A stretch of 64,000 bases of DNA from Oopsacas minuta (Eukaryota > Animalia > Porifera). The DNA lies in NCBI GenBank assembly GCA_024704765.1, contig JAKMXF010000166.1:124001-188000 (forward strand). The letters run 5' to 3'. Under the pieces are notes generated by a model, which saw only the letters and a program-made list of their open reading frames with translations, was not told the origin of the DNA and did not search any database. Of the stretch, positions 1 through 64,000 are shown one piece after another. The position numbers and the translations under genes are program-made. Every line of letters starts with the position of its first letter. Position 1 is the first letter of the stretch.

Positions 1-223
1 ATAAAGTATTCTCATCGTGTATGCCATGCTAATAGGTATCTGAATTAAAATTTGATTATATTCATCCATGGTTTAAGTGTTAATAGTAACATCGTGAATG
101 AAACCCATTCAAGTATTTTAGCTTGTTACAAATACCTTGGACAAGAAAATATAATTCTCGAAATAAATAAATAAATATACAAATTAACGGGTAAATAAAT
201 AACTAAGTTGGTTTATAAATATA

Positions 224-916
224 TTATTTATTTATTATAGGGAGTTGATTTCGAAGTTTTGTATCCTCAAAACTTGTTTTCTTTGAATTTAATGTTTTAT
301 CATCCTTAGTGTTCGGGTTACGATTAGTCCTAGCGAGATAAGAGAATAAGTTGGGTAGCTTTTCCTGTCGAATCCCATTACCTCCTGCCTTGTTTAAGAT
401 CCCCAATAGCATCGAATGTACTTTCTTATTTTGATTAGATATGTGTTCTAGATTGGCGATTTTCGGTGTCACAACTATTTCAGATTCTTTAGCTTTATCA
501 GAAGGTTGAGTTACAGTTTCCACAGGTTTAAACTTAGATTTCCATTCATATGTGACCGGGATAATTCCAACAGCTGGTTCACTCTTGGAAAAATTAGCTG
601 AGTATCGTGTGCTAATGACAGGAATTAATTTACAGGTTAGATCTCTGTTTGATAGAGGTGACATAGTACGAGGTGGAATAGCTTGTTCGTGTACCGCACA
701 TACCGTACTCCCACTCACTCCGTATACCGGTTTCACATGAAGACTATGAGGTCGGTGTCGTAGCTGGCTTCGATCAGGTCTAAGAGGGGGACAGGGTCTG
801 TCCGATTTGAGAGGCGAGTATTCTCTGGAGAAAGAGAAGTGCTCGTGTGTGGCAGAACGGGGCAACTGATATTTTCGGGGTGTCATCTCCTCTGTTAGAG
901 GATCACGATTGTACAT
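224..916 (-). CDS. Orphan Ser/Pro/Arg/Lys-rich, probably disordered protein (230 aa); could be the last exon of a larger gene
   Basis: 693-nt ORF in AT-rich DNA; no recognisable domain; TAG acceptor 1 nt before the ATG (aatag|gATG). Confidence 0.5.
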   Translation of the reverse strand: MYNRDPLTEEMTPRKYQLPRSATHEHFSFSREYSPLKSDRPCPPLRPDRSQLRHRPHSLHVKPVYGVSGSTVCAVHEQAIPPRTMSPLSNRDLTCKLIPVISTRYSANFSKSEPAVGIIPVTYEWKSKFKPVETVTQPSDKAKESEIVVTPKIANLEHISNQNKKVHSMLLGILNKAGGNGIRQEKLPNLFSYLARTNRNPNTKDDKTLNSKKTSFEDTKLRNQLPIINK

Positions 917-954
917 CCTATTTGAATATCTAGTTGTAAATTATGAAAAAGCAT

Positions 955-1428
955 CTAGTCACCTCCCGTTATATCGAACACAGAAATATCGAAAAACCCA
1001 CTTATGTATACAAATTGGATAAATAAAGTCCAAGTAACCTAAATTTCATCGGTTAGGCTGATCTTAGTTGGAATTGGAAACATTTTCAGCTCCACCCCCA
1101 TTCTGATTTGGCCATTTTCTCAAAGTATCTCAGGTACAGGATGAATAAACTAGCAAATAGTACAAATGTAAAATAGATCCTTTCTTCGTTTTGCACATTC
1201 TAATATCATATTTGACTTTAGTAATTTTCATGTTTGTTTATAAATGAATCAAATTTCCTGCTGATACGTCACAAAATAATGAAATAATGATAAGGAACTG
1301 CTCGCATGCATGCATGCTCAGGTGGATCTCATGTGGAGCCGAAACAAGTTTCACTTAACAGTGCCTTATATCAAATCCGCTTGCCTCGGAGGAATTATCG
1401 CGGTTCCTTGAGCTTCGATATAACTGTA
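955..1428. mobile_element. MITE family A copy (Tc1/mariner/pogo-like, decayed right TIR)
   Basis: GTTATATCGAA (968-978) inverted against TTCGATATAAC (1414-1424). Left part aligns with 58850-58920 (...ttatatcgaacac.gatat..gaaa..ccc.cttat); right part GGAATTATCGCGGTTCCTTGAG aligns with 37205-37232 and 58973-58990. Confidence 0.6.
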
Positions 1429-1798
1429 TTTCTAATAAAATAAATAATCTGGATTATATAAATGTTTGTATGATTAGTTGATTCGTAATCCAATAAAACT
1501 CATTATTGTTAAAGTTTTACAAATAATCTTAAGTTAACCACAGTAATACTGGTATATGTAATTTCGTAGTTTGTACATACGTAAGCAATAATTAACGTAT
1601 TATATTATATTACAAAATATCGTCGCCTCTCTTCAGATGGCCCAGTTATGTCACCTGCCAAATAGAGAATTTGGGATAATTTATACATACGTATGAACGT
1701 GTCCAGTACAGGTGCTTAATGTATTATGATATGAATTTATATGACTTGTAATTATGTGCTCCTTGAGTGTGTTTCTAAAATATTTTGTGTTTGTTATA

Positions 1799-1990
1799 TT
1801 TAGTCAATGCCGGTTATAAGAACATCGTCGGGAACTGAACATAATGTTCTTATAATCGGCATAAAATATACAGGAATATATGAGAACCGTTTTCTGAAGA
1901 TGGTTCTTATATCCGGTAAAAATTCAATGGAGTAAGATACAAAAGATTCGGTAAATCGAGTTATGGTCCTTACAACCGGCATGTTCTGTA
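1799..1990. mobile_element. MITE with ATGCCGGTTRTAAG terminal and subterminal inverted repeats
   Basis: Left TAGTCAATGCCGGTTATAAG vs reverse complement of right end TACAGAACATGCCGGTTGTAAG; internal 17-bp hairpin 1809-1825/1844-1860 with 1 mismatch; ends in CTG-TA. Confidence 0.6.
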
Positions 1991-2304
1991 TCTATTATAT
2001 AATAATAAAAGCAGATAATAATTTTGAAGTCTCACAAAAACAAAATAGATCCGTGGTAACCCGGTTAGAAATCTTATACATGCCTCAGTATACCTCATCA
2101 GAGCACTAATACACTGTTGATGCCGATTGAAATACTAGTTTCATGCATTAAGAGGGTTGGTAATTGGTATTTAATTCAGAGACAATATAATGGCCTGCAT
2201 GTAATCATTTTAAAATAATTGGCGAATAACTAGTATGAGAAGTAATAATATTCCAAATCTGTAATAATAATTTACGTTCACACACCCAATCAGACAATTA
2301 CAAA

Positions 2305-2468
2305 TACAGTAAAACCTTCAGGAAGTGAACACCCGGGGGCCAGCCATAATGTTTATATATGAGAGGTGTTCACTTTTCATAGAATTGCGTGTATCATTGG
2401 AAAACATTTTGGGATCGAGCAAAAGTGTTAATCTTTTATAGATGTTCACTTTTGGAGGTTTTACTGTA
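2305..2468. mobile_element. Tc1/mariner/pogo-type MITE, 160 bp plus TA target-site duplication
   Basis: Left TACAGTAAAACCTTCAGGAAGTGAACA vs reverse complement of right TACAGTAAAACCTCCAAAAGTGAACA (first 13 nt identical); extra internal copy of GTGTTCACTTTT near 2365. Confidence 0.8.
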
Positions 2469-4214
2469 ATAAACTTCCATGTTCCTCTAAATTTCAACTA
2501 AATAAAAAATTTTTCCAGTGCATCACTGGTGAGTAATAGTTGAATTGTAACAATCTGCCAATGTCACTTTAATTAAAGTGATCTAGGAATTCAAGGGAAA
2601 ATTTGAAGCAGAGAACGAAAATTGGTAATTGGAGCGGTATAGCTAGACAATAAACCAACAGCCCAGTTTAGAATAGAATCGGAAAAGAGATTTTCCAGAA
2701 TTGTGCCTACAGAGGTGAAACACCTTTTATGGAATTGCAATTAGGAACCTCGCATTAATAATTAATATATTTTAATGTGTTTTAAAAATAAATTCCTCCA
2801 AAAATTCCTATTATCATGTATCAGTTTAGAGAGAATGATGGTATTTGTTATATTAAGGTTAAAAATCAATCGAATTAAGAGTGATTGACTGTCTTCATAG
2901 AATTTGAGAGTTTCCGTAAGCTAAGGGTGATTTTTCAAATTCTAGAAAACACCAGATAAATGAATTAAATTCTCAGGAAAATAGTTGATTTATTAAAGGT
3001 ATGTTGACGCAAATAATTAACACAGAATCACAATAATCGCATACTTTCCTCCTCAATCAGTCGCTAACTAGCAAAATCTTGTTTACTGGCAGAAATATAA
3101 AAATTATCGTCGTTATTATCAGTATAGAGAAGAATTCCTTAAGCGTAAGTGCGTATGAATCTTTCACGCGAAGTAGACAATCAATAAAAGAAGTATTCAG
3201 AGTGGATAGAATTATCACTTTGTCGTGAAAAGCATTTTTCAAACTTCTATCATGTATATTGGCTGAGCAGTTGGTTAGTAGTGTGATTTTTCGACAATCC
3301 AAAAAAGGTGACAATGATGTCATAATTTCGTCCAAGACTCGAACTTGTCCGAGTCAGTCCCAAAATACCCCTGTATGCCAAAATTAGCCCTGGGGGTCAT
3401 TCAGTTACTCAATCAATTCTGGACATACAGACAGATTAATTGCGTGTTAAGATATTAATGTCTTCTTCCCTCGTGTATACATATGGACAATATGGTAGTA
3501 CACAAGGCGTATTATGTTTAATATAAATGAATTAAAATAGTACTACCAAGTCAATTAATTAATTAATTAAATCAAACATACAAAAATCATAGAGCTATAG
3601 CACTCTATTACCCAGACAGATGCAATAAGTAGTATTAATGCAAATATTTTAATATCAAGCCTAACACATTCTTATCTACTATATAAATCTTGATGGCTGA
3701 GAAAGGAGGAAGGTTCGTAGAGCTGTGAATTTAGTAAGAGTGTTAAGTAGTATTGTATTAGCAAATTGGGGGAGTAACGACAATTTATAGATAATTTATA
3801 CATATTACATATTACAAATTACAAATTCTATCTGATAACAGCAAGTTAGTAGTGCAGTGGAACTCAGTATTTTGTGTAGGTAAGCTGGATATCTAAACTT
3901 CCTATCCTAAACGAATTGCTCCTACAATGTTACAATCGAGATGGAAACATTTGGTAATTAAACATGTGGGTTGTTGTCTATTACAGAGTTGTGAACAGAT
4001 CAACTTGTAACTTATTTCAATAGATATACCATGTTTAGACCGAGAATACGCAAATATGCTAGCTTATTAAGCAATTGCTCTAATAGCAATATTAGACAAC
4101 TAGAAATGTGCTGGAAATATGTTTTGGGAAAAACTACTCAATTAAACTTTAAGTCAAATCAAATGAGGCAATCTATACCTTTCTTACTTAATGAATAAAA
4201 CTCATTATGTATTT

Positions 4215-4292
4215 TCTGTTTACGTATATAACGAATTCACGCTTATAACAAATATAATATGGATGTGTTCGTTATAAGCGTGTTTCACTGTA
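4215..4292. mobile_element. Partial MITE (right TIR only)
   Basis: Ends TTCGTTATAAGCGTGTTTCACTG-TA with an internal inverted CGCTTATAAC at about 4240; no clear left TIR. Confidence 0.4.
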
Positions 4293-4302
4293 GTTCATTA
4301 TG

Positions 4303-4537
4303 TACCGTAATATGGGGCTACTTTGGCCCACTGGGTTTGCTTTAGCCAATATTCAAGTTCTCACGAAATTTCAATTCATTATATTAAACTTCAAAATGAC
4401 AGGAAAATTTACTCAAATATTCAAATATTCGTGGGTGTTTTAAAGTTTAATATTGAATCACTTCGAAATTTCTTAAGAATTTCAATATTTTGGGCTAGAG
4501 CAAACCCATTGAGCCAAAGTAGCCCCATTTTAGGGTA
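4303..4537. mobile_element. MITE with 45-bp terminal inverted repeats, TA-flanked
   Basis: 4303-4347 TACCGTAATATGGGGCTACTTTGGCCCACTGGGTTTGCTTTAGCC vs reverse complement of 4493-4537: 5 mismatches in 45 nt. Confidence 0.85.
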
Positions 4538-5606
4538 TGGGAAATCGTCCCTCCAATATCAAGTTCGCGTGAGAGTATTAGAAGGGAAATTCATGCCAAA
4601 TACGGCATGTAATAGAACTTGATATTTATCGTCGCCAAAATAATGATAAATATTTACATGGCATAACTGCAGTATGTCTAATAATTATATCTCGAAAATT
4701 ATTAACAATATTGAATAGTTAGAAAATCGCTTGTCGTTTAGCAGTAATATATTAAAAGCGATGTGTAAACTAAGTAAATGTGTTTAAAGGACAAAATTTA
4801 AGAAATGATTAAATGAAAAAGAGATTATAAATGCCATTAAAGAGTTCAATACTTTCCGATTAAGACGTCAAAACAATTACTATACATTAAATAGTTAATT
4901 GGGATGAGTGGGAATAACCAAAACAATTAATTCAATTCAAAATATCTTGAATTAGTATAATACATATGTGTTTCTAACTAGAAAATTTATAGAATTCCAA
5001 TATTCCCTAAGACATTAATTTGAATTCTAATAATTGGCCTCTCAAAGCGCACGAACGGCTCTGGCAATATTAATTGCACATATTAACACTATGCATAATA
5101 TTATCCAATTCCAATAAATTACATAAATATGTATGAAGATTGTTCGCAAGATTGTAGAAACAAGCAAATCATTCTTTATATAATATCGCCAAATTAGATG
5201 GAGAATACAAATACGTACATAATTGAAGTAACCGAGTAATGGAAATAGGAAATTTGAAATATAATCTCCTAATAGATATCAAAATCCTCAATCTCGATTG
5301 CAGATAATAGTATTATTTCTGACATTTCTATTGCGAAAGTAGTATCCAAGCAAATTATAAATTCAAAGGTTAATCAAACATAATTAATTAACAAATTAGC
5401 TACCACAGTGTCTTAAGTATCATTGAGATGTTAACAAATCTAATTGTATATAGGATAGTTGACAAGATTCCATTAGAAATAGCGTTACCATGATTGAATC
5501 CATGGTTCATTAACTAGTGAGCACATGATCAAACATAAATACTTACTACTTCGGGTGGAATGAAGTATCAAATAAATAATACAAACTCAAAGTATCACAC
5601 TAACTA

Positions 5607-7656
5607 ATGTCTAACTTGCAGGAAGCATATTATGATGCAACAATAGGTGGGCAAATAGAAGTGAAGGATAGTGATAAAAGAAATCAAAGATTGGTATTAT
5701 CTGATGTAGATTCCACACAAATTTGTAACGTCACTGAACAACAAAACCAACCGAAACAACAACAACAACAACAACATGAGGATGGCAGTGATAATTGTGA
5801 GTCAGGTGATTCTGGAGAAGGCTTGTCAACAATTCCGATATATTCACTCGATACAAGAGAATATAATGCAAATCAGAATAAATCAAAAAGAGAATGCAGT
5901 CCTAAAACAAATGATGGTAAGTTCCTTTTAGCAGGGAAAATTTTACAATAGAATATGATTAAACTCTTATTTATATTGAATTTAGATGGAGGAAGGAAGC
6001 GAGCTAAATTTCTGCCACAAGATGTCACATTACTAGAAGATTTATTTATCGAAAGCCAATATCCATCAACTGAGGTTAGAGAAAAGCTAGAACAACAACT
6101 CGGTGTTTGTGAAAACAGAATTTTGGTATGTTAATTACAAATATATTATGCAAAATTGTAGCAACAAATAATTAACAAATAATCTCTTTACAGGTTTGGT
6201 TTCAAAATCGCCGAGCAAAGGAAAAGAGAGAAACGAAAAAACTTCATAGAATCAGAAACATTAGAAAACAAATTGATTCAAAACTACAGCCACCTTCTTT
6301 CTGGCCAGAAGACCTCTCATTTAATTCCCCTCTTAGACATATTACTCGTAAGTTCTAATAAAATAATCAAACTTTTGATATTTTCAAAATAATATTCAAA
6401 GTGCTTATGAATTAACACTAGTGATAATTAGTAAAGGTTATTATTAAGCTTCGAGCAAGTGTTGAGTGGAAACTGAGAAAAAATGAGTAGCTTCGTCAAT
6501 TGAAAATGGTAGCCATTCAAGTTGAGAAAACATAAAATAAATAACAACACATCGTCTGGCACATGTTGAATTTGTCCAGGGTGAACTGTAAACATTATAA
6601 ATCGAATGACGTTTCCGTAGTTATTTCACTGATTTTGTTGTAAAACAAAATGATGTCCAATGTATTAACTGGTGTATATAGAACTTTGATCAAGAAATAC
6701 TTAGCTAATTGTTGGAAGGTATAATCATGTGTGTGTGTGTGTGTGTGTGTGGAGAAAAATACACATTGTGTTTCATTCACCTGCATAAAAATATATAAAC
6801 CTGTCGCAAAAATATACCTTTTAACAAAATTCCAAATTACAGTGCTAAACATCCATAATGACTTCCGGTGTGATATCGTAATTCCACCTTTAGATTAAAT
6901 ATATGAGAATTGCTTTGTGGCATCCATTACTTTGAAGGAACCAAAATTACCTCATTCTATAAAAAATACAAAAAACATACTATCATTATAACAAGTAGAG
7001 ATTCTACTTTGATCTCAGGAATTAGAAATATGTGAATTCACTAATAATGTGCTACAAATCTCATAACAAACTGACTATTGTCTAGGAAAATAATCGCTTA
7101 CTTACGAATCATTATTCTAGCTTCTGAAAGGAGAGCAAGGACAGAGGTAACAACTCCCACTACGCCTATATCAGAAGTTGCAGAGGATCCTATCAATTTC
7201 ATGCCACATAGTATTCAACCGCGTGTACCAGTTCTATCCGCACACCCCTTTACAGAGAGCAACCCAGCTTGTAGCTACCATAACTCAACCTATATGTTGC
7301 CTATAACAAATGAAATGCAATACACTCCAAGAGAATTTCCAGTTACGACTATTAAATCGATAACTCTTACACAAACTCTACAACCTTATGCGACAAATCA
7401 ATCAGAACCAATTCAAATTGAATCAGCACAATGGGACCAACCAATATACCCAAACACAATAAACTACCCTTGCTCGATAGGCAATTACTTACCAATACAA
7501 ACACAGTTCCAAGGGCAATCTTATCCATGGTTCAGTTCAAACCCTACGCTTGTACCCAATCAGATTACACCTGCTAACGTAACAATTGAGGACCAGTATG
7601 TACCTTCTAATTGCAATAATATAGCACACCTTAAACCATGCAAACAGAACTATTAG
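5607..7656 (+). CDS. PRD-class (Q50) homeobox transcription factor, 4 exons
   Basis: Exons 5607-5916, 5986-6125, 6194-6347, 7121-7656 join in frame through GT-AG introns (phases 1,0,1). Homeodomain RKRAKFLPQDVTLLEDLFIESQYPSTEVREKLEQQLGVCENRIL|VWFQNRRAKEKR, with the intron between residues 46 and 47 typical of the PRD class. Poly-Gln N-terminus, Pro/Gln/Thr-rich C-terminus. Confidence 0.9.
6728..6751. repeat. (TG)12 microsatellite in homeobox intron 3
   Basis: Direct reading of the sequence. Confidence 0.95.
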
Positions 7657-8141
7657 CTCAAGCTCAAATATTACGATGCTCCTTAATCACTAACATACAG
7701 CATAGATTAGTATTATTACAGTAATGATTTTTACACATTTTCAGTAATATAGGTTTCTTATTTTGAATGATGCTATGATTGCTGGCGCTTAAATGTTAAT
7801 CAGTTAAATACAAATAATACACTCAACAGTTCGTATATTTGAGATAAATGGGTGGGGTTAATAAATCGAGGAAGTTTCCTATGATATTCCCTAATATATT
7901 TCAATTAATTATACGGAATGCATTAATAACAATTTTCCATTGAACTGTGTCTTAATTACTCGCTACACGTCAATCTTATTCGGCCACACAAAGATTTACA
8001 AATCAGCAAACGGACGGAGGAATATACAACATGTGACACGATATACCTCAAGAAATTGAGCTAATTACTAATTAAGCTTGTCTCTGAAATTCAATCCCCT
8101 ATCATATAATATAATAGTTCTCAAATCAAATTTAACTCAAA

Positions 8142-9236
8142 ATGAGTACAAATAATTCCACTATCATATTGGGAAGATCTGTGCAAGTTGGGGCACAGGC
8201 AATAATTGTTGTCTTCGGATTCCTAATCGCATTACTCACATCTTGCTGGTTATACTGCATAATACAGAAGGTTAAAGATATGTTCAGAGAATTAAAGTTA
8301 TTAGGAAAAAGATCTATTGACTCAAGTATAAAAAGGAAAATTCTCAAACTAAAAAGCAAGCAAAGCAAACATTTATTTTTCCTATTCTTCATTGTGCTAT
8401 TCATCGCACATATCTTAGTCAGAAGTATAATATACTTAACGTTTGTTTTTGCTGAGTACTTCGGAGATGACCAGAAATGCTATTGTAACAAATCAATACA
8501 AGGATTGAAATTCGTGCATTCAATGCTTATGTATATATTCCCAATGCTCTCTATCAGTGGAGTATTATTCATCGCTTCTTTAATAAGTTTAGGAACATTC
8601 CTTCTTTACGAAAAGGAGAGCTATAGTTATTTCGGTAAGAAACTAAGACCAATTAAGATATGGATATTCATTGGAATAGTACAAATCGTACTAAGTTTCT
8701 TACTACAGATAATCCCGTGGGTGATTATAGCGGGTAGCGTGGTATTGTCATGTTCTCTGTTGCTAGACTACACATTTCTAGTTATAGCATTGAAAAGGTT
8801 GGTGAAGACACTCAAAGTAAAGAAGTTGGATGCTAACCACCAAACTGAGTTAAAATTTCGCTATAAGCAATGTATTAAAGGAATTCGTACTCTCTCTCGT
8901 CCGTCACTTATAAGTTTATTCGTATATATTTGTGGGCTAATTTTGGAACAAATATCTGTATGGATTACACTTGGAGAATGTTTCATGGTAAAATACTATG
9001 GGACCCACGATTTGAAAGTTGATCGTATATTAATCACAAATATAGCTTCCTTTCTTTGGATTTTTACTTACATAACTATTTTTCAATTCTACATAAGTTC
9101 TTTGCTAATCGCATTAGCATACTTTTATCATTCTCGTAGCAACAAGAAAGGATTGAAGGATGAGAGGAAAAGATTGATAACAGGGAAACCGCCAACTCAC
9201 TTTTACGGTGAAGATGGTAACGAGACAGATGCTTAA
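8142..9236 (+). CDS. Orphan intronless multi-pass membrane protein, about 7 TM segments (364 aa)
   Basis: About 7 hydrophobic stretches, N-terminal NNS sequon, CYC in a loop, basic loops and tail; no DRY or NPxxY motif. Confidence 0.75.
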   Translation: MSTNNSTIILGRSVQVGAQAIIVVFGFLIALLTSCWLYCIIQKVKDMFRELKLLGKRSIDSSIKRKILKLKSKQSKHLFFLFFIVLFIAHILVRSIIYLTFVFAEYFGDDQKCYCNKSIQGLKFVHSMLMYIFPMLSISGVLFIASLISLGTFLLYEKESYSYFGKKLRPIKIWIFIGIVQIVLSFLLQIIPWVIIAGSVVLSCSLLLDYTFLVIALKRLVKTLKVKKLDANHQTELKFRYKQCIKGIRTLSRPSLISLFVYICGLILEQISVWITLGECFMVKYYGTHDLKVDRILITNIASFLWIFTYITIFQFYISSLLIALAYFYHSRSNKKGLKDERKRLITGKPPTHFYGEDGNETDA

Positions 9237-9423
9237 TTAGAAATTATTGTATAAAAATTGGACTATGTAATGAGTGATATCCTACTAAAGTAGAATTTGA
9301 TATTTGTTAGATAAATGGTCCTCATTTACTGTCAAACTCTTTCTTTCGTAAATATGTGTATTAAACTAAAAGATAAGCATTGGGTTGATTTAATAATTTC
9401 AAACTAAATTCGTTATAGAACAT

Positions 9424-11010
9424 TCAATTCTTATTCCGGTCTTTGTGAGGATCTTTCCTACCGCCGGCTGGAGGGATTATCTTTCCAGTCGGAACAGAAA
9501 ATCTGGGTCTAGTCTTCTCGATAAATCTACTTTCAGTGTTCCACTCCCTACCTGTAGGTTTATGTAGTGTACTTTCAAAGTGAGATTGGCTCTGGAAGGG
9601 GAACGGCACTTTTATAACTTGATGTTTCCTCAAATCATCTTTACGTTCATCATTCAAAATCACGAGTGGAAGATTGAATTTAGCTTTTGGCCTAGGTTTT
9701 TTAGACTTTTTCTTCATTTCCTTTTTAGAAAATTTCTTATTCTCAATGTTTCCATCTTTACCTGCCCATCTACCCCATCCAGGTAGCGAGTCAGATTCTT
9801 CTAACTCTTCAGTTTCCTTTTGTTCCTTCTCATCCATAAAATCTAGAGTTATATCATCATATGCAAAAGCTGCAGCTACATCATCTTTGTTGAAACCTGA
9901 CTCATTCAATTGAGATTCTAACCATTTATTGTCACTAGTATCCCTACTTTCTTTATCTTCCGAAAGCAAGAGCACTGAATCTTGCTGTGGTTTAAGCCAT
10001 GGGTTCTTAGAATTTGAGATAAACCTAGAAATCTCTGAAATACCCTCTGTTGTATCGGGATGTTCAGTATCGCTATCATCATTAACCTGTGTTCTGGGAT
10101 GTTTTTTCATTTCTCTAGCAACTTCTTTTTGTTTGTGTAAAATATTCCTAGCATTTTTATCATTAAAATTTATTTTATTTAGCCTTTTTATCCATTTTGA
10201 TCCATGTGTGTGTTTGAGTGTGACTCTTTCCCGTATCCTCACTCTCTCAAGCTTGTCCTCGTTATTATCAAAATATGCATTCTTAAATTTCTCTTTTCTC
10301 TTCATTTTATGAAAATGTTTACTTTTAATTCGTTTTTCGCGTTTACACTTTGCTTCGTATTTTGACAGTAGAATTCGGAATCGTTTCAGTTCTGTCCTAC
10401 GCATCCTGGCTTCTTCAAGAGATACTTTCTCTAAAGCTCTTTGTTCAGCAATACTAAGTTCTGTATCTTTAAAATCAATAGAATTTACGTTATCACTTAC
10501 CATACCTAGCAATTTCTTCTCTAACAAGGAATTTGGCCTAAAATTGCTTGCAATGTCTTGTGTGGTTGTGATAGGATTGTACCTTGGCTCATCAAAAGTA
10601 AGAAATTGTGCTTGATTATTCGTAGTAACAAAGTGTTCCCATTTCCCTACAGCTTTGTTAGTATTCGTAGATGCAGCAATACGTAATGCACGAGATGACA
10701 CAGGTATTGATGTAGGTTTTTTAGTTACTTTAGATCGCTGAGCGATTGGGTCAAGATTTTTAGCTAAGTTTGAAATGCGTTCAGTATTTACTGTTTTGAG
10801 TACATCTTTCATGGATAATTTAGAATTTATATCCTTTCTACTTTTATTTATGACTCTTTTGTTGTGTATTTTACGATATATTTTGAGGAGATTTGAATTT
10901 TCATCTTGAGTTCCTTTTAATATTTCTTCTTTATCATTTGGCTGCTCTTTTCCAGTATTCAGCGGAGTGAGAGTGGTTCCCTGTAGGAGTTGTTCTAGAC
11001 ATTCAGTCAT
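9424..11010 (-). CDS. UTP14: U3 snoRNA-associated protein 14 (SSU processome)
   Basis: KREKRIKSKHFHK, RIRERVTLKH, LPGWGRWAG and VPFPFQSQSHFESTLHKPTGREWN motifs. First ATG is 11010 (the track opens at GTG 11016). Confidence 0.9.
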   Translation of the reverse strand: MTECLEQLLQGTTLTPLNTGKEQPNDKEEILKGTQDENSNLLKIYRKIHNKRVINKSRKDINSKLSMKDVLKTVNTERISNLAKNLDPIAQRSKVTKKPTSIPVSSRALRIAASTNTNKAVGKWEHFVTTNNQAQFLTFDEPRYNPITTTQDIASNFRPNSLLEKKLLGMVSDNVNSIDFKDTELSIAEQRALEKVSLEEARMRRTELKRFRILLSKYEAKCKREKRIKSKHFHKMKRKEKFKNAYFDNNEDKLERVRIRERVTLKHTHGSKWIKRLNKINFNDKNARNILHKQKEVAREMKKHPRTQVNDDSDTEHPDTTEGISEISRFISNSKNPWLKPQQDSVLLLSEDKESRDTSDNKWLESQLNESGFNKDDVAAAFAYDDITLDFMDEKEQKETEELEESDSLPGWGRWAGKDGNIENKKFSKKEMKKKSKKPRPKAKFNLPLVILNDERKDDLRKHQVIKVPFPFQSQSHFESTLHKPTGREWNTESRFIEKTRPRFSVPTGKIIPPAGGRKDPHKDRNKN

Positions 11011-11131
11011 GTTCACTTTTATAATAAATTGACATTAAATATCGTTAAAATATAATACAGAATAAAGTGCATCAACATTGTAGAATGATTATTTAAAGTA
11101 TCATTGAATGTATAATCTGAAGTTATAAACA

Positions 11132-11983
11132 TTAAAATATTAGCATAAAACCAGCACATATGCCCCAGTGATCACTAGGGAATCTCCCACAAGGCAATTT
11201 CTCCTTTCCAACCAACTCAAACTTCATTGGTAATACCTGCATACCAACAGCTAGTCCATCAGGATGTGAAAACAATAATCGATCGAAACGAAGCTTAGCT
11301 TTAAAATGTACTCCTAGATTATTATTAACACTGGTATCCCATGTATATTCGTGTTCCTTCTCACTCCCCATGTACTCCCATACATCTTGTATAGCAGGGG
11401 ATAGTCCAGCTTCCTTCACATCCTCATCTCTGAGATTCAAATCACCACCGAAAATACATGGAATATTCAGCTTACTAATCAAGTTACTCATTAAACCCAA
11501 TTGATCACGTCTTATTAACGTAGGTCCGATATCTTTAGTGCTTTCTAGATGTGTAGTGATAACACGTATTGGTTGATTCGAACAGATAGATACGTCACAG
11601 AAGATGTAATGTCGCCCCATTATCGAGCCTTGAAATGGAATAGTTCCATGCTCCCCAGCTACTTTAACTCTATCTTTAAGCAGTAGAATAGCATTGTAAT
11701 ACGTGGACGTGTATCTACAAAAAATACACTTATATGCTATGCATCTTTTTGCTATCAGTAAATGTGATTGTGGAACAACCTCTTGCAGGAATACTATGTC
11801 TGGTTTATGAGTATTTATCAACTGAATTACTGCTAAACTACGTTCTTGCAAGTCTTTGCCATCTAAACCGTCAATATTCCAGGATAACAAGGTAAAGTTT
11901 TGTAACTGAGAGTCATCCGAGGAAGATTTGGAAGTGACACTTTGTTCAACTTCTATATTGGTATCTTGTATGGAACAAGCCAT
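11132..11983 (-). CDS. TDP2: Tyrosyl-DNA phosphodiesterase 2 (EEP-fold catalytic domain)
   Basis: SWNIDGLD, FLQEV, TTHLES, GGDLNLRD, RFDR and PSDHWG motifs. Confidence 0.9.
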   Translation of the reverse strand: MACSIQDTNIEVEQSVTSKSSSDDSQLQNFTLLSWNIDGLDGKDLQERSLAVIQLINTHKPDIVFLQEVVPQSHLLIAKRCIAYKCIFCRYTSTYYNAILLLKDRVKVAGEHGTIPFQGSIMGRHYIFCDVSICSNQPIRVITTHLESTKDIGPTLIRRDQLGLMSNLISKLNIPCIFGGDLNLRDEDVKEAGLSPAIQDVWEYMGSEKEHEYTWDTSVNNNLGVHFKAKLRFDRLLFSHPDGLAVGMQVLPMKFELVGKEKLPCGRFPSDHWGICAGFMLIF

Positions 11984-12505
11984 ATTCGTGATATATATAT
12001 GAATATATACTTTAATGAAAATATAATTATATACTTGTCAATTTTCAAAATACCAAAATTTTACCAGTGGGATGATCAGAAAAATATTTGTTTTCAAAGT
12101 ATTTCCCCTTCAACTACAAAACAACGAAACTTCCAATCGAAATACGTATTTCTGATCAAAATCTCATAATTTTGAATCGTTTGAATTGATGCAAAACATA
12201 ACAAAATTGTTCAATAAAGTGAGACATAAAGATCTGGACAATCAACCAATAATAATAATAATAAGAAGAATAATAAGAATAATAAGAATTTGTTGTGGCT
12301 TAATAGGTAATATACGTAGTATTATTAGAAAAACCATTTCTAACACTCATTGATAATACAATGTAATATTAACCGCGGTAATACTCGAATAAACGCTGTG
12401 TTACTATTTCAAGTCAATTTATGTTGGAATTGGCTTAGTTTTGATAAAAGTATTCACACTGTTTGGGAAAGTTTATCAAGCTTAAATGTAGTAGGAAAGT
12501 TCTAT

Positions 12506-14114
12506 TTAAGTGTTTTTTATTCGACCCCCATGACCGATAGTAATCTGTGAAATATGCAAGAGAAGTGGCCCAACTTCTGGGTCGTTAAAATACTGAGAAA
12601 CCAATTCTGGGTTCCGTAGCATGTCCTCTAGGACCTGTAGATTATGAGGACTAGTGAGACCTAGTTGTACCACAGGGTCACTGAAGAGGTCTTTATAAAG
12701 TTTGGAGTTTTTTGATAATCTCATTGTAGATAGAGGTTCTGTCTTTTCTCCTAATAACCACTCACAAGCTTCCTGTTGATTATTCCCCGTGAGTTGTAGC
12801 GCATGAATTATGTCCTCCTCTTTAAACCCCATATCTTTAAGATTCCGTAAGGCCTGTGAGTCTATACAGCGAGATTTCACACCTTTTACACTTGATGTAG
12901 GAGATGTTCTCTTTTTACTGGGTAGGGTATCATGTTTGTTTGGTACTGACTTAGTAGAGGGGTTAGGTCCAACCACTGGGATATCAGCTGAGCTGTTTCT
13001 CACTAACCAATCAGTTGCTTGTGATACTTCCATCTTATTGAGTTGAAGAGCGTGTATAGCTCTAGCTCTTGAATATCCCATGCTAGTCAAGGTCTGTACT
13101 GCATGACTATCAACCTAACGGATGTATGTACAGTAGAACTCGGTTAGTAAGTAATTATTCCAACCAAACGGAATATCATTCTTGTACTATAATTTGTATA
13201 TGAAGAATATTGTGATAAGACGTAAGCGTTTAGGTACTACATTTGTTTCCCGAGGGGGTTTTACTAGCATAATGTGTATTTTATTGTATAATAGTAAACT
13301 GTCCTGTATGCATATTAAGCTTATAATTATATCCCCATAGGAACCATTTAAATAACTATTAGGTCTTATTAGATAATATTCGATATAGTAGACTAACCTC
13401 GTAGCCTTGAGCTCCAACAGCTAGCTCATCCTCAGGGCCAGATTCCATCTCTTCAACAGTCTCATCATTATCATAACACTCCCCTCTAGCTCCACACAGC
13501 TGTTCAGCTGACTGTAACAGATAAGCTGAGTCTATGAGGGTCAGGAGGATACGTCTTAGATCCCGGAAGAAATCGGTAGCGTCTGGTGGTACACGGACAC
13601 TGGGTTTAGTGAGAGGAGCTTTAGGGAGATGTTTCGTAGCCCGATTTATTGTGGACTTGTTAGGACCGTTTGGACAGGGGTAAGAAGGGATGGCACCGTT
13701 TCTAGGATTCTCCCTCTTGGGTAGAAGGAGTATACAATCCTGATGCTGAATATTCTGAGATCTGAGACATAGATTGTCAGCGAGAGGGCGACCTGAGTGA
13801 TGTACTGCTCTACAATTCTTTAATTTAGCTCCGTCTAGAGAACTACTAGCTTTCTTCTTCAACATTGACAGTCTCTCAGTTGGACTAATTTTTAATTGTA
13901 CATTTCTGCCTTTCAAATCTGAGATATTCAACGTTATCGTTTTGTGATTAGGGGGGGGAGTACTGTTAGTAGGGGTTGAGGGGGTGGTATATATGTCCTC
14001 AGGGTAGCTGGAGGTAGGAGAGGACTGAGATGAGGCCAAATGGTGGGTAGAGGGAATAATTGATATATTCATTTTGTCGTGAACATTACCTTTAGTGGTC
14101 AAAGCTGTAGCCAT
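12506..14114 (-). CDS. UBAC1: UBL-UBA-UBA-STI1-like protein (KPC2), 2 exons, 441 aa
   Basis: Exons 14114-13398 and 13114-12506 joined by a phase-0 GT-AG intron (GYE|VDSHAVQTLTSMGY). Ubiquitin-like region in exon 1; two UBA motifs (LTSMGYSRARA..AL, LKDMGFKEEDII.AL); C-terminal LEDMLRNPE. Confidence 0.8.
13129..13268. mobile_element. Degenerate MITE remnant in the UBAC1 intron
   Basis: TA-CAGTAGAACTCGG left end resembles the other CAGT-terminated elements; weak partner GGTTTTACTAG near 13258-13268. Confidence 0.35.
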
Positions 14115-14872
14115 CTGTCTATTATATCTATCACAGCTTAATACAAATATTGAAGGAAATTTACATAATATTCTATTTCAACGAAAAGCTAGCAAATAAA
14201 TAGTCATTTAACACATAGGGAATTAGATAGGATTTTGCACTAAATTTCAAAGGTCAAAGAGCGTTTAGGCAATAACATATGTGTATTACATTACAACATA
14301 AGACATACATTTGATTCAGTGTAGAGAGGGCATACTCGTGAATTGGTGCAAGTATTTCTGCATTCTGATATACCATATAAGATAATATTATCTACCACGA
14401 GGTAATTATAATGGTTTGAATACTAAAATTATACAAGAAAGTAAAGCGATAAAGATATTTTCATCTTTGGATGAGTTTTAAGGGATAATTTGATGGATTA
14501 AAAGTCGGTTAAATCCAGGTTTCACTAGTTGTGCAAGTGCTCTAGCATGTTAACTCCAATTATGCTGTAAGGTAATTATATCCTTTTGTATAATTAGAAA
14601 AGTTCACACAAATATTTCATTCGTGAAAAATTAGTCTATGAAATTAATTATACAAACTAGCTGTCACTAGCTAGTAAGATATTGAAGTGCAAAACTTGTG
14701 TAAACACTTTACAATAATTCTAAGAACTAAAACATTGCTCAACACTAATCAAAATAATTGCAATCACAATCCATTTAATTACCTATAAGACTGCTAGTAT
14801 AACCCACATTATATAATTAACTAACCTACCTCAGTATATCTAACCACAGATATTCGTATGCTTAAAATACCA

Positions 14873-16423
14873 TTACAGTTCATCGTGTCGGTGTAGTCTA
14901 CTTTCGGCCAGGGACTCTTTACAACCAGCTGGAGTTCTGAAGTAAAATAAATATTGACAGCGATCAGGTTCGTCTACTGATATCAATTCAGAACTGCTTC
15001 CACAAAGCACGATAACCTTTGTATTACGTTCTGGTCCGTTCCAACAACGTTCACCCTTGTTGTACATCATTGCTTCGTGTTTATGCTCGGTGTTTTCCCA
15101 TTCCCCCCACACCCCTAAAGAAGTTTCCCTCCCTCCACTCTTAGGTCTTTGTACTACTTTATTGAAAGGACAGAGTTCATATGTATATTCACGATCATCT
15201 CTTGAAAAACATTTCTCTGATATAGGATAAAATTCATGATCATTGCCTAAATCGAGTGTGAGGAATTTGTTAATTTCTGCTATTTTCCCTTGAATATCGT
15301 CATGCACTCGTTTGGCATCATCATACAAACGTCTTGTCTGATCAGCTGTTGCGATAAGAGCATTAGTCTCTGCATCAAACTCTATATTAATCTCTTCACT
15401 ATCTGAGGGAGGAGGCGCTTCATCTTCAAATGGTTCATCATCAGATTCAGAATTCTCTTCTGCTTCCTGATCATTCCCATTTGCGGATTGAAGTTTAGGG
15501 ACACGGGTCTCCTTCCCTTGCTTAATAGCGTGTATAATCTCATCTTGTTTTCTCTGGAAAGCTCTATTAACAGCTTGGTATTCTCCCCAATGCTTAGTAA
15601 ACTCCTGATCAGTAACACCACCCTCTAGTTCCTCTCCAAACAAGACTCTCAGCTCTGCTTCATCTGCAACTCCATCTCCATTAGTATCTAGTTCAGATCG
15701 TGTCTTCAACTCTTCAGTACTAACTAGAGTGTCTCCATTCGTATCAATCTCATTGAATACTCCAGATATTTTATTCTGTAGTGCTTCTTGCTTCAGAGCC
15801 TCAGCAATTTCTTTATGTCTTTCTTTAGCTTCATTAGCCAACTCTTCGGCATCATTCTTAGCTAATTCTGCCTTGTACATCTCATCACTAGCATTTTCTA
15901 TCTCATCTTTCAGTATGACAAGTTCTTCATTCTTTTCTACACGTTTGTGCACAGCTAACTCAATGAACTCTAGTTTCTGCCGATAACCTTCTTGGTGGAT
16001 AATCTCGTACTTCTTTAATCTATCAATTTCTTGACGACCCTTCTCAACACAAGTGTTTTCACAGAGAAGTCCAGAAGGAGATTTGTACTCATCAGTCCCA
16101 TCACAACAATCACAGAATCCATCATTCACGAGGCGAGATGGAATTGTCTTAGGTCGAAAAGCAGAATTTATGCAATAGAATTCTCCATTAGGACATGCTG
16201 CAGTGCTTGGTTCATCCGAACCATCAGGGCAATCACAGAAGTCATCGTTAACATGAGAGAATGGAAACGTAAACGAGTAATCTTTACAAGTGAAATATCC
16301 GTCTGAATTTTCGTAAAATACTTTCTGTGATGGAGCAACTCCAACTATTTGAACGGGAGAGCTTTGCATTGGTGAACAGAGAAGAGTTGTAATTAGTGGG
16401 AATAAGATTAATATTAGTTTCAT
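14873..16423 (-). CDS. PRKCSH: Glucosidase II beta subunit
   Basis: Signal peptide; Cys-rich VNDDFCDCPDGSDEP...VNDGFCDCCDGTDE; two EF-hand-like motifs (DTNGD); acidic tract; MRH domain (YTYELCPF, GERCWNGPER, EPDRCQY); C-terminal HDEL. Confidence 0.97.
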   Translation of the reverse strand: MKLILILFPLITTLLCSPMQSSPVQIVGVAPSQKVFYENSDGYFTCKDYSFTFPFSHVNDDFCDCPDGSDEPSTAACPNGEFYCINSAFRPKTIPSRLVNDGFCDCCDGTDEYKSPSGLLCENTCVEKGRQEIDRLKKYEIIHQEGYRQKLEFIELAVHKRVEKNEELVILKDEIENASDEMYKAELAKNDAEELANEAKERHKEIAEALKQEALQNKISGVFNEIDTNGDTLVSTEELKTRSELDTNGDGVADEAELRVLFGEELEGGVTDQEFTKHWGEYQAVNRAFQRKQDEIIHAIKQGKETRVPKLQSANGNDQEAEENSESDDEPFEDEAPPPSDSEEINIEFDAETNALIATADQTRRLYDDAKRVHDDIQGKIAEINKFLTLDLGNDHEFYPISEKCFSRDDREYTYELCPFNKVVQRPKSGGRETSLGVWGEWENTEHKHEAMMYNKGERCWNGPERNTKVIVLCGSSSELISVDEPDRCQYLFYFRTPAGCKESLAESRLHRHDEL

Positions 16424-16649
16424 ACTGTATTTGTGGGAATTCAGGCTACGAAATAACCAAACAAATATTAGTTACAATAGATAAATAGAAAAATACAACA
16501 TGATGCTTATTGTGTTACACAGGTATGCAAGCCGTTAGTCAGGAATATTAGGTTGCATAAAATCTAGTCCAATCGAGTTGTAAGTTTTTCTATATCTAAT
16601 CTTTCTATAAAACGTAATGTTTCGTTCATTTAAATATCCCACGATTAAT

Positions 16650-16800
16650 TTCTAGGGCGTAACTAGTATTGAGTCAGAGGAAGTAGTTGCCTCCTCGCTT
16701 TTTCGGGCGTTCCCTCATCTTCCTATTGTAATCGCTATTATATTGAGGCAAATATCCATTCTTACCTCCTCGCTCCAGGAACTCTAGTTACGCCCCGGAA
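16650..16800. mobile_element. Small non-autonomous element with GGGCGTAACTAG inverted termini
   Basis: Perfect 12-bp inverted repeat 16655-16666/16784-16795, extendable with mismatches; internal direct repeat CCTCCTCGCT; GC-rich island in AT-rich DNA. Confidence 0.7.
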
Positions 16801-16982
16801 ATTATATTACTAATAAGCACGTTAAAATAATACTATACCTGATGAGGAAAATCCAATCTTGGTGAACAATTATTACAACAATTCCAAATTAAAATTGAAG
16901 CAAATTAAATCGTTTCATCCAAAAGCCAACAGATATAATTGAATATAGAAGAAGCGATTATCGTTGTAGTGAAATGATAAAA

Positions 16983-19900
16983 TTATAAATGCGAGTTGAG
17001 TAGAGTTTCAATAGCTTGCTCTACAATTGTAGAATTATTACTCCCAATATTCAGAGCTTGTTGATAGCTATCATAAGCTAATTGCTTATCTTCAGAGAGT
17101 ATATAGTGGTGGGCCTTATTCAAGAAAATATGTGAAAAATTAGGATTTCCATCTTCTGCCAGTTTCAAATCTTCCAAGCTATCTTTCTTTCTATTCAGTA
17201 ACAATCTAGCTACACTCCTGTTGATTAATATATGCTCATCAGTTTTAAATTCGGGTAAAATAGCTTTGCTAAATGTCTGCTCACATTCTATGTACAGTTT
17301 ATTTATTAGCAACAGAGTACCCGCGTTAAAAAACGCCAATTGGTATGTGGGATCTAGTTTGGTTGCAGCAATAAAGAATTCCATAGCTTGCTTAGGGTAT
17401 CTGCTGTAGAAATAAATTATCCCAGCTGAGTTCAGTATCTGAGGAGTTTTCTTATTCTTAATAGCCCTATCTATATCTAGTGTAGCAGCAAAAGTATCCT
17501 TCATTTGCAGACAAATAATGGCTTTACCTTCTAGTGCACACGGATTATTAGGATCTGATTCTAATGCATTAGTTAGATGGCGCCAAGCTTGTGCAAATTT
17601 ACCTTCAAATTGTAATAAGAAAGCTAGGTTAATCCTTGCCACAACGCATGTAGGATTCAAATGTATTGCTCTACAGAAGTCATTCTTTGATAACTGGAAA
17701 CCTGGTCTGTTCATATAATCCATGTAGATTGTACCTCTCCCGATAAATGCGTCTATACACGTGATATCTAATTCTAGCATCAAATTCATATAGTTAACAG
17801 CCTGGTTAACCTGTCCTAGTCTGTGTAGTGAAATACCAGTTGCTTGATATAGAGGGATAGCCAGATTCTTGCTTAACTTATCTCTTATAGCAAGATGCAT
17901 TGACACGAACTTAAAGTCATTCAAAGAATTAACATAGTCACGCAAGATAAAATACATTAACCCTCTATTTTGTACTATTTTAGCTTCTATAATGTTATCA
18001 GGACTAAGAGTATGTTTGCAAGATTCTAACAAGCATTGAGCGGTAGAATAATCATTGATAGCTTCCTGATAACTCCCTATAGAAGAATAACATAAACCTC
18101 TATTGTAATAGGCTAAATAGCAATTTGGATCTAAGGAAATGGTACGAGTTAGATCTTGAATGGCAGAGGGGAAAGATTTCAGGAAATATTTGAGAGTTCC
18201 ACGGTAGAAATAAGCACGAATAGAATCGCTCTCTAGTTCAATAGCTTCATTACAGTTGAGAATTGCTTTAGAAATTCTACCTTCCATAAAGTAGTAAGAA
18301 GCTCTTGCTAGATAAGCCTGGAAGAATTTATTGTTAAGTGCGAGTGACTTATTCAAATCTAGAATACCTTTCTTATTGTGAGGTGATTTGATAGAAGCTA
18401 ATCCTCTGAAGTAATAAGTTTCATGAGATTGTGGATAACAAGATAGAGATTCTGTTAACATTTCAATTGCTTTATTATTCCGTCCTAACGAATAAGCACA
18501 TATTCCTTGAAGAAATAGAATATTCGCGATTTTTCTGTTCTTACCTTCTACGTCAGTGCTTTTAGCAAGAAGCCGTTTGGCTATTGTCAAGTTCTCAAGT
18601 GCATGCTGATAGTTTTTGAGTTTAATAAGTGTTTTCCCGAGTAATACATACGAATCATATGATGGAATACCTCTAGAGGAATTCTCAAGTAATTCTAGAG
18701 CATCTTCATGTCTACCTAGAAAATTCTCTACAACAACTAATTGTAGAATAGAAGATTGTCCTGTATGACTTTTAACATAATTATCCCCAGGCTTAAGCTT
18801 ACGTGAATAGTATAGATGGTTCTTAGCAAGAGATAGCTTATCCATGTATAGCAATACTTTACCTCTAAGAATATGGTAGTTAGTATCATCTGGTGAGAGA
18901 TGAGAAGCTCTACTGTAGTCTAGCAGAGCAGATTTCAGCTCTGAGAGACAAAAATATGCATCTCCCCTACAGACATAAGTCTTAGCATTAATTGGATCTA
19001 AAGCGATGGACAATGTTAGATGGTAAATAGCTCTGTGGTAATCCTTACGATGTTTGTGATACATTAATCCAATGATAGTATGTCCTATAGCGAGGTTAGG
19101 CTGTAGTTTAATATAAGTTGAAAGGTCATGGAATGCTTCATCAAACAACTTAATACTCCTATACACAATTCCCCTATGTAGAATACTCTCAGTATTAACC
19201 TTATCAACATCCAATATAATAGCAGTGCTGAGATCACGAATAGCTTGCCAGGGCTCAGCTTTACGTAGCACACAGGCTCTATGATAGAACGCTAGGAATG
19301 AGGTAGGATCGTAATGAATAGCAGCTGAATAATCTTTGAGAGATTCAAAGCATGCGTGTAGCATGAAATAACATTTACCGCGTAACAATAGTGCAGCGAT
19401 ATTTCGCGGATCTGAGTGTAGAATAACCGATACATTGTCAAGAGCACTCTGATACATAGTTTTACTGATCTGGTAACGAACTGTCTTAAAAAGAACAAGA
19501 GTATTTGATTTATCCAACACCGCAGTTCGCTTTAGATCTTCCATCGCTAGTGTTGTATCTCCATTCTTCTCGTATATCTCTGAACGTAGCATTAATGCTT
19601 GTGTATCATCTGGATCCAGTGATATTGCAGAAGAAAAATCTTGTATTGCATTCGTATACAAACCAATATCACTGTACAGTGAACCTCGTAGTTTATAAGC
19701 TTGTATGTGTTTGGGATTAAGCATTAAGAGAGTGAGTAGATCTCTAAGTGCTGGGGTATTCAAACTATTTACATAGGATATTATAGCACGATACCATAAA
19801 GGCTCTCCATAGCCTGGCTCTAAATCTAAAGCTGAAGTGAAACAGTCGTATGCTTCTGTTAACCGACCTATAAGCCGCAGAATAATGCCTTTCTTGCATA

Positions 19901-21959
19901 GCAGCAGAGCAGATTGTGTCTCGTCATATTGACAATCTTCAATTGTACGGTCAATTAATTCAATTTCCTTATTCAGTTTAGGAATTTCTTCATCTTCAAC
20001 TAAAGGTACACTATCTACAATCTCAGTTAGATCTTCATAACTGGAAGATCTCCCCTGTTCGGTTAATATAGAGAGCCTTCTCAGAGATCTGTTAGATGAA
20101 GCTGAAAACTGAAATGTAGAGGAGAAAGAATGACGTAATTGTTTATCCTGAGGGTCTAATGTTAATTGCTTGGATAATTTGGGTCTAGGTTCGTAGCTTG
20201 ACCTCCGTAGGGGTAGTTTAGTATCAGAGCTATCTAAAGAGCCGCGAGATTCCCGTGAAGTTCGTACTTGATTCTTCTTAATCTGTTTGACATATATCTT
20301 TTGTAAGTTAATATAATCAAACAGTTTGGCGGTATCAACTTTCGGTAATAAACACTCTGTATTTTGACTACAGATTAAGTTAGGTTGAGAACTTCTCCTA
20401 TGTCTAGATGCTAGTTTATAGCTAGCTGAAGGAATATCATTCATAGAAGAGAATTCATGTTTAATAGCTCGATCAAGAGATGAATCTACCACTGTTAATC
20501 TGGCTCTTGAAGTTGTAAACATATAATTATCATTGAAATACTCCTGATAGTATTGTGAGTGTTGAGTATGTGATTTCGGTATACTATAGAAAGGATATAA
20601 AGTATCTCTCAGCTGACCTCTGTTCATGGAGTACTTGGGAGAGGAGGGTAACCATAAGGGATACAAGAATTTTGGTCTTCTATGATACCTCATACCTACT
20701 AACTTAGAGGGTATCTCATCTGTGTGTAGGGGAGAGGGAGATAGAGGAGTTGTTCTGGAAGTTAGGCAAAACTGGTGTATACTTGTATCTTCTGCGGTGT
20801 ATGCAGGTGCTAGTTTTCGCGTTGGTCTATGCATCTTAATATCAGGCAGTTTAATCTCCATACCTTGTACAAGGAGAGGGAGATTATCATTGAGAGAGGG
20901 ATCTGGGGAATGAGATGAGAGAGGTTCTTGTAAAGTTGGAATAATTTCATCTTCTACAACAAGTGAGTGATCGGGTTGTTCGTCTACTATGACGTCACAC
21001 CTTGTCTCGGTTTCTTCCATTATAATAGAACTAGATTGGTCAGGAGAACTTAACAATTTCACATTTAGTGTTCCTTCTATTTTAACATCTTCAGGTTGCC
21101 TAATGTCTAAAGTAGAAAACCTTCTAACAGCAAGAGGCATAGACTGTGTGTGTCTAGTAAAATACTGAGTACTCTTAGAAGATAACACAGGCTGTATAGT
21201 ATGTACTTCGCTATGAGTCTTTTGTAATATATTTCCCTCATCAGCAAATAGATTCTCAACAGAGATAGATAGTGTGGGATGTAAACCAGGTGACGTCAGG
21301 TTATGTATTAATATATTCTTGTTTTGGGATGATATACTGAGACGTGAGGGTTGGTAAGGCTCTCTCTCTATAGTATTTGCTTTATCTGTGTCACTCGAGT
21401 TTAATACATCAATAAGAGGGCTGGATACAGTAGAAGTTTGTAATGATTGCTCACTCGGGACTATCCTACGGGAGTCAAATAATGAGTGTTGACGCGATTT
21501 CTTGAAATTTGTAAAACTGTCTTCAGATTCAAAAGAAGAGAAATTAGAGTAAGATCTCTCTAATATCATTTCATCAACTCTCAATTCTGGAGCTGATAGG
21601 TTATCAAATGGTGTCTGTGATTCAGTTAGAGGATCCCATAAAGACTGCGGAATATGTAGAGTAGTTGGTATTTGTATGTAAGATTCTGAGCTAATATGTT
21701 CCTGAGATTGAGGGGGAGATAAGCTATCACTAAGTCCGTGAGAGCTATTAGTGTGTAGCACAACATTAGGAATATCTAAATTCAATTCAGTTGTTAGGTG
21801 ATCTGATCTAAGAGAAGAGGGAGTTTCTTGTCTACGTAGCTTTGGGAGATGAACAGGTTTAGAACGCTTACTGAATTGTATAGGAGCTGTTGTCATGTGT
21901 GATGATACAATAGCTAGTTTAGGTGTAGCTCTAGGCTTTATGTCGTGTGTCTGACTCAT
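16983..21959 (-). CDS. TTC6: Large TPR-repeat protein, TTC6-like (1658 aa, intronless)
   Basis: Low-complexity N-terminal ~670 aa followed by about 1000 aa of consecutive TPR motifs (e.g. AYKLRGSLY...AIQDFSSAISLDP). Orthology to TTC6 is from architecture only. Confidence 0.65.
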   Translation of the reverse strand: MSQTHDIKPRATPKLAIVSSHMTTAPIQFSKRSKPVHLPKLRRQETPSSLRSDHLTTELNLDIPNVVLHTNSSHGLSDSLSPPQSQEHISSESYIQIPTTLHIPQSLWDPLTESQTPFDNLSAPELRVDEMILERSYSNFSSFESEDSFTNFKKSRQHSLFDSRRIVPSEQSLQTSTVSSPLIDVLNSSDTDKANTIEREPYQPSRLSISSQNKNILIHNLTSPGLHPTLSISVENLFADEGNILQKTHSEVHTIQPVLSSKSTQYFTRHTQSMPLAVRRFSTLDIRQPEDVKIEGTLNVKLLSSPDQSSSIIMEETETRCDVIVDEQPDHSLVVEDEIIPTLQEPLSSHSPDPSLNDNLPLLVQGMEIKLPDIKMHRPTRKLAPAYTAEDTSIHQFCLTSRTTPLSPSPLHTDEIPSKLVGMRYHRRPKFLYPLWLPSSPKYSMNRGQLRDTLYPFYSIPKSHTQHSQYYQEYFNDNYMFTTSRARLTVVDSSLDRAIKHEFSSMNDIPSASYKLASRHRRSSQPNLICSQNTECLLPKVDTAKLFDYINLQKIYVKQIKKNQVRTSRESRGSLDSSDTKLPLRRSSYEPRPKLSKQLTLDPQDKQLRHSFSSTFQFSASSNRSLRRLSILTEQGRSSSYEDLTEIVDSVPLVEDEEIPKLNKEIELIDRTIEDCQYDETQSALLLCKKGIILRLIGRLTEAYDCFTSALDLEPGYGEPLWYRAIISYVNSLNTPALRDLLTLLMLNPKHIQAYKLRGSLYSDIGLYTNAIQDFSSAISLDPDDTQALMLRSEIYEKNGDTTLAMEDLKRTAVLDKSNTLVLFKTVRYQISKTMYQSALDNVSVILHSDPRNIAALLLRGKCYFMLHACFESLKDYSAAIHYDPTSFLAFYHRACVLRKAEPWQAIRDLSTAIILDVDKVNTESILHRGIVYRSIKLFDEAFHDLSTYIKLQPNLAIGHTIIGLMYHKHRKDYHRAIYHLTLSIALDPINAKTYVCRGDAYFCLSELKSALLDYSRASHLSPDDTNYHILRGKVLLYMDKLSLAKNHLYYSRKLKPGDNYVKSHTGQSSILQLVVVENFLGRHEDALELLENSSRGIPSYDSYVLLGKTLIKLKNYQHALENLTIAKRLLAKSTDVEGKNRKIANILFLQGICAYSLGRNNKAIEMLTESLSCYPQSHETYYFRGLASIKSPHNKKGILDLNKSLALNNKFFQAYLARASYYFMEGRISKAILNCNEAIELESDSIRAYFYRGTLKYFLKSFPSAIQDLTRTISLDPNCYLAYYNRGLCYSSIGSYQEAINDYSTAQCLLESCKHTLSPDNIIEAKIVQNRGLMYFILRDYVNSLNDFKFVSMHLAIRDKLSKNLAIPLYQATGISLHRLGQVNQAVNYMNLMLELDITCIDAFIGRGTIYMDYMNRPGFQLSKNDFCRAIHLNPTCVVARINLAFLLQFEGKFAQAWRHLTNALESDPNNPCALEGKAIICLQMKDTFAATLDIDRAIKNKKTPQILNSAGIIYFYSRYPKQAMEFFIAATKLDPTYQLAFFNAGTLLLINKLYIECEQTFSKAILPEFKTDEHILINRSVARLLLNRKKDSLEDLKLAEDGNPNFSHIFLNKAHHYILSEDKQLAYDSYQQALNIGSNNSTIVEQAIETLLNSHL

Positions 21960-22516
21960 TCTAATGGAAATTAAAAAAAAATTCTGTCGTTTTAATTATT
22001 ACAGAAGGTATTAACTCGACATAATGGTATAATAATGACAAATTCCTGCAGGAACCAATTTATTCGAACTGCGGAATCAATTGTGTAGTTAGCATTTTTT
22101 GGTAGTCTACGCAGAGAAATAACATAATTGCTAATTTGCTATAACCATCTGATCTAGTTATCTCAATAAACAAACTTAGTTTAATATACATGTACTTGTA
22201 AGAACTATCTCATAAAGATCCTGATACTCTTAGTAAGATTGATTAGATTTCTACCCCCATTCCTAATTGCTAATTCTTAAGAACTTGTACTTCGTGAATT
22301 AGAACCATAATTGTTCAATTAATTAATAAACTAGCAGGTCAATTGGCCGTCTTATGTTTCACAATAAATTGTCCTGGTTATAAACCAAGTATTTCAATAG
22401 TACAGTAACCTCTAAAATAGTGCAACAATACAAGATAATGAAATGACATCCACAAGAAAGCTAAAACATCTTTACTAACATGCCAAAAAGATGCCATTAT
22501 AATCAAAATATTCAAA

Positions 22517-23584
22517 TCACTTATCATTAAAATTGTCAATACGTTTAAAAATTAACTTCTTCAAATCTTCAATAGAAACATTAATTCCCTTGACATAATC
22601 GTGGTAGACAGGGCAAGCTATAAAATCGTTTGTTGGGAAAGATTTCAAAAATGAATGTTCCAAAGCTAGTTTAGCTGAAGGACGGATTTTCGCATCAAAA
22701 CAGAGTAAATTTTCTAAAAAGCTAGTCAGATCTTTGCTACAAGAATTGACTAGTTTAATTATGTGATTTTTCTGCACTCCTTTGCAAGTTTTAGCGGTTT
22801 CATATAAACGCTTATCTTGGATATTATCAATCCAATCAAATTCATTAATTTCCAAAATATCTATCATTTGAGTTAAAACTTTCGACGCATCAGTCGAAGT
22901 GAAGAGTGGAGACCCAGTAACCATTTCAAATAGAACACAGCCAACAGCCCAGATATCGACCCTATAATCAGCTGGCCAACCTAACACAATCTCAGGTGTA
23001 TTATTCCACCATGTAGATACATAACCAATAGAAACCTCACTGGATGCTAAGCCAAAGTCGATTATCTTAATAATTTCATTATTATCAACCATTAGGTTAT
23101 ACGGGTTGATATCACGATGTACTACACCAGCAGAATGTATGTAACGTAACCCCTGCAAAGTTTGAGAAATATAAGATTGTATTTGACATCCGGTCAGAGG
23201 ATTGGATTTGATGAGTTCATATAGCGTTCGGTGACAAAGTTCAAGAACTATATAAAAACTGATAGAAGAATCAGGGATATTTTGCGAAAATGGGGACATT
23301 AGTATATCAAGAATATTCACAATATTTTTATGGTTAAAATGAGATAGAAGAGATAATTCTGTATAGAATGATAAAGCTCTATCAGCGTATAACAACATCA
23401 TTGTACAACACTTTATAGCAACTTTTCCATTTGTTTCAGAATCAAATGCTTGGCAAACAGACCCGAATGCTCCTTTCCCAATATATTCAACAGCTGAATA
23501 TGTACGTGGTAACTGCCAGGTCTCCCATTGAACTTCAAAATCAACCCATTCTTGTAGAGACAAAGATTCATCTTGACATGCCAT
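22517..23584 (-). CDS. Divergent p38-like MAP kinase, possibly catalytically impaired
   Basis: p38-like N-lobe (WQLPRTYSAVEYIGKGAFGSVCQAFD, KVAIK, HKNIVNILDI), DFG and VDIWAVGC present; HRDINPYN and SIGYVSTWWNNTPE replace HRDLKPSN and [13 protein letters not shown]. Confidence 0.85.
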   Translation of the reverse strand: MACQDESLSLQEWVDFEVQWETWQLPRTYSAVEYIGKGAFGSVCQAFDSETNGKVAIKCCTMMLLYADRALSFYTELSLLSHFNHKNIVNILDILMSPFSQNIPDSSISFYIVLELCHRTLYELIKSNPLTGCQIQSYISQTLQGLRYIHSAGVVHRDINPYNLMVDNNEIIKIIDFGLASSEVSIGYVSTWWNNTPEIVLGWPADYRVDIWAVGCVLFEMVTGSPLFTSTDASKVLTQMIDILEINEFDWIDNIQDKRLYETAKTCKGVQKNHIIKLVNSCSKDLTSFLENLLCFDAKIRPSAKLALEHSFLKSFPTNDFIACPVYHDYVKGINVSIEDLKKLIFKRIDNFNDK

Positions 23585-24304
23585 TTAGATAATTAATTCA
23601 AGTATTGAATAGGTCATTGAATTACAAATAATGATAACCAGTAAATACAGTTAGAACTTAGAGGACTATATATATGGTATTAATTTGCAAAACTATCCGT
23701 TGAGTTAAATAATTCGTATTCAGCTAACCTGTAAGTATTAACAAGTATAATTAGTTAGATAGTTAAGTTAAATGGTGGGTGGAGCAAACAGTATACCAAA
23801 TGATCTGTTATAATTAATTAAAATGTCGTAATTAGAAATGATCCATACAGATCCAAACAATAGATCCGTTATCTCAGGGGATCCTAATTCGTTCTCGGTC
23901 ACAGTGTGGCTATGAAAAGAATTTTGACTTTGTTATGAACTTTGAAAATATGTGGCAAGGAACATATGTATCACATGCGGTTTTCTACAGCAGTCTCATA
24001 TAATGATCGGAGGAATATGAGCTATGATAAGGTGAACAGTCCTTGGCTTGGACCAATTATGAATATATCATGATACCCTAGTTAAGGTAATATTGTCTCT
24101 TTGTAAAATAATTAATCTCACAATACTAATGCTTTTTGAGCAAATCTATAATTAATTAAGCTAACTTCTAAATCATTAATAATCCTGTAGGAGAAATTTA
24201 CAAGAGATAGACCTGTATGGTGTATGGGAGGGTAGTACTCTAATAATTGCATGCATAATGCATTTGAAACAAATCACACACACAACACACTGTGAGATAG
24301 AAAT

Positions 24305-25483
24305 CTATTCATGATATTTTCTACGTGACCCCCTAGTTTGAATTATCGTTCTCTTTACTTTCGACTCTTCCGTGATTGTATCCGCTCGTTGTTTAGATTT
24401 ACGATTATATTTTCTTTGTGAATCCGTGTAAGCCCTTCGCTTCTTTCGAGATGATATTTCTCTTTTGTGATCAGGTGTGGAGCGGTTGTGGAGTCTACGT
24501 AATCTTTCTGAAAGGACAATCTTTTTCAGTTCTAAGACAGGTGTATTAGTGGGTGACTTAGGTTCAGAGAAAAATTGTGTGAAACATGAGACTGGTGATA
24601 TTGTGAGGGAATCGGGAGAACTACAATTAGATTGTTCAATAGAAGATAAGGACGATATCATATCAGTTTTGGTACGGAATTGAGGATTCGTTGATCTCAA
24701 ACTATATTTCCTCTTCAAAGGACTAATAAGAGGTCTCTTGGCAAATTGGAACGCCCCATTACCAACACGTTCACATGTGACACATTCACAATTTTCATTT
24801 CCAGGGCCAAAGAAGTTCTCACCATAAAAGCATGTGATTTCTTCTCTGACTGAGATAGGACGTACACACACAACACAGGCTGTATCACGACCAGTTGGCC
24901 AAAATTTACAATTCGGTTTACAATCATGGTTGATATACGCTGCTGGCCCAAGCCAAAGTTGTGAACATTGTTTCCTTGTCGAGTACATAATGCTAAAATC
25001 GTTTTCACCCGTACGGATGAATGCTTTCTCCTCATCAGCATTCATCTCTACGATAAAGCCACTGAGATGGGTAATAGACTCCCCTGAGTTCCACTCTTTG
25101 GTCGCATCCACCTGCACACCCTGTCCACTCTTATCTTGTGAGTATCGATTACAGATTGAATATTCATAGCCAGATTCTGGGAGCAAAACGGCTAAATATC
25201 TGAAGAGATGTTCTCTAAACATATCTTCGTTTGCCTTGCTCTTTGTGAAAAAATAATGTTCAGCCCAATTATTATCGGAAACCAATTTTTCATAAGCCTC
25301 CTCAAAGTCAAGATTGATATGGAATTTTTCAAGATTTCTCATTATTTCTACTGGCTTACCCCGTATTTGGCGAAATTTCTGATTCATCTTATGCGTGGTA
25401 ACGCCCATGAGGGTATCCACTACTAGACTGGTGGAGATATCGTCGAATTCGGCAATTAATCTGACTGTATTATTACACATCAT
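24305..25483 (-). CDS. KMT5B: SUV4-20 family histone H4K20 methyltransferase
   Basis: DDISTSLVVD, NDFSIMYSTRK, QLWLGPAAYINHDCKPNC, EEITCFYGENFFG and post-SET CECVTCER. First ATG is 25483 (the track opens at TTG). Cannot separate KMT5B from KMT5C. Confidence 0.9.
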   Translation of the reverse strand: MMCNNTVRLIAEFDDISTSLVVDTLMGVTTHKMNQKFRQIRGKPVEIMRNLEKFHINLDFEEAYEKLVSDNNWAEHYFFTKSKANEDMFREHLFRYLAVLLPESGYEYSICNRYSQDKSGQGVQVDATKEWNSGESITHLSGFIVEMNADEEKAFIRTGENDFSIMYSTRKQCSQLWLGPAAYINHDCKPNCKFWPTGRDTACVVCVRPISVREEITCFYGENFFGPGNENCECVTCERVGNGAFQFAKRPLISPLKRKYSLRSTNPQFRTKTDMISSLSSIEQSNCSSPDSLTISPVSCFTQFFSEPKSPTNTPVLELKKIVLSERLRRLHNRSTPDHKREISSRKKRRAYTDSQRKYNRKSKQRADTITEESKVKRTIIQTRGSRRKYHE

Positions 25484-26653
25484 GCCTGTGATAGGTTGAA
25501 CTATATTGATTAGAACCAAGAATTATATGAATCAGTGAATCAGATAGTATTCATAGTTATAACCTTATGTAATCCTGCTATTCCATATTACTGGTTGAAA
25601 TTATGACACATTATGGTAAGGAACACTTATGATGCCCATTTTTGAGTGAGAAATTCATCACTTAGGATTAGGAACAGGTTTCACTAATTCATATCATTTA
25701 TTTTGATCACTTCATTCTTATATTAGTTTTACGTAATCTAAATTCAATTGCCCCAGCCTCTTACAATGCCCGAATGCTATATAATTTTCAGCTATTGTTA
25801 GGGTTTATAAACTGAATCAATTCTATAATCGGATAGAGAGTAGATAAGATAAGAATAAAGGTGTTGTGTAACGTAAAATAAGGACATTTTGGAACGGCTG
25901 AATGCAAAATTAAATCAACTTATATAGCCATTTGTCTTGCTTAGACAGCTATGAGAGAATAAAAGTCAAACTTAAGCCTGTCATATAAAGTACTATACTT
26001 GTTTCTCATCACCGCCCGTTTGGAGAGATTTTTCTCTCCAAATTTATGGATAGTCATAATATTTACATACGTATCTCTGGCGTATAAAAATAAAAATAAA
26101 ATACTGTCCGCCGTACCAGTTTCCAAAGAAAATCCCGATGAGAAACAAGTAATTTATTTTACATGACCTTATATGTCATTTATAATATTCTCACCTAAAA
26201 TAATGATACAAACGTAGATAGTTACACCAAAACTATTATTTTATTGAATTACTTTCTGGATACATTGTATGATCTCAAGGTTATTATTTCGCTTGTTGTA
26301 TCCATAAATTCATCGAAAGTTTCCTAATTAGGCAAAAGTATACATAATAGCATTGGATTTCATCTATCATATCGATATAACAGGACCGTGGAGAACTCAT
26401 TGATTGTGGGGTCAACCTTGCATAATAAACAATATATCCTTATTTAGTCGAAGGTTATCCTTACAGCTGGCTTAAATTTGATATCATGTTGTTATCATAT
26501 TTTACAACATAGATCATTGCTGAATGCTGAAGAAACAATTCAGTAACAAAGCATTAGATTGTATTATCTTAAGTTGCAGAAGATTTTCGATTCATCAACC
26601 ATCTGTTTTATTTTAGAAGATAGCTCTTGTTACAGGAAATCCTGAGAATATTG

Positions 26654-26869
26654 TACAGTGCATCCTCTATAAGCGGGGCAATATTGGTCCACATTCATTC
26701 ATTTCCATAGAAACGAACATCTATAAACGGGGAATGGGGGATTATACGATAAATTTCTTGAACAATCATTTTTTGTGCTAAATTTAGAATACAAACGTTA
26801 ATATTATAATTGGGGAACGGGGGTTTATCAGGAAATTCGCCGTCCCACACTTACAGAGGTTCTACTGTA
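26654..26869. mobile_element. Tc1/mariner/pogo-type MITE, about 212 bp plus TA
   Basis: Left TACAGTGCATCCTCTATAAG vs reverse complement of right TACAGTAGAACCTCTGTAAG; internal CTATAAACGGGG subterminal repeat. Confidence 0.65.
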
Positions 26870-27141
26870 TTAGCTGAAACAAGATATGATAACGTGGCCA
26901 TCACGTAGGTGCTAATATAAATCACAATTATTACATCCATCAATAGTGGCATACAACACTTGATTACAGCTTCACCACCTTGCCAATCCTAAATACATAC
27001 ATTGGTACATATATTGTATGGTATGCTGTATGTAATATAATAATTTAACTTAGCAGAGATTAATTCTGATAATAGGTAGGCTCTTAAACACAGTTGAACC
27101 ATTTATTAGATATTTGCACTTATTTAGTTAGTAAAAAGGAA

Positions 27142-29206
27142 ATGAAGAATATAATATTTGCATTATTTCTCCTCTATCCTCTTTCAATAACAGGCTATCA
27201 GATAGAAGAAGCAACAAATAGAAACAAAGTCTTTCTGTCCCAAAAAAGTTTGTTATAAATATTTTCATCAGTCAGTTTAGATGAAATTACTTGGCAATAA
27301 TTATTGATTTCTGAATTAGACAATGATTGCTCTTCGAAAACTCCAATATATGATGCCTTTAAGAACGCGTCACTTACATTCTACTGCCCATTCAAGCCAA
27401 TAGAATGGATTTACAGAACAAATGCCGATTGGAAATATGAGTTTCAAATAAATGAGAAGAGAGATTTAAATTTTACGATTGAGGTAAAATCTCTACAAGA
27501 AGGATGTGTATGTTGCAGATCAATTATATGTAAGTTTCCAATATTAGTATTTATTCTGTAGTAACCATGAGCTCAAGCATCTCTCTCTCTTTCTCTAGAT
27601 TATACTTTAGCATGCATACAGCTCAAAATAAATTCAGCTCCAATCCTGAATTATTTTTATCCATATGTAACAGCTACATATTGTGATGAACCATTTGAAA
27701 TTGTATGTCCATTCACTGGATATCCTCAGATGAACTATACTTGGGTATTTTATTATGACAACAACGTGAATCAAACTGAAGGTACAAGGTTAACGATATT
27801 AGTAAATTTATACAATTTTCTATTACGCATTCAAAACTTATATTGCCATAATTTGACACTTGAATACTATTTCTAGTCAATCTGCCAGCTATGAAAGGCC
27901 AAACTCACAATGAAGTTCTACATTTCGATAAATATAGTACAGATATGAGAAGTGGTACATTCCATTGTACTGCAGAAAATGAATATGGAATAGGAGGGAA
28001 ATCCACTGCAGATAATGGAAGACATGCCAGGCCTAGATTCCAACTTTCTGCTCCACAAGAGTGTGTAGGATATAATCAATATTTTGCAAGTGATCTCAGT
28101 CAAGAATATAAAGGCTCAATCGGAGGAAACGTAACAATGTCATGTAGCATACAGTATGCTTGTCAATTTCCACAAGATTGTTTGGATTATATAAAATGGG
28201 ATGACTCTTTGTTCCCTCCTGATAGGACAGTCAAAGCTAATATTTCTAGTTGCTCAAGATGTGCAGGTAATATTGCTATAAGTTGTAAATTAAGAATGGA
28301 ATAATCTATTTATGTAATTTCATTTAGCTATAAAGAATAGGACGATTTTCAATATTGAAGCAAGTGATTTCAATAAAATCTATTCATGCACAATTACTAA
28401 ACCAAGAGGTTATAAAATATTCCACTATAATACCACATTGAAAACAGCCTCACAAAATATCCAATCATTCAACCCAATTCCTGCACTACTACCAACGACT
28501 ATCATATTGATAGCTCTTACGATTTTAACTATTTCTTTTATCTCATTGGGAATATATTACAAGAAGAATATTACAATGTTTTTCTACTATCGACTAGCGA
28601 AAGAACCGCCTTATGTGAAAGGATTAAAGTATGATGCGTTTATTAGTTTCGCATCTTTAGACAAAGATTTTGTGGAGGAAAAGGTGAGCAATTATGTTTA
28701 CAAATTCTTAGAATTGTCTATAATTAGTAATACTTTATTTAAATTAGATTCATAATAGAGTTAATAATGCTGGGTATAAGGTAATCTGGTATCCAGATGA
28801 TTTTCCAGCAGGAGGTATAATTTTACAAGAAGCTAAAGATTCTATTTGGAAATCGAGTAAGTTTATAGGTCGCTGATCAAATTCTATTTCAAGATTAGCT
28901 TTCCAAGCCCAAACATATTATATCACATTCTTCAAACTTATTTGTATAGGGAAAACAATTCTATGTTTGAGTGAGAACTTCCTTAGAAGCGATTATTGCA
29001 AAGCTGAGAAAGATTTCTGTTTCGAAAAGGCAATGGAGACATTTAAGAACTTTCTTATCATAATACATCTAGACAACTGTGAAATTCCGAGTGATATGAA
29101 AAAACTGAAGATTATAGAAATGAGTCTTCAGGGTAATCAAGCGAGAGCTTTCTCGAATCTGAAGTATCTTCTCAAAGCACCTGTTAATACCGTTGTAACT
29201 AACTGA
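27142..29206 (+). CDS. IL-1 receptor-like Ig-domain / TM / TIR receptor, 7 exons, 536 aa
   Basis: Exons 27142-27247, 27320-27529, 27599-27781, 27877-28266, 28328-28683, 28748-28856, 28950-29206 total 1611 nt in frame. Signal peptide MKNIIFALFLLYPLSITG; Ig motifs CPFTGYPQMNYTW, GTFHCTAENEYG, VTMSCSI, IYSCTI; TM ILIALTILTISFISLGIYY; TIR boxes KYDAFISF, YPDDFPAG, SRKTILCLSENFLRSDYC. Confidence 0.9.
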
Positions 29207-29579
29207 GCTGAAAAGATACGTTTTTACAATTACAAGAATGGTATTCTAATATTAAACACTTTTCAAGGAAAATTTGATTTGAGTTTCATGTGCGTGTTAA
29301 TCAATTAATTTTTATATATTATTGTAATTCTTAGGCACAAACTGTGCTTTTTTTATTATTTTTTGTTAGACGCTATCCAGATATCAAAACATGATCTTTT
29401 GAGCATTTACATAACATGTTAGAGTGAGAAAGTAAAGGTTAATTTGCGATCTAAAGCATATACCAACACGTAATAGAGACAAAAGGTAATCAATGATTAA
29501 TATTACGTTAGTTCTGATTGAAATTTCAACGTATACACTTAATCAGTTCTCAAAACTATACAAAAATATAATGGTCCAG

Positions 29580-31070
29580 TTAACTCTCACTACTGGTGAC
29601 CTTAAGCTGGGTGGTTTCCCCTTCTGAGGTGAATTGGTGTAGGAGAGTGAGTCGCTTTTGTTTGGTAATATTCATCTGTTTAACAATCCCAACCGTGTCT
29701 GTCTGTTTAGAATGCTCAATCTTCCATGACAAATTCTCGATTTCTCTTTCAAGTTGAGCTTGATGGTATTCAAACATTTCTTTCCAAGGACCTTCGAGGT
29801 AATAAGCATAAGCGTAAGTGAATTTAAGTGTATATCTGCATTTTAGTAGAAGGTCAACAGCATCTAGGAGATATTGCCAATCGATCCAAGTACCATTACC
29901 TAGCTTGATCTGACCTTGTATGTGTTCGTTAATTTGGCTACGAGTTTGTTCTTCAAGTTCTAGACTCTGAATATGATTTTTCCAACGTGAATAATAATGC
30001 AAATATTTGTTAAGAGATTCCCTCGCGGAATTACCACCATCTCCTATACTAGGATCAGTTTTGTACTTGCTACATTCGTAATACTCTGTTGCGTGAGCTT
30101 TCCAACTGCCAAGACACATCCAACAGAAATCCCAATGACAATTCCGACAACACATATGATTACAACCTCCACTCTTCTCAATGCTAACTTTACATTGAGG
30201 GCAATCCTTGGTGTTCGCACAGATATAGTTCATTGTTTCTGAATCATCTTGACACTTTTTGAGCCAATTCTTAAACTGTGTGCATGGACTGGGGGCGTGG
30301 TAGTTATGCTTACAAATATAGCAGAATAAAGTCGAGCACATTTGACAGGTGACAGGTTTCGAAGCTGAGAAGTCGACCTTCACAATGCAACCACAATCTG
30401 GACCTGGACACCAGCAATATAAAGGGTGTGTCTCAATTAGGTTTTTTAAAAGGAATTTATCATATTTGTCAATCAATTGAACATCTTTAATACAGCTGAC
30501 AACGAAATGCCTATTGAGCAGTAACGAGCATTGTAAACACTCAATTTTCAATGCATTTCCACTACTGATATGAATCTCAATGTGTGTAGAGACACAACTC
30601 AAGCAAAATGAATGTTTACAGTTGAAAACCACTAAATCGCACTGATCATAACAGATAGGACAATAATCTGGCATAACCACCGTTTTAGCATTTGATTTAG
30701 GAATCAAATTAGTTTCCTCTAAAACTTTGTTTGAATCTTCCAGATAAACTTTTTCCAGTTTATCAACATCGTAAAAATAGAAATGTAACATAAATTGAAC
30801 ATTTTCTAAAGAAACTTTCAATTTGTCAGAAGTTATTTTGGCATCAGATTCTAAGCTTTTCTTAGCATCTGAGAAACTTAGACATTTGTAATTGTAAGAT
30901 TCAGGGTCTGTGGTTGGACTGATATCCCCTAAATCTTGTGAGTCCATTTCTCCCTCTGAAAGTCCAGGTGCATAAGGATCATAGTCATCACCACCATCAC
31001 CATCATCATCATCATCATCATCATCAGAAGCATTACTAGTTGTATCTTCTATCCCATCATCCTGACTCAT
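29580..31070 (-). CDS. ARIH1: Ariadne-family RBR E3 ubiquitin ligase
   Basis: Acidic N-terminus (GAT repeat), RING1 CPICY..CKHSFCLSC, IBR WCPGPDC, RING2 TKDCPQCKVSIEKSGGCNHMCC with catalytic Cys, Ariadne domain RYTLKFTYAYAYY. First ATG is 31070. ARIH1 vs ARIH2 not certain. Confidence 0.88.
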   Translation of the reverse strand: MSQDDGIEDTTSNASDDDDDDDDGDGGDDYDPYAPGLSEGEMDSQDLGDISPTTDPESYNYKCLSFSDAKKSLESDAKITSDKLKVSLENVQFMLHFYFYDVDKLEKVYLEDSNKVLEETNLIPKSNAKTVVMPDYCPICYDQCDLVVFNCKHSFCLSCVSTHIEIHISSGNALKIECLQCSLLLNRHFVVSCIKDVQLIDKYDKFLLKNLIETHPLYCWCPGPDCGCIVKVDFSASKPVTCQMCSTLFCYICKHNYHAPSPCTQFKNWLKKCQDDSETMNYICANTKDCPQCKVSIEKSGGCNHMCCRNCHWDFCWMCLGSWKAHATEYYECSKYKTDPSIGDGGNSARESLNKYLHYYSRWKNHIQSLELEEQTRSQINEHIQGQIKLGNGTWIDWQYLLDAVDLLLKCRYTLKFTYAYAYYLEGPWKEMFEYHQAQLEREIENLSWKIEHSKQTDTVGIVKQMNITKQKRLTLLHQFTSEGETTQLKVTSSES

Positions 31071-31981
31071 TCTAACTAAAGTATGTGCTTTAAGCCTAGG
31101 CGTAAGCTGATATTTATACAAATTCAAATAAGTGAGATGAAATTCTCAAAAGAGTTCGAGTTGAAAAGGAAATTGATTTTCCGTAATAAATCAAAATTGA
31201 AGAATTGTTGTAATTTCTAAAGAAAATTGACTCTCCATATTTTACATGAATATATATACAAAATTTCATATTTATTGCGCCATGTGCTAGCTTATACGTA
31301 TTCTAAACTAACAATTCTACATTGTGCACACAGTAATCTTGTACCTGTAGTCATATGTATAATTATTATATTAGCAAGATAAAGTTGACAAAAAATAAAG
31401 TGTTACGAATAATTAGAACTTCTCTATCATGTTATAAGAATCTCTAGTTTAGATGTATAGTTTAGGTGAAGCACGTATTTACACAGAAAAGTTTGTCGAA
31501 AACTACTAAAAATAAATAATTCTAAATTAATTTGGTCGCATATTAAATATGATACGTAACTACTTTATTCCCGTTAAAACTGAGAGTTCCCGAAACTGGA
31601 CTGAAAAGGTTTCCCAATTTTAACTGGTAGGTCATTTGGCCAAACTTGACAGCAGAGGTTGAGAAATCCTGATTTAGATATTGGCAAATGTGGTATCAGA
31701 ATAAATTCACGAGAATAGAAACCGAAATGTTCCAAAACGTTGTCCCCCCTAAACCAAAACATCAAATATAAATGAATATATTAGGAAATTTGAGAAATAT
31801 TTAAAACACGAATTTACTCAAAAATAGGAATTTTAATGAGGTAAATAACTAAAAGAAAATATTAATATTATTGAGGTAATATATAGATTTGTATGTAGAT
31901 AACTAATATATTGTATCTGCTAGAGTGATGGTCAATATACAATGAAGGGTATAAAATGTGAATGACAAGAGATGACATCAT

Positions 31982-33244
31982 TCAAGTGTTAGTAACATAC
32001 TCGTCAGTACAGCATTTTAGTGTTCTATCGTGTCCACTCCAGTAAATCTTCTTCGAACAAATAGCTTGTATAAAATTAGGGATGACTAGTGTTTCACGTA
32101 TAAGCCAAGCGAGACTATATATTAAAAGTAACCCGTCAAAAGTTAGCGGTTTATTGAGGAGGACATAAGAGAGAGTTGCATCAGAAATAAACCATAGAAG
32201 AACATGTGTAGGGAATGTGACAAAAGGATTTACACCGTATAGATAGTATAGAGCAAATGAACACAAAACACCTGTAGGAAAGCACTCAATGCAAGGTTCA
32301 AAAGTCAACCAAGGCATAAAGTACATTCGTATGCGAGTCCATCTAACCATTCTCTGTCTGAACGCGTCAATTGTTCGAGAACCAAAATTCTGATAGAGCG
32401 GAATTCTACTGAGTTTTAGTGTTCGTTTTGAGTTCACAAAATCTTTTCCAATACGATTATCCTCCATAGAAGAGAAGAAATATTTCTTCAGACCTTGTGT
32501 AATTTCATTCAATACATCTTTAGGGAATAACATCGACATACCATTGGTCGAATTAAAACCAAAGAAACTCGACATTAAATAAACTCTTGCATGACTTGTG
32601 TAGAAATAGACAACTTCAAGACATTCTGCTAGAGTATGATTCAGAGATTTTGACAAGGGTAACTGATGCACAAGGCCACCCCCTTCCATGATATGTGACG
32701 TCATCTCGAGTAATGTATTAGGTTCTACACATATGTTAGCATCTGCCATCCACACAAGGTCGTACTCTGCTGCACTTATCCCTGGTACTAAGTTCGTTAC
32801 TTTAGGATTCTCAAAGTTTTTAGGCTCAAAACCTTTTATTTTCTGTGTTTTGATAGACGGATAGTCTCTGATTAATCGATCTACAATTTCGTGAGCTGGA
32901 TCTGATGCTGATTGGATACAGAATATTATTTCAAATTTTGGATAATTAAGTTTGAAATAAGATTCTAGATTACTGTAGAGATTGACATCACTTCCTTTCA
33001 AAGGTTTGATAATCGATACGCTTGGTAAACTGTCTTTTGGGTGGAGTTGTAAGAACACGTATGGATCAAAGGCATATAGAAATTTCTTCGCGTAAAGTAT
33101 TGAAACGATATGACAGAAATAAATAAATATCATTAGACCAATGAAGATATAAGATATAATGGAGAGTACTCCAGATACACTGAAAAGATACCAATATACT
33201 CCTAATATCCTTTCTTTGTATGTTACGTCATCAATATCTCCCAT
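31982..33244 (-). CDS. UGCG: Ceramide glucosyltransferase (GT21)
   Basis: N-terminal TM, VSIIKPLKGSD, NLESYFKLNYPKFEIIFC, NPKVTNL, EDN and RMVRWTRIR motifs. First ATG is 33244. Confidence 0.9.
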   Translation of the reverse strand: MGDIDDVTYKERILGVYWYLFSVSGVLSIISYIFIGLMIFIYFCHIVSILYAKKFLYAFDPYVFLQLHPKDSLPSVSIIKPLKGSDVNLYSNLESYFKLNYPKFEIIFCIQSASDPAHEIVDRLIRDYPSIKTQKIKGFEPKNFENPKVTNLVPGISAAEYDLVWMADANICVEPNTLLEMTSHIMEGGGLVHQLPLSKSLNHTLAECLEVVYFYTSHARVYLMSSFFGFNSTNGMSMLFPKDVLNEITQGLKKYFFSSMEDNRIGKDFVNSKRTLKLSRIPLYQNFGSRTIDAFRQRMVRWTRIRMYFMPWLTFEPCIECFPTGVLCSFALYYLYGVNPFVTFPTHVLLWFISDATLSYVLLNKPLTFDGLLLIYSLAWLIRETLVIPNFIQAICSKKIYWSGHDRTLKCCTDEYVTNT

Positions 33245-33604
33245 CCTGAAGCGTTGGAATGATGTCAATAGCAACTAGCTATTTTGGGAGATGGAATATA
33301 AAGATTAATAATAGATCCAATTTGCTTTAAAGAAATTCGTACAGGAACCTAAATATTTGGAGAAAAGACGAAATATTCAAGAGAAAAGTATCAAACAAAT
33401 GCTTCTGGGCTTGTTAAAACGCAAAAATACAAATAAATACTTTGTCAATTCACTTGCAAGTTGAATAGAAAATTATATTTAGAATTACAAGATAAACAAG
33501 CTTAGGTCACTATAACCACAGCCAATGCGCACAATGGGAAGCCTATTCGTTAATGACTGAGGACAATATTTAAAGATTTATAAGTGGAATTCAGAGAAAT
33601 TCAC

Positions 33605-33632
33605 CAATCTACAATCTACAATCTACAATCTA
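33605..33632. repeat. (CAATCTA)4 tandem repeat
   Basis: Direct reading of the sequence. Confidence 0.9.
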
Positions 33633-34227
33633 GAATGTCTGATTGTATAGTTATGGTCAGCCTAGGCCTGAGAACACATCGAACAAAAATGATAAATATT
33701 TATTAATAATAGATGGAATTAGTTATTTATATGTAAATTTGAAGTGTTCAACTACGTGAACGTAATGAAAGCAACCTATTGAGGTCATTGAATAGTTGAC
33801 ATACTGATTGTATAAGGAAGGCCAATTAGGGTAAAGAAAGTACAAAATACAATTTCTTTGGCTTAATCACTGAAACTTAAGAAAATTACTAGTTCATATT
33901 ATTGGTGCAGGTCAGAAGATATTAATATGAGAGTTTTAGGGATATTTGTAATATTCAATGAATTTGTAATACGATCGACTTGTAGCCTTCAAATGAGAAA
34001 ATTACACGGTTCATAATTAGTGCAAAGTATCCCCTTACTCAATATTACATTGATAATTAAGGCATTACCTGACTTTGATCAAAAGGAGTTAATTGATCAC
34101 CAAAGACAAAATAGGTTCTAAATAAAAAACTTAGAACACTGGCTACGTAGTATGAAATCAATAAACCCGAATTAACAATAATTTATTCATAGAAATATGC
34201 AGTATATTAATTAACAGAATATTCAAA

Positions 34228-34527
34228 TCAATCGATTGAAGCAGTTTTCACGATATATATCAACTTCTTCTTATAATCATAACTAACGATATAAGAGTAT
34301 GATTGATAATTGACGATAACTCGATTGATAACATCGGATTTATCAGAATTTATAGATGAAATAAACTGTTGACAAGACCTCAAAACCTTGTCCATTATAT
34401 CAGCAACTTTCTGTTGATTCTCCAGGTCTCCAGTTGAACTTTTTATTCCTTCATCTTCGTCCAATACGATAGAACCGAGCAAATGCTGCACATTTTCCAA
34501 GTTTTGGTTATAACCAAATGATGCCAT
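34228..34527 (-). CDS. LAMTOR4: Ragulator subunit LAMTOR4 (99 aa)
   Basis: GSIVLDEDEGIKSSTGDLEN, RVIVNYQSYSYIV, IYIVK; length matches the family. Confidence 0.8.
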   Translation of the reverse strand: MASFGYNQNLENVQHLLGSIVLDEDEGIKSSTGDLENQQKVADIMDKVLRSCQQFISSINSDKSDVINRVIVNYQSYSYIVSYDYKKKLIYIVKTASID

Positions 34528-34883
34528 TGCTAATTATGGTATAATATCTCCACCAAATGCTAGAAATTAGTAAAGGTTCCAACTCAAATTAGAACTTTAT
34601 GACATACAATTCAACGGAATCATAGATTCATTCAATAATATTAAGCAAATAGAATTATCTACAAGGCTTCTGTACTATTGTTAATTAATAAGATAGGAAT
34701 TAGATGATTACTAAACCCATTACAAAAGAATATACAAATTAATGTAATGGACTTAGGGAATATGTGTTTGTGTGAATTATTATCCTAGCATAATATATGG
34801 AAACAATTTCAATGCTAATTAGATAACGGCTAATTTGCCTATATAGCTTTAGTAGTAGACAGTCGAGGTAGACTCTAACAAAT

Positions 34884-35852
34884 ATGTCTGAAAGAAATGC
34901 TCTCCTTCACCCTGAGATACACTACCTCGGAAATAATGATATAACCAGCAATCGCGTCACGATACACTATTCTATCATACATCTAATATTCGAACTCTTA
35001 TTCCCAATTACTCTCGCGATAGTACTAACCCTGATTTCCCTAATAAAATTTCCTTTAACACAGCTTGGGTTTTTCTGTGATGACCGGACTATCCGTTATC
35101 CATACCAGGAGTCTACAGTCAAAAGTTATGAAATGTATTTATTTCTCGTACCCACAATATTGTCCTTTATCATACTAACTTTGGTAGAACAATTCTCCCA
35201 ATTTTATGAGAGAAAATGTCTTCAAACATTGGCTAAAACAAGACCTGTACATGTCATATTAAATTGTATAGTTCGTAACTTTGAAGTCCCATTTTGGCTT
35301 TGGAAGTTTGTCTACATTCTTTATGCATTCGTAGTGGGACATTTGGTAACCATGGTAGTGACGTACAGTCTCAAATTATCAGTGGGGGAATTACGTCCTC
35401 ATTTCCTCGATGTTTGTAAACCAAATCTTTCTCTTACTACTTGTAAGAATACGCTAGGTTTCGAGGTATACGTTACGAATTATACATGTACTGGAGATTC
35501 TGATCTCGTTAGGGAAGGAAGACTTTCGTTTCCTTCCGGGCACTCCTCATTCATTTCCTACAATATGGCATTCCTTATCTTCTATTTGGAAACTAAGCAG
35601 TTCTTACCAAGAGGCTTCCGTTCATTTCTCAGCATTGTATTCGCTATAGTGGCCTGTTTAATTTCATTATCCCGACTGGATGACTTCAAGCATCATAATC
35701 ATGACGTAATAGCAGGGATGGCTATTGGAGTTGTAACAGCAGCGTTCATGTATTTCTATATCATGCGGTATAACATTGTGATTTCAATACACAAAAAGAG
35801 AAAGAAACTATCTCATAGGGTGGATCATGATCTTAGCGGAGCGAGGATTTAA
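34884..35852 (+). CDS. Phospholipid phosphatase (PAP2/LPP, PLPP1-3-like)
   Basis: GFFCDDRTIRYPY; catalytic motifs KLSVGELRP, SFPSGHSS and SRLDDFKHHNHDV; multiple TM helices. Confidence 0.93.
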   Translation: MSERNALLHPEIHYLGNNDITSNRVTIHYSIIHLIFELLFPITLAIVLTLISLIKFPLTQLGFFCDDRTIRYPYQESTVKSYEMYLFLVPTILSFIILTLVEQFSQFYERKCLQTLAKTRPVHVILNCIVRNFEVPFWLWKFVYILYAFVVGHLVTMVVTYSLKLSVGELRPHFLDVCKPNLSLTTCKNTLGFEVYVTNYTCTGDSDLVREGRLSFPSGHSSFISYNMAFLIFYLETKQFLPRGFRSFLSIVFAIVACLISLSRLDDFKHHNHDVIAGMAIGVVTAAFMYFYIMRYNIVISIHKKRKKLSHRVDHDLSGARI

Positions 35853-36445
35853 TAATACTACATTATTGCTATCTATTTTTATCCGCTAATTAATTAGCAT
35901 ATATTTATGTTGAAATAATAAATACAATTATTCAGGCCTTCTTATGTACATGTTCTGAGTCCAACCATTTGGCCCAAATTTTAGTACTTTTAGGCCAAAT
36001 TATCCTCCTTAAACTTCAACACATTTTAGTTTCAATATTGTAATAATTTGTCTTCTTTATATTTCCGATAATGTAATACCTTATATTTGTGTAATAAATT
36101 TTATTTTATTCTTACGAGCCATTGGCTTGGTAGCTTCGCGCTGGATCACTCGACAGCCACGTAGTTTCGCTGATTTCAATTTTCTGCCTATAAAATTTTG
36201 ATAAACACGTATACATACACTCGTATATTCAGATCTAAATATGTATGACTATTTGACCCAGAACATAATACATATAAGATTTTATTAACTAAGCCCATGC
36301 AAAAGCCTATAATTTTGTAAGATATATGGATAAATTGCTTAAACCATCCAAGTACATAATCCCATTTATAATAGATATTGCATGCATTGTGATATGATTA
36401 TTTATACCTATAAAGCTATAGAAATAGTACTTCAATACCTCATAA

Positions 36446-36512
36446 ATGTGAACAAAAGAGATCAGGCAAAATAGATGGTATTTCCCACTTTACCATCATA
36501 GTTGAGTACACA
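36446..36512 (-). promoter_or_regulatory. SECIS element in the SELENOF 3' UTR
   Basis: Transcript sequence A-UGAU-GGUAAAGUGG-G-AAA-UACCAU-CUAUUUUGCC-UGAU: non-Watson-Crick quartet, 10-bp helix II (with G-U pairs), unpaired apical AAA, and lower helix UGUGUAC/GUUCACA. AATAAA downstream at 36281-36286. Confidence 0.9.
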
Positions 36513-36525
36513 GAGTAGAGATACG

Positions 36526-36984
36526 CTATTTTAAGTGTTCTAATAAGAATTCTTCAATTGTGTCTGTAGTCCAATTTTCTATGTTCAGAGTCTTCACTAC
36601 TTCATTCCCCTCTACCAGCTTGAGGGTCGGCTTAACACCCTTGGGGTACTTCAAAGCGAGACCAGAAAATTTAGAAGGCTTATCCCCATTTACAAATGCC
36701 TGTACCTGGGGATAAGCTCCTAATTTTCATTTGCAGACTTCCAATATTGCTTTTGAATATTTAGAAAATTTCTTTTTCTCTTCAATATGCTGGCAACACT
36801 CCCTACATTCTTCAGCTACAACTTCAAGATTGAATTTCAGCATTGCTTCACATGTTGAGCACTTGAGTATCGTATAATCGAATCCTCTGGAGAGACAGGT
36901 TGCCTCATCCATGGAGGACGATACTCCCTCAAGTGATGCAGCTAATGAGAAGAATAGGAGGAAAACACCTCCTTTGATGACCAT
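36526..36984 (-). CDS. SELENOF: Selenoprotein F (Sep15), 152 aa, with Sec at UGA 36727-36729
   Basis: The track stops at ...AILEVCK-TGA, but the frame continues KLGAYPQVQAFVNGDKPSKFSGLALKYPKGVKPTLKL...NIENWTTDTIEEFLLEHLK-TAG, matching the Sep15 C-terminal half. Signal peptide, Cys-rich CSTC..ECRECCQ domain and downstream SECIS. Confidence 0.95.
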
Positions 36985-37090
36985 ATATTACCTCTAATCT
37001 GTAAAAAAAGATAAATATCAATAATTCATGTTAGATTAGATTAGTTAGAATGTGTATCTTGTATTGGGAATAATAATTAAGCAAAATACA

Positions 37091-37249
37091 TACAGTCAAC
37101 TCCTGTGATTAAAATACAAAGTCAGATATGATAAATTGATTAAACTTTTCGAAATCGGTAAAAATACTATTATAAATTACCGGCACGCTTACGTATATTC
37201 AAATGATATCGTGGTTCCTTGAGTTTCAATATTAGGGGAGTGGACTGTA
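37091..37249. mobile_element. MITE family A copy
   Basis: Left TACAGTCAACTCC vs reverse complement of right TACAGTCCACTCC; ATATCGTGGTTCCTTGAGTTTCAATAT shared with 1396-1422. Confidence 0.75.
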
Positions 37250-37395
37250 TTTACTTGTTAGGACCATTTGTAACGTAAGGAGTAGAGTGGAAGAATTTAT
37301 CGAGAAATAAAATAAATAAACTTTTCACAAATAATTACTATTCGAAACTAATATAATGTCTAGGTATATAAATTTAGATAAATAGGTAAATACAA

Positions 37396-40300
37396 CTAGC
37401 TAGAAGCTAATCCAGCTAGTAAATAGGACGGGCAATGTATAGAACATAAAGAATTAGAATTCAGTTTGAGAATGAAAATTTCATCTTCACCATTCTGTAA
37501 ACATTGAGAAGTATAAACATGACCGGGTATAGAGAGAAGAGAGTATACTTTGTTAGTTTTGGATTCTAAATTATCAATAGTTATGTCGTTAGTAACAAAG
37601 TTAATATTCGCTTTAAAATTAAGTATGAAACCTCTCTTGACTGGAACATTGAAATTATCGTTGGGTAGCCATAAACTGATTATTGGATCAGAATATGAAT
37701 CTAGAAATTGAGACTCTTTGTGGAGAGAATCAAGGAGAAGTGAAGTTCGTCTGAAAAAACTCAAATTAAGAGCGGATGAATCTTGAAGAGGTGAGACTAC
37801 CCATTTTCTCAACTGACAAAAATGTTCAATAAATTGTTTCAACCATAAAAAGAATTCACTTTTTGTTCCGATTTGGTTGTACATTTCGTCCCATTCATTG
37901 GGTACTGCCTGTTTAGAAAGAGATTCTCCTATAAGGATCAAATCTTTTGGTATAAATAAAACTCCTGTTTTCAAATAGTTTTGTAGAGACAAGCATTTCT
38001 CAGAAATATCCAACAAGAGGGCATGCACATCTTTTAATTCATTCGCTATCACATAGTGGAAGAGTGGAGAGTTTGTTTCGAATACTAGATTCAAATCTAC
38101 AGGAAATTGAGTCAGCTGTTGTATAGTTCTGTCGAGTATAAATAGTAAATTTGTGATGTTGAATGGAAGGAATTGGACGTCTGGAAAACACCTGAGAGGT
38201 AGAGTAGTTCTAGGTAGAGGTTGTGACATTTCACTGGAGATAGATAACTTTACACTCAACAAGTCGCTGATGATAAAAAAGTAAGAAGGTGTTGGTAAGA
38301 TACTTATATAAAGTTCTCTCCTTTTAAACTGGTTAATAACTTCATGAGGTACTCCTAGTACTTGTTCGGCAAATATACCATACTTTCGGATTCCTGGCTC
38401 ATTATTGATAGAGTATACAGATGAGATTATTGTGAAAATTTCCTGTTCTTGTAGCGATTGTGTACTCCCTTCATTCGTTTTTAAAGTAAGAACTTTTTCC
38501 AAAGATGTGATGAGTAAATCAATGGACAAATTTGCTATCGAACAACGTAAACAATTCCGTTTTGTAATAAGTGAGCAATGAAATAGAATAACTAAATAGC
38601 AAGTATGCTCCATTGGGTGAGACAGGATCTTTAGTTTAGTTTCCATAGGAAGGGAATCATACACACACTCAAATACATGATATATACTGGGGTATATATA
38701 TTCAGTATAAGAAATATGAGAGAATAATCCAAATTCAATATTTTCAATAGGAAATATGGATATAACCTCAGGGAGGGATTCAGATAAATCGTCACACCAT
38801 TCTCCATAGAGTACAATGTTAATTGGCTTATGTGACATTGAAAATAATTTTGAGAAGAAAGATTCGCGATTGCCCTTCTTTACCAAATGGAATTCTTTAA
38901 AAAGAAGCAAATGAGCGCTCGAGAAATCATCAAAGTTTGGAAGAGATGTTGATAAGTCCAAGTGTGAGAATGATTTTACTTCTATCCCCTGAGTTGTGTA
39001 AAGTGATGCAAGTTCATATTGGAGAGTTAGAGACTTAGAAATTGCAAATTTGCATTCCTTCTCCATCACAAAATAGAAAATATTTAACTTCGAAGGATTT
39101 GGATTAGAATCGTTAATATTCAAAAGGTTACTAAGAGGGAAGGTACGAGTAGATAAAAAGTCACACTGCAAATTATCTGTAATAAAATCTCTAAAAACCT
39201 CTTCGTTATTTATCGGAAAGAACAAATGTAAAACTATGAGAGCTTCTACGCATAGAATACTATCAGAAGAGCATTGTCCGTCCATTGATATAGGAATAGG
39301 CATGTTCTTGTATGAAGGCATCGAGTTGGAAATCCAGGCACTCCATTCAGTCTGTTGGTCAGTGAATGAGTTGTAAAGCGTTTTAATACAGTTATCATTT
39401 AACGGTGATTTAAGTATACTATCCCATTTAGAATCTTCAATCCAGTCAGGTTTTGATATCTTAGTGAAACTTCCCTTGGGTAGTAAAGGAGAGTTTGATA
39501 GTATTCGGATAATTGAGTATATTAGTATGCTAGAATAATCGTCAGCTACTCCATACACATTAACAATTAATGCTGATAGAAGTAGCCAGGTGAATTGATC
39601 GTGTCGAGTAAGATAAGGCATGTATAACTGAACTGCCTTTGTGACAAAGCTACGATTCAATTTATTCAAAATAACATTAACATTGCCTGATAAAACTGAT
39701 AACTTTTCCTGATTAACTTGTACGTTATCCGGCCAATTGAGATTAGTACAGAACTCTTTGATTAAATCTTCTTGCTGGCTAGCATCTAATATACCTTTTA
39801 AATAATCACTCAAAGTAATACTAGGTTTTCGAGCTATATTACTGGGTTGAATCTTATCAAGATCGTAATCCAAGAATAACTCTTCAACGAGAGGATATAA
39901 CCAGTTCACATTGAGATAATAGTATACATGCATCTCTTGAATGCAACTGAGAGAGCAAGCCAAATTACCTAGTGTATCAGGTATATGGCAGATCTGTGTG
40001 TATACAGAATGAAACGATTTTTCTGTGTATTCTCTTACAGTCTGTACATATGGACGTAGATTCCAAAGGGTGACTAGCTCCTGAGTATGCTTGTATGCTA
40101 TTTGAGGTATTTCTGTATCTTGTGGAAGGTAAGAAACTCCTGTATTAACATCGCATCTAAACAACTTAGCTAATAACTGAGCCAATTCATGCTGTACTGA
40201 TTCAAACAAAGTTTCTTTGCTGACTACAAAAGCGAATAGATCCAGCCAAGATTTACTAAGATAATGATTTGTGAGTAATTTGTGTAGGCACACTTCATAG

Positions 40301-43300
40301 CATAGTGTATGACTAGGTAACATGTTTAAATGTAAGGTTTTACTCGAGTAAACGGATGGATAACAGAATGAGGGAGTATTCATTGAAAAGACAAGACTCA
40401 AATGTTTATTCGCTACTAATGTTCTACCAGCTAACTGAATAGGATTTTTTGTATCTCTGTTCTCTTTGAAAACAGAAGCAAATTCCAATAACGGATATAA
40501 CACAGGGTCTTTAATCGTGTCCAAATGATTGATAATTAGCGAATTACCTTTCAATATAGAGTCCCTAAGTGTATCATATAAATGTGGATCTGAACAAGCG
40601 AGATCTATTTCGGTTGTATTCTGCCGATTGGTGAATTCTGATAGTTTGTATGGAGAAGAAGATGAAATGCTTACCCAAGAGGAGCTAGATTCATTCAGGT
40701 ATTCTTTTGAAATAGCAAAAGAGATTGATTTGAGTGGGGTAAGATGGTCATTAACACTGTTGTGGAATATAAAATAGCAAATAGAATTGAGTATTTGAAA
40801 ATAATTAGAGGATGTTTGTGATTTATAAGGCATTATCCCAGGAATACAATCAAATCCAACTATATTATTCATTCTGAAATTTAACGCTTCCTTCCAGTTG
40901 GTTTTAAGACTGAGTTTTTCAAGGGACTTCGGCCAAACGTGTAGAAGAATATGTATTTGATCCTGAATAGGGAAAGAAGATAGGATACAGAGATAACCGT
41001 AAGAGATGGCAGATGCGGTGATAAGGGAGGTAACCTCTTCATCTGACATTTGAGCATATGCACGCCATTTTTCTGGGATAGTCCCGAGATCTTCAATCAG
41101 AGAAGATATAGATTGTAAATCCACACTTTGTTTCTCGTATGAATCTATGTATTCAGTTAAGGAAAGTGAAGAATGGTAAAAAGATTGATCCAAATTTCTC
41201 TTACTGTCACTAAACGATCTTATCTTTGTTCTAAGCGAATCAGTCAAACTATTGAATTTCACAAGAGATTCAAGATTACACTCAATTCGATCTTTCAATG
41301 GATTAACTTTATGTAATATTACCTCGTAATAGTTTGCTATAGCTCTTAGCCAACTGGAAATTTTATCGATCAAATCATGAAGTTCTGAGTCTGGAGTTAC
41401 AGTATTGCCTGATACGATATCTTGTTGGAGAACTTCGTAAATAGATTCAAGGGTATCTTCTGATAGTTCGTCAGTGTTGGAATGAAAATCAACAATTTGA
41501 GAAAGGAACCTTTCGGAATTGGACAGAAGTCTACGAATAGTACGATTCAATGGTTGAGTATCAGTACCCGATTTAAAGAGGGAAATAAATACAGTTAGCA
41601 AATGGGATAGTTCTGGTTCTTTACTGTTCGCCCTGAGCCATTCAATGTCATGATTGTTAAACTTGTTTGTAGCTTTAACAATCATTTCAATTTTGTTCTT
41701 ACTCTCTAGGATTGCTAGTTGTAAAGCATCATCTATTTTAGGGTGAGTTTTGTCCAGAAATTCAATATTCTGTTCGAGCCTTTGAAGTGAAGTTAAAGTT
41801 TGAGAAATATTGAGCTCAAGCTGGCCAATAAGTTTAATGAAATCTGAACATGAAGCTTTCTTATCTTTGTACACGAATTCACGATTGGGATACTCTAATT
41901 CGAAATTATCTTTAGTCTTTTGGATTGATGCTAGAATACTGAGTGCACATTGTATAATTTTTTGCTGAGACAATATTCTTCCATAAATAATCCCAAAGTT
42001 GATACTAAATGTAACAGCGAATTTATTAAAACTGTTGTTCCCAGGAATATAGCTATAGTTGTAGTTTAGATTCTTACATAAATCAGTGAATAAGGTCGGT
42101 AAGAGTTCAACTATTAGATCATGTATCCGCGGTTTCAATACAGTATGTTTGGGGTAATGCTGCTTCATCGCTTGTTCACAAACTTTGGTAAGCTGTGTAT
42201 GGTCCAACTTTGGACATACAATACATTTCAATCTATTGAATAGGGAGGGCACTGAGTGTATCAGCTGATAGAAATTAATATCTATTTCCTTAACATTAAT
42301 TACTATTCTAAGATTTTTAGTGACGTTACTCAGGAATATTTTCCAAGCTAGCGATTCACTGAAAACCTGTGATAATTTTGATATGTGTGTTCTCAGGCCG
42401 TTGACTATATTCCCTCTTTGTTCTAAACTAAACAAGGGAGATATCTGACAATCTTCTAAAAATTCTAAAATTCTAAAGAAAAATTGCTTTGATTTCAATT
42501 CTTTGTATTGTACTAAGAGAATAATATTTTCCATATTGATCCCAGCACGTGTGTAAATATCTCGCATGAAATGATCGAACACACCCAAATCGTAAGCACT
42601 ACTTTTCAAGTATATACAATGATCTTCAGTACCTTTTATTTCTTCAGAATGAGATGCAAGAAAGTGAGAAATCCTCTCAAAGGTGAAATTGAAAAGAGAA
42701 GCAAGTAGAGATAGAGTAGAAGCGATCTCTGATTCGCCTATAATGATAAGATTTGAATAATCTGGAGGACTGAATAAGTGTAAAGAAATTCTATTTAACA
42801 TATCTAATCTGAAGGGAGTAACGATCAATTTATTGGCAGCTTGCTTTACAGTAGGTTGGTTCAATAAATTTGGGAGCTTTTCTTCATCTGAATTTATTTT
42901 GTATTCAGATAAAACCCAGGGTGGAAGAGGTATATGCTCAAGGACATTTTCAATGAAAGAGTAGCGCTCAACAGGTTGATTAAGATAGTTCTTTAGCACA
43001 GAACTATCAAAATACTTGTGTATAAGTCTTGTCTTTAACTGTCTGAATAGAAGAGTGTCATTACAATTAACAAGCTTATGTTCATATAGCCAGTATACTT
43101 CATGATTCCAAAGTTGTAAAAAATCACGAATTGGACAGTTTGGTTCGAGTATCAGACATAGGGAACGGAATAAGTTACTGATATCACTTAGAGTGAATAG
43201 GTACAAACTGCGCTCCTGTGTGCCTACAAACATGCTTTTCAAAGAGATTTGCATTTCAACAGTCAGTGAGACAATAGATTGTATAAAAGATTGATTGGTA

Positions 43301-46300
43301 GAAGGATTGTTCGATCTTTTAGAATCTAACAGTTCGCCGTTGAAAAAACATCTAATAAGCTTGCTGAATATTGAGACCTGAGAATTGAATGTAGCGTATT
43401 GGTAATGGTGGATGAAAAAATGAGAAGTAAATCTACTTCTAAGATTTGTAAGTTTTGAGTTACAGGTAACAATGAAGTTTACATGCTGGATATCTTTCCA
43501 GGAATATGTATTGAAATCAAACAATTCGTTGACATACGATATCCATCTCAGCATCTCTGTAACGGAATTTGTAGTTCGATCAGAAACGTCTACCAGATGA
43601 ATATCTTCTACTAGCATGTGTAGTTTCCGGTTGCCGCGAGGGACATATAAACTTTTCGTAGCACTCCAAACTAACTCTGTTTGGAGCACTTCCCATAGGT
43701 CTTGACTTGAAGAGCGAGAATTGCATTTGAACTTTTTCGAGTATTTCTGATCGAAATAGGAACTTTCTAACCGTTTAGAAAGATGGTCGGTAAGAAGAGA
43801 TTTACCAGAACCAACATCACCAGAAATCAATATGGGAATAGTATTTGTAGAGAGATAATCAAAAAGACACACAATAGTCTCTGTCTCTGGATCTGTTATA
43901 AAAGGCATTTGAGTAAACAAATTTTCTTTTGAACAAGTAAAGTTTCCTAGCCTTGGAACTGCTAGAGACTGAGAATCAAAATTAGGAACAAACGACCATA
44001 TATTCGAACCTTTCGGAAATGTATACGGACCTTGGAACAACTCTTGCCAAATTGTACTAAAGAATATTCTAGAATTTTGATCTAGACACCCTCCAATAGC
44101 CCAAACTGCAGCAAAATTGAATAAAACCTCTTTAAATATCTTGGAGGGTTTTGGATAAGTAAGTATAAGGGAATCGAGAAGTGCGACTAGAGAAGATATC
44201 ACACAAACTTGATTCAACTGAACAACAAATTTGAGCTCTGTTTTAAGAAGATTTTTCTTTGTGCTACATGATAATTTCTTCAAAGTAATTTCATCAGATT
44301 CTGGGCTATTCCGGAATAAACAAGTCATAATTACGGGGAGATATGTATCAAATATGGATTGCCATTGAAATGATTCATTTTCTAGCTGTTTATCCAACCA
44401 CGAATGGAGTATAGTATTCCAAGATATAATAGATGGAAAAGAAATTATACCTAATTTCGCTATCAAAGATGGAGTTAAAAAGTCTGCATTATCAGACTCA
44501 AGAATAATCCTGACATTTGGTCGGAAAGTCATTTTATGCTTCGTCATTAACGTAATAGCGTAATTCTCAAAGTTAAAAGTAGCTAGAACATCACAGTAGA
44601 ATTTATCAAGAGAACCGTCTATATGAAACCAGTGGTGTTTGGGATTTTTTATCTTTTCGGTTAAAATGACACAATTATCAAAAAAGTGGTCAAGCAGACT
44701 TTTCGTCCACGTTTTTTCTTCCAATTGAATACCGCCGAAAAGGTGATCTCTTGGTAACGATTGTGGAAAGATGGAATGCACATATGCAGAATTTCCGATA
44801 TCCTTGAAGAGACCTGAACAAACACTAAGAGCGCTAGACTTACCACTGGAAGAAGGGCCCAACAGAAGAACCATAAAATGCAATTTCAGAGATTTCCAAA
44901 GTTCTCCTACTTTAGAAACAAAATATTCATCAGGTTCCAACATTCCATACTTCAATACTCTCAAAAGGGCTGGATTTTGTGCAGAAAATTGATGTTGCGA
45001 AGAAGAAATTAAATCTATAGTCAAATCTCTATCTTTATTGTAATCTTCATAGAATAGCGATTGAATCACGTGTTGTAGTTTGTTGATTTGTGAAGGGTGT
45101 AGAAAACAAGTTAAAGAGGGTAAATACTCAATAAGTGAAGAACATATGATTTCAAATTCCTGATATCTAATTTCTTCTTCCTCATCTTTATAACTTACAT
45201 CAATTGATGTTTCTCGGTGAGATATTTCGCTCATGGGTCTTGGATTTGAAATTTGCTCATCACCAGATTCAAACTCACTCTCTTGTGTCTCTAAAGGCAA
45301 GGAGTGGCTGTACCTTCTGATTTGAGAGACAGGGTCGGTGAATTCATTCACTAGCTTCTCTGAAGCGATAATTAACAAATGCCGCAGTTTAAATATTGAG
45401 AAATAAGCCAAGGACTTAGAAGTACTAGTGTTAACTAGTATATTATACATTTCGTAAAACTTATTCAATCTCAATGCGATTTCATGTGCGTTTTGGAATC
45501 CAGACGTGTACAGTAATACCTCTGAAATAACACTAACATCTGGTGATAGAAAATATGGCTTAAATACGTTAACGAAAATGAAATCAGGTGATCGGGTTAA
45601 AGTCATGCATTGTGCAGTAGCCATGACAGCTCCATGGTTAATATCGAATGGAGTGTAAGGTTGTACAATGGGAAATCCAATTTTACTAGACATGTGACCG
45701 GAGAATAAGGCACGTATAGTTTCTATGAATATACTCATTTTAGGTGCCTGTATGTTATCGATACATTGGAAGCAGACTAAAGATCTAGAATTGTATGCTC
45801 CGTATATAAAATCCTTCAAATAATCAACTAAAGTATGACTGGTACATGAATACTCGAAAAGAGGACGACCTAGTAAATAAGCAAATTGTCTAATCGTAGA
45901 CATCTTCCCTGAACCTTGTCTACCAACTAGTAATCCACCAAAATTAGTTGTTAAAGATTGGAGGAGATGGGAGAAACATCGCTCTGTGTTTGGGAAGAGA
46001 ACGAGCTCTTTATGATCACCTTGAAATTCAAACACATAAGGTACACTGAGGCAATGGATAGAAAAATTACAAGTTGTCGTATCATCCTTTGGAAGAAGAT
46101 GTTTTATTGAGCTCTGCCATTCAATGCTAGCCTCTAATTTCGTGACGTTATTGAGAGAAATCAACGACTCAGTCAATCCTTTAAAGTAAAATATGGTAAT
46201 AATAAAATTCTGTACCAGCAAGTAAGTTGTCATTGTAAGTATTTCGTGCTGAGAAGAACTTTCTTCCAATGTATCTTGCTCCCATTCATCTAATACGACG

Positions 46301-49300
46301 TCATCTTTTTGCATTAATTCTAGTGAATCTATATTACCGGAGTGTAGATAACGGTTCAATAGGATAAGTAGCTTTTGGAAACCAGAAAGAGCACACTTGA
46401 GTTGTGTAATATCATCCATGGTTACTAATCGTTGTAGGATAGTACAAAACAACACCCTAGCAATGAGAAGGTATATTTCACTTGATTTAGCCTTCGTCAA
46501 TTCTTTGAGGAGAAAATAAGCTATATTGTTGATATCGAGTCGATCAAAAGGGGTTTCATTAGATATTTTCTCAATTGAAGATGCAAAGTAGTCTTTGAGC
46601 GTATCATGCAGAGTAGCAGAGAAAGAATTCAAAAGACCGGTAACCTTTTCAAAATTGTCAGGTATCAAAGAACTATTAAGTTGTACAATTCCACCATTAG
46701 TAGCAATAACTCCCGTGATTATATATTTATCCTTTACATCTGTGTTACTAATAGCTAATTCATGTACTCCTGGGAATATCATGTGTATGTGTTTACTCAG
46801 GACTTTCACATTAGTGTAATTCGAAATGAAAGCATGAATGTAATAGCTAGAAATAAAATAGAATCTAGGATACAGTGACTTGAAATTCTCATAGTATTTG
46901 TAAATAGCTACACGTGTCTGTCCTACAGTTCGATTGAGCTCCTGCAAAAATCTGAGTCTCCCTTCTTTACAGCATGTACGCATTACGTGAGGATCAGATT
47001 GAACTTCTTTCATTAGAATTCTCCATTGTTTATCAACTACAATAAATCCTATTGCTTCTTGAGTCAAATTCTGCCGTACATCACTCCAACTGAAAAACTT
47101 ATCCGCTTGCATCCAATTATCTTGTACTTCCACCAACAATTTCAAGACAGTTTTAATTCTTTGAAACTTATGTTGCCAGGGTTTCAGATCTTCTTGGAAT
47201 AGGATAGATTCCGTAGAATTCATTACAGTTTCTAACTCGTCGATATGAACATCAAGTGTCTTGAATATTTCAAGAACATTTGTGAGCTTCGGTATCGCCT
47301 CAGTGACTAGAGTATCAAGTCCATCAGTATTTATCCCACTCATCCTAGAAGATATGAAGCCCTTAGAATGACGTCTAATTATGCCCCCAGAGCTTTGGGC
47401 TAGGTTCTCATTACTGGAGTGAGATGAAGAGACTGAAGAAGCAAAGCCAGAAATTGGCTGAGGAATAGAACGTATATAATCTTCAAAAGTTAACAAGTAA
47501 CCATCCCAGACTGTTCTGAAAGTATTAATAATCGTTTCACTAGTTATTTCCGTTCTTGATTTCTCTACGATAGCTTCAATCTGTGGCAAACATAAATGCA
47601 GACCTAAATCAATCAACTTTCCAAACGAGAGTTTCGTCAGGATACTAGCGTCTGTGATTGTAGCAGAACCAACTCTAGGTTTGGGAGATAATTTGAGGAT
47701 AAGTTTCCAATGACTTTCTCGAATTGATGGACTTTGTATCAGTGTAAGGAGAGGAACGGTGCTTTTCAATTCGTCTAAATAATCCCTTATACTCAAGGTA
47801 ATATCCCACTGTGATCCTTCTTGAGGTATCTTGTCAACTTTATCTCGAAGTTCTTGTATTTTTTGTTGAATTTCTTCAGGGGCCTGTTTCTTCCACATAT
47901 CTCGCTTCATATGTTTAGTCGAATGGGTCACTTCTTCAACTAATAGCCATACTCTCCTGATTGTAATGAAAGTATCTAACAACTTTTGGAGAGATGAAAA
48001 ATTCACAAATTGTGTTTCTAGAAAACTTTGTAACTCACAAACGTCTTTTGATTTGTCTTTGAGGTCAGAAAATTTCTGAACATATTCATCAAGTAGTTCT
48101 CGTGCATCTTTCGTAGGACAATCAGAATTGAACAAATATGATCTATAAAACTGATTACTAATAGCAGTCAGTTCCTGTTGAAATGAGTGTAGTTTTTCAA
48201 TAATTTCTTTTTTGTGTGTAGCAATATAAGGTCTTATCCTTTGTTTAGCCATACCAAACACAGCATTCAGGTGATCTAGTTTTTGTGGAGTTGAAACGTA
48301 GAAATCATGAATATCCTGACGTAGAGTAAACTCAAATTTTTCTAAAATGCTGTTGGCACGCTGAAGGGTGCTAAATTTGTGCTCAATATCAGATTGTCTA
48401 TTCCTCATGGTATAGAATATTCTCATACTCTTCATTAGTTGAGGTAGATCAGCTGTTTCAATACCGATTTTAGACACTTCAGGCTCAATTTTCTCGAATA
48501 AAAAGTTCATATCTTCCAAAACCAGTATAACTTTATCTTGCAAGTAGTCACAAAATGTAAATAACCAATTAGCACATAGAGATAATAGAAAAGAGCGAAT
48601 ACCTCTAGCATCGATAACAATAAAACCGATATTCAAATACTGAGGTATTCTCAAAAGTTCTTGTTTCAGAGAATAGTACACACAAATTTCTCTCTCGAAA
48701 TCCTCAAATAATGGCAACGCACTTCTAGAAGATAAGCCTTGAGTGCGAGAATGTAGATTTGGGTATAAGAAGGCGAATTCATTGATACGAATAGTATTCA
48801 GAGATGATTCGTCAGAATGAGAAGTGTCAAGTATCGCAAATTCTTTTTCTTGGGTAATTGGAGAAGTATCTGTCCTAGGTGAAATAAAATTTCTGAAGTA
48901 AGAATTACAATCATTCATCCACAGGAAAGAAAATTGTGAGAATTTCTGTAGTACAGTATGGCAATTATTGAGATCATCTAATAGGATATAATCAAAATCT
49001 GTTATCAAATTCGAGAAAAACATTTCATTTTTTAGAGATTCAATAAATGCACCTTTTGGATGTGAGAAAGGATGTAAACTTGCATTTCGTGTATACACCC
49101 CCATAACCCATGATTTTAATTGTTCGACAAGAGAGGGTGCTTGCCCTTCTGGGTAAGGAGATGGATGAAAGGATAAATTATCACCTGCTACTCTGAAATT
49201 GATAGAAAATAGTCCGTGTATTGAGTGAGCGTTTTCAGGTCCACCACTCAGAGGAGCTAGATAATACTGTATTGCTGAATAAGATTTAGACGTTTGTGAC

Positions 49301-51944
49301 GTAATCCCACGATATAATAACTGGTCAATGTATTGCATGAATTGCTTCCATTGAGTGCAATGCATATTAATACTAAAGGAAGTTGAGATTCTATTCAAAA
49401 TCTGATGGATTTTGTCTCTAGAAGATACAATTATACGTTCGTAGTCATGGCTACCAGCTTTGATCCTCTGTGAAAGTTCTGTAAGAGGGCGTGCAGGAGG
49501 GTATGGAGTAGAACTGAAGAGGTTACTGGGCTGTATACACCATGAATGAATTACATTCTTAATCGAGGTAACACCGTGTTCAGTTTGATTGAGTGTAGGA
49601 TCAATACTCGTGAAAACATAAGTAACCATCTGCTGCAGAAAATCTTTCAATACAAAGCTATTCCAAGTTACTTCAGTTAACCCACGTTCTACGAGTTGCT
49701 TGCAATCATTAATACGCTCAGAGAATAGATGATGTACAGGAGAATTCCTATTGCTCCATATTTTGTTGAATCTGTGTACTGTGAAGAAAAGTTTTGGGAG
49801 CTGTGAGTATAGCTCAAGATTCGAGTATTGTTCTAGAAGTATTCGAAGTGAATGTGGAATCAAAGAGGGAGAGAATCCGAGTTTATTGATGTACTTAGCT
49901 ATGTAGATTAAGTGTACTACATCAGGTTGTAAGCTGGGAATAAGTGTATGAGATTTTCCTGAAGCTACTAACACTGGTTTATGAAGAAGAAGAGAGAAAT
50001 CATCTGATAATTCAGGGTCTATAAATGTAAAACTATTTAATAGCTGTTCCAACTTGTTACGTAAGATCAAATATTCATTTGAAACGTAACCAGAGGCGGA
50101 AAGGTCAAATAGAGTATGAGATATTTGTGTTACAAGTCTGTAAGGAGTATCTAGTCTCTCAACCAATGAACGTAAGTAGAGGTATTTTGAAATTTGAGCA
50201 GGGGCGAAGTGATGAAAACCAGGAAAAGTTTCGTAGTTTGAAACAAGTGAGTGAACTTGCTCAATGTGTTGGCCTAAACTATCGATTAGTTGTACTAAGA
50301 ATTCAATGAGGGATGTCCTGATCATAGGTCGATTTACAAATCTCCCAAATAATTGCATTCTTCTAAGATTTAGAGGATCGCAATTTGAAGTGAGGTATGG
50401 TTTGAGGATGTTAATAATTCTATATTCCAGTTTCTTTATTTCATTACGAAATGCGAAAAATATTCCCTCAAACTTGTCATTATCACCAACATCAAACAAA
50501 GAAGATTCTATCCTTAGTATAGGTTTTAAAATGGAGAGAAATTTTGATAGAATATCCTCTAAATGTTCATCAAAAGTTGCAGAAAAGTCGTTTCCGTTCT
50601 GAATAATCACTCTAATATCTTCAAAATCGTAAATAGTTTTAGCAATCTCAAGAAGATCTCTCAATCGATTGACGATTTTGGAAAATCTTTGGTATATTTG
50701 ATCCTTTCTATTAGGCCATACACAAGGCAGTGGTTTAGAAACTTTATCTAATTCATATTTAGTACGCAAAGCTTCTGGTAGAGCATTAAATTCCAACAGA
50801 TTATTATCCCGCAGTTTATCCAAGCAGTGATCAGCATCAGTCTTAGCATCTGTATAACTACCTTGGAATGTATAGCATAAGAGAAGTACAGATTCTATTT
50901 CTTCAATACTCTTAATCGGGTTAGAGAACAGATCTTCTGGAAGACGTTCTCTCACAATTTCAGTGATTACAATAATCACGCTAGATAAGAGATGAATGAA
51001 ATTAGATTGTATTTGGTAGAAAGAACATTGATCCCAGATTAGGTATAGTAGCTTACAGATCGGTTGGATGTATTCACGACGCGAATCAGGGAGTGCATCC
51101 AAACAGAGAATCATCCATTTCTCTAAGGGTAATAGATACACAAGCAAATCTTCTGATTCGAATAATACTTGTTCAATACTAATATATAGATCATCAATCT
51201 TCTTCACAATCCACGATTTAGATATTTTCAAACTATTATACACGTATAAAAAATTTTCAGATCTCAAAAGATTATAGATTGTCCTATACTTTTTCACCTT
51301 TTGCTTCAAGCTTCTGATCTCTCCTACTGATGTAATAGAATTATTAGTACACAGAATAACTCATTTTCTTGAGGCGAGACAATAGCTTTACTAATACGAG
51401 TCAGCCAACAAGAAGCTAGATCTTCAAACAGAGACGATAGATTAGAAGTATAAGCATGAAACTGTTTGGGTATTATAATATAGGGAAGAGAGAATTCTCC
51501 TGAACTCCTATGTCTGAAACTCCTAGAGATATCAAAAACAGTTTTTAGAGTAAGAACAAGTCTATGTTTATCAGAATCAAGTAGTTTGGATATGAACAGG
51601 TTTAGTATCAACCAATCTATATCTTGTATTGTTATAGGGAGAGTGACGTCAGCAGAAATAAGTGATTCTGATACCTGGTTACTCTGTACTGTATTTATAT
51701 GAGGGTATTTAATATAGTATTGGGATATTACCATATCTTTAGGAGCAGTGCTGAAGGATAAAAATATATCTCCATGGGAGGAAGAGGATATAGAAAGAGC
51801 ACGACGTGAACTACGTCTAAGGAAACCTGTGAGAATGATGCGGTTCTTTGGTAAAGATATTTGTGAGTTCAAATCAGAACTGAAGTGTTTGAGAGAGTAG
51901 GCTAGACGAGCTTCTATCCAATTTATACGTATGTCTGCTTCCAT
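37396..51944 (-). CDS. Highly divergent axonemal-type dynein heavy chain-like protein, about 4,827 aa, 2 exons
   Basis: Exon 1 51944-51392 (MEADIRINWIEARL...), 65-nt phase-1 intron (A|GTAAAG...TACTAAT...CAG), exon 2 51326-37396. Tail and linker motifs (LTEVTWNS, SIRESHW, WQHKF..VQDNW, YPRFYFIS), P-loops GRQGSGKM, GPSSSGKS and GDVGSGKS, stalk coiled coils, C-terminal domain. Confidence 0.88.
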
Positions 51945-52261
51945 CACACCAGTGATATAAGCTTTAAAGTATAAATAATACAACAACAACAACAGTGTAT
52001 AATATAATTATGGAATTTTCAAATTCAACTAGCAACTTGTATTGTCATAAAGAGTTTGACTAGCACTGTCCAGGATTGTTATCAACAACAATTTTGCTAA
52101 AAATTCATAAGTAGATTGTTAGTCAAACTCTATGTAGTAACCTAAGTAGATAAGTAGAAACTACGATAAAGGTAAATCAACTATATTCATAAACTCATAT
52201 ATTTATTTAGGGTCGAAGTTTACAAAATAGTTAATAGATAAGTGAAAGAGAAGATTAGAAA

Positions 52262-53720
52262 TTATAAGCATGTTAACAGAAATCTTAGTAAAAGAGAGTC
52301 ATCCTTACAATAACCAAAGCTATTAGAATCTTCACGAGATAAAATCTCTTGAAAACCAAGGTAGTTCGGTACTGATTCAGGTTTTTCAAAATTATCAGGA
52401 TCATCTTCAGATAATATTGAGCGGGTAATATCACCATGAGATACATTCAATTGATTCACAAGAGTAATAGTTACTCTACCTTTGAGAGGCCATTTCAGTT
52501 CATCATCGTACTCTCCCTTCAATAGACTAAAGTAGACTCCCAATTGATTTTCATCAAATTCGACACAAAATTTAATTTTATAGCCACAAGAATAAAATGG
52601 AGTGCTGTATACTTCTTTATTTTTATTCCACCGATTATTAACAAATAAAATCTTCCACTCAATGCCTCCAACTAATTTAATATCATTGAATCTGCTTTCC
52701 ACTAAGTTTAGATGTTTACCCATAAAATCCATCTTATGCTGCTGTAAGTATTGTCTAGCAATTTCAACATCACATCCATATTTTGAATAAGGACATAGAA
52801 CTTCTTGGAGAGGACAATCGAATTTAAGATGATACTCAATCAGTCTTCGACAAGTGGAAAAAGTCGCACCGTCTATAGTATTATTTTTACAATTGTTAAT
52901 ACATGTTACAGGATATTCATTACAAAAGGTTATATGAATGTTAACAGAAGAGGCTCGGATTCCTTTCAAGCAGTACTCACAAGGTATCAACCTCATGGGA
53001 CAAGTATTTGACAAATGATCAGGAAGTGATTTCCTAGGAATTCTCTTTATAATATGAGGATATAAGACCGATTCGAAACAGCCAAGAGGGCATGGAAGAG
53101 TAAAATACTGACAATCTTTGAGATGAGGTTGTATTTCAAGAGTAGGTCCAGTCCACTTGCAATCCTCATTCAAGAAAGGACAGTAAATCTACAATAGTAA
53201 ACATATAAATAAATATTAGATAATACTATACTTAATAAACATCAAAATAACCTATCAAACACATAGTTAGAGTATTCATAATTGTGCAGCGAACTGTAGA
53301 ATTAATCAACAGCTGATAAGCATTTTATGATATCAGTAGAAAACTATCATAACCCAAACACGAACGAAACAAACTCAATTAGTTGAACTATCCATATAAT
53401 ATTACCATTCTCTCATCAACAACTGATCTGATAAGATCTACAATATTCCGACCATAAATTCTGAAATTAGCTGGAAGGCACTTATCACAGCGAGCTTGTT
53501 TATTTTGATTCCTTTGAAAGCAACAAGCATTTCTTAACATGCCATCACATAGAGTGCATAGTAGTAATTTCTTCTCAGAAGCTGATACTATCTCTTCTAC
53601 TAACAGTTCTCTCTTCCAACCTCTATAACTAGTAACACCAGCATCTTCCATCTCAACAAACAAGAGATGTTCGAAATCTTTGAGAATATCAGAAGAATCG
53701 TCTGTGGCTCTAAAAGCCAT
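52262..53720 (-). CDS. TRAF-like protein A (degenerate RING, TRAF zinc fingers, MATH), 2 exons, 413 aa
   Basis: Exons 53720-53406 and 53188-52262, phase-0 intron (DERM|IYCPFLNEDCKW). CPMRLIPCEYC and CPLQEVLCPYSKYGC fingers; MATH FYSCGYK..LLKGEYDDELKWP. Confidence 0.9.
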
Positions 53721-54631
53721 AAAATACTAGTTTGTTTCAATAATAAGTTACTAGTAAGAGTGTGGATTTCTTGAGGAACTAAGCAACATACATTATAGCA
53801 TAAACTATCGAATTTGTATATTGAGAAGATAACATTATTAATCGTTTTGAAAGGAAGTTGAAAATTTCAAGAAACATCGCAGACAATGATACAATAAATG
53901 AAATTCAAATATAGCACAAAACACAGGGTAAATGAGTGAATTGTATTGTATTTCGTGAATTTCCTAATTATTTCAGTAAATTCGTGAATTCATTGGATGA
54001 TTTAGTAATTACATGAATTTCCTTAAACATTCAGAGATTTTGTGATATATTACTGATTTCACTATCTTACTGTAACATATACATACCTAAAGGCTATAAT
54101 GGTCTCTCATAGATAATATGTGTTTTCAATCCTCTCAAATCATTTCCTTCTCCATGAAAACAATTTGGTTAATACGAATACGAAATAAAGAGTACAAAAT
54201 TCCACGATTAGTGCAGTGTTTGTATTCTACTGCCACAGCCAGTAGTAAATAAAATCTTATATTTTATACATGGACTGTACTACTAGTTAAACCTGTTGCA
54301 ACCTAATCCAAAAAGCTGGTTAAAATCATATTTATATTCACAAATGATTCGTTGCTAGTGTAACACGAAATATTCGCCGATACATAGTAGTTACCCTGTT
54401 CTCTAATCCTCTAATCCATGAAAAATATTTGTGATATTTTGCCACCAAATATAGTATTTGTAATAATATGATGTGTTGCTCTGATTATTGGAGCGCTTCA
54501 TCATCAACAGATCTATTATATATAAGCGTATGTGCTTGCTAAGAAACAATAGAAAAGGGTTCATCAACAGTAAAACGAAATATACAAAGAAAATTTTTAG
54601 AAAACAGCATTAGTAGAGTCAAGACAAACAT

Positions 54632-56262
54632 CTAAAATGTCAAATTAAAATTGTTATGAGAAGATCTTAAAAAAATCTTAATTAGAATAAAGTCATCATT
54701 CAAATACACAGATTGGATATATTTTTCAGAGAACAAATCAGAGAAGCAAAAAGCTATTTCTTTTACTCCAGTAGGTTTATCAAAACTCCTTTCAAGAGGA
54801 TAATCTGTAGTTTCAATGTGTCTAGTATAATCAGGATGTGTATCGGTTTGGTTGACCAGAACAAAGGATATTTTAGCATGGAGAGGCCATTCTACTATAT
54901 GATCATATTTCCCCTTCAAGAGATAGAAGTAGATCACCATCATTTTAGCATCATTGATTTGGATATAAGAACCAAATTTATACCCACAAGAATAACATAA
55001 AGGACTGTAGAATTTCTTATTAGTAACAGCTTTATTCTTTGTATAAGGGAAATCCCAAATAAGTGGAGAACATTCTGATTTAATTAACTCTGACAATGTT
55101 ATGACTAGCTTCGCTTGCTTTTCTAATTCAACCTTTGTTTTTCTTAAATTAGCTGCTGTTTCTGTCAAATCATCTTCCACATAATTAAGATAATAATCAG
55201 GCTTTCCTTGTATTTGTATTTGTAAATCATTATAATTAGTCTCTACAATATTAAGATGATGCTCCATGAATTCCACCTTATGAACTATAATATCTTTTCT
55301 AATAAGTTTAACTTTACATCCATGTTTTGAATAAGGACACATTACCTGCTGAAGTGAACACTCAGACTCAAGATGTGTACGAATCATTTTTCTACTAGCA
55401 ACAAAAACTTCACCATCGACAATACATTTGTTCATACATTGAGTAGGATATTCTAGACAGATCGCAAAATGAGAGTTAATATTACAAGCTATAATTTCTG
55501 CCTCGCAATACTCACAAGGTATCAACCTCATTGGGCAAGATTGTCTCAAATGCTCTCCAACCAACCTCTTTTGAATTTTCTGTATTGTATTATTCAGATT
55601 TGGTTCGAAACAATTAAGAGGACACGGAACAGATACATATAGACATACTTTGAGATGTAGCCGTATTTCAACAGTAGATCCACTCCACTTGCAACCTTCA
55701 TTTAAGAAAGGACAGTGTACCTAACAAGTACAGTTAACTCAAAATTATATCTAAACTGAAGTGACCACTATATTTAATTTGATATTATCGGGCATTTCTT
55801 TTTATCTGAGTTCATGAAAACAAGAGTCGACTGTATGTCCATTGTGCTTTCTTGATATCTCCTTGGGAGATATCAAGAAAACACAATGAACACAAGTTCC
55901 AGGACCCCAGCTGGCAACCCACAGTCCTCTATTATGGTAGTCTATGACCTACATATACTTACCATTCTATCATCAACAACAATTCTGATAAGATCTGCTA
56001 TATTTCGATCATGAATTCTGAAATTGGCTGGAAGGCAAGCATCACAACGAGCTTGTTTTTTATCATTCAAGTGAAAGCAACAAGCATTTCTTAACATTCC
56101 ATCACATAGAGTACACAGTAGTAATTTCTTCTCAGAAGCTGATGCTATCTCTTCTACTAACAGTTCTCTTCTCCAACCTCTATAACTGATAACACCAGCA
56201 TCTTCCATCTCAACAAACAAGAGATTTTCTGAGTATCCGATACAATAATTTTTAGATGCCAT
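54632..56262 (-). CDS. TRAF-like protein B, tandem paralog, 2 exons, 462 aa
   Basis: Exons 56262-55963 and 55720-54632, same intron position (DDRM|VHCPFLNEGCKW). Zinc fingers, coiled coil, MATH CYSCGYK..LLKGKYDHIVEWP. Confidence 0.9.
55840..55888. repeat. Near-perfect 23-bp hairpin in the TRAF-B intron
   Basis: CATTGTGCTTTCTTGATATCTCC-ttg-GGAGATATCAAGAAAACACAATG, one mismatch. Confidence 0.9.
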
Positions 56263-56583
56263 TAAAATTAATAAACATTTACTTTCGCTTCAGATCTAAT
56301 ATGTAATATGCCAATACTTTAAATACAAAATTGACTCGAAGATTAAATGTACGCCTGAGGATATCGATTCAGGTTTGCCTAACATGAAGTCTCTCTATGA
56401 TAAACAAGATTTGGTAGTGGTTCACTATTTACAATCCAAATTTTAATTAAACAGTAATCAATAGGAACCAAGTATGTGTTTTGTATAGAATATATAATTC
56501 CCTAATTACGTAGTATATCCCATAGAAAAATCCAATTCAATAATCTAGTAATTACAACAATTTTCCTAAAATCCCTCAACCAG

Positions 56584-58770
56584 CTAAGCAACATCTTCTC
56601 CTAGAGATTTCAATATCTCCTGTCTATAATCATCAAACACTCCATCTATCTGATTGATGGTCTGCTCCTCTACAACCCACAGAACACAATCTGTCTCCTC
56701 TATCAGTCTAGCATCATGACTAACCATTATTACCCCTCCTGTATATTTATTCAATGCATCAGCTAGAGCATCAATACTCTCTATATCAAGGTTATTAGTA
56801 GGTTCATCTAGAATTAATACATCAGGTTGCATTAGAGCTAATTCTGCAAAGACTACTCTAGCTTTTTGCCCACCAGATAGATCCTTAATCTTAATCAAAT
56901 GAGCATGACCAGGTAATCCATATCTACCCAATGTAGCTCTAGCAAACTGTATATCTGCATTAAATTTATGTTGTAAATACTCAACAGATGATTTGTGTAA
57001 GTCAAGTTGGTCAGAAGCATGCTGGTTATACAATCCTATCCTAACTCTATGATTAATTACACGCTCTCCAACGGTTGGCGTTAAGCTAGCGGTTAGGAGG
57101 TTAAGGAATGTACTCTTACCTACACCATTAGGTCCTACAACAGCTATACGGGACTGCATATCAATTCCAAAGTCTAGATTCTTAAAGAGTATAGGATGAC
57201 CCTCGTAACGGAACGTGACGTCATGTAGTCCAAGGATAGGTGGAGTTATAACGGGAGGATTTGGAAATGAGAATTTAACTTTGTACTCTCTTGGTTTCTC
57301 AACCAATTCATTCGTAGCCATTTCTTCATCAGAATCGATTATCTTCTTCTTAGCATCTCTCTTCTTCTTCCCGGATTGTATCTCTTTAGCTTCTGCTTTC
57401 GCTTTGGATTGACCTTTAGACTTTTCGCGTTTAATTCTTTTCTGCTGTTCAGTGTACTCTTTATCTTGTTGTTTGAATCTTTGTATATACATTTTCTTGA
57501 ATTTGTTATAGTTACCTTGATAATAGAATAGTTTTTGTTGATCTAAGTGTATTATATCAGAGCATACATTATTCAAGAAATCCTGGTCATGTGACACAAT
57601 TAAAAGTGTTTTCTTCCATTTCTGCAGATAACTGTCTAGCCAAATAACAGCATTAAGATCCAGATGATTTGTTGGTTCGTCCAGTAGAAGCAATGTAGGT
57701 TCCATGAAGAGAGCTCGTGCTAGAGATACACGCATACGCCAGCCTCCGGAGAATTTAAGTGTAGCTCTGTTCTGCATTTCAGCGTTGAAACCAAGTCCGT
57801 TAAGAATACGTCTAGCTTTTGCTTCAGCAGCATCAGCACCTATTGCTACGAGTTCATCTGAGACGATTCGTAGCCTAGCGATCACTTCTTCACTTCCATC
57901 TGTCTCAAGTTTGTCTTTCAATTCAGATTCTTCTCGTAACAAATCGCTTCTTTTCACGTCAGATGCCAGCACTGTGTTAACAGCTGACATTTCACTTGAC
58001 TGTACTTCCTGTTCGCAGTATAATATATCAATATTAGCAGGTATACCAGCTAGTTTACGATGAGCTAAATGTATGAGTAGTGTAGTCTTTCCGTGTCCAT
58101 TAGGTCCCACTAGTCCATACTTACGGCCAGCTGTAATCTTAAGTGAAGCGTTTATGAACAGATCTTTTCCTCTAGCAGATAAACTAAATTTCTCAATACT
58201 GATATCAGATGCTGTTTCTAACAGTGCATTCTTCACTAGTTGCTGACTTACATTATACTGATGTAATATTTCTCCGTCTAATTTAGCTTGCATTTCTTCT
58301 CTCTCTATCATTTCACGTTCTCTCTCCAACTCTTTCCTTTCTCTCCGTGTCAATTCAACTGGTACCTTACTCTTGACTACAATTCCGTCACTTGGAATGT
58401 CACTATCTGCTTGCGTGGAATCTATTTCTTCTGTTGGTTGGGTTTCAGTAGAAATTGGATTATTATCAGGTTCTATGATTTCGTCAGTTGTTACTTTTTC
58501 AACAGAGTCATCACCGCTATTGTCTGAATCTGATAAGTCTAGCATAGCGAATTTGTTCGCTTTTTCATTTCCTGTTATTGTTTTCCCTCCTTTCTTATTT
58601 TCAAATTTAAACACATACTCCTCAGCACTGTCACTGTCATTAATTTCATCATGTTCGGGCGATGGGGCTTTTGGAGGTTTGGTGGTTTTAGCAGATTTAG
58701 GTTGAGATCCTCTCTTTCCCTGAGCTCCACCACCTCCACCTCGTTTATTCTTTCCTCTACCACTAGGCAT
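56584..58770 (-). CDS. ABCF1: ABC-F family ATPase (ABC50)
   Basis: Lys/Glu-rich N-terminus; two NBDs ([29 protein letters not shown]; [24 protein letters not shown]); [12 protein letters not shown] linker; no TM domains. Confidence 0.95.
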
Positions 58771-58846
58771 TGTATTTCTTTAAATATTCGCTGTTAGTCT
58801 TAAATGAACTGTTAATTATTTATTTTGGCGAACAAATCCTGTGAAC

Positions 58847-59013
58847 TATAGGCGACTCCAGTTTTATCGAACACGGATATATTGAAATACTACCCGCTTA
58901 TATCGAATCAGAAATTGTACAAATATGGTCCCAAACTGTCAAAGTTACATATATATCATCGGTTATATCGAAGGAATTATCACGTTCCCCTGATATAACA
59001 GTAGTTGACTTTA
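58847..59013. mobile_element. MITE family A copy
   Basis: Left TATAGGCGACTCCAGTTTTATC vs reverse complement of right TAAAGTCAACTACTGTTATATC; repeated TTATATCGAA; homologous to 955-1010 and 1390-1424. Confidence 0.65.
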
Positions 59014-59202
59014 TTAAGAATTGGGCCAAATATTTGTGTCAGAAAAATACACAAGTCGATTACGTCATAACTTGATTATTAATTAATTAATTAATTAATA
59101 ATTACGAAAAATGTTAGTGTATAAGTATATACAGAGAAATAGGATAAGTGAACGGGTAACACTACGTATCTACTGAAGTGAATTGTTGAGAAGTACAAGT
59201 TA

Positions 59203-62200
59203 TTATTTAGTGAGATTCTGTCTACAAATCTGTCGTTCCCCTTCTGCTATCAGAATATGCATAGCTCTATGTAACAGATAGACACCTAATAGTCTCTTCT
59301 TAGAAACCTCCCACTCACTAACTACCCCATAATACTCTCCTCTCTTAGTGTTTGTAAGCTTATGAAGGCCTATAGCTTCAAGCAGACACGCTTCCCTAGA
59401 AAATGCTTCAACTGCTATAATCCCTTGGAAACAATGCAAAGATACTACACCATGTCCACTAGACCAAATATCGAGTATACGTTGCTGCTTACGGTTAGCC
59501 TGTGACATATTGTTCTCATATGAAATAGCCTCGTATAGATGTGAGTATGGACGAGAACGCTTGCCTTTCCCAACATAGAATATTGATTCTATGAATATCC
59601 TAAATCTGTCTAGTTCTGAGAGATCTGCAATGAGTGAAGGTAAGTTTTGACTTATCCTCGGATCAATGAGAATATAATTGAATGACTCCTTAGTTATACC
59701 CTCTCTCCATGTACAATTTGTAGGAGGATTGTCAAAGAAGTTACACATGTCATTCTCTAGCTCCTGCTTGTTAGGGATAGGCATACTGCCGGTCAGAACT
59801 TGAGCAAGTTCGTATAAATACCCCTGAAAGCAGTTTGATGACTGTAGAGTAGGATCTTGCTTAACTTTAGAGAGATAACGTAGGTATAGGGTACGTGTCA
59901 TTTCCGTAATAGGACCAGGCTGTTCTCCTATCTTAATTAGCTCTTCTCTCAACTGTTGGTCACTGAGGGTGTGCAGATCAGGAATAGAAGGACTTGATGA
60001 CGTCATATGTTCCTGTGTCTGCTGCTGGAGGTATTCATCAAGACCTATATAAGTAGGTGAATCCTTCCAACAAGAGGGGTCTAAATCGAAAGTAGAGTCC
60101 AGAGCATCAGCCGGAGCCCCTTGATAAGGAGGAGGTGGTACATAACTCCCAGCCCCTTTTGGACTGGTGATTGAATCCTGTGCTATCTCATCTCGTATTT
60201 CATCTGAATCATCACTTATGTGAGTATCTAATGATGGCATTACTGGGGTACGATCATACACATCACAGTACTGTACATCAGTTGGATTAGGATCTATAGT
60301 AACTCTACGTTTAGAACGAGGGGTGAGGGCCTGAGAAGGAGGAGGAGTACGTGTAGGGGTCTGAATGAAAGGAGTAGGGACACCTGTGTGTTTGATGCTA
60401 GGGGGTGGAGTATTGGATGGGTTGGGGGATTTGGGGATTGTGGGTGTTTCAGATAATTGTAGTTCATACGGTAGACTCTTGTTTACTTCTTCTAATAGGT
60501 TAATGAATGAATTAGGCGATTGTGTAGGTAGAGAGAATGGAGATGTTTCTAGAGAAATAGGTTCAGCTGTAAGTTTTCTAGGTTTTGAAATAGGTTCTGG
60601 TGTATACTGTGTATTCTTAGAAATAGGTTCTGTAAGTTGTCTAGGATGAGAAATAGATTCTACAGGATATTTCGTATTTTGAGAAATAGGTTCTGGCGTA
60701 TACTGCCTAGGCTTAGAAATAGGTTCTGGTGTATACTGTCTAGGCTTAGAAATAGGTTCTGGCGTATACTGTCTAGGCTTAGAAATAGGTTCTGGTGTAT
60801 AGGGTCGAGGCTTAGAAATAGGTTCTGGTGTATACTGTCTGGGCTCAGAAATAGGTTCTGGTGTATACTGTCTAGGCTCAGAAATAGGTTCTGGTGTATA
60901 CGGTTTAGACCTAGCTATAGGTTCTGGTGTATGCTGTCTGGACTCAGAAATAGGTTCCGTTGGATATTGTGTGATCATAGAGATAGGTTCTGCTGCATAT
61001 TCTCTAAGATTAGAAATAGGTTCTGTTGTATATTGAGTGTCCTGAGAAATATGCTGATTAGAGTATGTAGTACGAGATGTATCAAGGTATGGGTTAGAGA
61101 AGCTGTTAGGAGTTTCAGTAACATGGACATTATCAATATTCGTATAAGCAGTATTTGAGGCTTTATCTTGTGGTCTCTTATTAGCATAGGGAATTGGTTT
61201 GTCAGGTTTGCGAGCTGATTGATCATAAGAACGAGACGTGTCAGATTTGTTATTTAGAGGTGGAGTAGACTGAATGTGGGGCTTAGAGGAGGGTGAGTAT
61301 TTGTGAGAGACTGTAGGCAGAACAGCCTCCAATTTATCTGAATCTTCTTCAGATAATGTAGGATACATATTAGGAGAGGGTATACTAACAGAAGGACCTG
61401 TAAATGTATTATACATACACTCTCTGTCTAGCTTATTACTGATTTCTTGTATATGAGTTATAACAGGTTTTGTATTAGATTTTTTAGATGTTATAGGTTT
61501 AGGAGAACTAGTAGTTTTCTGTGTTGAAATAGAATTAAGTTCAGGTATAGTTTGTGTGCCAATTTCTGTGAAATTAGGAGAATGAGGATCATATACACTA
61601 GATGTATAAGTTGATCTGTTAACATAGTTAAGATCCAGATCTTGAAAGAGTGAGTTATTGGGTTCACTTTGAGTTGATTTTGTGTTTGATTTCGGTTCTT
61701 TGGATTTAAAAAAATTCGGTTTGTTAATTGTCAACTTTGGTTTTAAGTTTATATTCTTGCTTTTCGATACAATTTCACCGATCTTCTGTTTCAGAGGCTT
61801 TTTCATAGTATCAGGAGGTTGTATGTACGATTCCTTCTGTGAGTAATCAATATGTTTATCAAGGTGTTCATCACTCAACTCTTTGTCTAACGGAGAATTC
61901 ATTTCCTCCACAGCCGTATCTATAGTATCCTGCGTGTTGTAGCTATAAGGCTGACTCATACTAAAGTTAAGATGATTCTGGTTTGTATTTTTAAGAATTG
62001 AAACTGGCGTTTTCGTTTGTTTCACAGGAATTAAAGGAGATTCTTTGTCAGATAGTTTATCAGGATATCTCGCGGTTTCAGACACCTTATCAACTTGTCT
62101 GTTGAGTACAACTGGCTGTCTTTCATTCACAGGCTTAACAATAGGAATACCAACTTGGTTTACGTCATACAGATTAAGAACTCTATTTTGGCTATTTCTT

Positions 62201-63435
62201 GCAATCAATTCATTTGCCTTTACGAATCTATCTTGGTGTAATAATGTAGATTCTGGTGCTGCAGTTTGACCTACAGGAATAGTAGATTTAGATTTATCAC
62301 GTTTACGTGCTGGTGGTATAGGATAGAACTCTGAATCATCACTATTGAATACAGTTAATGTAGCATCACTATCTGCTAGATGTATGTTATTAGGAATAGG
62401 TGATATAGGTCTGACGTCATCTGATTCAGAGTCTACGTGGTTAATTGTTGGGATTACAGGGAGTTCTGGTAGAATTTCAAAAGTATCATTCATCCTAGAT
62501 TTACTTGGGATACTCAAATATTCTTTCGTGAATGTAGTATTAAAATCTTGCTCATTGTCCTCAATCAAGTCAGAACATACAGGATGTGAAATGTCTAGAA
62601 TTTTCCTGGGAATATTTCGCTGTTGTTTAGTACTGCTTACAACCAAGGGAGTAGAATGAGAGCGTTGATGATGGTTGTTACGTGACTGTTTCTTTTTAGA
62701 ACGTGAATTAGACGTAGCTCTAGAAACATGTGATTTCTTATAAACATATTCCTGATTGTCTCTATCTGTGACTAAGTCGGATTTAAAAACTTCAGTTAAT
62801 TCAGATAAGAATTGTTCATCTGAGGTATCTAGCTCTGTAGGGAAAGAACCTTTATGTTCATTCTTATTCTTATATCTGGATTTCTCAGTAAATTTAGGTT
62901 CAGAGAAAATATCCGTGGGTTCTTCCGTTTGATCGATAAGTTCAAAACTTTCAAAATCAATTTCATCAAATACTTCTGAAACAGAGCGAGGAATAGATCT
63001 ACCTTGTAGAATCTCTCTCAAGTACACAGTACATTCTTTGTGTTTCATTTCAGTACAGCAGTCGAGTGGTGTCTTACCGGATAAATCTTTAACACGAGGA
63101 TCGGCATTATTAGCCAAAAGTATTTTAATAGCTTCTAACTTACCCCAACTAGCTGCCACATGTAATGGTGTCTCTCCATCAACAGACTGTATATTAGGAT
63201 CAGCTTCATAGTCTAATAGAGCTTGTAATACATACACTCTATTGCTATCTGAATTAGCCGCTATGTGTAGTGCTGTAATTCCATCTTCTACAGGTTCGTT
63301 AGGGTCTATCCCTGCTTCTAACAATTTTAGAACAGATCTTAGATTGAAAGATACTGTAGCATCTAATAAAGCTTCACCCTGTGATCGAACAGATTCTTCA
63401 GCTGGGAAGTAGTAAGAATCGCTGTCATACTCCAT
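59203..63435 (-). CDS. ANKLE1: Ankyrin repeat, LEM and GIY-YIG endonuclease (1410 aa, intronless)
   Basis: N-terminal ankyrin repeats (GITALHIAA, GETPLHVAA, GKTPLD), LEM domain LSDQQLREELIKIGEQPGPITEMTRTLYLRYL, nuclease region FNYILIDPR...FYVGKGKRSRPYSHLYEA...EACLLEAIG. Confidence 0.95.
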   Translation of the reverse strand: MEYDSDSYYFPAEESVRSQGEALLDATVSFNLRSVLKLLEAGIDPNEPVEDGITALHIAANSDSNRVYVLQALLDYEADPNIQSVDGETPLHVAASWGKLEAIKILLANNADPRVKDLSGKTPLDCCTEMKHKECTVYLREILQGRSIPRSVSEVFDEIDFESFELIDQTEEPTDIFSEPKFTEKSRYKNKNEHKGSFPTELDTSDEQFLSELTEVFKSDLVTDRDNQEYVYKKSHVSRATSNSRSKKKQSRNNHHQRSHSTPLVVSSTKQQRNIPRKILDISHPVCSDLIEDNEQDFNTTFTKEYLSIPSKSRMNDTFEILPELPVIPTINHVDSESDDVRPISPIPNNIHLADSDATLTVFNSDDSEFYPIPPARKRDKSKSTIPVGQTAAPESTLLHQDRFVKANELIARNSQNRVLNLYDVNQVGIPIVKPVNERQPVVLNRQVDKVSETARYPDKLSDKESPLIPVKQTKTPVSILKNTNQNHLNFSMSQPYSYNTQDTIDTAVEEMNSPLDKELSDEHLDKHIDYSQKESYIQPPDTMKKPLKQKIGEIVSKSKNINLKPKLTINKPNFFKSKEPKSNTKSTQSEPNNSLFQDLDLNYVNRSTYTSSVYDPHSPNFTEIGTQTIPELNSISTQKTTSSPKPITSKKSNTKPVITHIQEISNKLDRECMYNTFTGPSVSIPSPNMYPTLSEEDSDKLEAVLPTVSHKYSPSSKPHIQSTPPLNNKSDTSRSYDQSARKPDKPIPYANKRPQDKASNTAYTNIDNVHVTETPNSFSNPYLDTSRTTYSNQHISQDTQYTTEPISNLREYAAEPISMITQYPTEPISESRQHTPEPIARSKPYTPEPISEPRQYTPEPISEPRQYTPEPISKPRPYTPEPISKPRQYTPEPISKPRQYTPEPISKPRQYTPEPISQNTKYPVESISHPRQLTEPISKNTQYTPEPISKPRKLTAEPISLETSPFSLPTQSPNSFINLLEEVNKSLPYELQLSETPTIPKSPNPSNTPPPSIKHTGVPTPFIQTPTRTPPPSQALTPRSKRRVTIDPNPTDVQYCDVYDRTPVMPSLDTHISDDSDEIRDEIAQDSITSPKGAGSYVPPPPYQGAPADALDSTFDLDPSCWKDSPTYIGLDEYLQQQTQEHMTSSSPSIPDLHTLSDQQLREELIKIGEQPGPITEMTRTLYLRYLSKVKQDPTLQSSNCFQGYLYELAQVLTGSMPIPNKQELENDMCNFFDNPPTNCTWREGITKESFNYILIDPRISQNLPSLIADLSELDRFRIFIESIFYVGKGKRSRPYSHLYEAISYENNMSQANRKQQRILDIWSSGHGVVSLHCFQGIIAVEAFSREACLLEAIGLHKLTNTKRGEYYGVVSEWEVSKKRLLGVYLLHRAMHILIAEGERQICRQNLTK
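60551..61035 (-). repeat. 33-bp coding tandem repeat (about 15 units of YTPEPISKPRQ) inside ANKLE1
   Basis: Plus-strand unit AGAAATAGGTTCTGGTGTATACTGTCTAGGCTT; near-identical core at about 60680-60910, degenerate at both edges. Confidence 0.95.
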
Positions 63436-64000
63436 AAGGTCTGAAATAGTTCATTGCATTTCACTAAGAGAAATCGTTGTCTAGAATTAATCATAGAGCT
63501 TATTTTTGAGGCATTACTTCATACAGCCAACTACCATTATTTCGAAGCTCAAGTGACTGTGATAAATTACGCGGAGTTCGAAAAAACCGCTTAAACTTAT
63601 ATTACTTTGGTTTGGGAATTGGGATCATATTAGTACGATTAAGAGGCTTCCATATAAGAGGGCATTTCTATATATCCATGTTTGATACAAGTATAACGAG
63701 AGTTGACTGCAATTAGATGTCAAAATTTGTTTGTGATCAATTGTGCTGAATCCGAATTTCGTGTTTTCAAGTTTCTCTTATGTAAATATTTTGTTGTTTT
63801 TATGGATATAAAGTAAACGAATCATTCAAAAATCTCAAATATTCGTAGAGGCTTGCACTCTCAACAGACGTATAAGGGTAATCAAACAATTGCATTTGTT
63901 AGGATATTTTACGTTGGTGTTATGGTAATCAATTTTGTAACCATTTGTACAAAACTCAAGTAATACCCTCTAGAAATTCCTTTCCTAATTTTAATGTCCT

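What the first reader, a model, noticed from the sequence alone, without database searches (positions are those of the whole stretch)
37396..51944. Full-length dynein heavy chain with an apparently dead primary motor site
Seen: AAA1 Walker A is GRQGSGKM (canonical GPAGTGKT, so the Mg-binding hydroxyl residue is lost). Walker B CFDEFN has become CFQCID, the sensor-I TMNPGY region reads TAQCMT, and FRP has become FKP. AAA2 (GPSSSGKS) and AAA3 (GDVGSGKS, VEDIH) keep P-loops; AAA4 has none (IIGESEIAST). The tail, linker, stalk and an MTBD-like segment (FNNHDIEWLRANSKEPELSHLL) remain, and the frame is intact over about 14.5 kb. Established: AAA1 hydrolysis is essential for dynein motility. Inference: a selected, motor-dead pseudo-dynein acting as an axonemal scaffold, brake or tether. 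It may relate to DNHD1 or be a separate outer-arm-derived lineage; the tail looks outer-arm-like by eye.
Basis: partly seen in the sequence, partly recalled or inferred. Interest (0 to 1): 0.7.

Follow-up and report, generated by a model that had tools for sequence, protein, structure and literature searches.

The report
Glass-sponge class-13 dynein, dead motor site
This is an intact, selected gene for a giant dynein motor protein of a glass sponge whose main fuel-burning site is wrecked; it belongs to an already named but barely studied animal dynein family (class 13), and a second "dead" dynein that may be its partner lies 52 kb away.

Summary
Window 37396-51944 (minus strand) encodes one 4,849-residue dynein heavy chain of the glass sponge Oopsacas minuta. 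The only frame break, at 51348/51349, is a 1-bp assembly deletion that all three read sets correct.

In AAA1 every catalytic element is replaced: Walker A Thr, both Walker B acids, the sensor-I Asn, the sensor-II Arg, and the AAA2 arginine finger. AAA4 has no P-loop. AAA2 and AAA3 keep theirs.

Seven syntenic orthologues (53-72% identity) share these changes and evolve at dN/dS 0.12-0.14, so it is not a pseudogene.

It is neither DNHD1 nor the ordinary outer-arm beta chain, which lies on another contig. Tail and motor trees, and a profile of its otherwise unrecognisable C-terminal third, tie it to long beta-like dyneins of sturgeon, gar, lungfish and newt. These fit Kollmar's 2016 class-13 dyneins, whose ATP sites were never analysed.

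A second dead-AAA1 dynein 52 kb away (earlier scan note s1-305018) is alpha-derived, like class 12/DNAHX. Kollmar already proposed a class-12/class-13 heterodimer.

Verdict: a new member of a known kind. Expression, loss of motility and partnership remain untested.

The parts
37396..51944 (-). Whole coding sequence of the class-13-like dynein heavy chain: 4,849 codons plus stop, single exon
   Evidence: ORF listing and translation. Orthologues are single ORFs of 4,826-4,848 aa, plus one model (P0003, 4,741 aa) truncated at its N-terminus. P0001 is the NCBI model at 100% identity.
51348..51349 (-). 1-bp deletion in the assembly (one base missing between these positions). It causes the apparent frameshift and the mis-modelled 'intron' and fusion in the public gene model.
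   Evidence: Three read sets of the same sample carry the extra base at about 90x depth. DNA context. Orthologue alignment across the junction.
47446..51944 (-). Tail (about residues 1-1500), outer-arm beta type, including the Pfam DHC_N1 match
   Evidence: Pfam DHC_N1, E 1.8e-50. PDB matches run through the true tail only for outer-arm beta chains. Beta tails score 100-162 bits against 48-59 for other classes. Tail tree places it sister to beta, SH-aLRT 99.
46066..47445 (-). Linker (DHC_N2)
   Evidence: Pfam DHC_N2, E 4.5e-60.
44956..46065 (-). AAA1 module, catalytically degenerate
   Evidence: Weak Pfam AAA_6 match, 87 bits. Alignments. dN/dS 0.17.
45901..45924 (-). AAA1 Walker A, GRQGSGKM (canonical GPAGTGKT): Lys kept, Mg-binding Thr replaced by Met (Ile in one orthologue)
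45757..45774 (-). AAA1 Walker B position, CFQCID (canonical CFDEFN): both acidic residues lost. An Asp three residues downstream is conserved.
45607..45621 (-). AAA1 sensor-I region, ATAQC (canonical TMNPG): Asn lost
45556..45564 (-). FKP in place of FRP (the sensor-II Arg as named in PMC11785096)
   Evidence: paper read.
43936..44955 (-). AAA2 module. The P-loop GPSSSGKS (44836-44859) is intact. At 44455-44457 the arginine finger that completes the AAA1 site is Lys in all eight species.
42976..43935 (-). AAA3 module. P-loop GDVGSGKS (43798-43821) and an acidic Walker B, VEDIH (43597-43614). This is the most constrained part of the protein (dN/dS 0.076).
42076..42975 (-). AAA4 module without a P-loop (IIGESEIAST at 42715-42744)
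   Evidence: The loss is shared with the vertebrate beta-like proteins.
40906..42075 (-). Stalk coiled coil with the microtubule-binding domain (about 41389-41667), of canonical length with no insertions
   Evidence: Alignment A6. AlphaFold2 model, pLDDT 73.5, coiled-coil arms above 90. Foldseek top hits are dynein stalks, probability 1.0. dN/dS 0.116.
37399..40905 (-). Highly diverged AAA5-AAA6-C-sequence region
   Evidence: No phmmer hit in the PDB. Profile-profile match to canonical dyneins, 96.8-97.3% probability, about 1,165 collinear columns. The clade's profile hits only the fish and amphibian beta-like dyneins. The AF2 model has low confidence.

Best explanation
The gene encodes a full-length axonemal-type dynein heavy chain descended from the outer-arm beta chain. 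It belongs to the old animal side-branch that Kollmar (2016) called class 13.

Shown:
- It has a beta-type tail, a linker, six AAA modules, a canonical stalk with a microtubule-binding domain, and a strongly diverged AAA5-AAA6-C-terminal part.
- AAA1, the site whose ATP hydrolysis drives every studied dynein, has lost the Walker A hydroxyl, both Walker B acids, the sensor-I Asn and the sensor-II Arg.
- The arginine finger supplied by AAA2 is also lost.
- AAA4 has no P-loop. AAA2 and AAA3 keep nucleotide-binding loops.
- All of this is shared by eight glass-sponge species and kept under purifying selection.

Inferred:
- The protein cannot run the normal AAA1-driven power-stroke cycle.
- Through its beta-type tail it joins a two-headed, outer-arm-like complex with intermediate and light chains.
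- Its intact stalk still binds a neighbouring microtubule, possibly modulated by nucleotide at AAA3.
- It therefore acts as a non-motile cross-bridge, tether or regulator, or as an assembly or transport template as proposed for DNAHX, and not as a force generator.
For: - Organism and public gene model.
- Single ORF once the assembly indel is corrected.
- Motif losses in all eight orthologues.
- Selection: dN/dS 0.12-0.14 at dS 0.35-0.78, and 0.08-0.21 in every region.
- Conserved synteny in seven other assemblies.
- Beta-type tail.
- A separate canonical beta gene at C221.
- Exhaustive profile search: the clade representative scores 2,105 bits. The next hits, at 302-341 bits, are long beta-like proteins of newt, lungfish and gar that lack the AAA1 and AAA4 P-loops.
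- The profile of the clade's C-terminal third hits only those proteins, E 8e-25 to 5e-19.
- Trees: glass-sponge clade plus vertebrate beta-like clade, SH-aLRT 99-100, sister to canonical beta at 100.
- Stalk model and fold search.
- Class-13 description and the statement that ATP sites were not analysed: PMC5100056.
- Precedent for a non-motile outer-arm-derived chain: PMC11785096.
Against: - I found no RNA or protein evidence. The sequencing runs found look like DNA, and no listed holder is on record as RNA.
- Loss of ATPase and motility is inferred from motifs only.
- The Walker A Lys is kept, and an Asp is conserved three residues after the Walker B position (CFxC[IV]D), so nucleotide binding or odd catalysis is not excluded.
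- AAA3 keeps acidic Walker B residues and could hydrolyse ATP.
- Equating the fish and amphibian proteins with Kollmar's class 13 rests on his description (beta-like tail, low-complexity C-terminal extension, Metazoa).
- The glass-sponge proteins lack that C-terminal extension.
- All trees used the quick search with long branches. The first motor tree, built without the vertebrate relatives, gave a long-branch artefact.
Confidence: 0.72

Rival explanations
1. It is still a working motor. Catalysis at AAA1 uses shifted residues (for example the conserved Asp after the Walker B position), or movement is driven from AAA3.
For: The Walker A Lys and a conserved Asp in CFxC[IV]D are kept. AAA3 has an intact P-loop and acidic Walker B and is the most constrained module. 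The stalk and microtubule-binding domain are canonical.
Against: Five independent catalytic elements of the AAA1 site are changed at once, including the trans-acting AAA2 finger. No dynein is known to move without AAA1 hydrolysis (established knowledge). DNAHX, with milder changes, is locked and non-motile (PMC11785096).
Confidence: 0.1
2. It is the glass-sponge orthologue of DNHD1 (class 11) or of DNAHX (class 12).
For: All three have degenerate AAA1 sites. In the first motor tree these long branches clustered together. FKP, a sensor-II Arg-to-Lys change, is also seen in sea-urchin DNAHX.
Against: That cluster was flagged as a meeting of long branches. With the vertebrate relatives added, the clade sits beside outer-arm beta and DNHD1 stands apart. 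The tail is beta type, whereas DNAHX is alpha-derived. The stalk has none of the DNAHX insertions. A different gene of the same genome, C166:228477-243575, has the alpha-type tail and a long insert before H3 of the microtubule-binding domain.
Confidence: 0.04
3. It is a decaying or recently dead gene (pseudogene).
For: The window shows a frameshift near the 5' end. AAA1 is degenerate. I found no expression data.
Against: The frameshift is an assembly error. Eight species keep ORFs of about 4,830-4,850 codons free of stops. dN/dS is 0.12-0.14 overall and no higher than 0.21 in any region.
Confidence: 0.02
4. It is merely the fast-evolving outer-arm beta chain of glass sponges and occupies the normal outer-arm position.
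For: The best matches among solved structures are DNAH9, DNAH17 and Chlamydomonas beta.
Against: A canonical beta gene, 53-59% identical to insect beta in the linker region, lies at C221:239496-253600 and groups inside canonical beta. The present clade groups with the fish and amphibian beta-like paralogues instead.
Confidence: 0.02

Closest known systems
Class-13 dynein heavy chains (DHC13; Kollmar 2016, Mol Biol Evol 33:3249, PMC5100056). Represented here by unnamed 'dynein beta chain-like' proteins of Acipenser, Lepisosteus, Protopterus and Pleurodeles.
   Same: - Tail homologous to outer-arm beta.
- Motor groups with them at SH-aLRT 99-100.
- A shared derived C-terminal third, detectable only within this group.
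- Shared loss of the AAA1 catalytic residues and of the AAA4 P-loop.
- Shared derived motifs: EYQG, GKx[ST]T[IV], [IL][DE] after Walker B, LGRxLF.
- Extra residues in AAA5.
- Found only in animals.
   Different: The glass-sponge proteins have no low-complexity C-terminal extension; the vertebrate ones carry 146-581 residues. They are shorter (about 4,830-4,850 aa against 4,780-5,930 aa for the vertebrate models), single-exon, and very divergent. Their Walker A has Met or Ile where the vertebrates have Arg or Lys. The paper did not analyse the ATP sites of this class.
DNAHX, equivalent to class-12 dyneins (Chai et al. 2025 preprint, PMC11785096; Kollmar 2016)
   Same: An animal side-branch of an outer-arm heavy chain with a non-conserved AAA1: the Walker A Thr is replaced by a hydrophobic residue and the sensor-II Arg by Lys. 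It is inferred or shown to be non-motile and forms two-headed complexes.
   Different: DNAHX derives from the alpha chain (DNAH5/8). It keeps Walker B, has insertions that fold back the stalk and disrupt the microtubule-binding domain, carries an AAA4 small-domain insert, and is about 5,270 aa long. The present protein is beta-derived, has lost Walker B, and has a canonical stalk. The likely DNAHX/class-12 gene of this sponge lies 52 kb away.
DNHD1 (class-11 dynein)
   Same: An 'orphan' animal dynein heavy chain lacking the AAA1 Walker B catalytic residues.
   Different: The DNHD1-like proteins show no Pfam DHC_N1 tail in their precomputed domains. DNHD1 forms a separate branch in the tree and is not hit by the profile of this clade's C-terminal third.
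Canonical outer-arm beta heavy chain (DNAH9/11/17; Chlamydomonas beta)
   Same: Overall architecture, tail type, and closest solved structures.
   Different: The canonical chains have a fully conserved AAA1 (GPAGTGKT, CFDEFNR, TMNPGY, FRP, VSR finger) and four P-loops. The sponge has its own canonical copy on another contig.

Membership tests
Class-13 dynein heavy chain (Kollmar 2016) | N-terminal tail homologous to the outer-arm beta (class-4) tail | tested here: met
   PDB tail matches; bit scores by class; tail tree, sister to beta at SH-aLRT 99.
Class-13 dynein heavy chain (Kollmar 2016) | Motor domain forms one clade with other members, separate from canonical beta | tested here: met
   Groups with the sturgeon, gar, lungfish and newt beta-like proteins at 99-100, and this group is sister to canonical beta. 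The profile of the C-terminal third hits only them.
Class-13 dynein heavy chain (Kollmar 2016) | Those vertebrate proteins are the same as the paper's class-13 reference sequences | not testable with these tools
   The paper's supplementary data are not held. Equivalence is inferred from the beta-like tail, the low-complexity C-terminal extension and the animal-only distribution.
Class-13 dynein heavy chain (Kollmar 2016) | Longer AAA5 domain (descriptive trait) | tested here: met
   The post-AAA4 region is 1,560 aa against about 1,390. Inserts of 22 and 29 aa fall in AAA5.
Class-13 dynein heavy chain (Kollmar 2016) | Low-complexity C-terminal extension (descriptive trait, not conserved in sequence; the class itself is defined by phylogeny) | tested here: not met
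   The glass-sponge proteins end at the end of the C-sequence. The vertebrate members carry 146-581 acidic or Ser-rich residues.
DNAHX / class-12 | Descent from the outer-arm alpha chain (DNAH5/8) | tested here: not met
   The tail and motor are beta type. The neighbouring gene at C166:228477-243575 is the alpha type one.
DNAHX / class-12 | Insertions in the stalk and the microtubule-binding domain | tested here: not met
   The alignment is collinear and insertion-free. The model is a canonical stalk.
DNAHX / class-12 | Pre-sensor-II insert in the AAA4 small domain | not tested
   No DNAHX sequence or structure was at hand to align.
DNHD1 / class-11 | Groups with DNHD1 sequences | tested here: not met
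   DNHD1 forms a separate branch once the vertebrate relatives are included.
Canonical outer-arm beta chain (DNAH9/11/17) | Conserved AAA1 catalytic motifs and orthology to the single-copy beta gene | tested here: not met
   The motifs are lost. The canonical beta gene lies at C221.

The most novel reading that the evidence does not exclude
The class-13 chain (this gene) and the class-12/DNAHX-like chain encoded 52 kb away form one heterodimer: a complete 'shadow outer arm' in which both AAA1 sites are dead. Only the class-13 head keeps a normal microtubule-binding stalk. On this reading class 13 is the unidentified second heavy chain of the 'dynein-X' complex seen in sea-urchin sperm. The pair would act as a nucleotide-gated tether between microtubule doublets, or as a carrier or template for dynein assembly, and not as a motor.
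Probability: 0.3. Interest if true: 0.75.

Novelty: new member of a known kind. Interest (0 to 1): 0.5.

Why it matters
Dynein motility is thought to depend absolutely on AAA1. Families that keep a 4,800-residue dynein for hundreds of millions of years after destroying that site show that the dynein architecture has a second, non-motor use.

One such family, DNAHX, was described only in 2025, and its partner heavy chain is still unknown. This gene shows that the beta-derived class-13 family is also AAA1-dead, and AAA4-dead as well, which I did not find reported in the library searched here.

In glass sponges this gene and the alpha-derived dead chain sit on the same contig, and both are compact single-exon genes. 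That gives a concrete candidate for the dynein-X partner. The intron-free templates are also convenient for expression, ATPase, microtubule-binding and structural tests.

Tried and rejected
- **Complex prediction** (N-terminal 450 residues of the class-13 and class-12 orthologues of one species): no answer, score 0.00, partner poorly folded. This is evidence neither for nor against binding.
- **First motor-domain tree**, built without the vertebrate relatives: it clustered all long branches (this clade, the neighbouring dead dynein, DNHD1, P0074) and was flagged as long-branch attraction. I discarded it. A larger 51-row tree did not finish.
- **AlphaFold2 of the last 1,200 residues**: mean pLDDT 51. 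All Foldseek hits are dynein motors, but TM is about 0.17. I use it only as weak agreement with the profile alignment. The alignments given to both models contained canonical dyneins, so the models lean on them.
- **Expression**: the one run search returned four runs of the assembly's own sample with uniform 90x depth, which look like DNA, and one low-depth run of a relative about 3% diverged, of unknown kind. Nothing can be said about expression. In that relative, 17 synonymous and 18 non-synonymous differences were listed in the N-terminal tail. This is compatible with constraint but is a small sample.
- **Segmental duplication of a linked alpha-beta pair**: rejected. The canonical alpha genes (C144, C298) and the beta gene (C221) are on different contigs.
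- **Bufo 'DNAH8' of 5,444 aa**, suspected to be DNAHX: it is a canonical DNAH8 with all four P-loops.
- **Technical failures**: a phmmer run on long proteins timed out and was replaced by BLAST.


Full report
**What is there**

The window is contig C166:124001-188000 of a 61-Mb genome. The protein is 100% identical to an NCBI entry of the hexactinellid sponge Oopsacas minuta, annotated 'Dynein heavy chain 17, axonemal'.

On the minus strand an ORF of 4,637 codons runs from 51309 to 37396. A 206-codon piece starting at the ATG at 51944 lies just upstream in another frame. The break is inside ...ENELFC|V..., where a TGTGT run reads into a stop. Contigs of three read sets from the assembly's own sample (about 90x, even depth) all hold one more base after position 51348. 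With that base the reading becomes ...ENELFCVTNNSITSVGEIRSLKQK..., which matches every orthologue.

The real gene is therefore one exon of 4,849 codons, 51944 to 37396. The public 5,221-residue model is an artefact of this 1-bp assembly error: it invents an intron here and fuses the gene to the upstream TRAF/MATH gene.

**The observation**

Pfam finds DHC_N1, DHC_N2, AAA_6 (weak, 87 bits), AAA_7, AAA_8 and lid domains. It finds nothing for the stalk, AAA5, AAA6 or the C-terminal domain.

| Site | This protein | Canonical |
|---|---|---|
| AAA1 Walker A | GRQGSGKM | GPAGTGKT |
| AAA1 Walker B | CFQCID | CFDEFN |
| AAA1 sensor I | ATAQC | TMNPG |
| AAA1 sensor II | FKP | FRP |
| AAA2 arginine finger (completes the AAA1 site) | AKL | VSR |
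| AAA2 Walker A | GPSSSGKS | P-loop kept |
| AAA3 | GDVGSGKS with acidic VEDIH | P-loop kept |
| AAA4 | IIGESEIAST | GVGGSGKQ |

**Is it alive?**

Seven related proteins (53-72% identity) come from seven other sponge-derived assemblies. Six are uninterrupted ORFs of 4,826-4,848 codons, and one model (4,741 codons) starts late and lacks the N-terminus. All lie in the same gene neighbourhood: a TRAF/MATH array upstream, and an 85-residue ORF, PAP2, a family-21 glycosyltransferase and an Ariadne ligase downstream. All carry the same AAA1, AAA2-finger and AAA4 changes.

Nei-Gojobori dN/dS is 0.12-0.14 for the six unsaturated pairs (dS 0.35-0.78). Every region is constrained. AAA3 is at 0.076, AAA4 at 0.089, stalk and microtubule-binding domain at 0.116, AAA1 at 0.169, and the C-terminus at 0.211. 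A pseudogene is excluded.

**The C-terminal third**

The last 1,200 residues match no solved structure by sequence. A profile of the eight orthologues nevertheless aligns with a profile of canonical dyneins at 96.8-97.3% probability. The alignment covers about 1,165 collinear columns, from the first stalk helix to near the end of the C-sequence, with only two inserts (22 and 29 residues) in AAA5.

The stalk and microtubule-binding domain align without insertions. The AlphaFold2 model has pLDDT 73.5, with the coiled-coil arms above 90. Its best fold matches are dynein stalks at probability 1.0. The model of the last 1,200 residues is poor (pLDDT 51) and is used only as weak agreement.

**Which dynein is it?**

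- **Solved structures.** The best matches are outer-arm beta chains. Only these match through the true tail.
- **Tail scores and tree.** Beta tails score 100-162 bits, against 48-59 for other two-headed classes. In a tail tree the clade is sister to outer-arm beta, SH-aLRT 99.
- **Not the ordinary beta chain.** The sponge has a normal beta gene at C221:239496-253600.
- **Discarded tree.** A first motor tree threw all long branches together and was discarded.
- **Exhaustive profile search** of 1.84 billion representatives with the AAA1-AAA3 profile. The clade's own representative scored 2,105 bits. Next came three hits at 302-341 bits, above all canonical dyneins (268 or less). They are long beta-like proteins of a newt, a lungfish and a gar. 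A sturgeon protein was added later.
- **Shared features of these relatives.** They too lack AAA1 and AAA4 P-loops while keeping AAA2 and AAA3. They share derived AAA1-region motifs and insertion sites with the sponge clade.
- **C-terminal profile.** The profile of the sponge clade's otherwise unrecognisable C-terminal third hits only these proteins (E 8e-25 to 5e-19). It hits no canonical dynein, DNHD1 or the neighbouring dead dynein.
- **Trees with these relatives included.** Sponge clade plus vertebrate clade gets 99-100 support. An ichthyosporean beta-like paralogue joins them. The whole group is sister to canonical beta at 100, and DNHD1 stands apart.

**Literature**

Kollmar 2016 (PMC5100056) defined metazoan class-13 dyneins. 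They have tails like outer-arm beta, longer AAA5 domains and low-complexity C-terminal extensions. He defined class-12 dyneins with tails like the DNAH5/8 chain and aberrant stalks. He proposed that classes 12 and 13 form a heterodimer at outer-arm positions, and stated that ATP sites were not analysed.

The vertebrate relatives carry exactly such acidic or Ser-rich extensions, and the sponge proteins do not.

Chai et al. 2025 (PMC11785096) showed by cryo-EM that DNAHX is non-motile. DNAHX is an alpha-derived chain with a degenerate AAA1 and a disrupted stalk. It pairs with an unidentified second heavy chain that has a normal stalk.

I conclude that the gene is the glass-sponge member of class 13.

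**The neighbour**

A second single-exon dynein of 5,033 codons lies at C166:228477-243575, 52 kb from this gene's start and on the opposite strand. It has no AAA1 or AAA4 P-loop and was noted earlier in this scan as s1-305018. Its tail and motor are alpha (DNAH5/8) type. It has a long insert before H3 of the microtubule-binding domain (read), as described for DNAHX.

Its orthologues show the same identity ladder (72 to 55%). A structure-based test of tail-tail binding gave no answer.

**How it most likely works**

Shown: the architecture, the loss of all AAA1 catalytic elements, retention of the AAA2 and AAA3 loops, a canonical stalk, and selection on every part.

Inferred: no AAA1-driven power stroke; assembly through the beta-type tail into a two-headed outer-arm-like complex; microtubule attachment through the stalk, perhaps tuned by nucleotide at AAA3. 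That would give a static or regulated cross-bridge, or a template for assembly and transport as proposed for DNAHX.

I have no data on expression, localisation, enzymology or partners.

**Verdict**

It is a new member of a known kind. I did not find the loss of the AAA1 and AAA4 sites in class 13 reported in the library searched here. The pairing with the class-12/DNAHX-like neighbour is the lead most worth testing.

Noticed in passing
window 51348-51349: A 1-bp deletion in the public assembly. It makes the public gene model invent an intron and fuse the dynein to the upstream TRAF/MATH gene, giving the 5,221-residue model.
   Followed up: yes
G000:C166:228477-243575 (+), loci L001, L003, L019; 40 kb beyond the window end: A second single-exon dynein heavy chain of 5,033 codons with no AAA1 or AAA4 P-loop. 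It has an alpha (DNAH5/8)-type tail and a long insert in the microtubule-binding domain, so it is probably the class-12/DNAHX orthologue. The public model calls it 'DNAH2'. It is conserved in the same seven other assemblies.
   Followed up: partly
window 52262-53173 and 54632-55564 (-); also L006-L012 upstream of each orthologue: A tandem array of TRAF-type zinc-finger/MATH genes directly upstream of the dynein. Copy number differs between species, from two in this window to four called in 10 kb of L006.
   Followed up: no
P0145 (Chromosphaera perkinsii, 4,745 aa) and P0314 (4,676 aa, unnamed source): Beta-like dynein paralogues outside animals with a degenerate AAA1 (Walker B lost) but an intact AAA4 P-loop. 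They branch at the base of the class-13 group, so the duplication may predate animals, whereas class 13 has been called metazoan-specific.
   Followed up: partly
window 48517-51835 (run X5): Low-depth contigs from a second organism about 3% diverged from O. minuta cover the coding parts but not the intergenic stretch 51996-52731. This could be a transcriptome or simply faster intergenic divergence.
   Followed up: partly
G000 contigs C22, C33, C188 and this window: Several dynein heavy-chain genes of this compact genome are single ORFs of 4,000-5,000 codons. Others (outer-arm beta on C221, alpha on C144 and C298) are split by many short introns.
   Followed up: no
window 59203-63435 (-): An ankyrin-LEM-GIY-YIG nuclease gene (ANKLE1/LEM-3 type), 1,410 codons in one ORF.
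   Followed up: no
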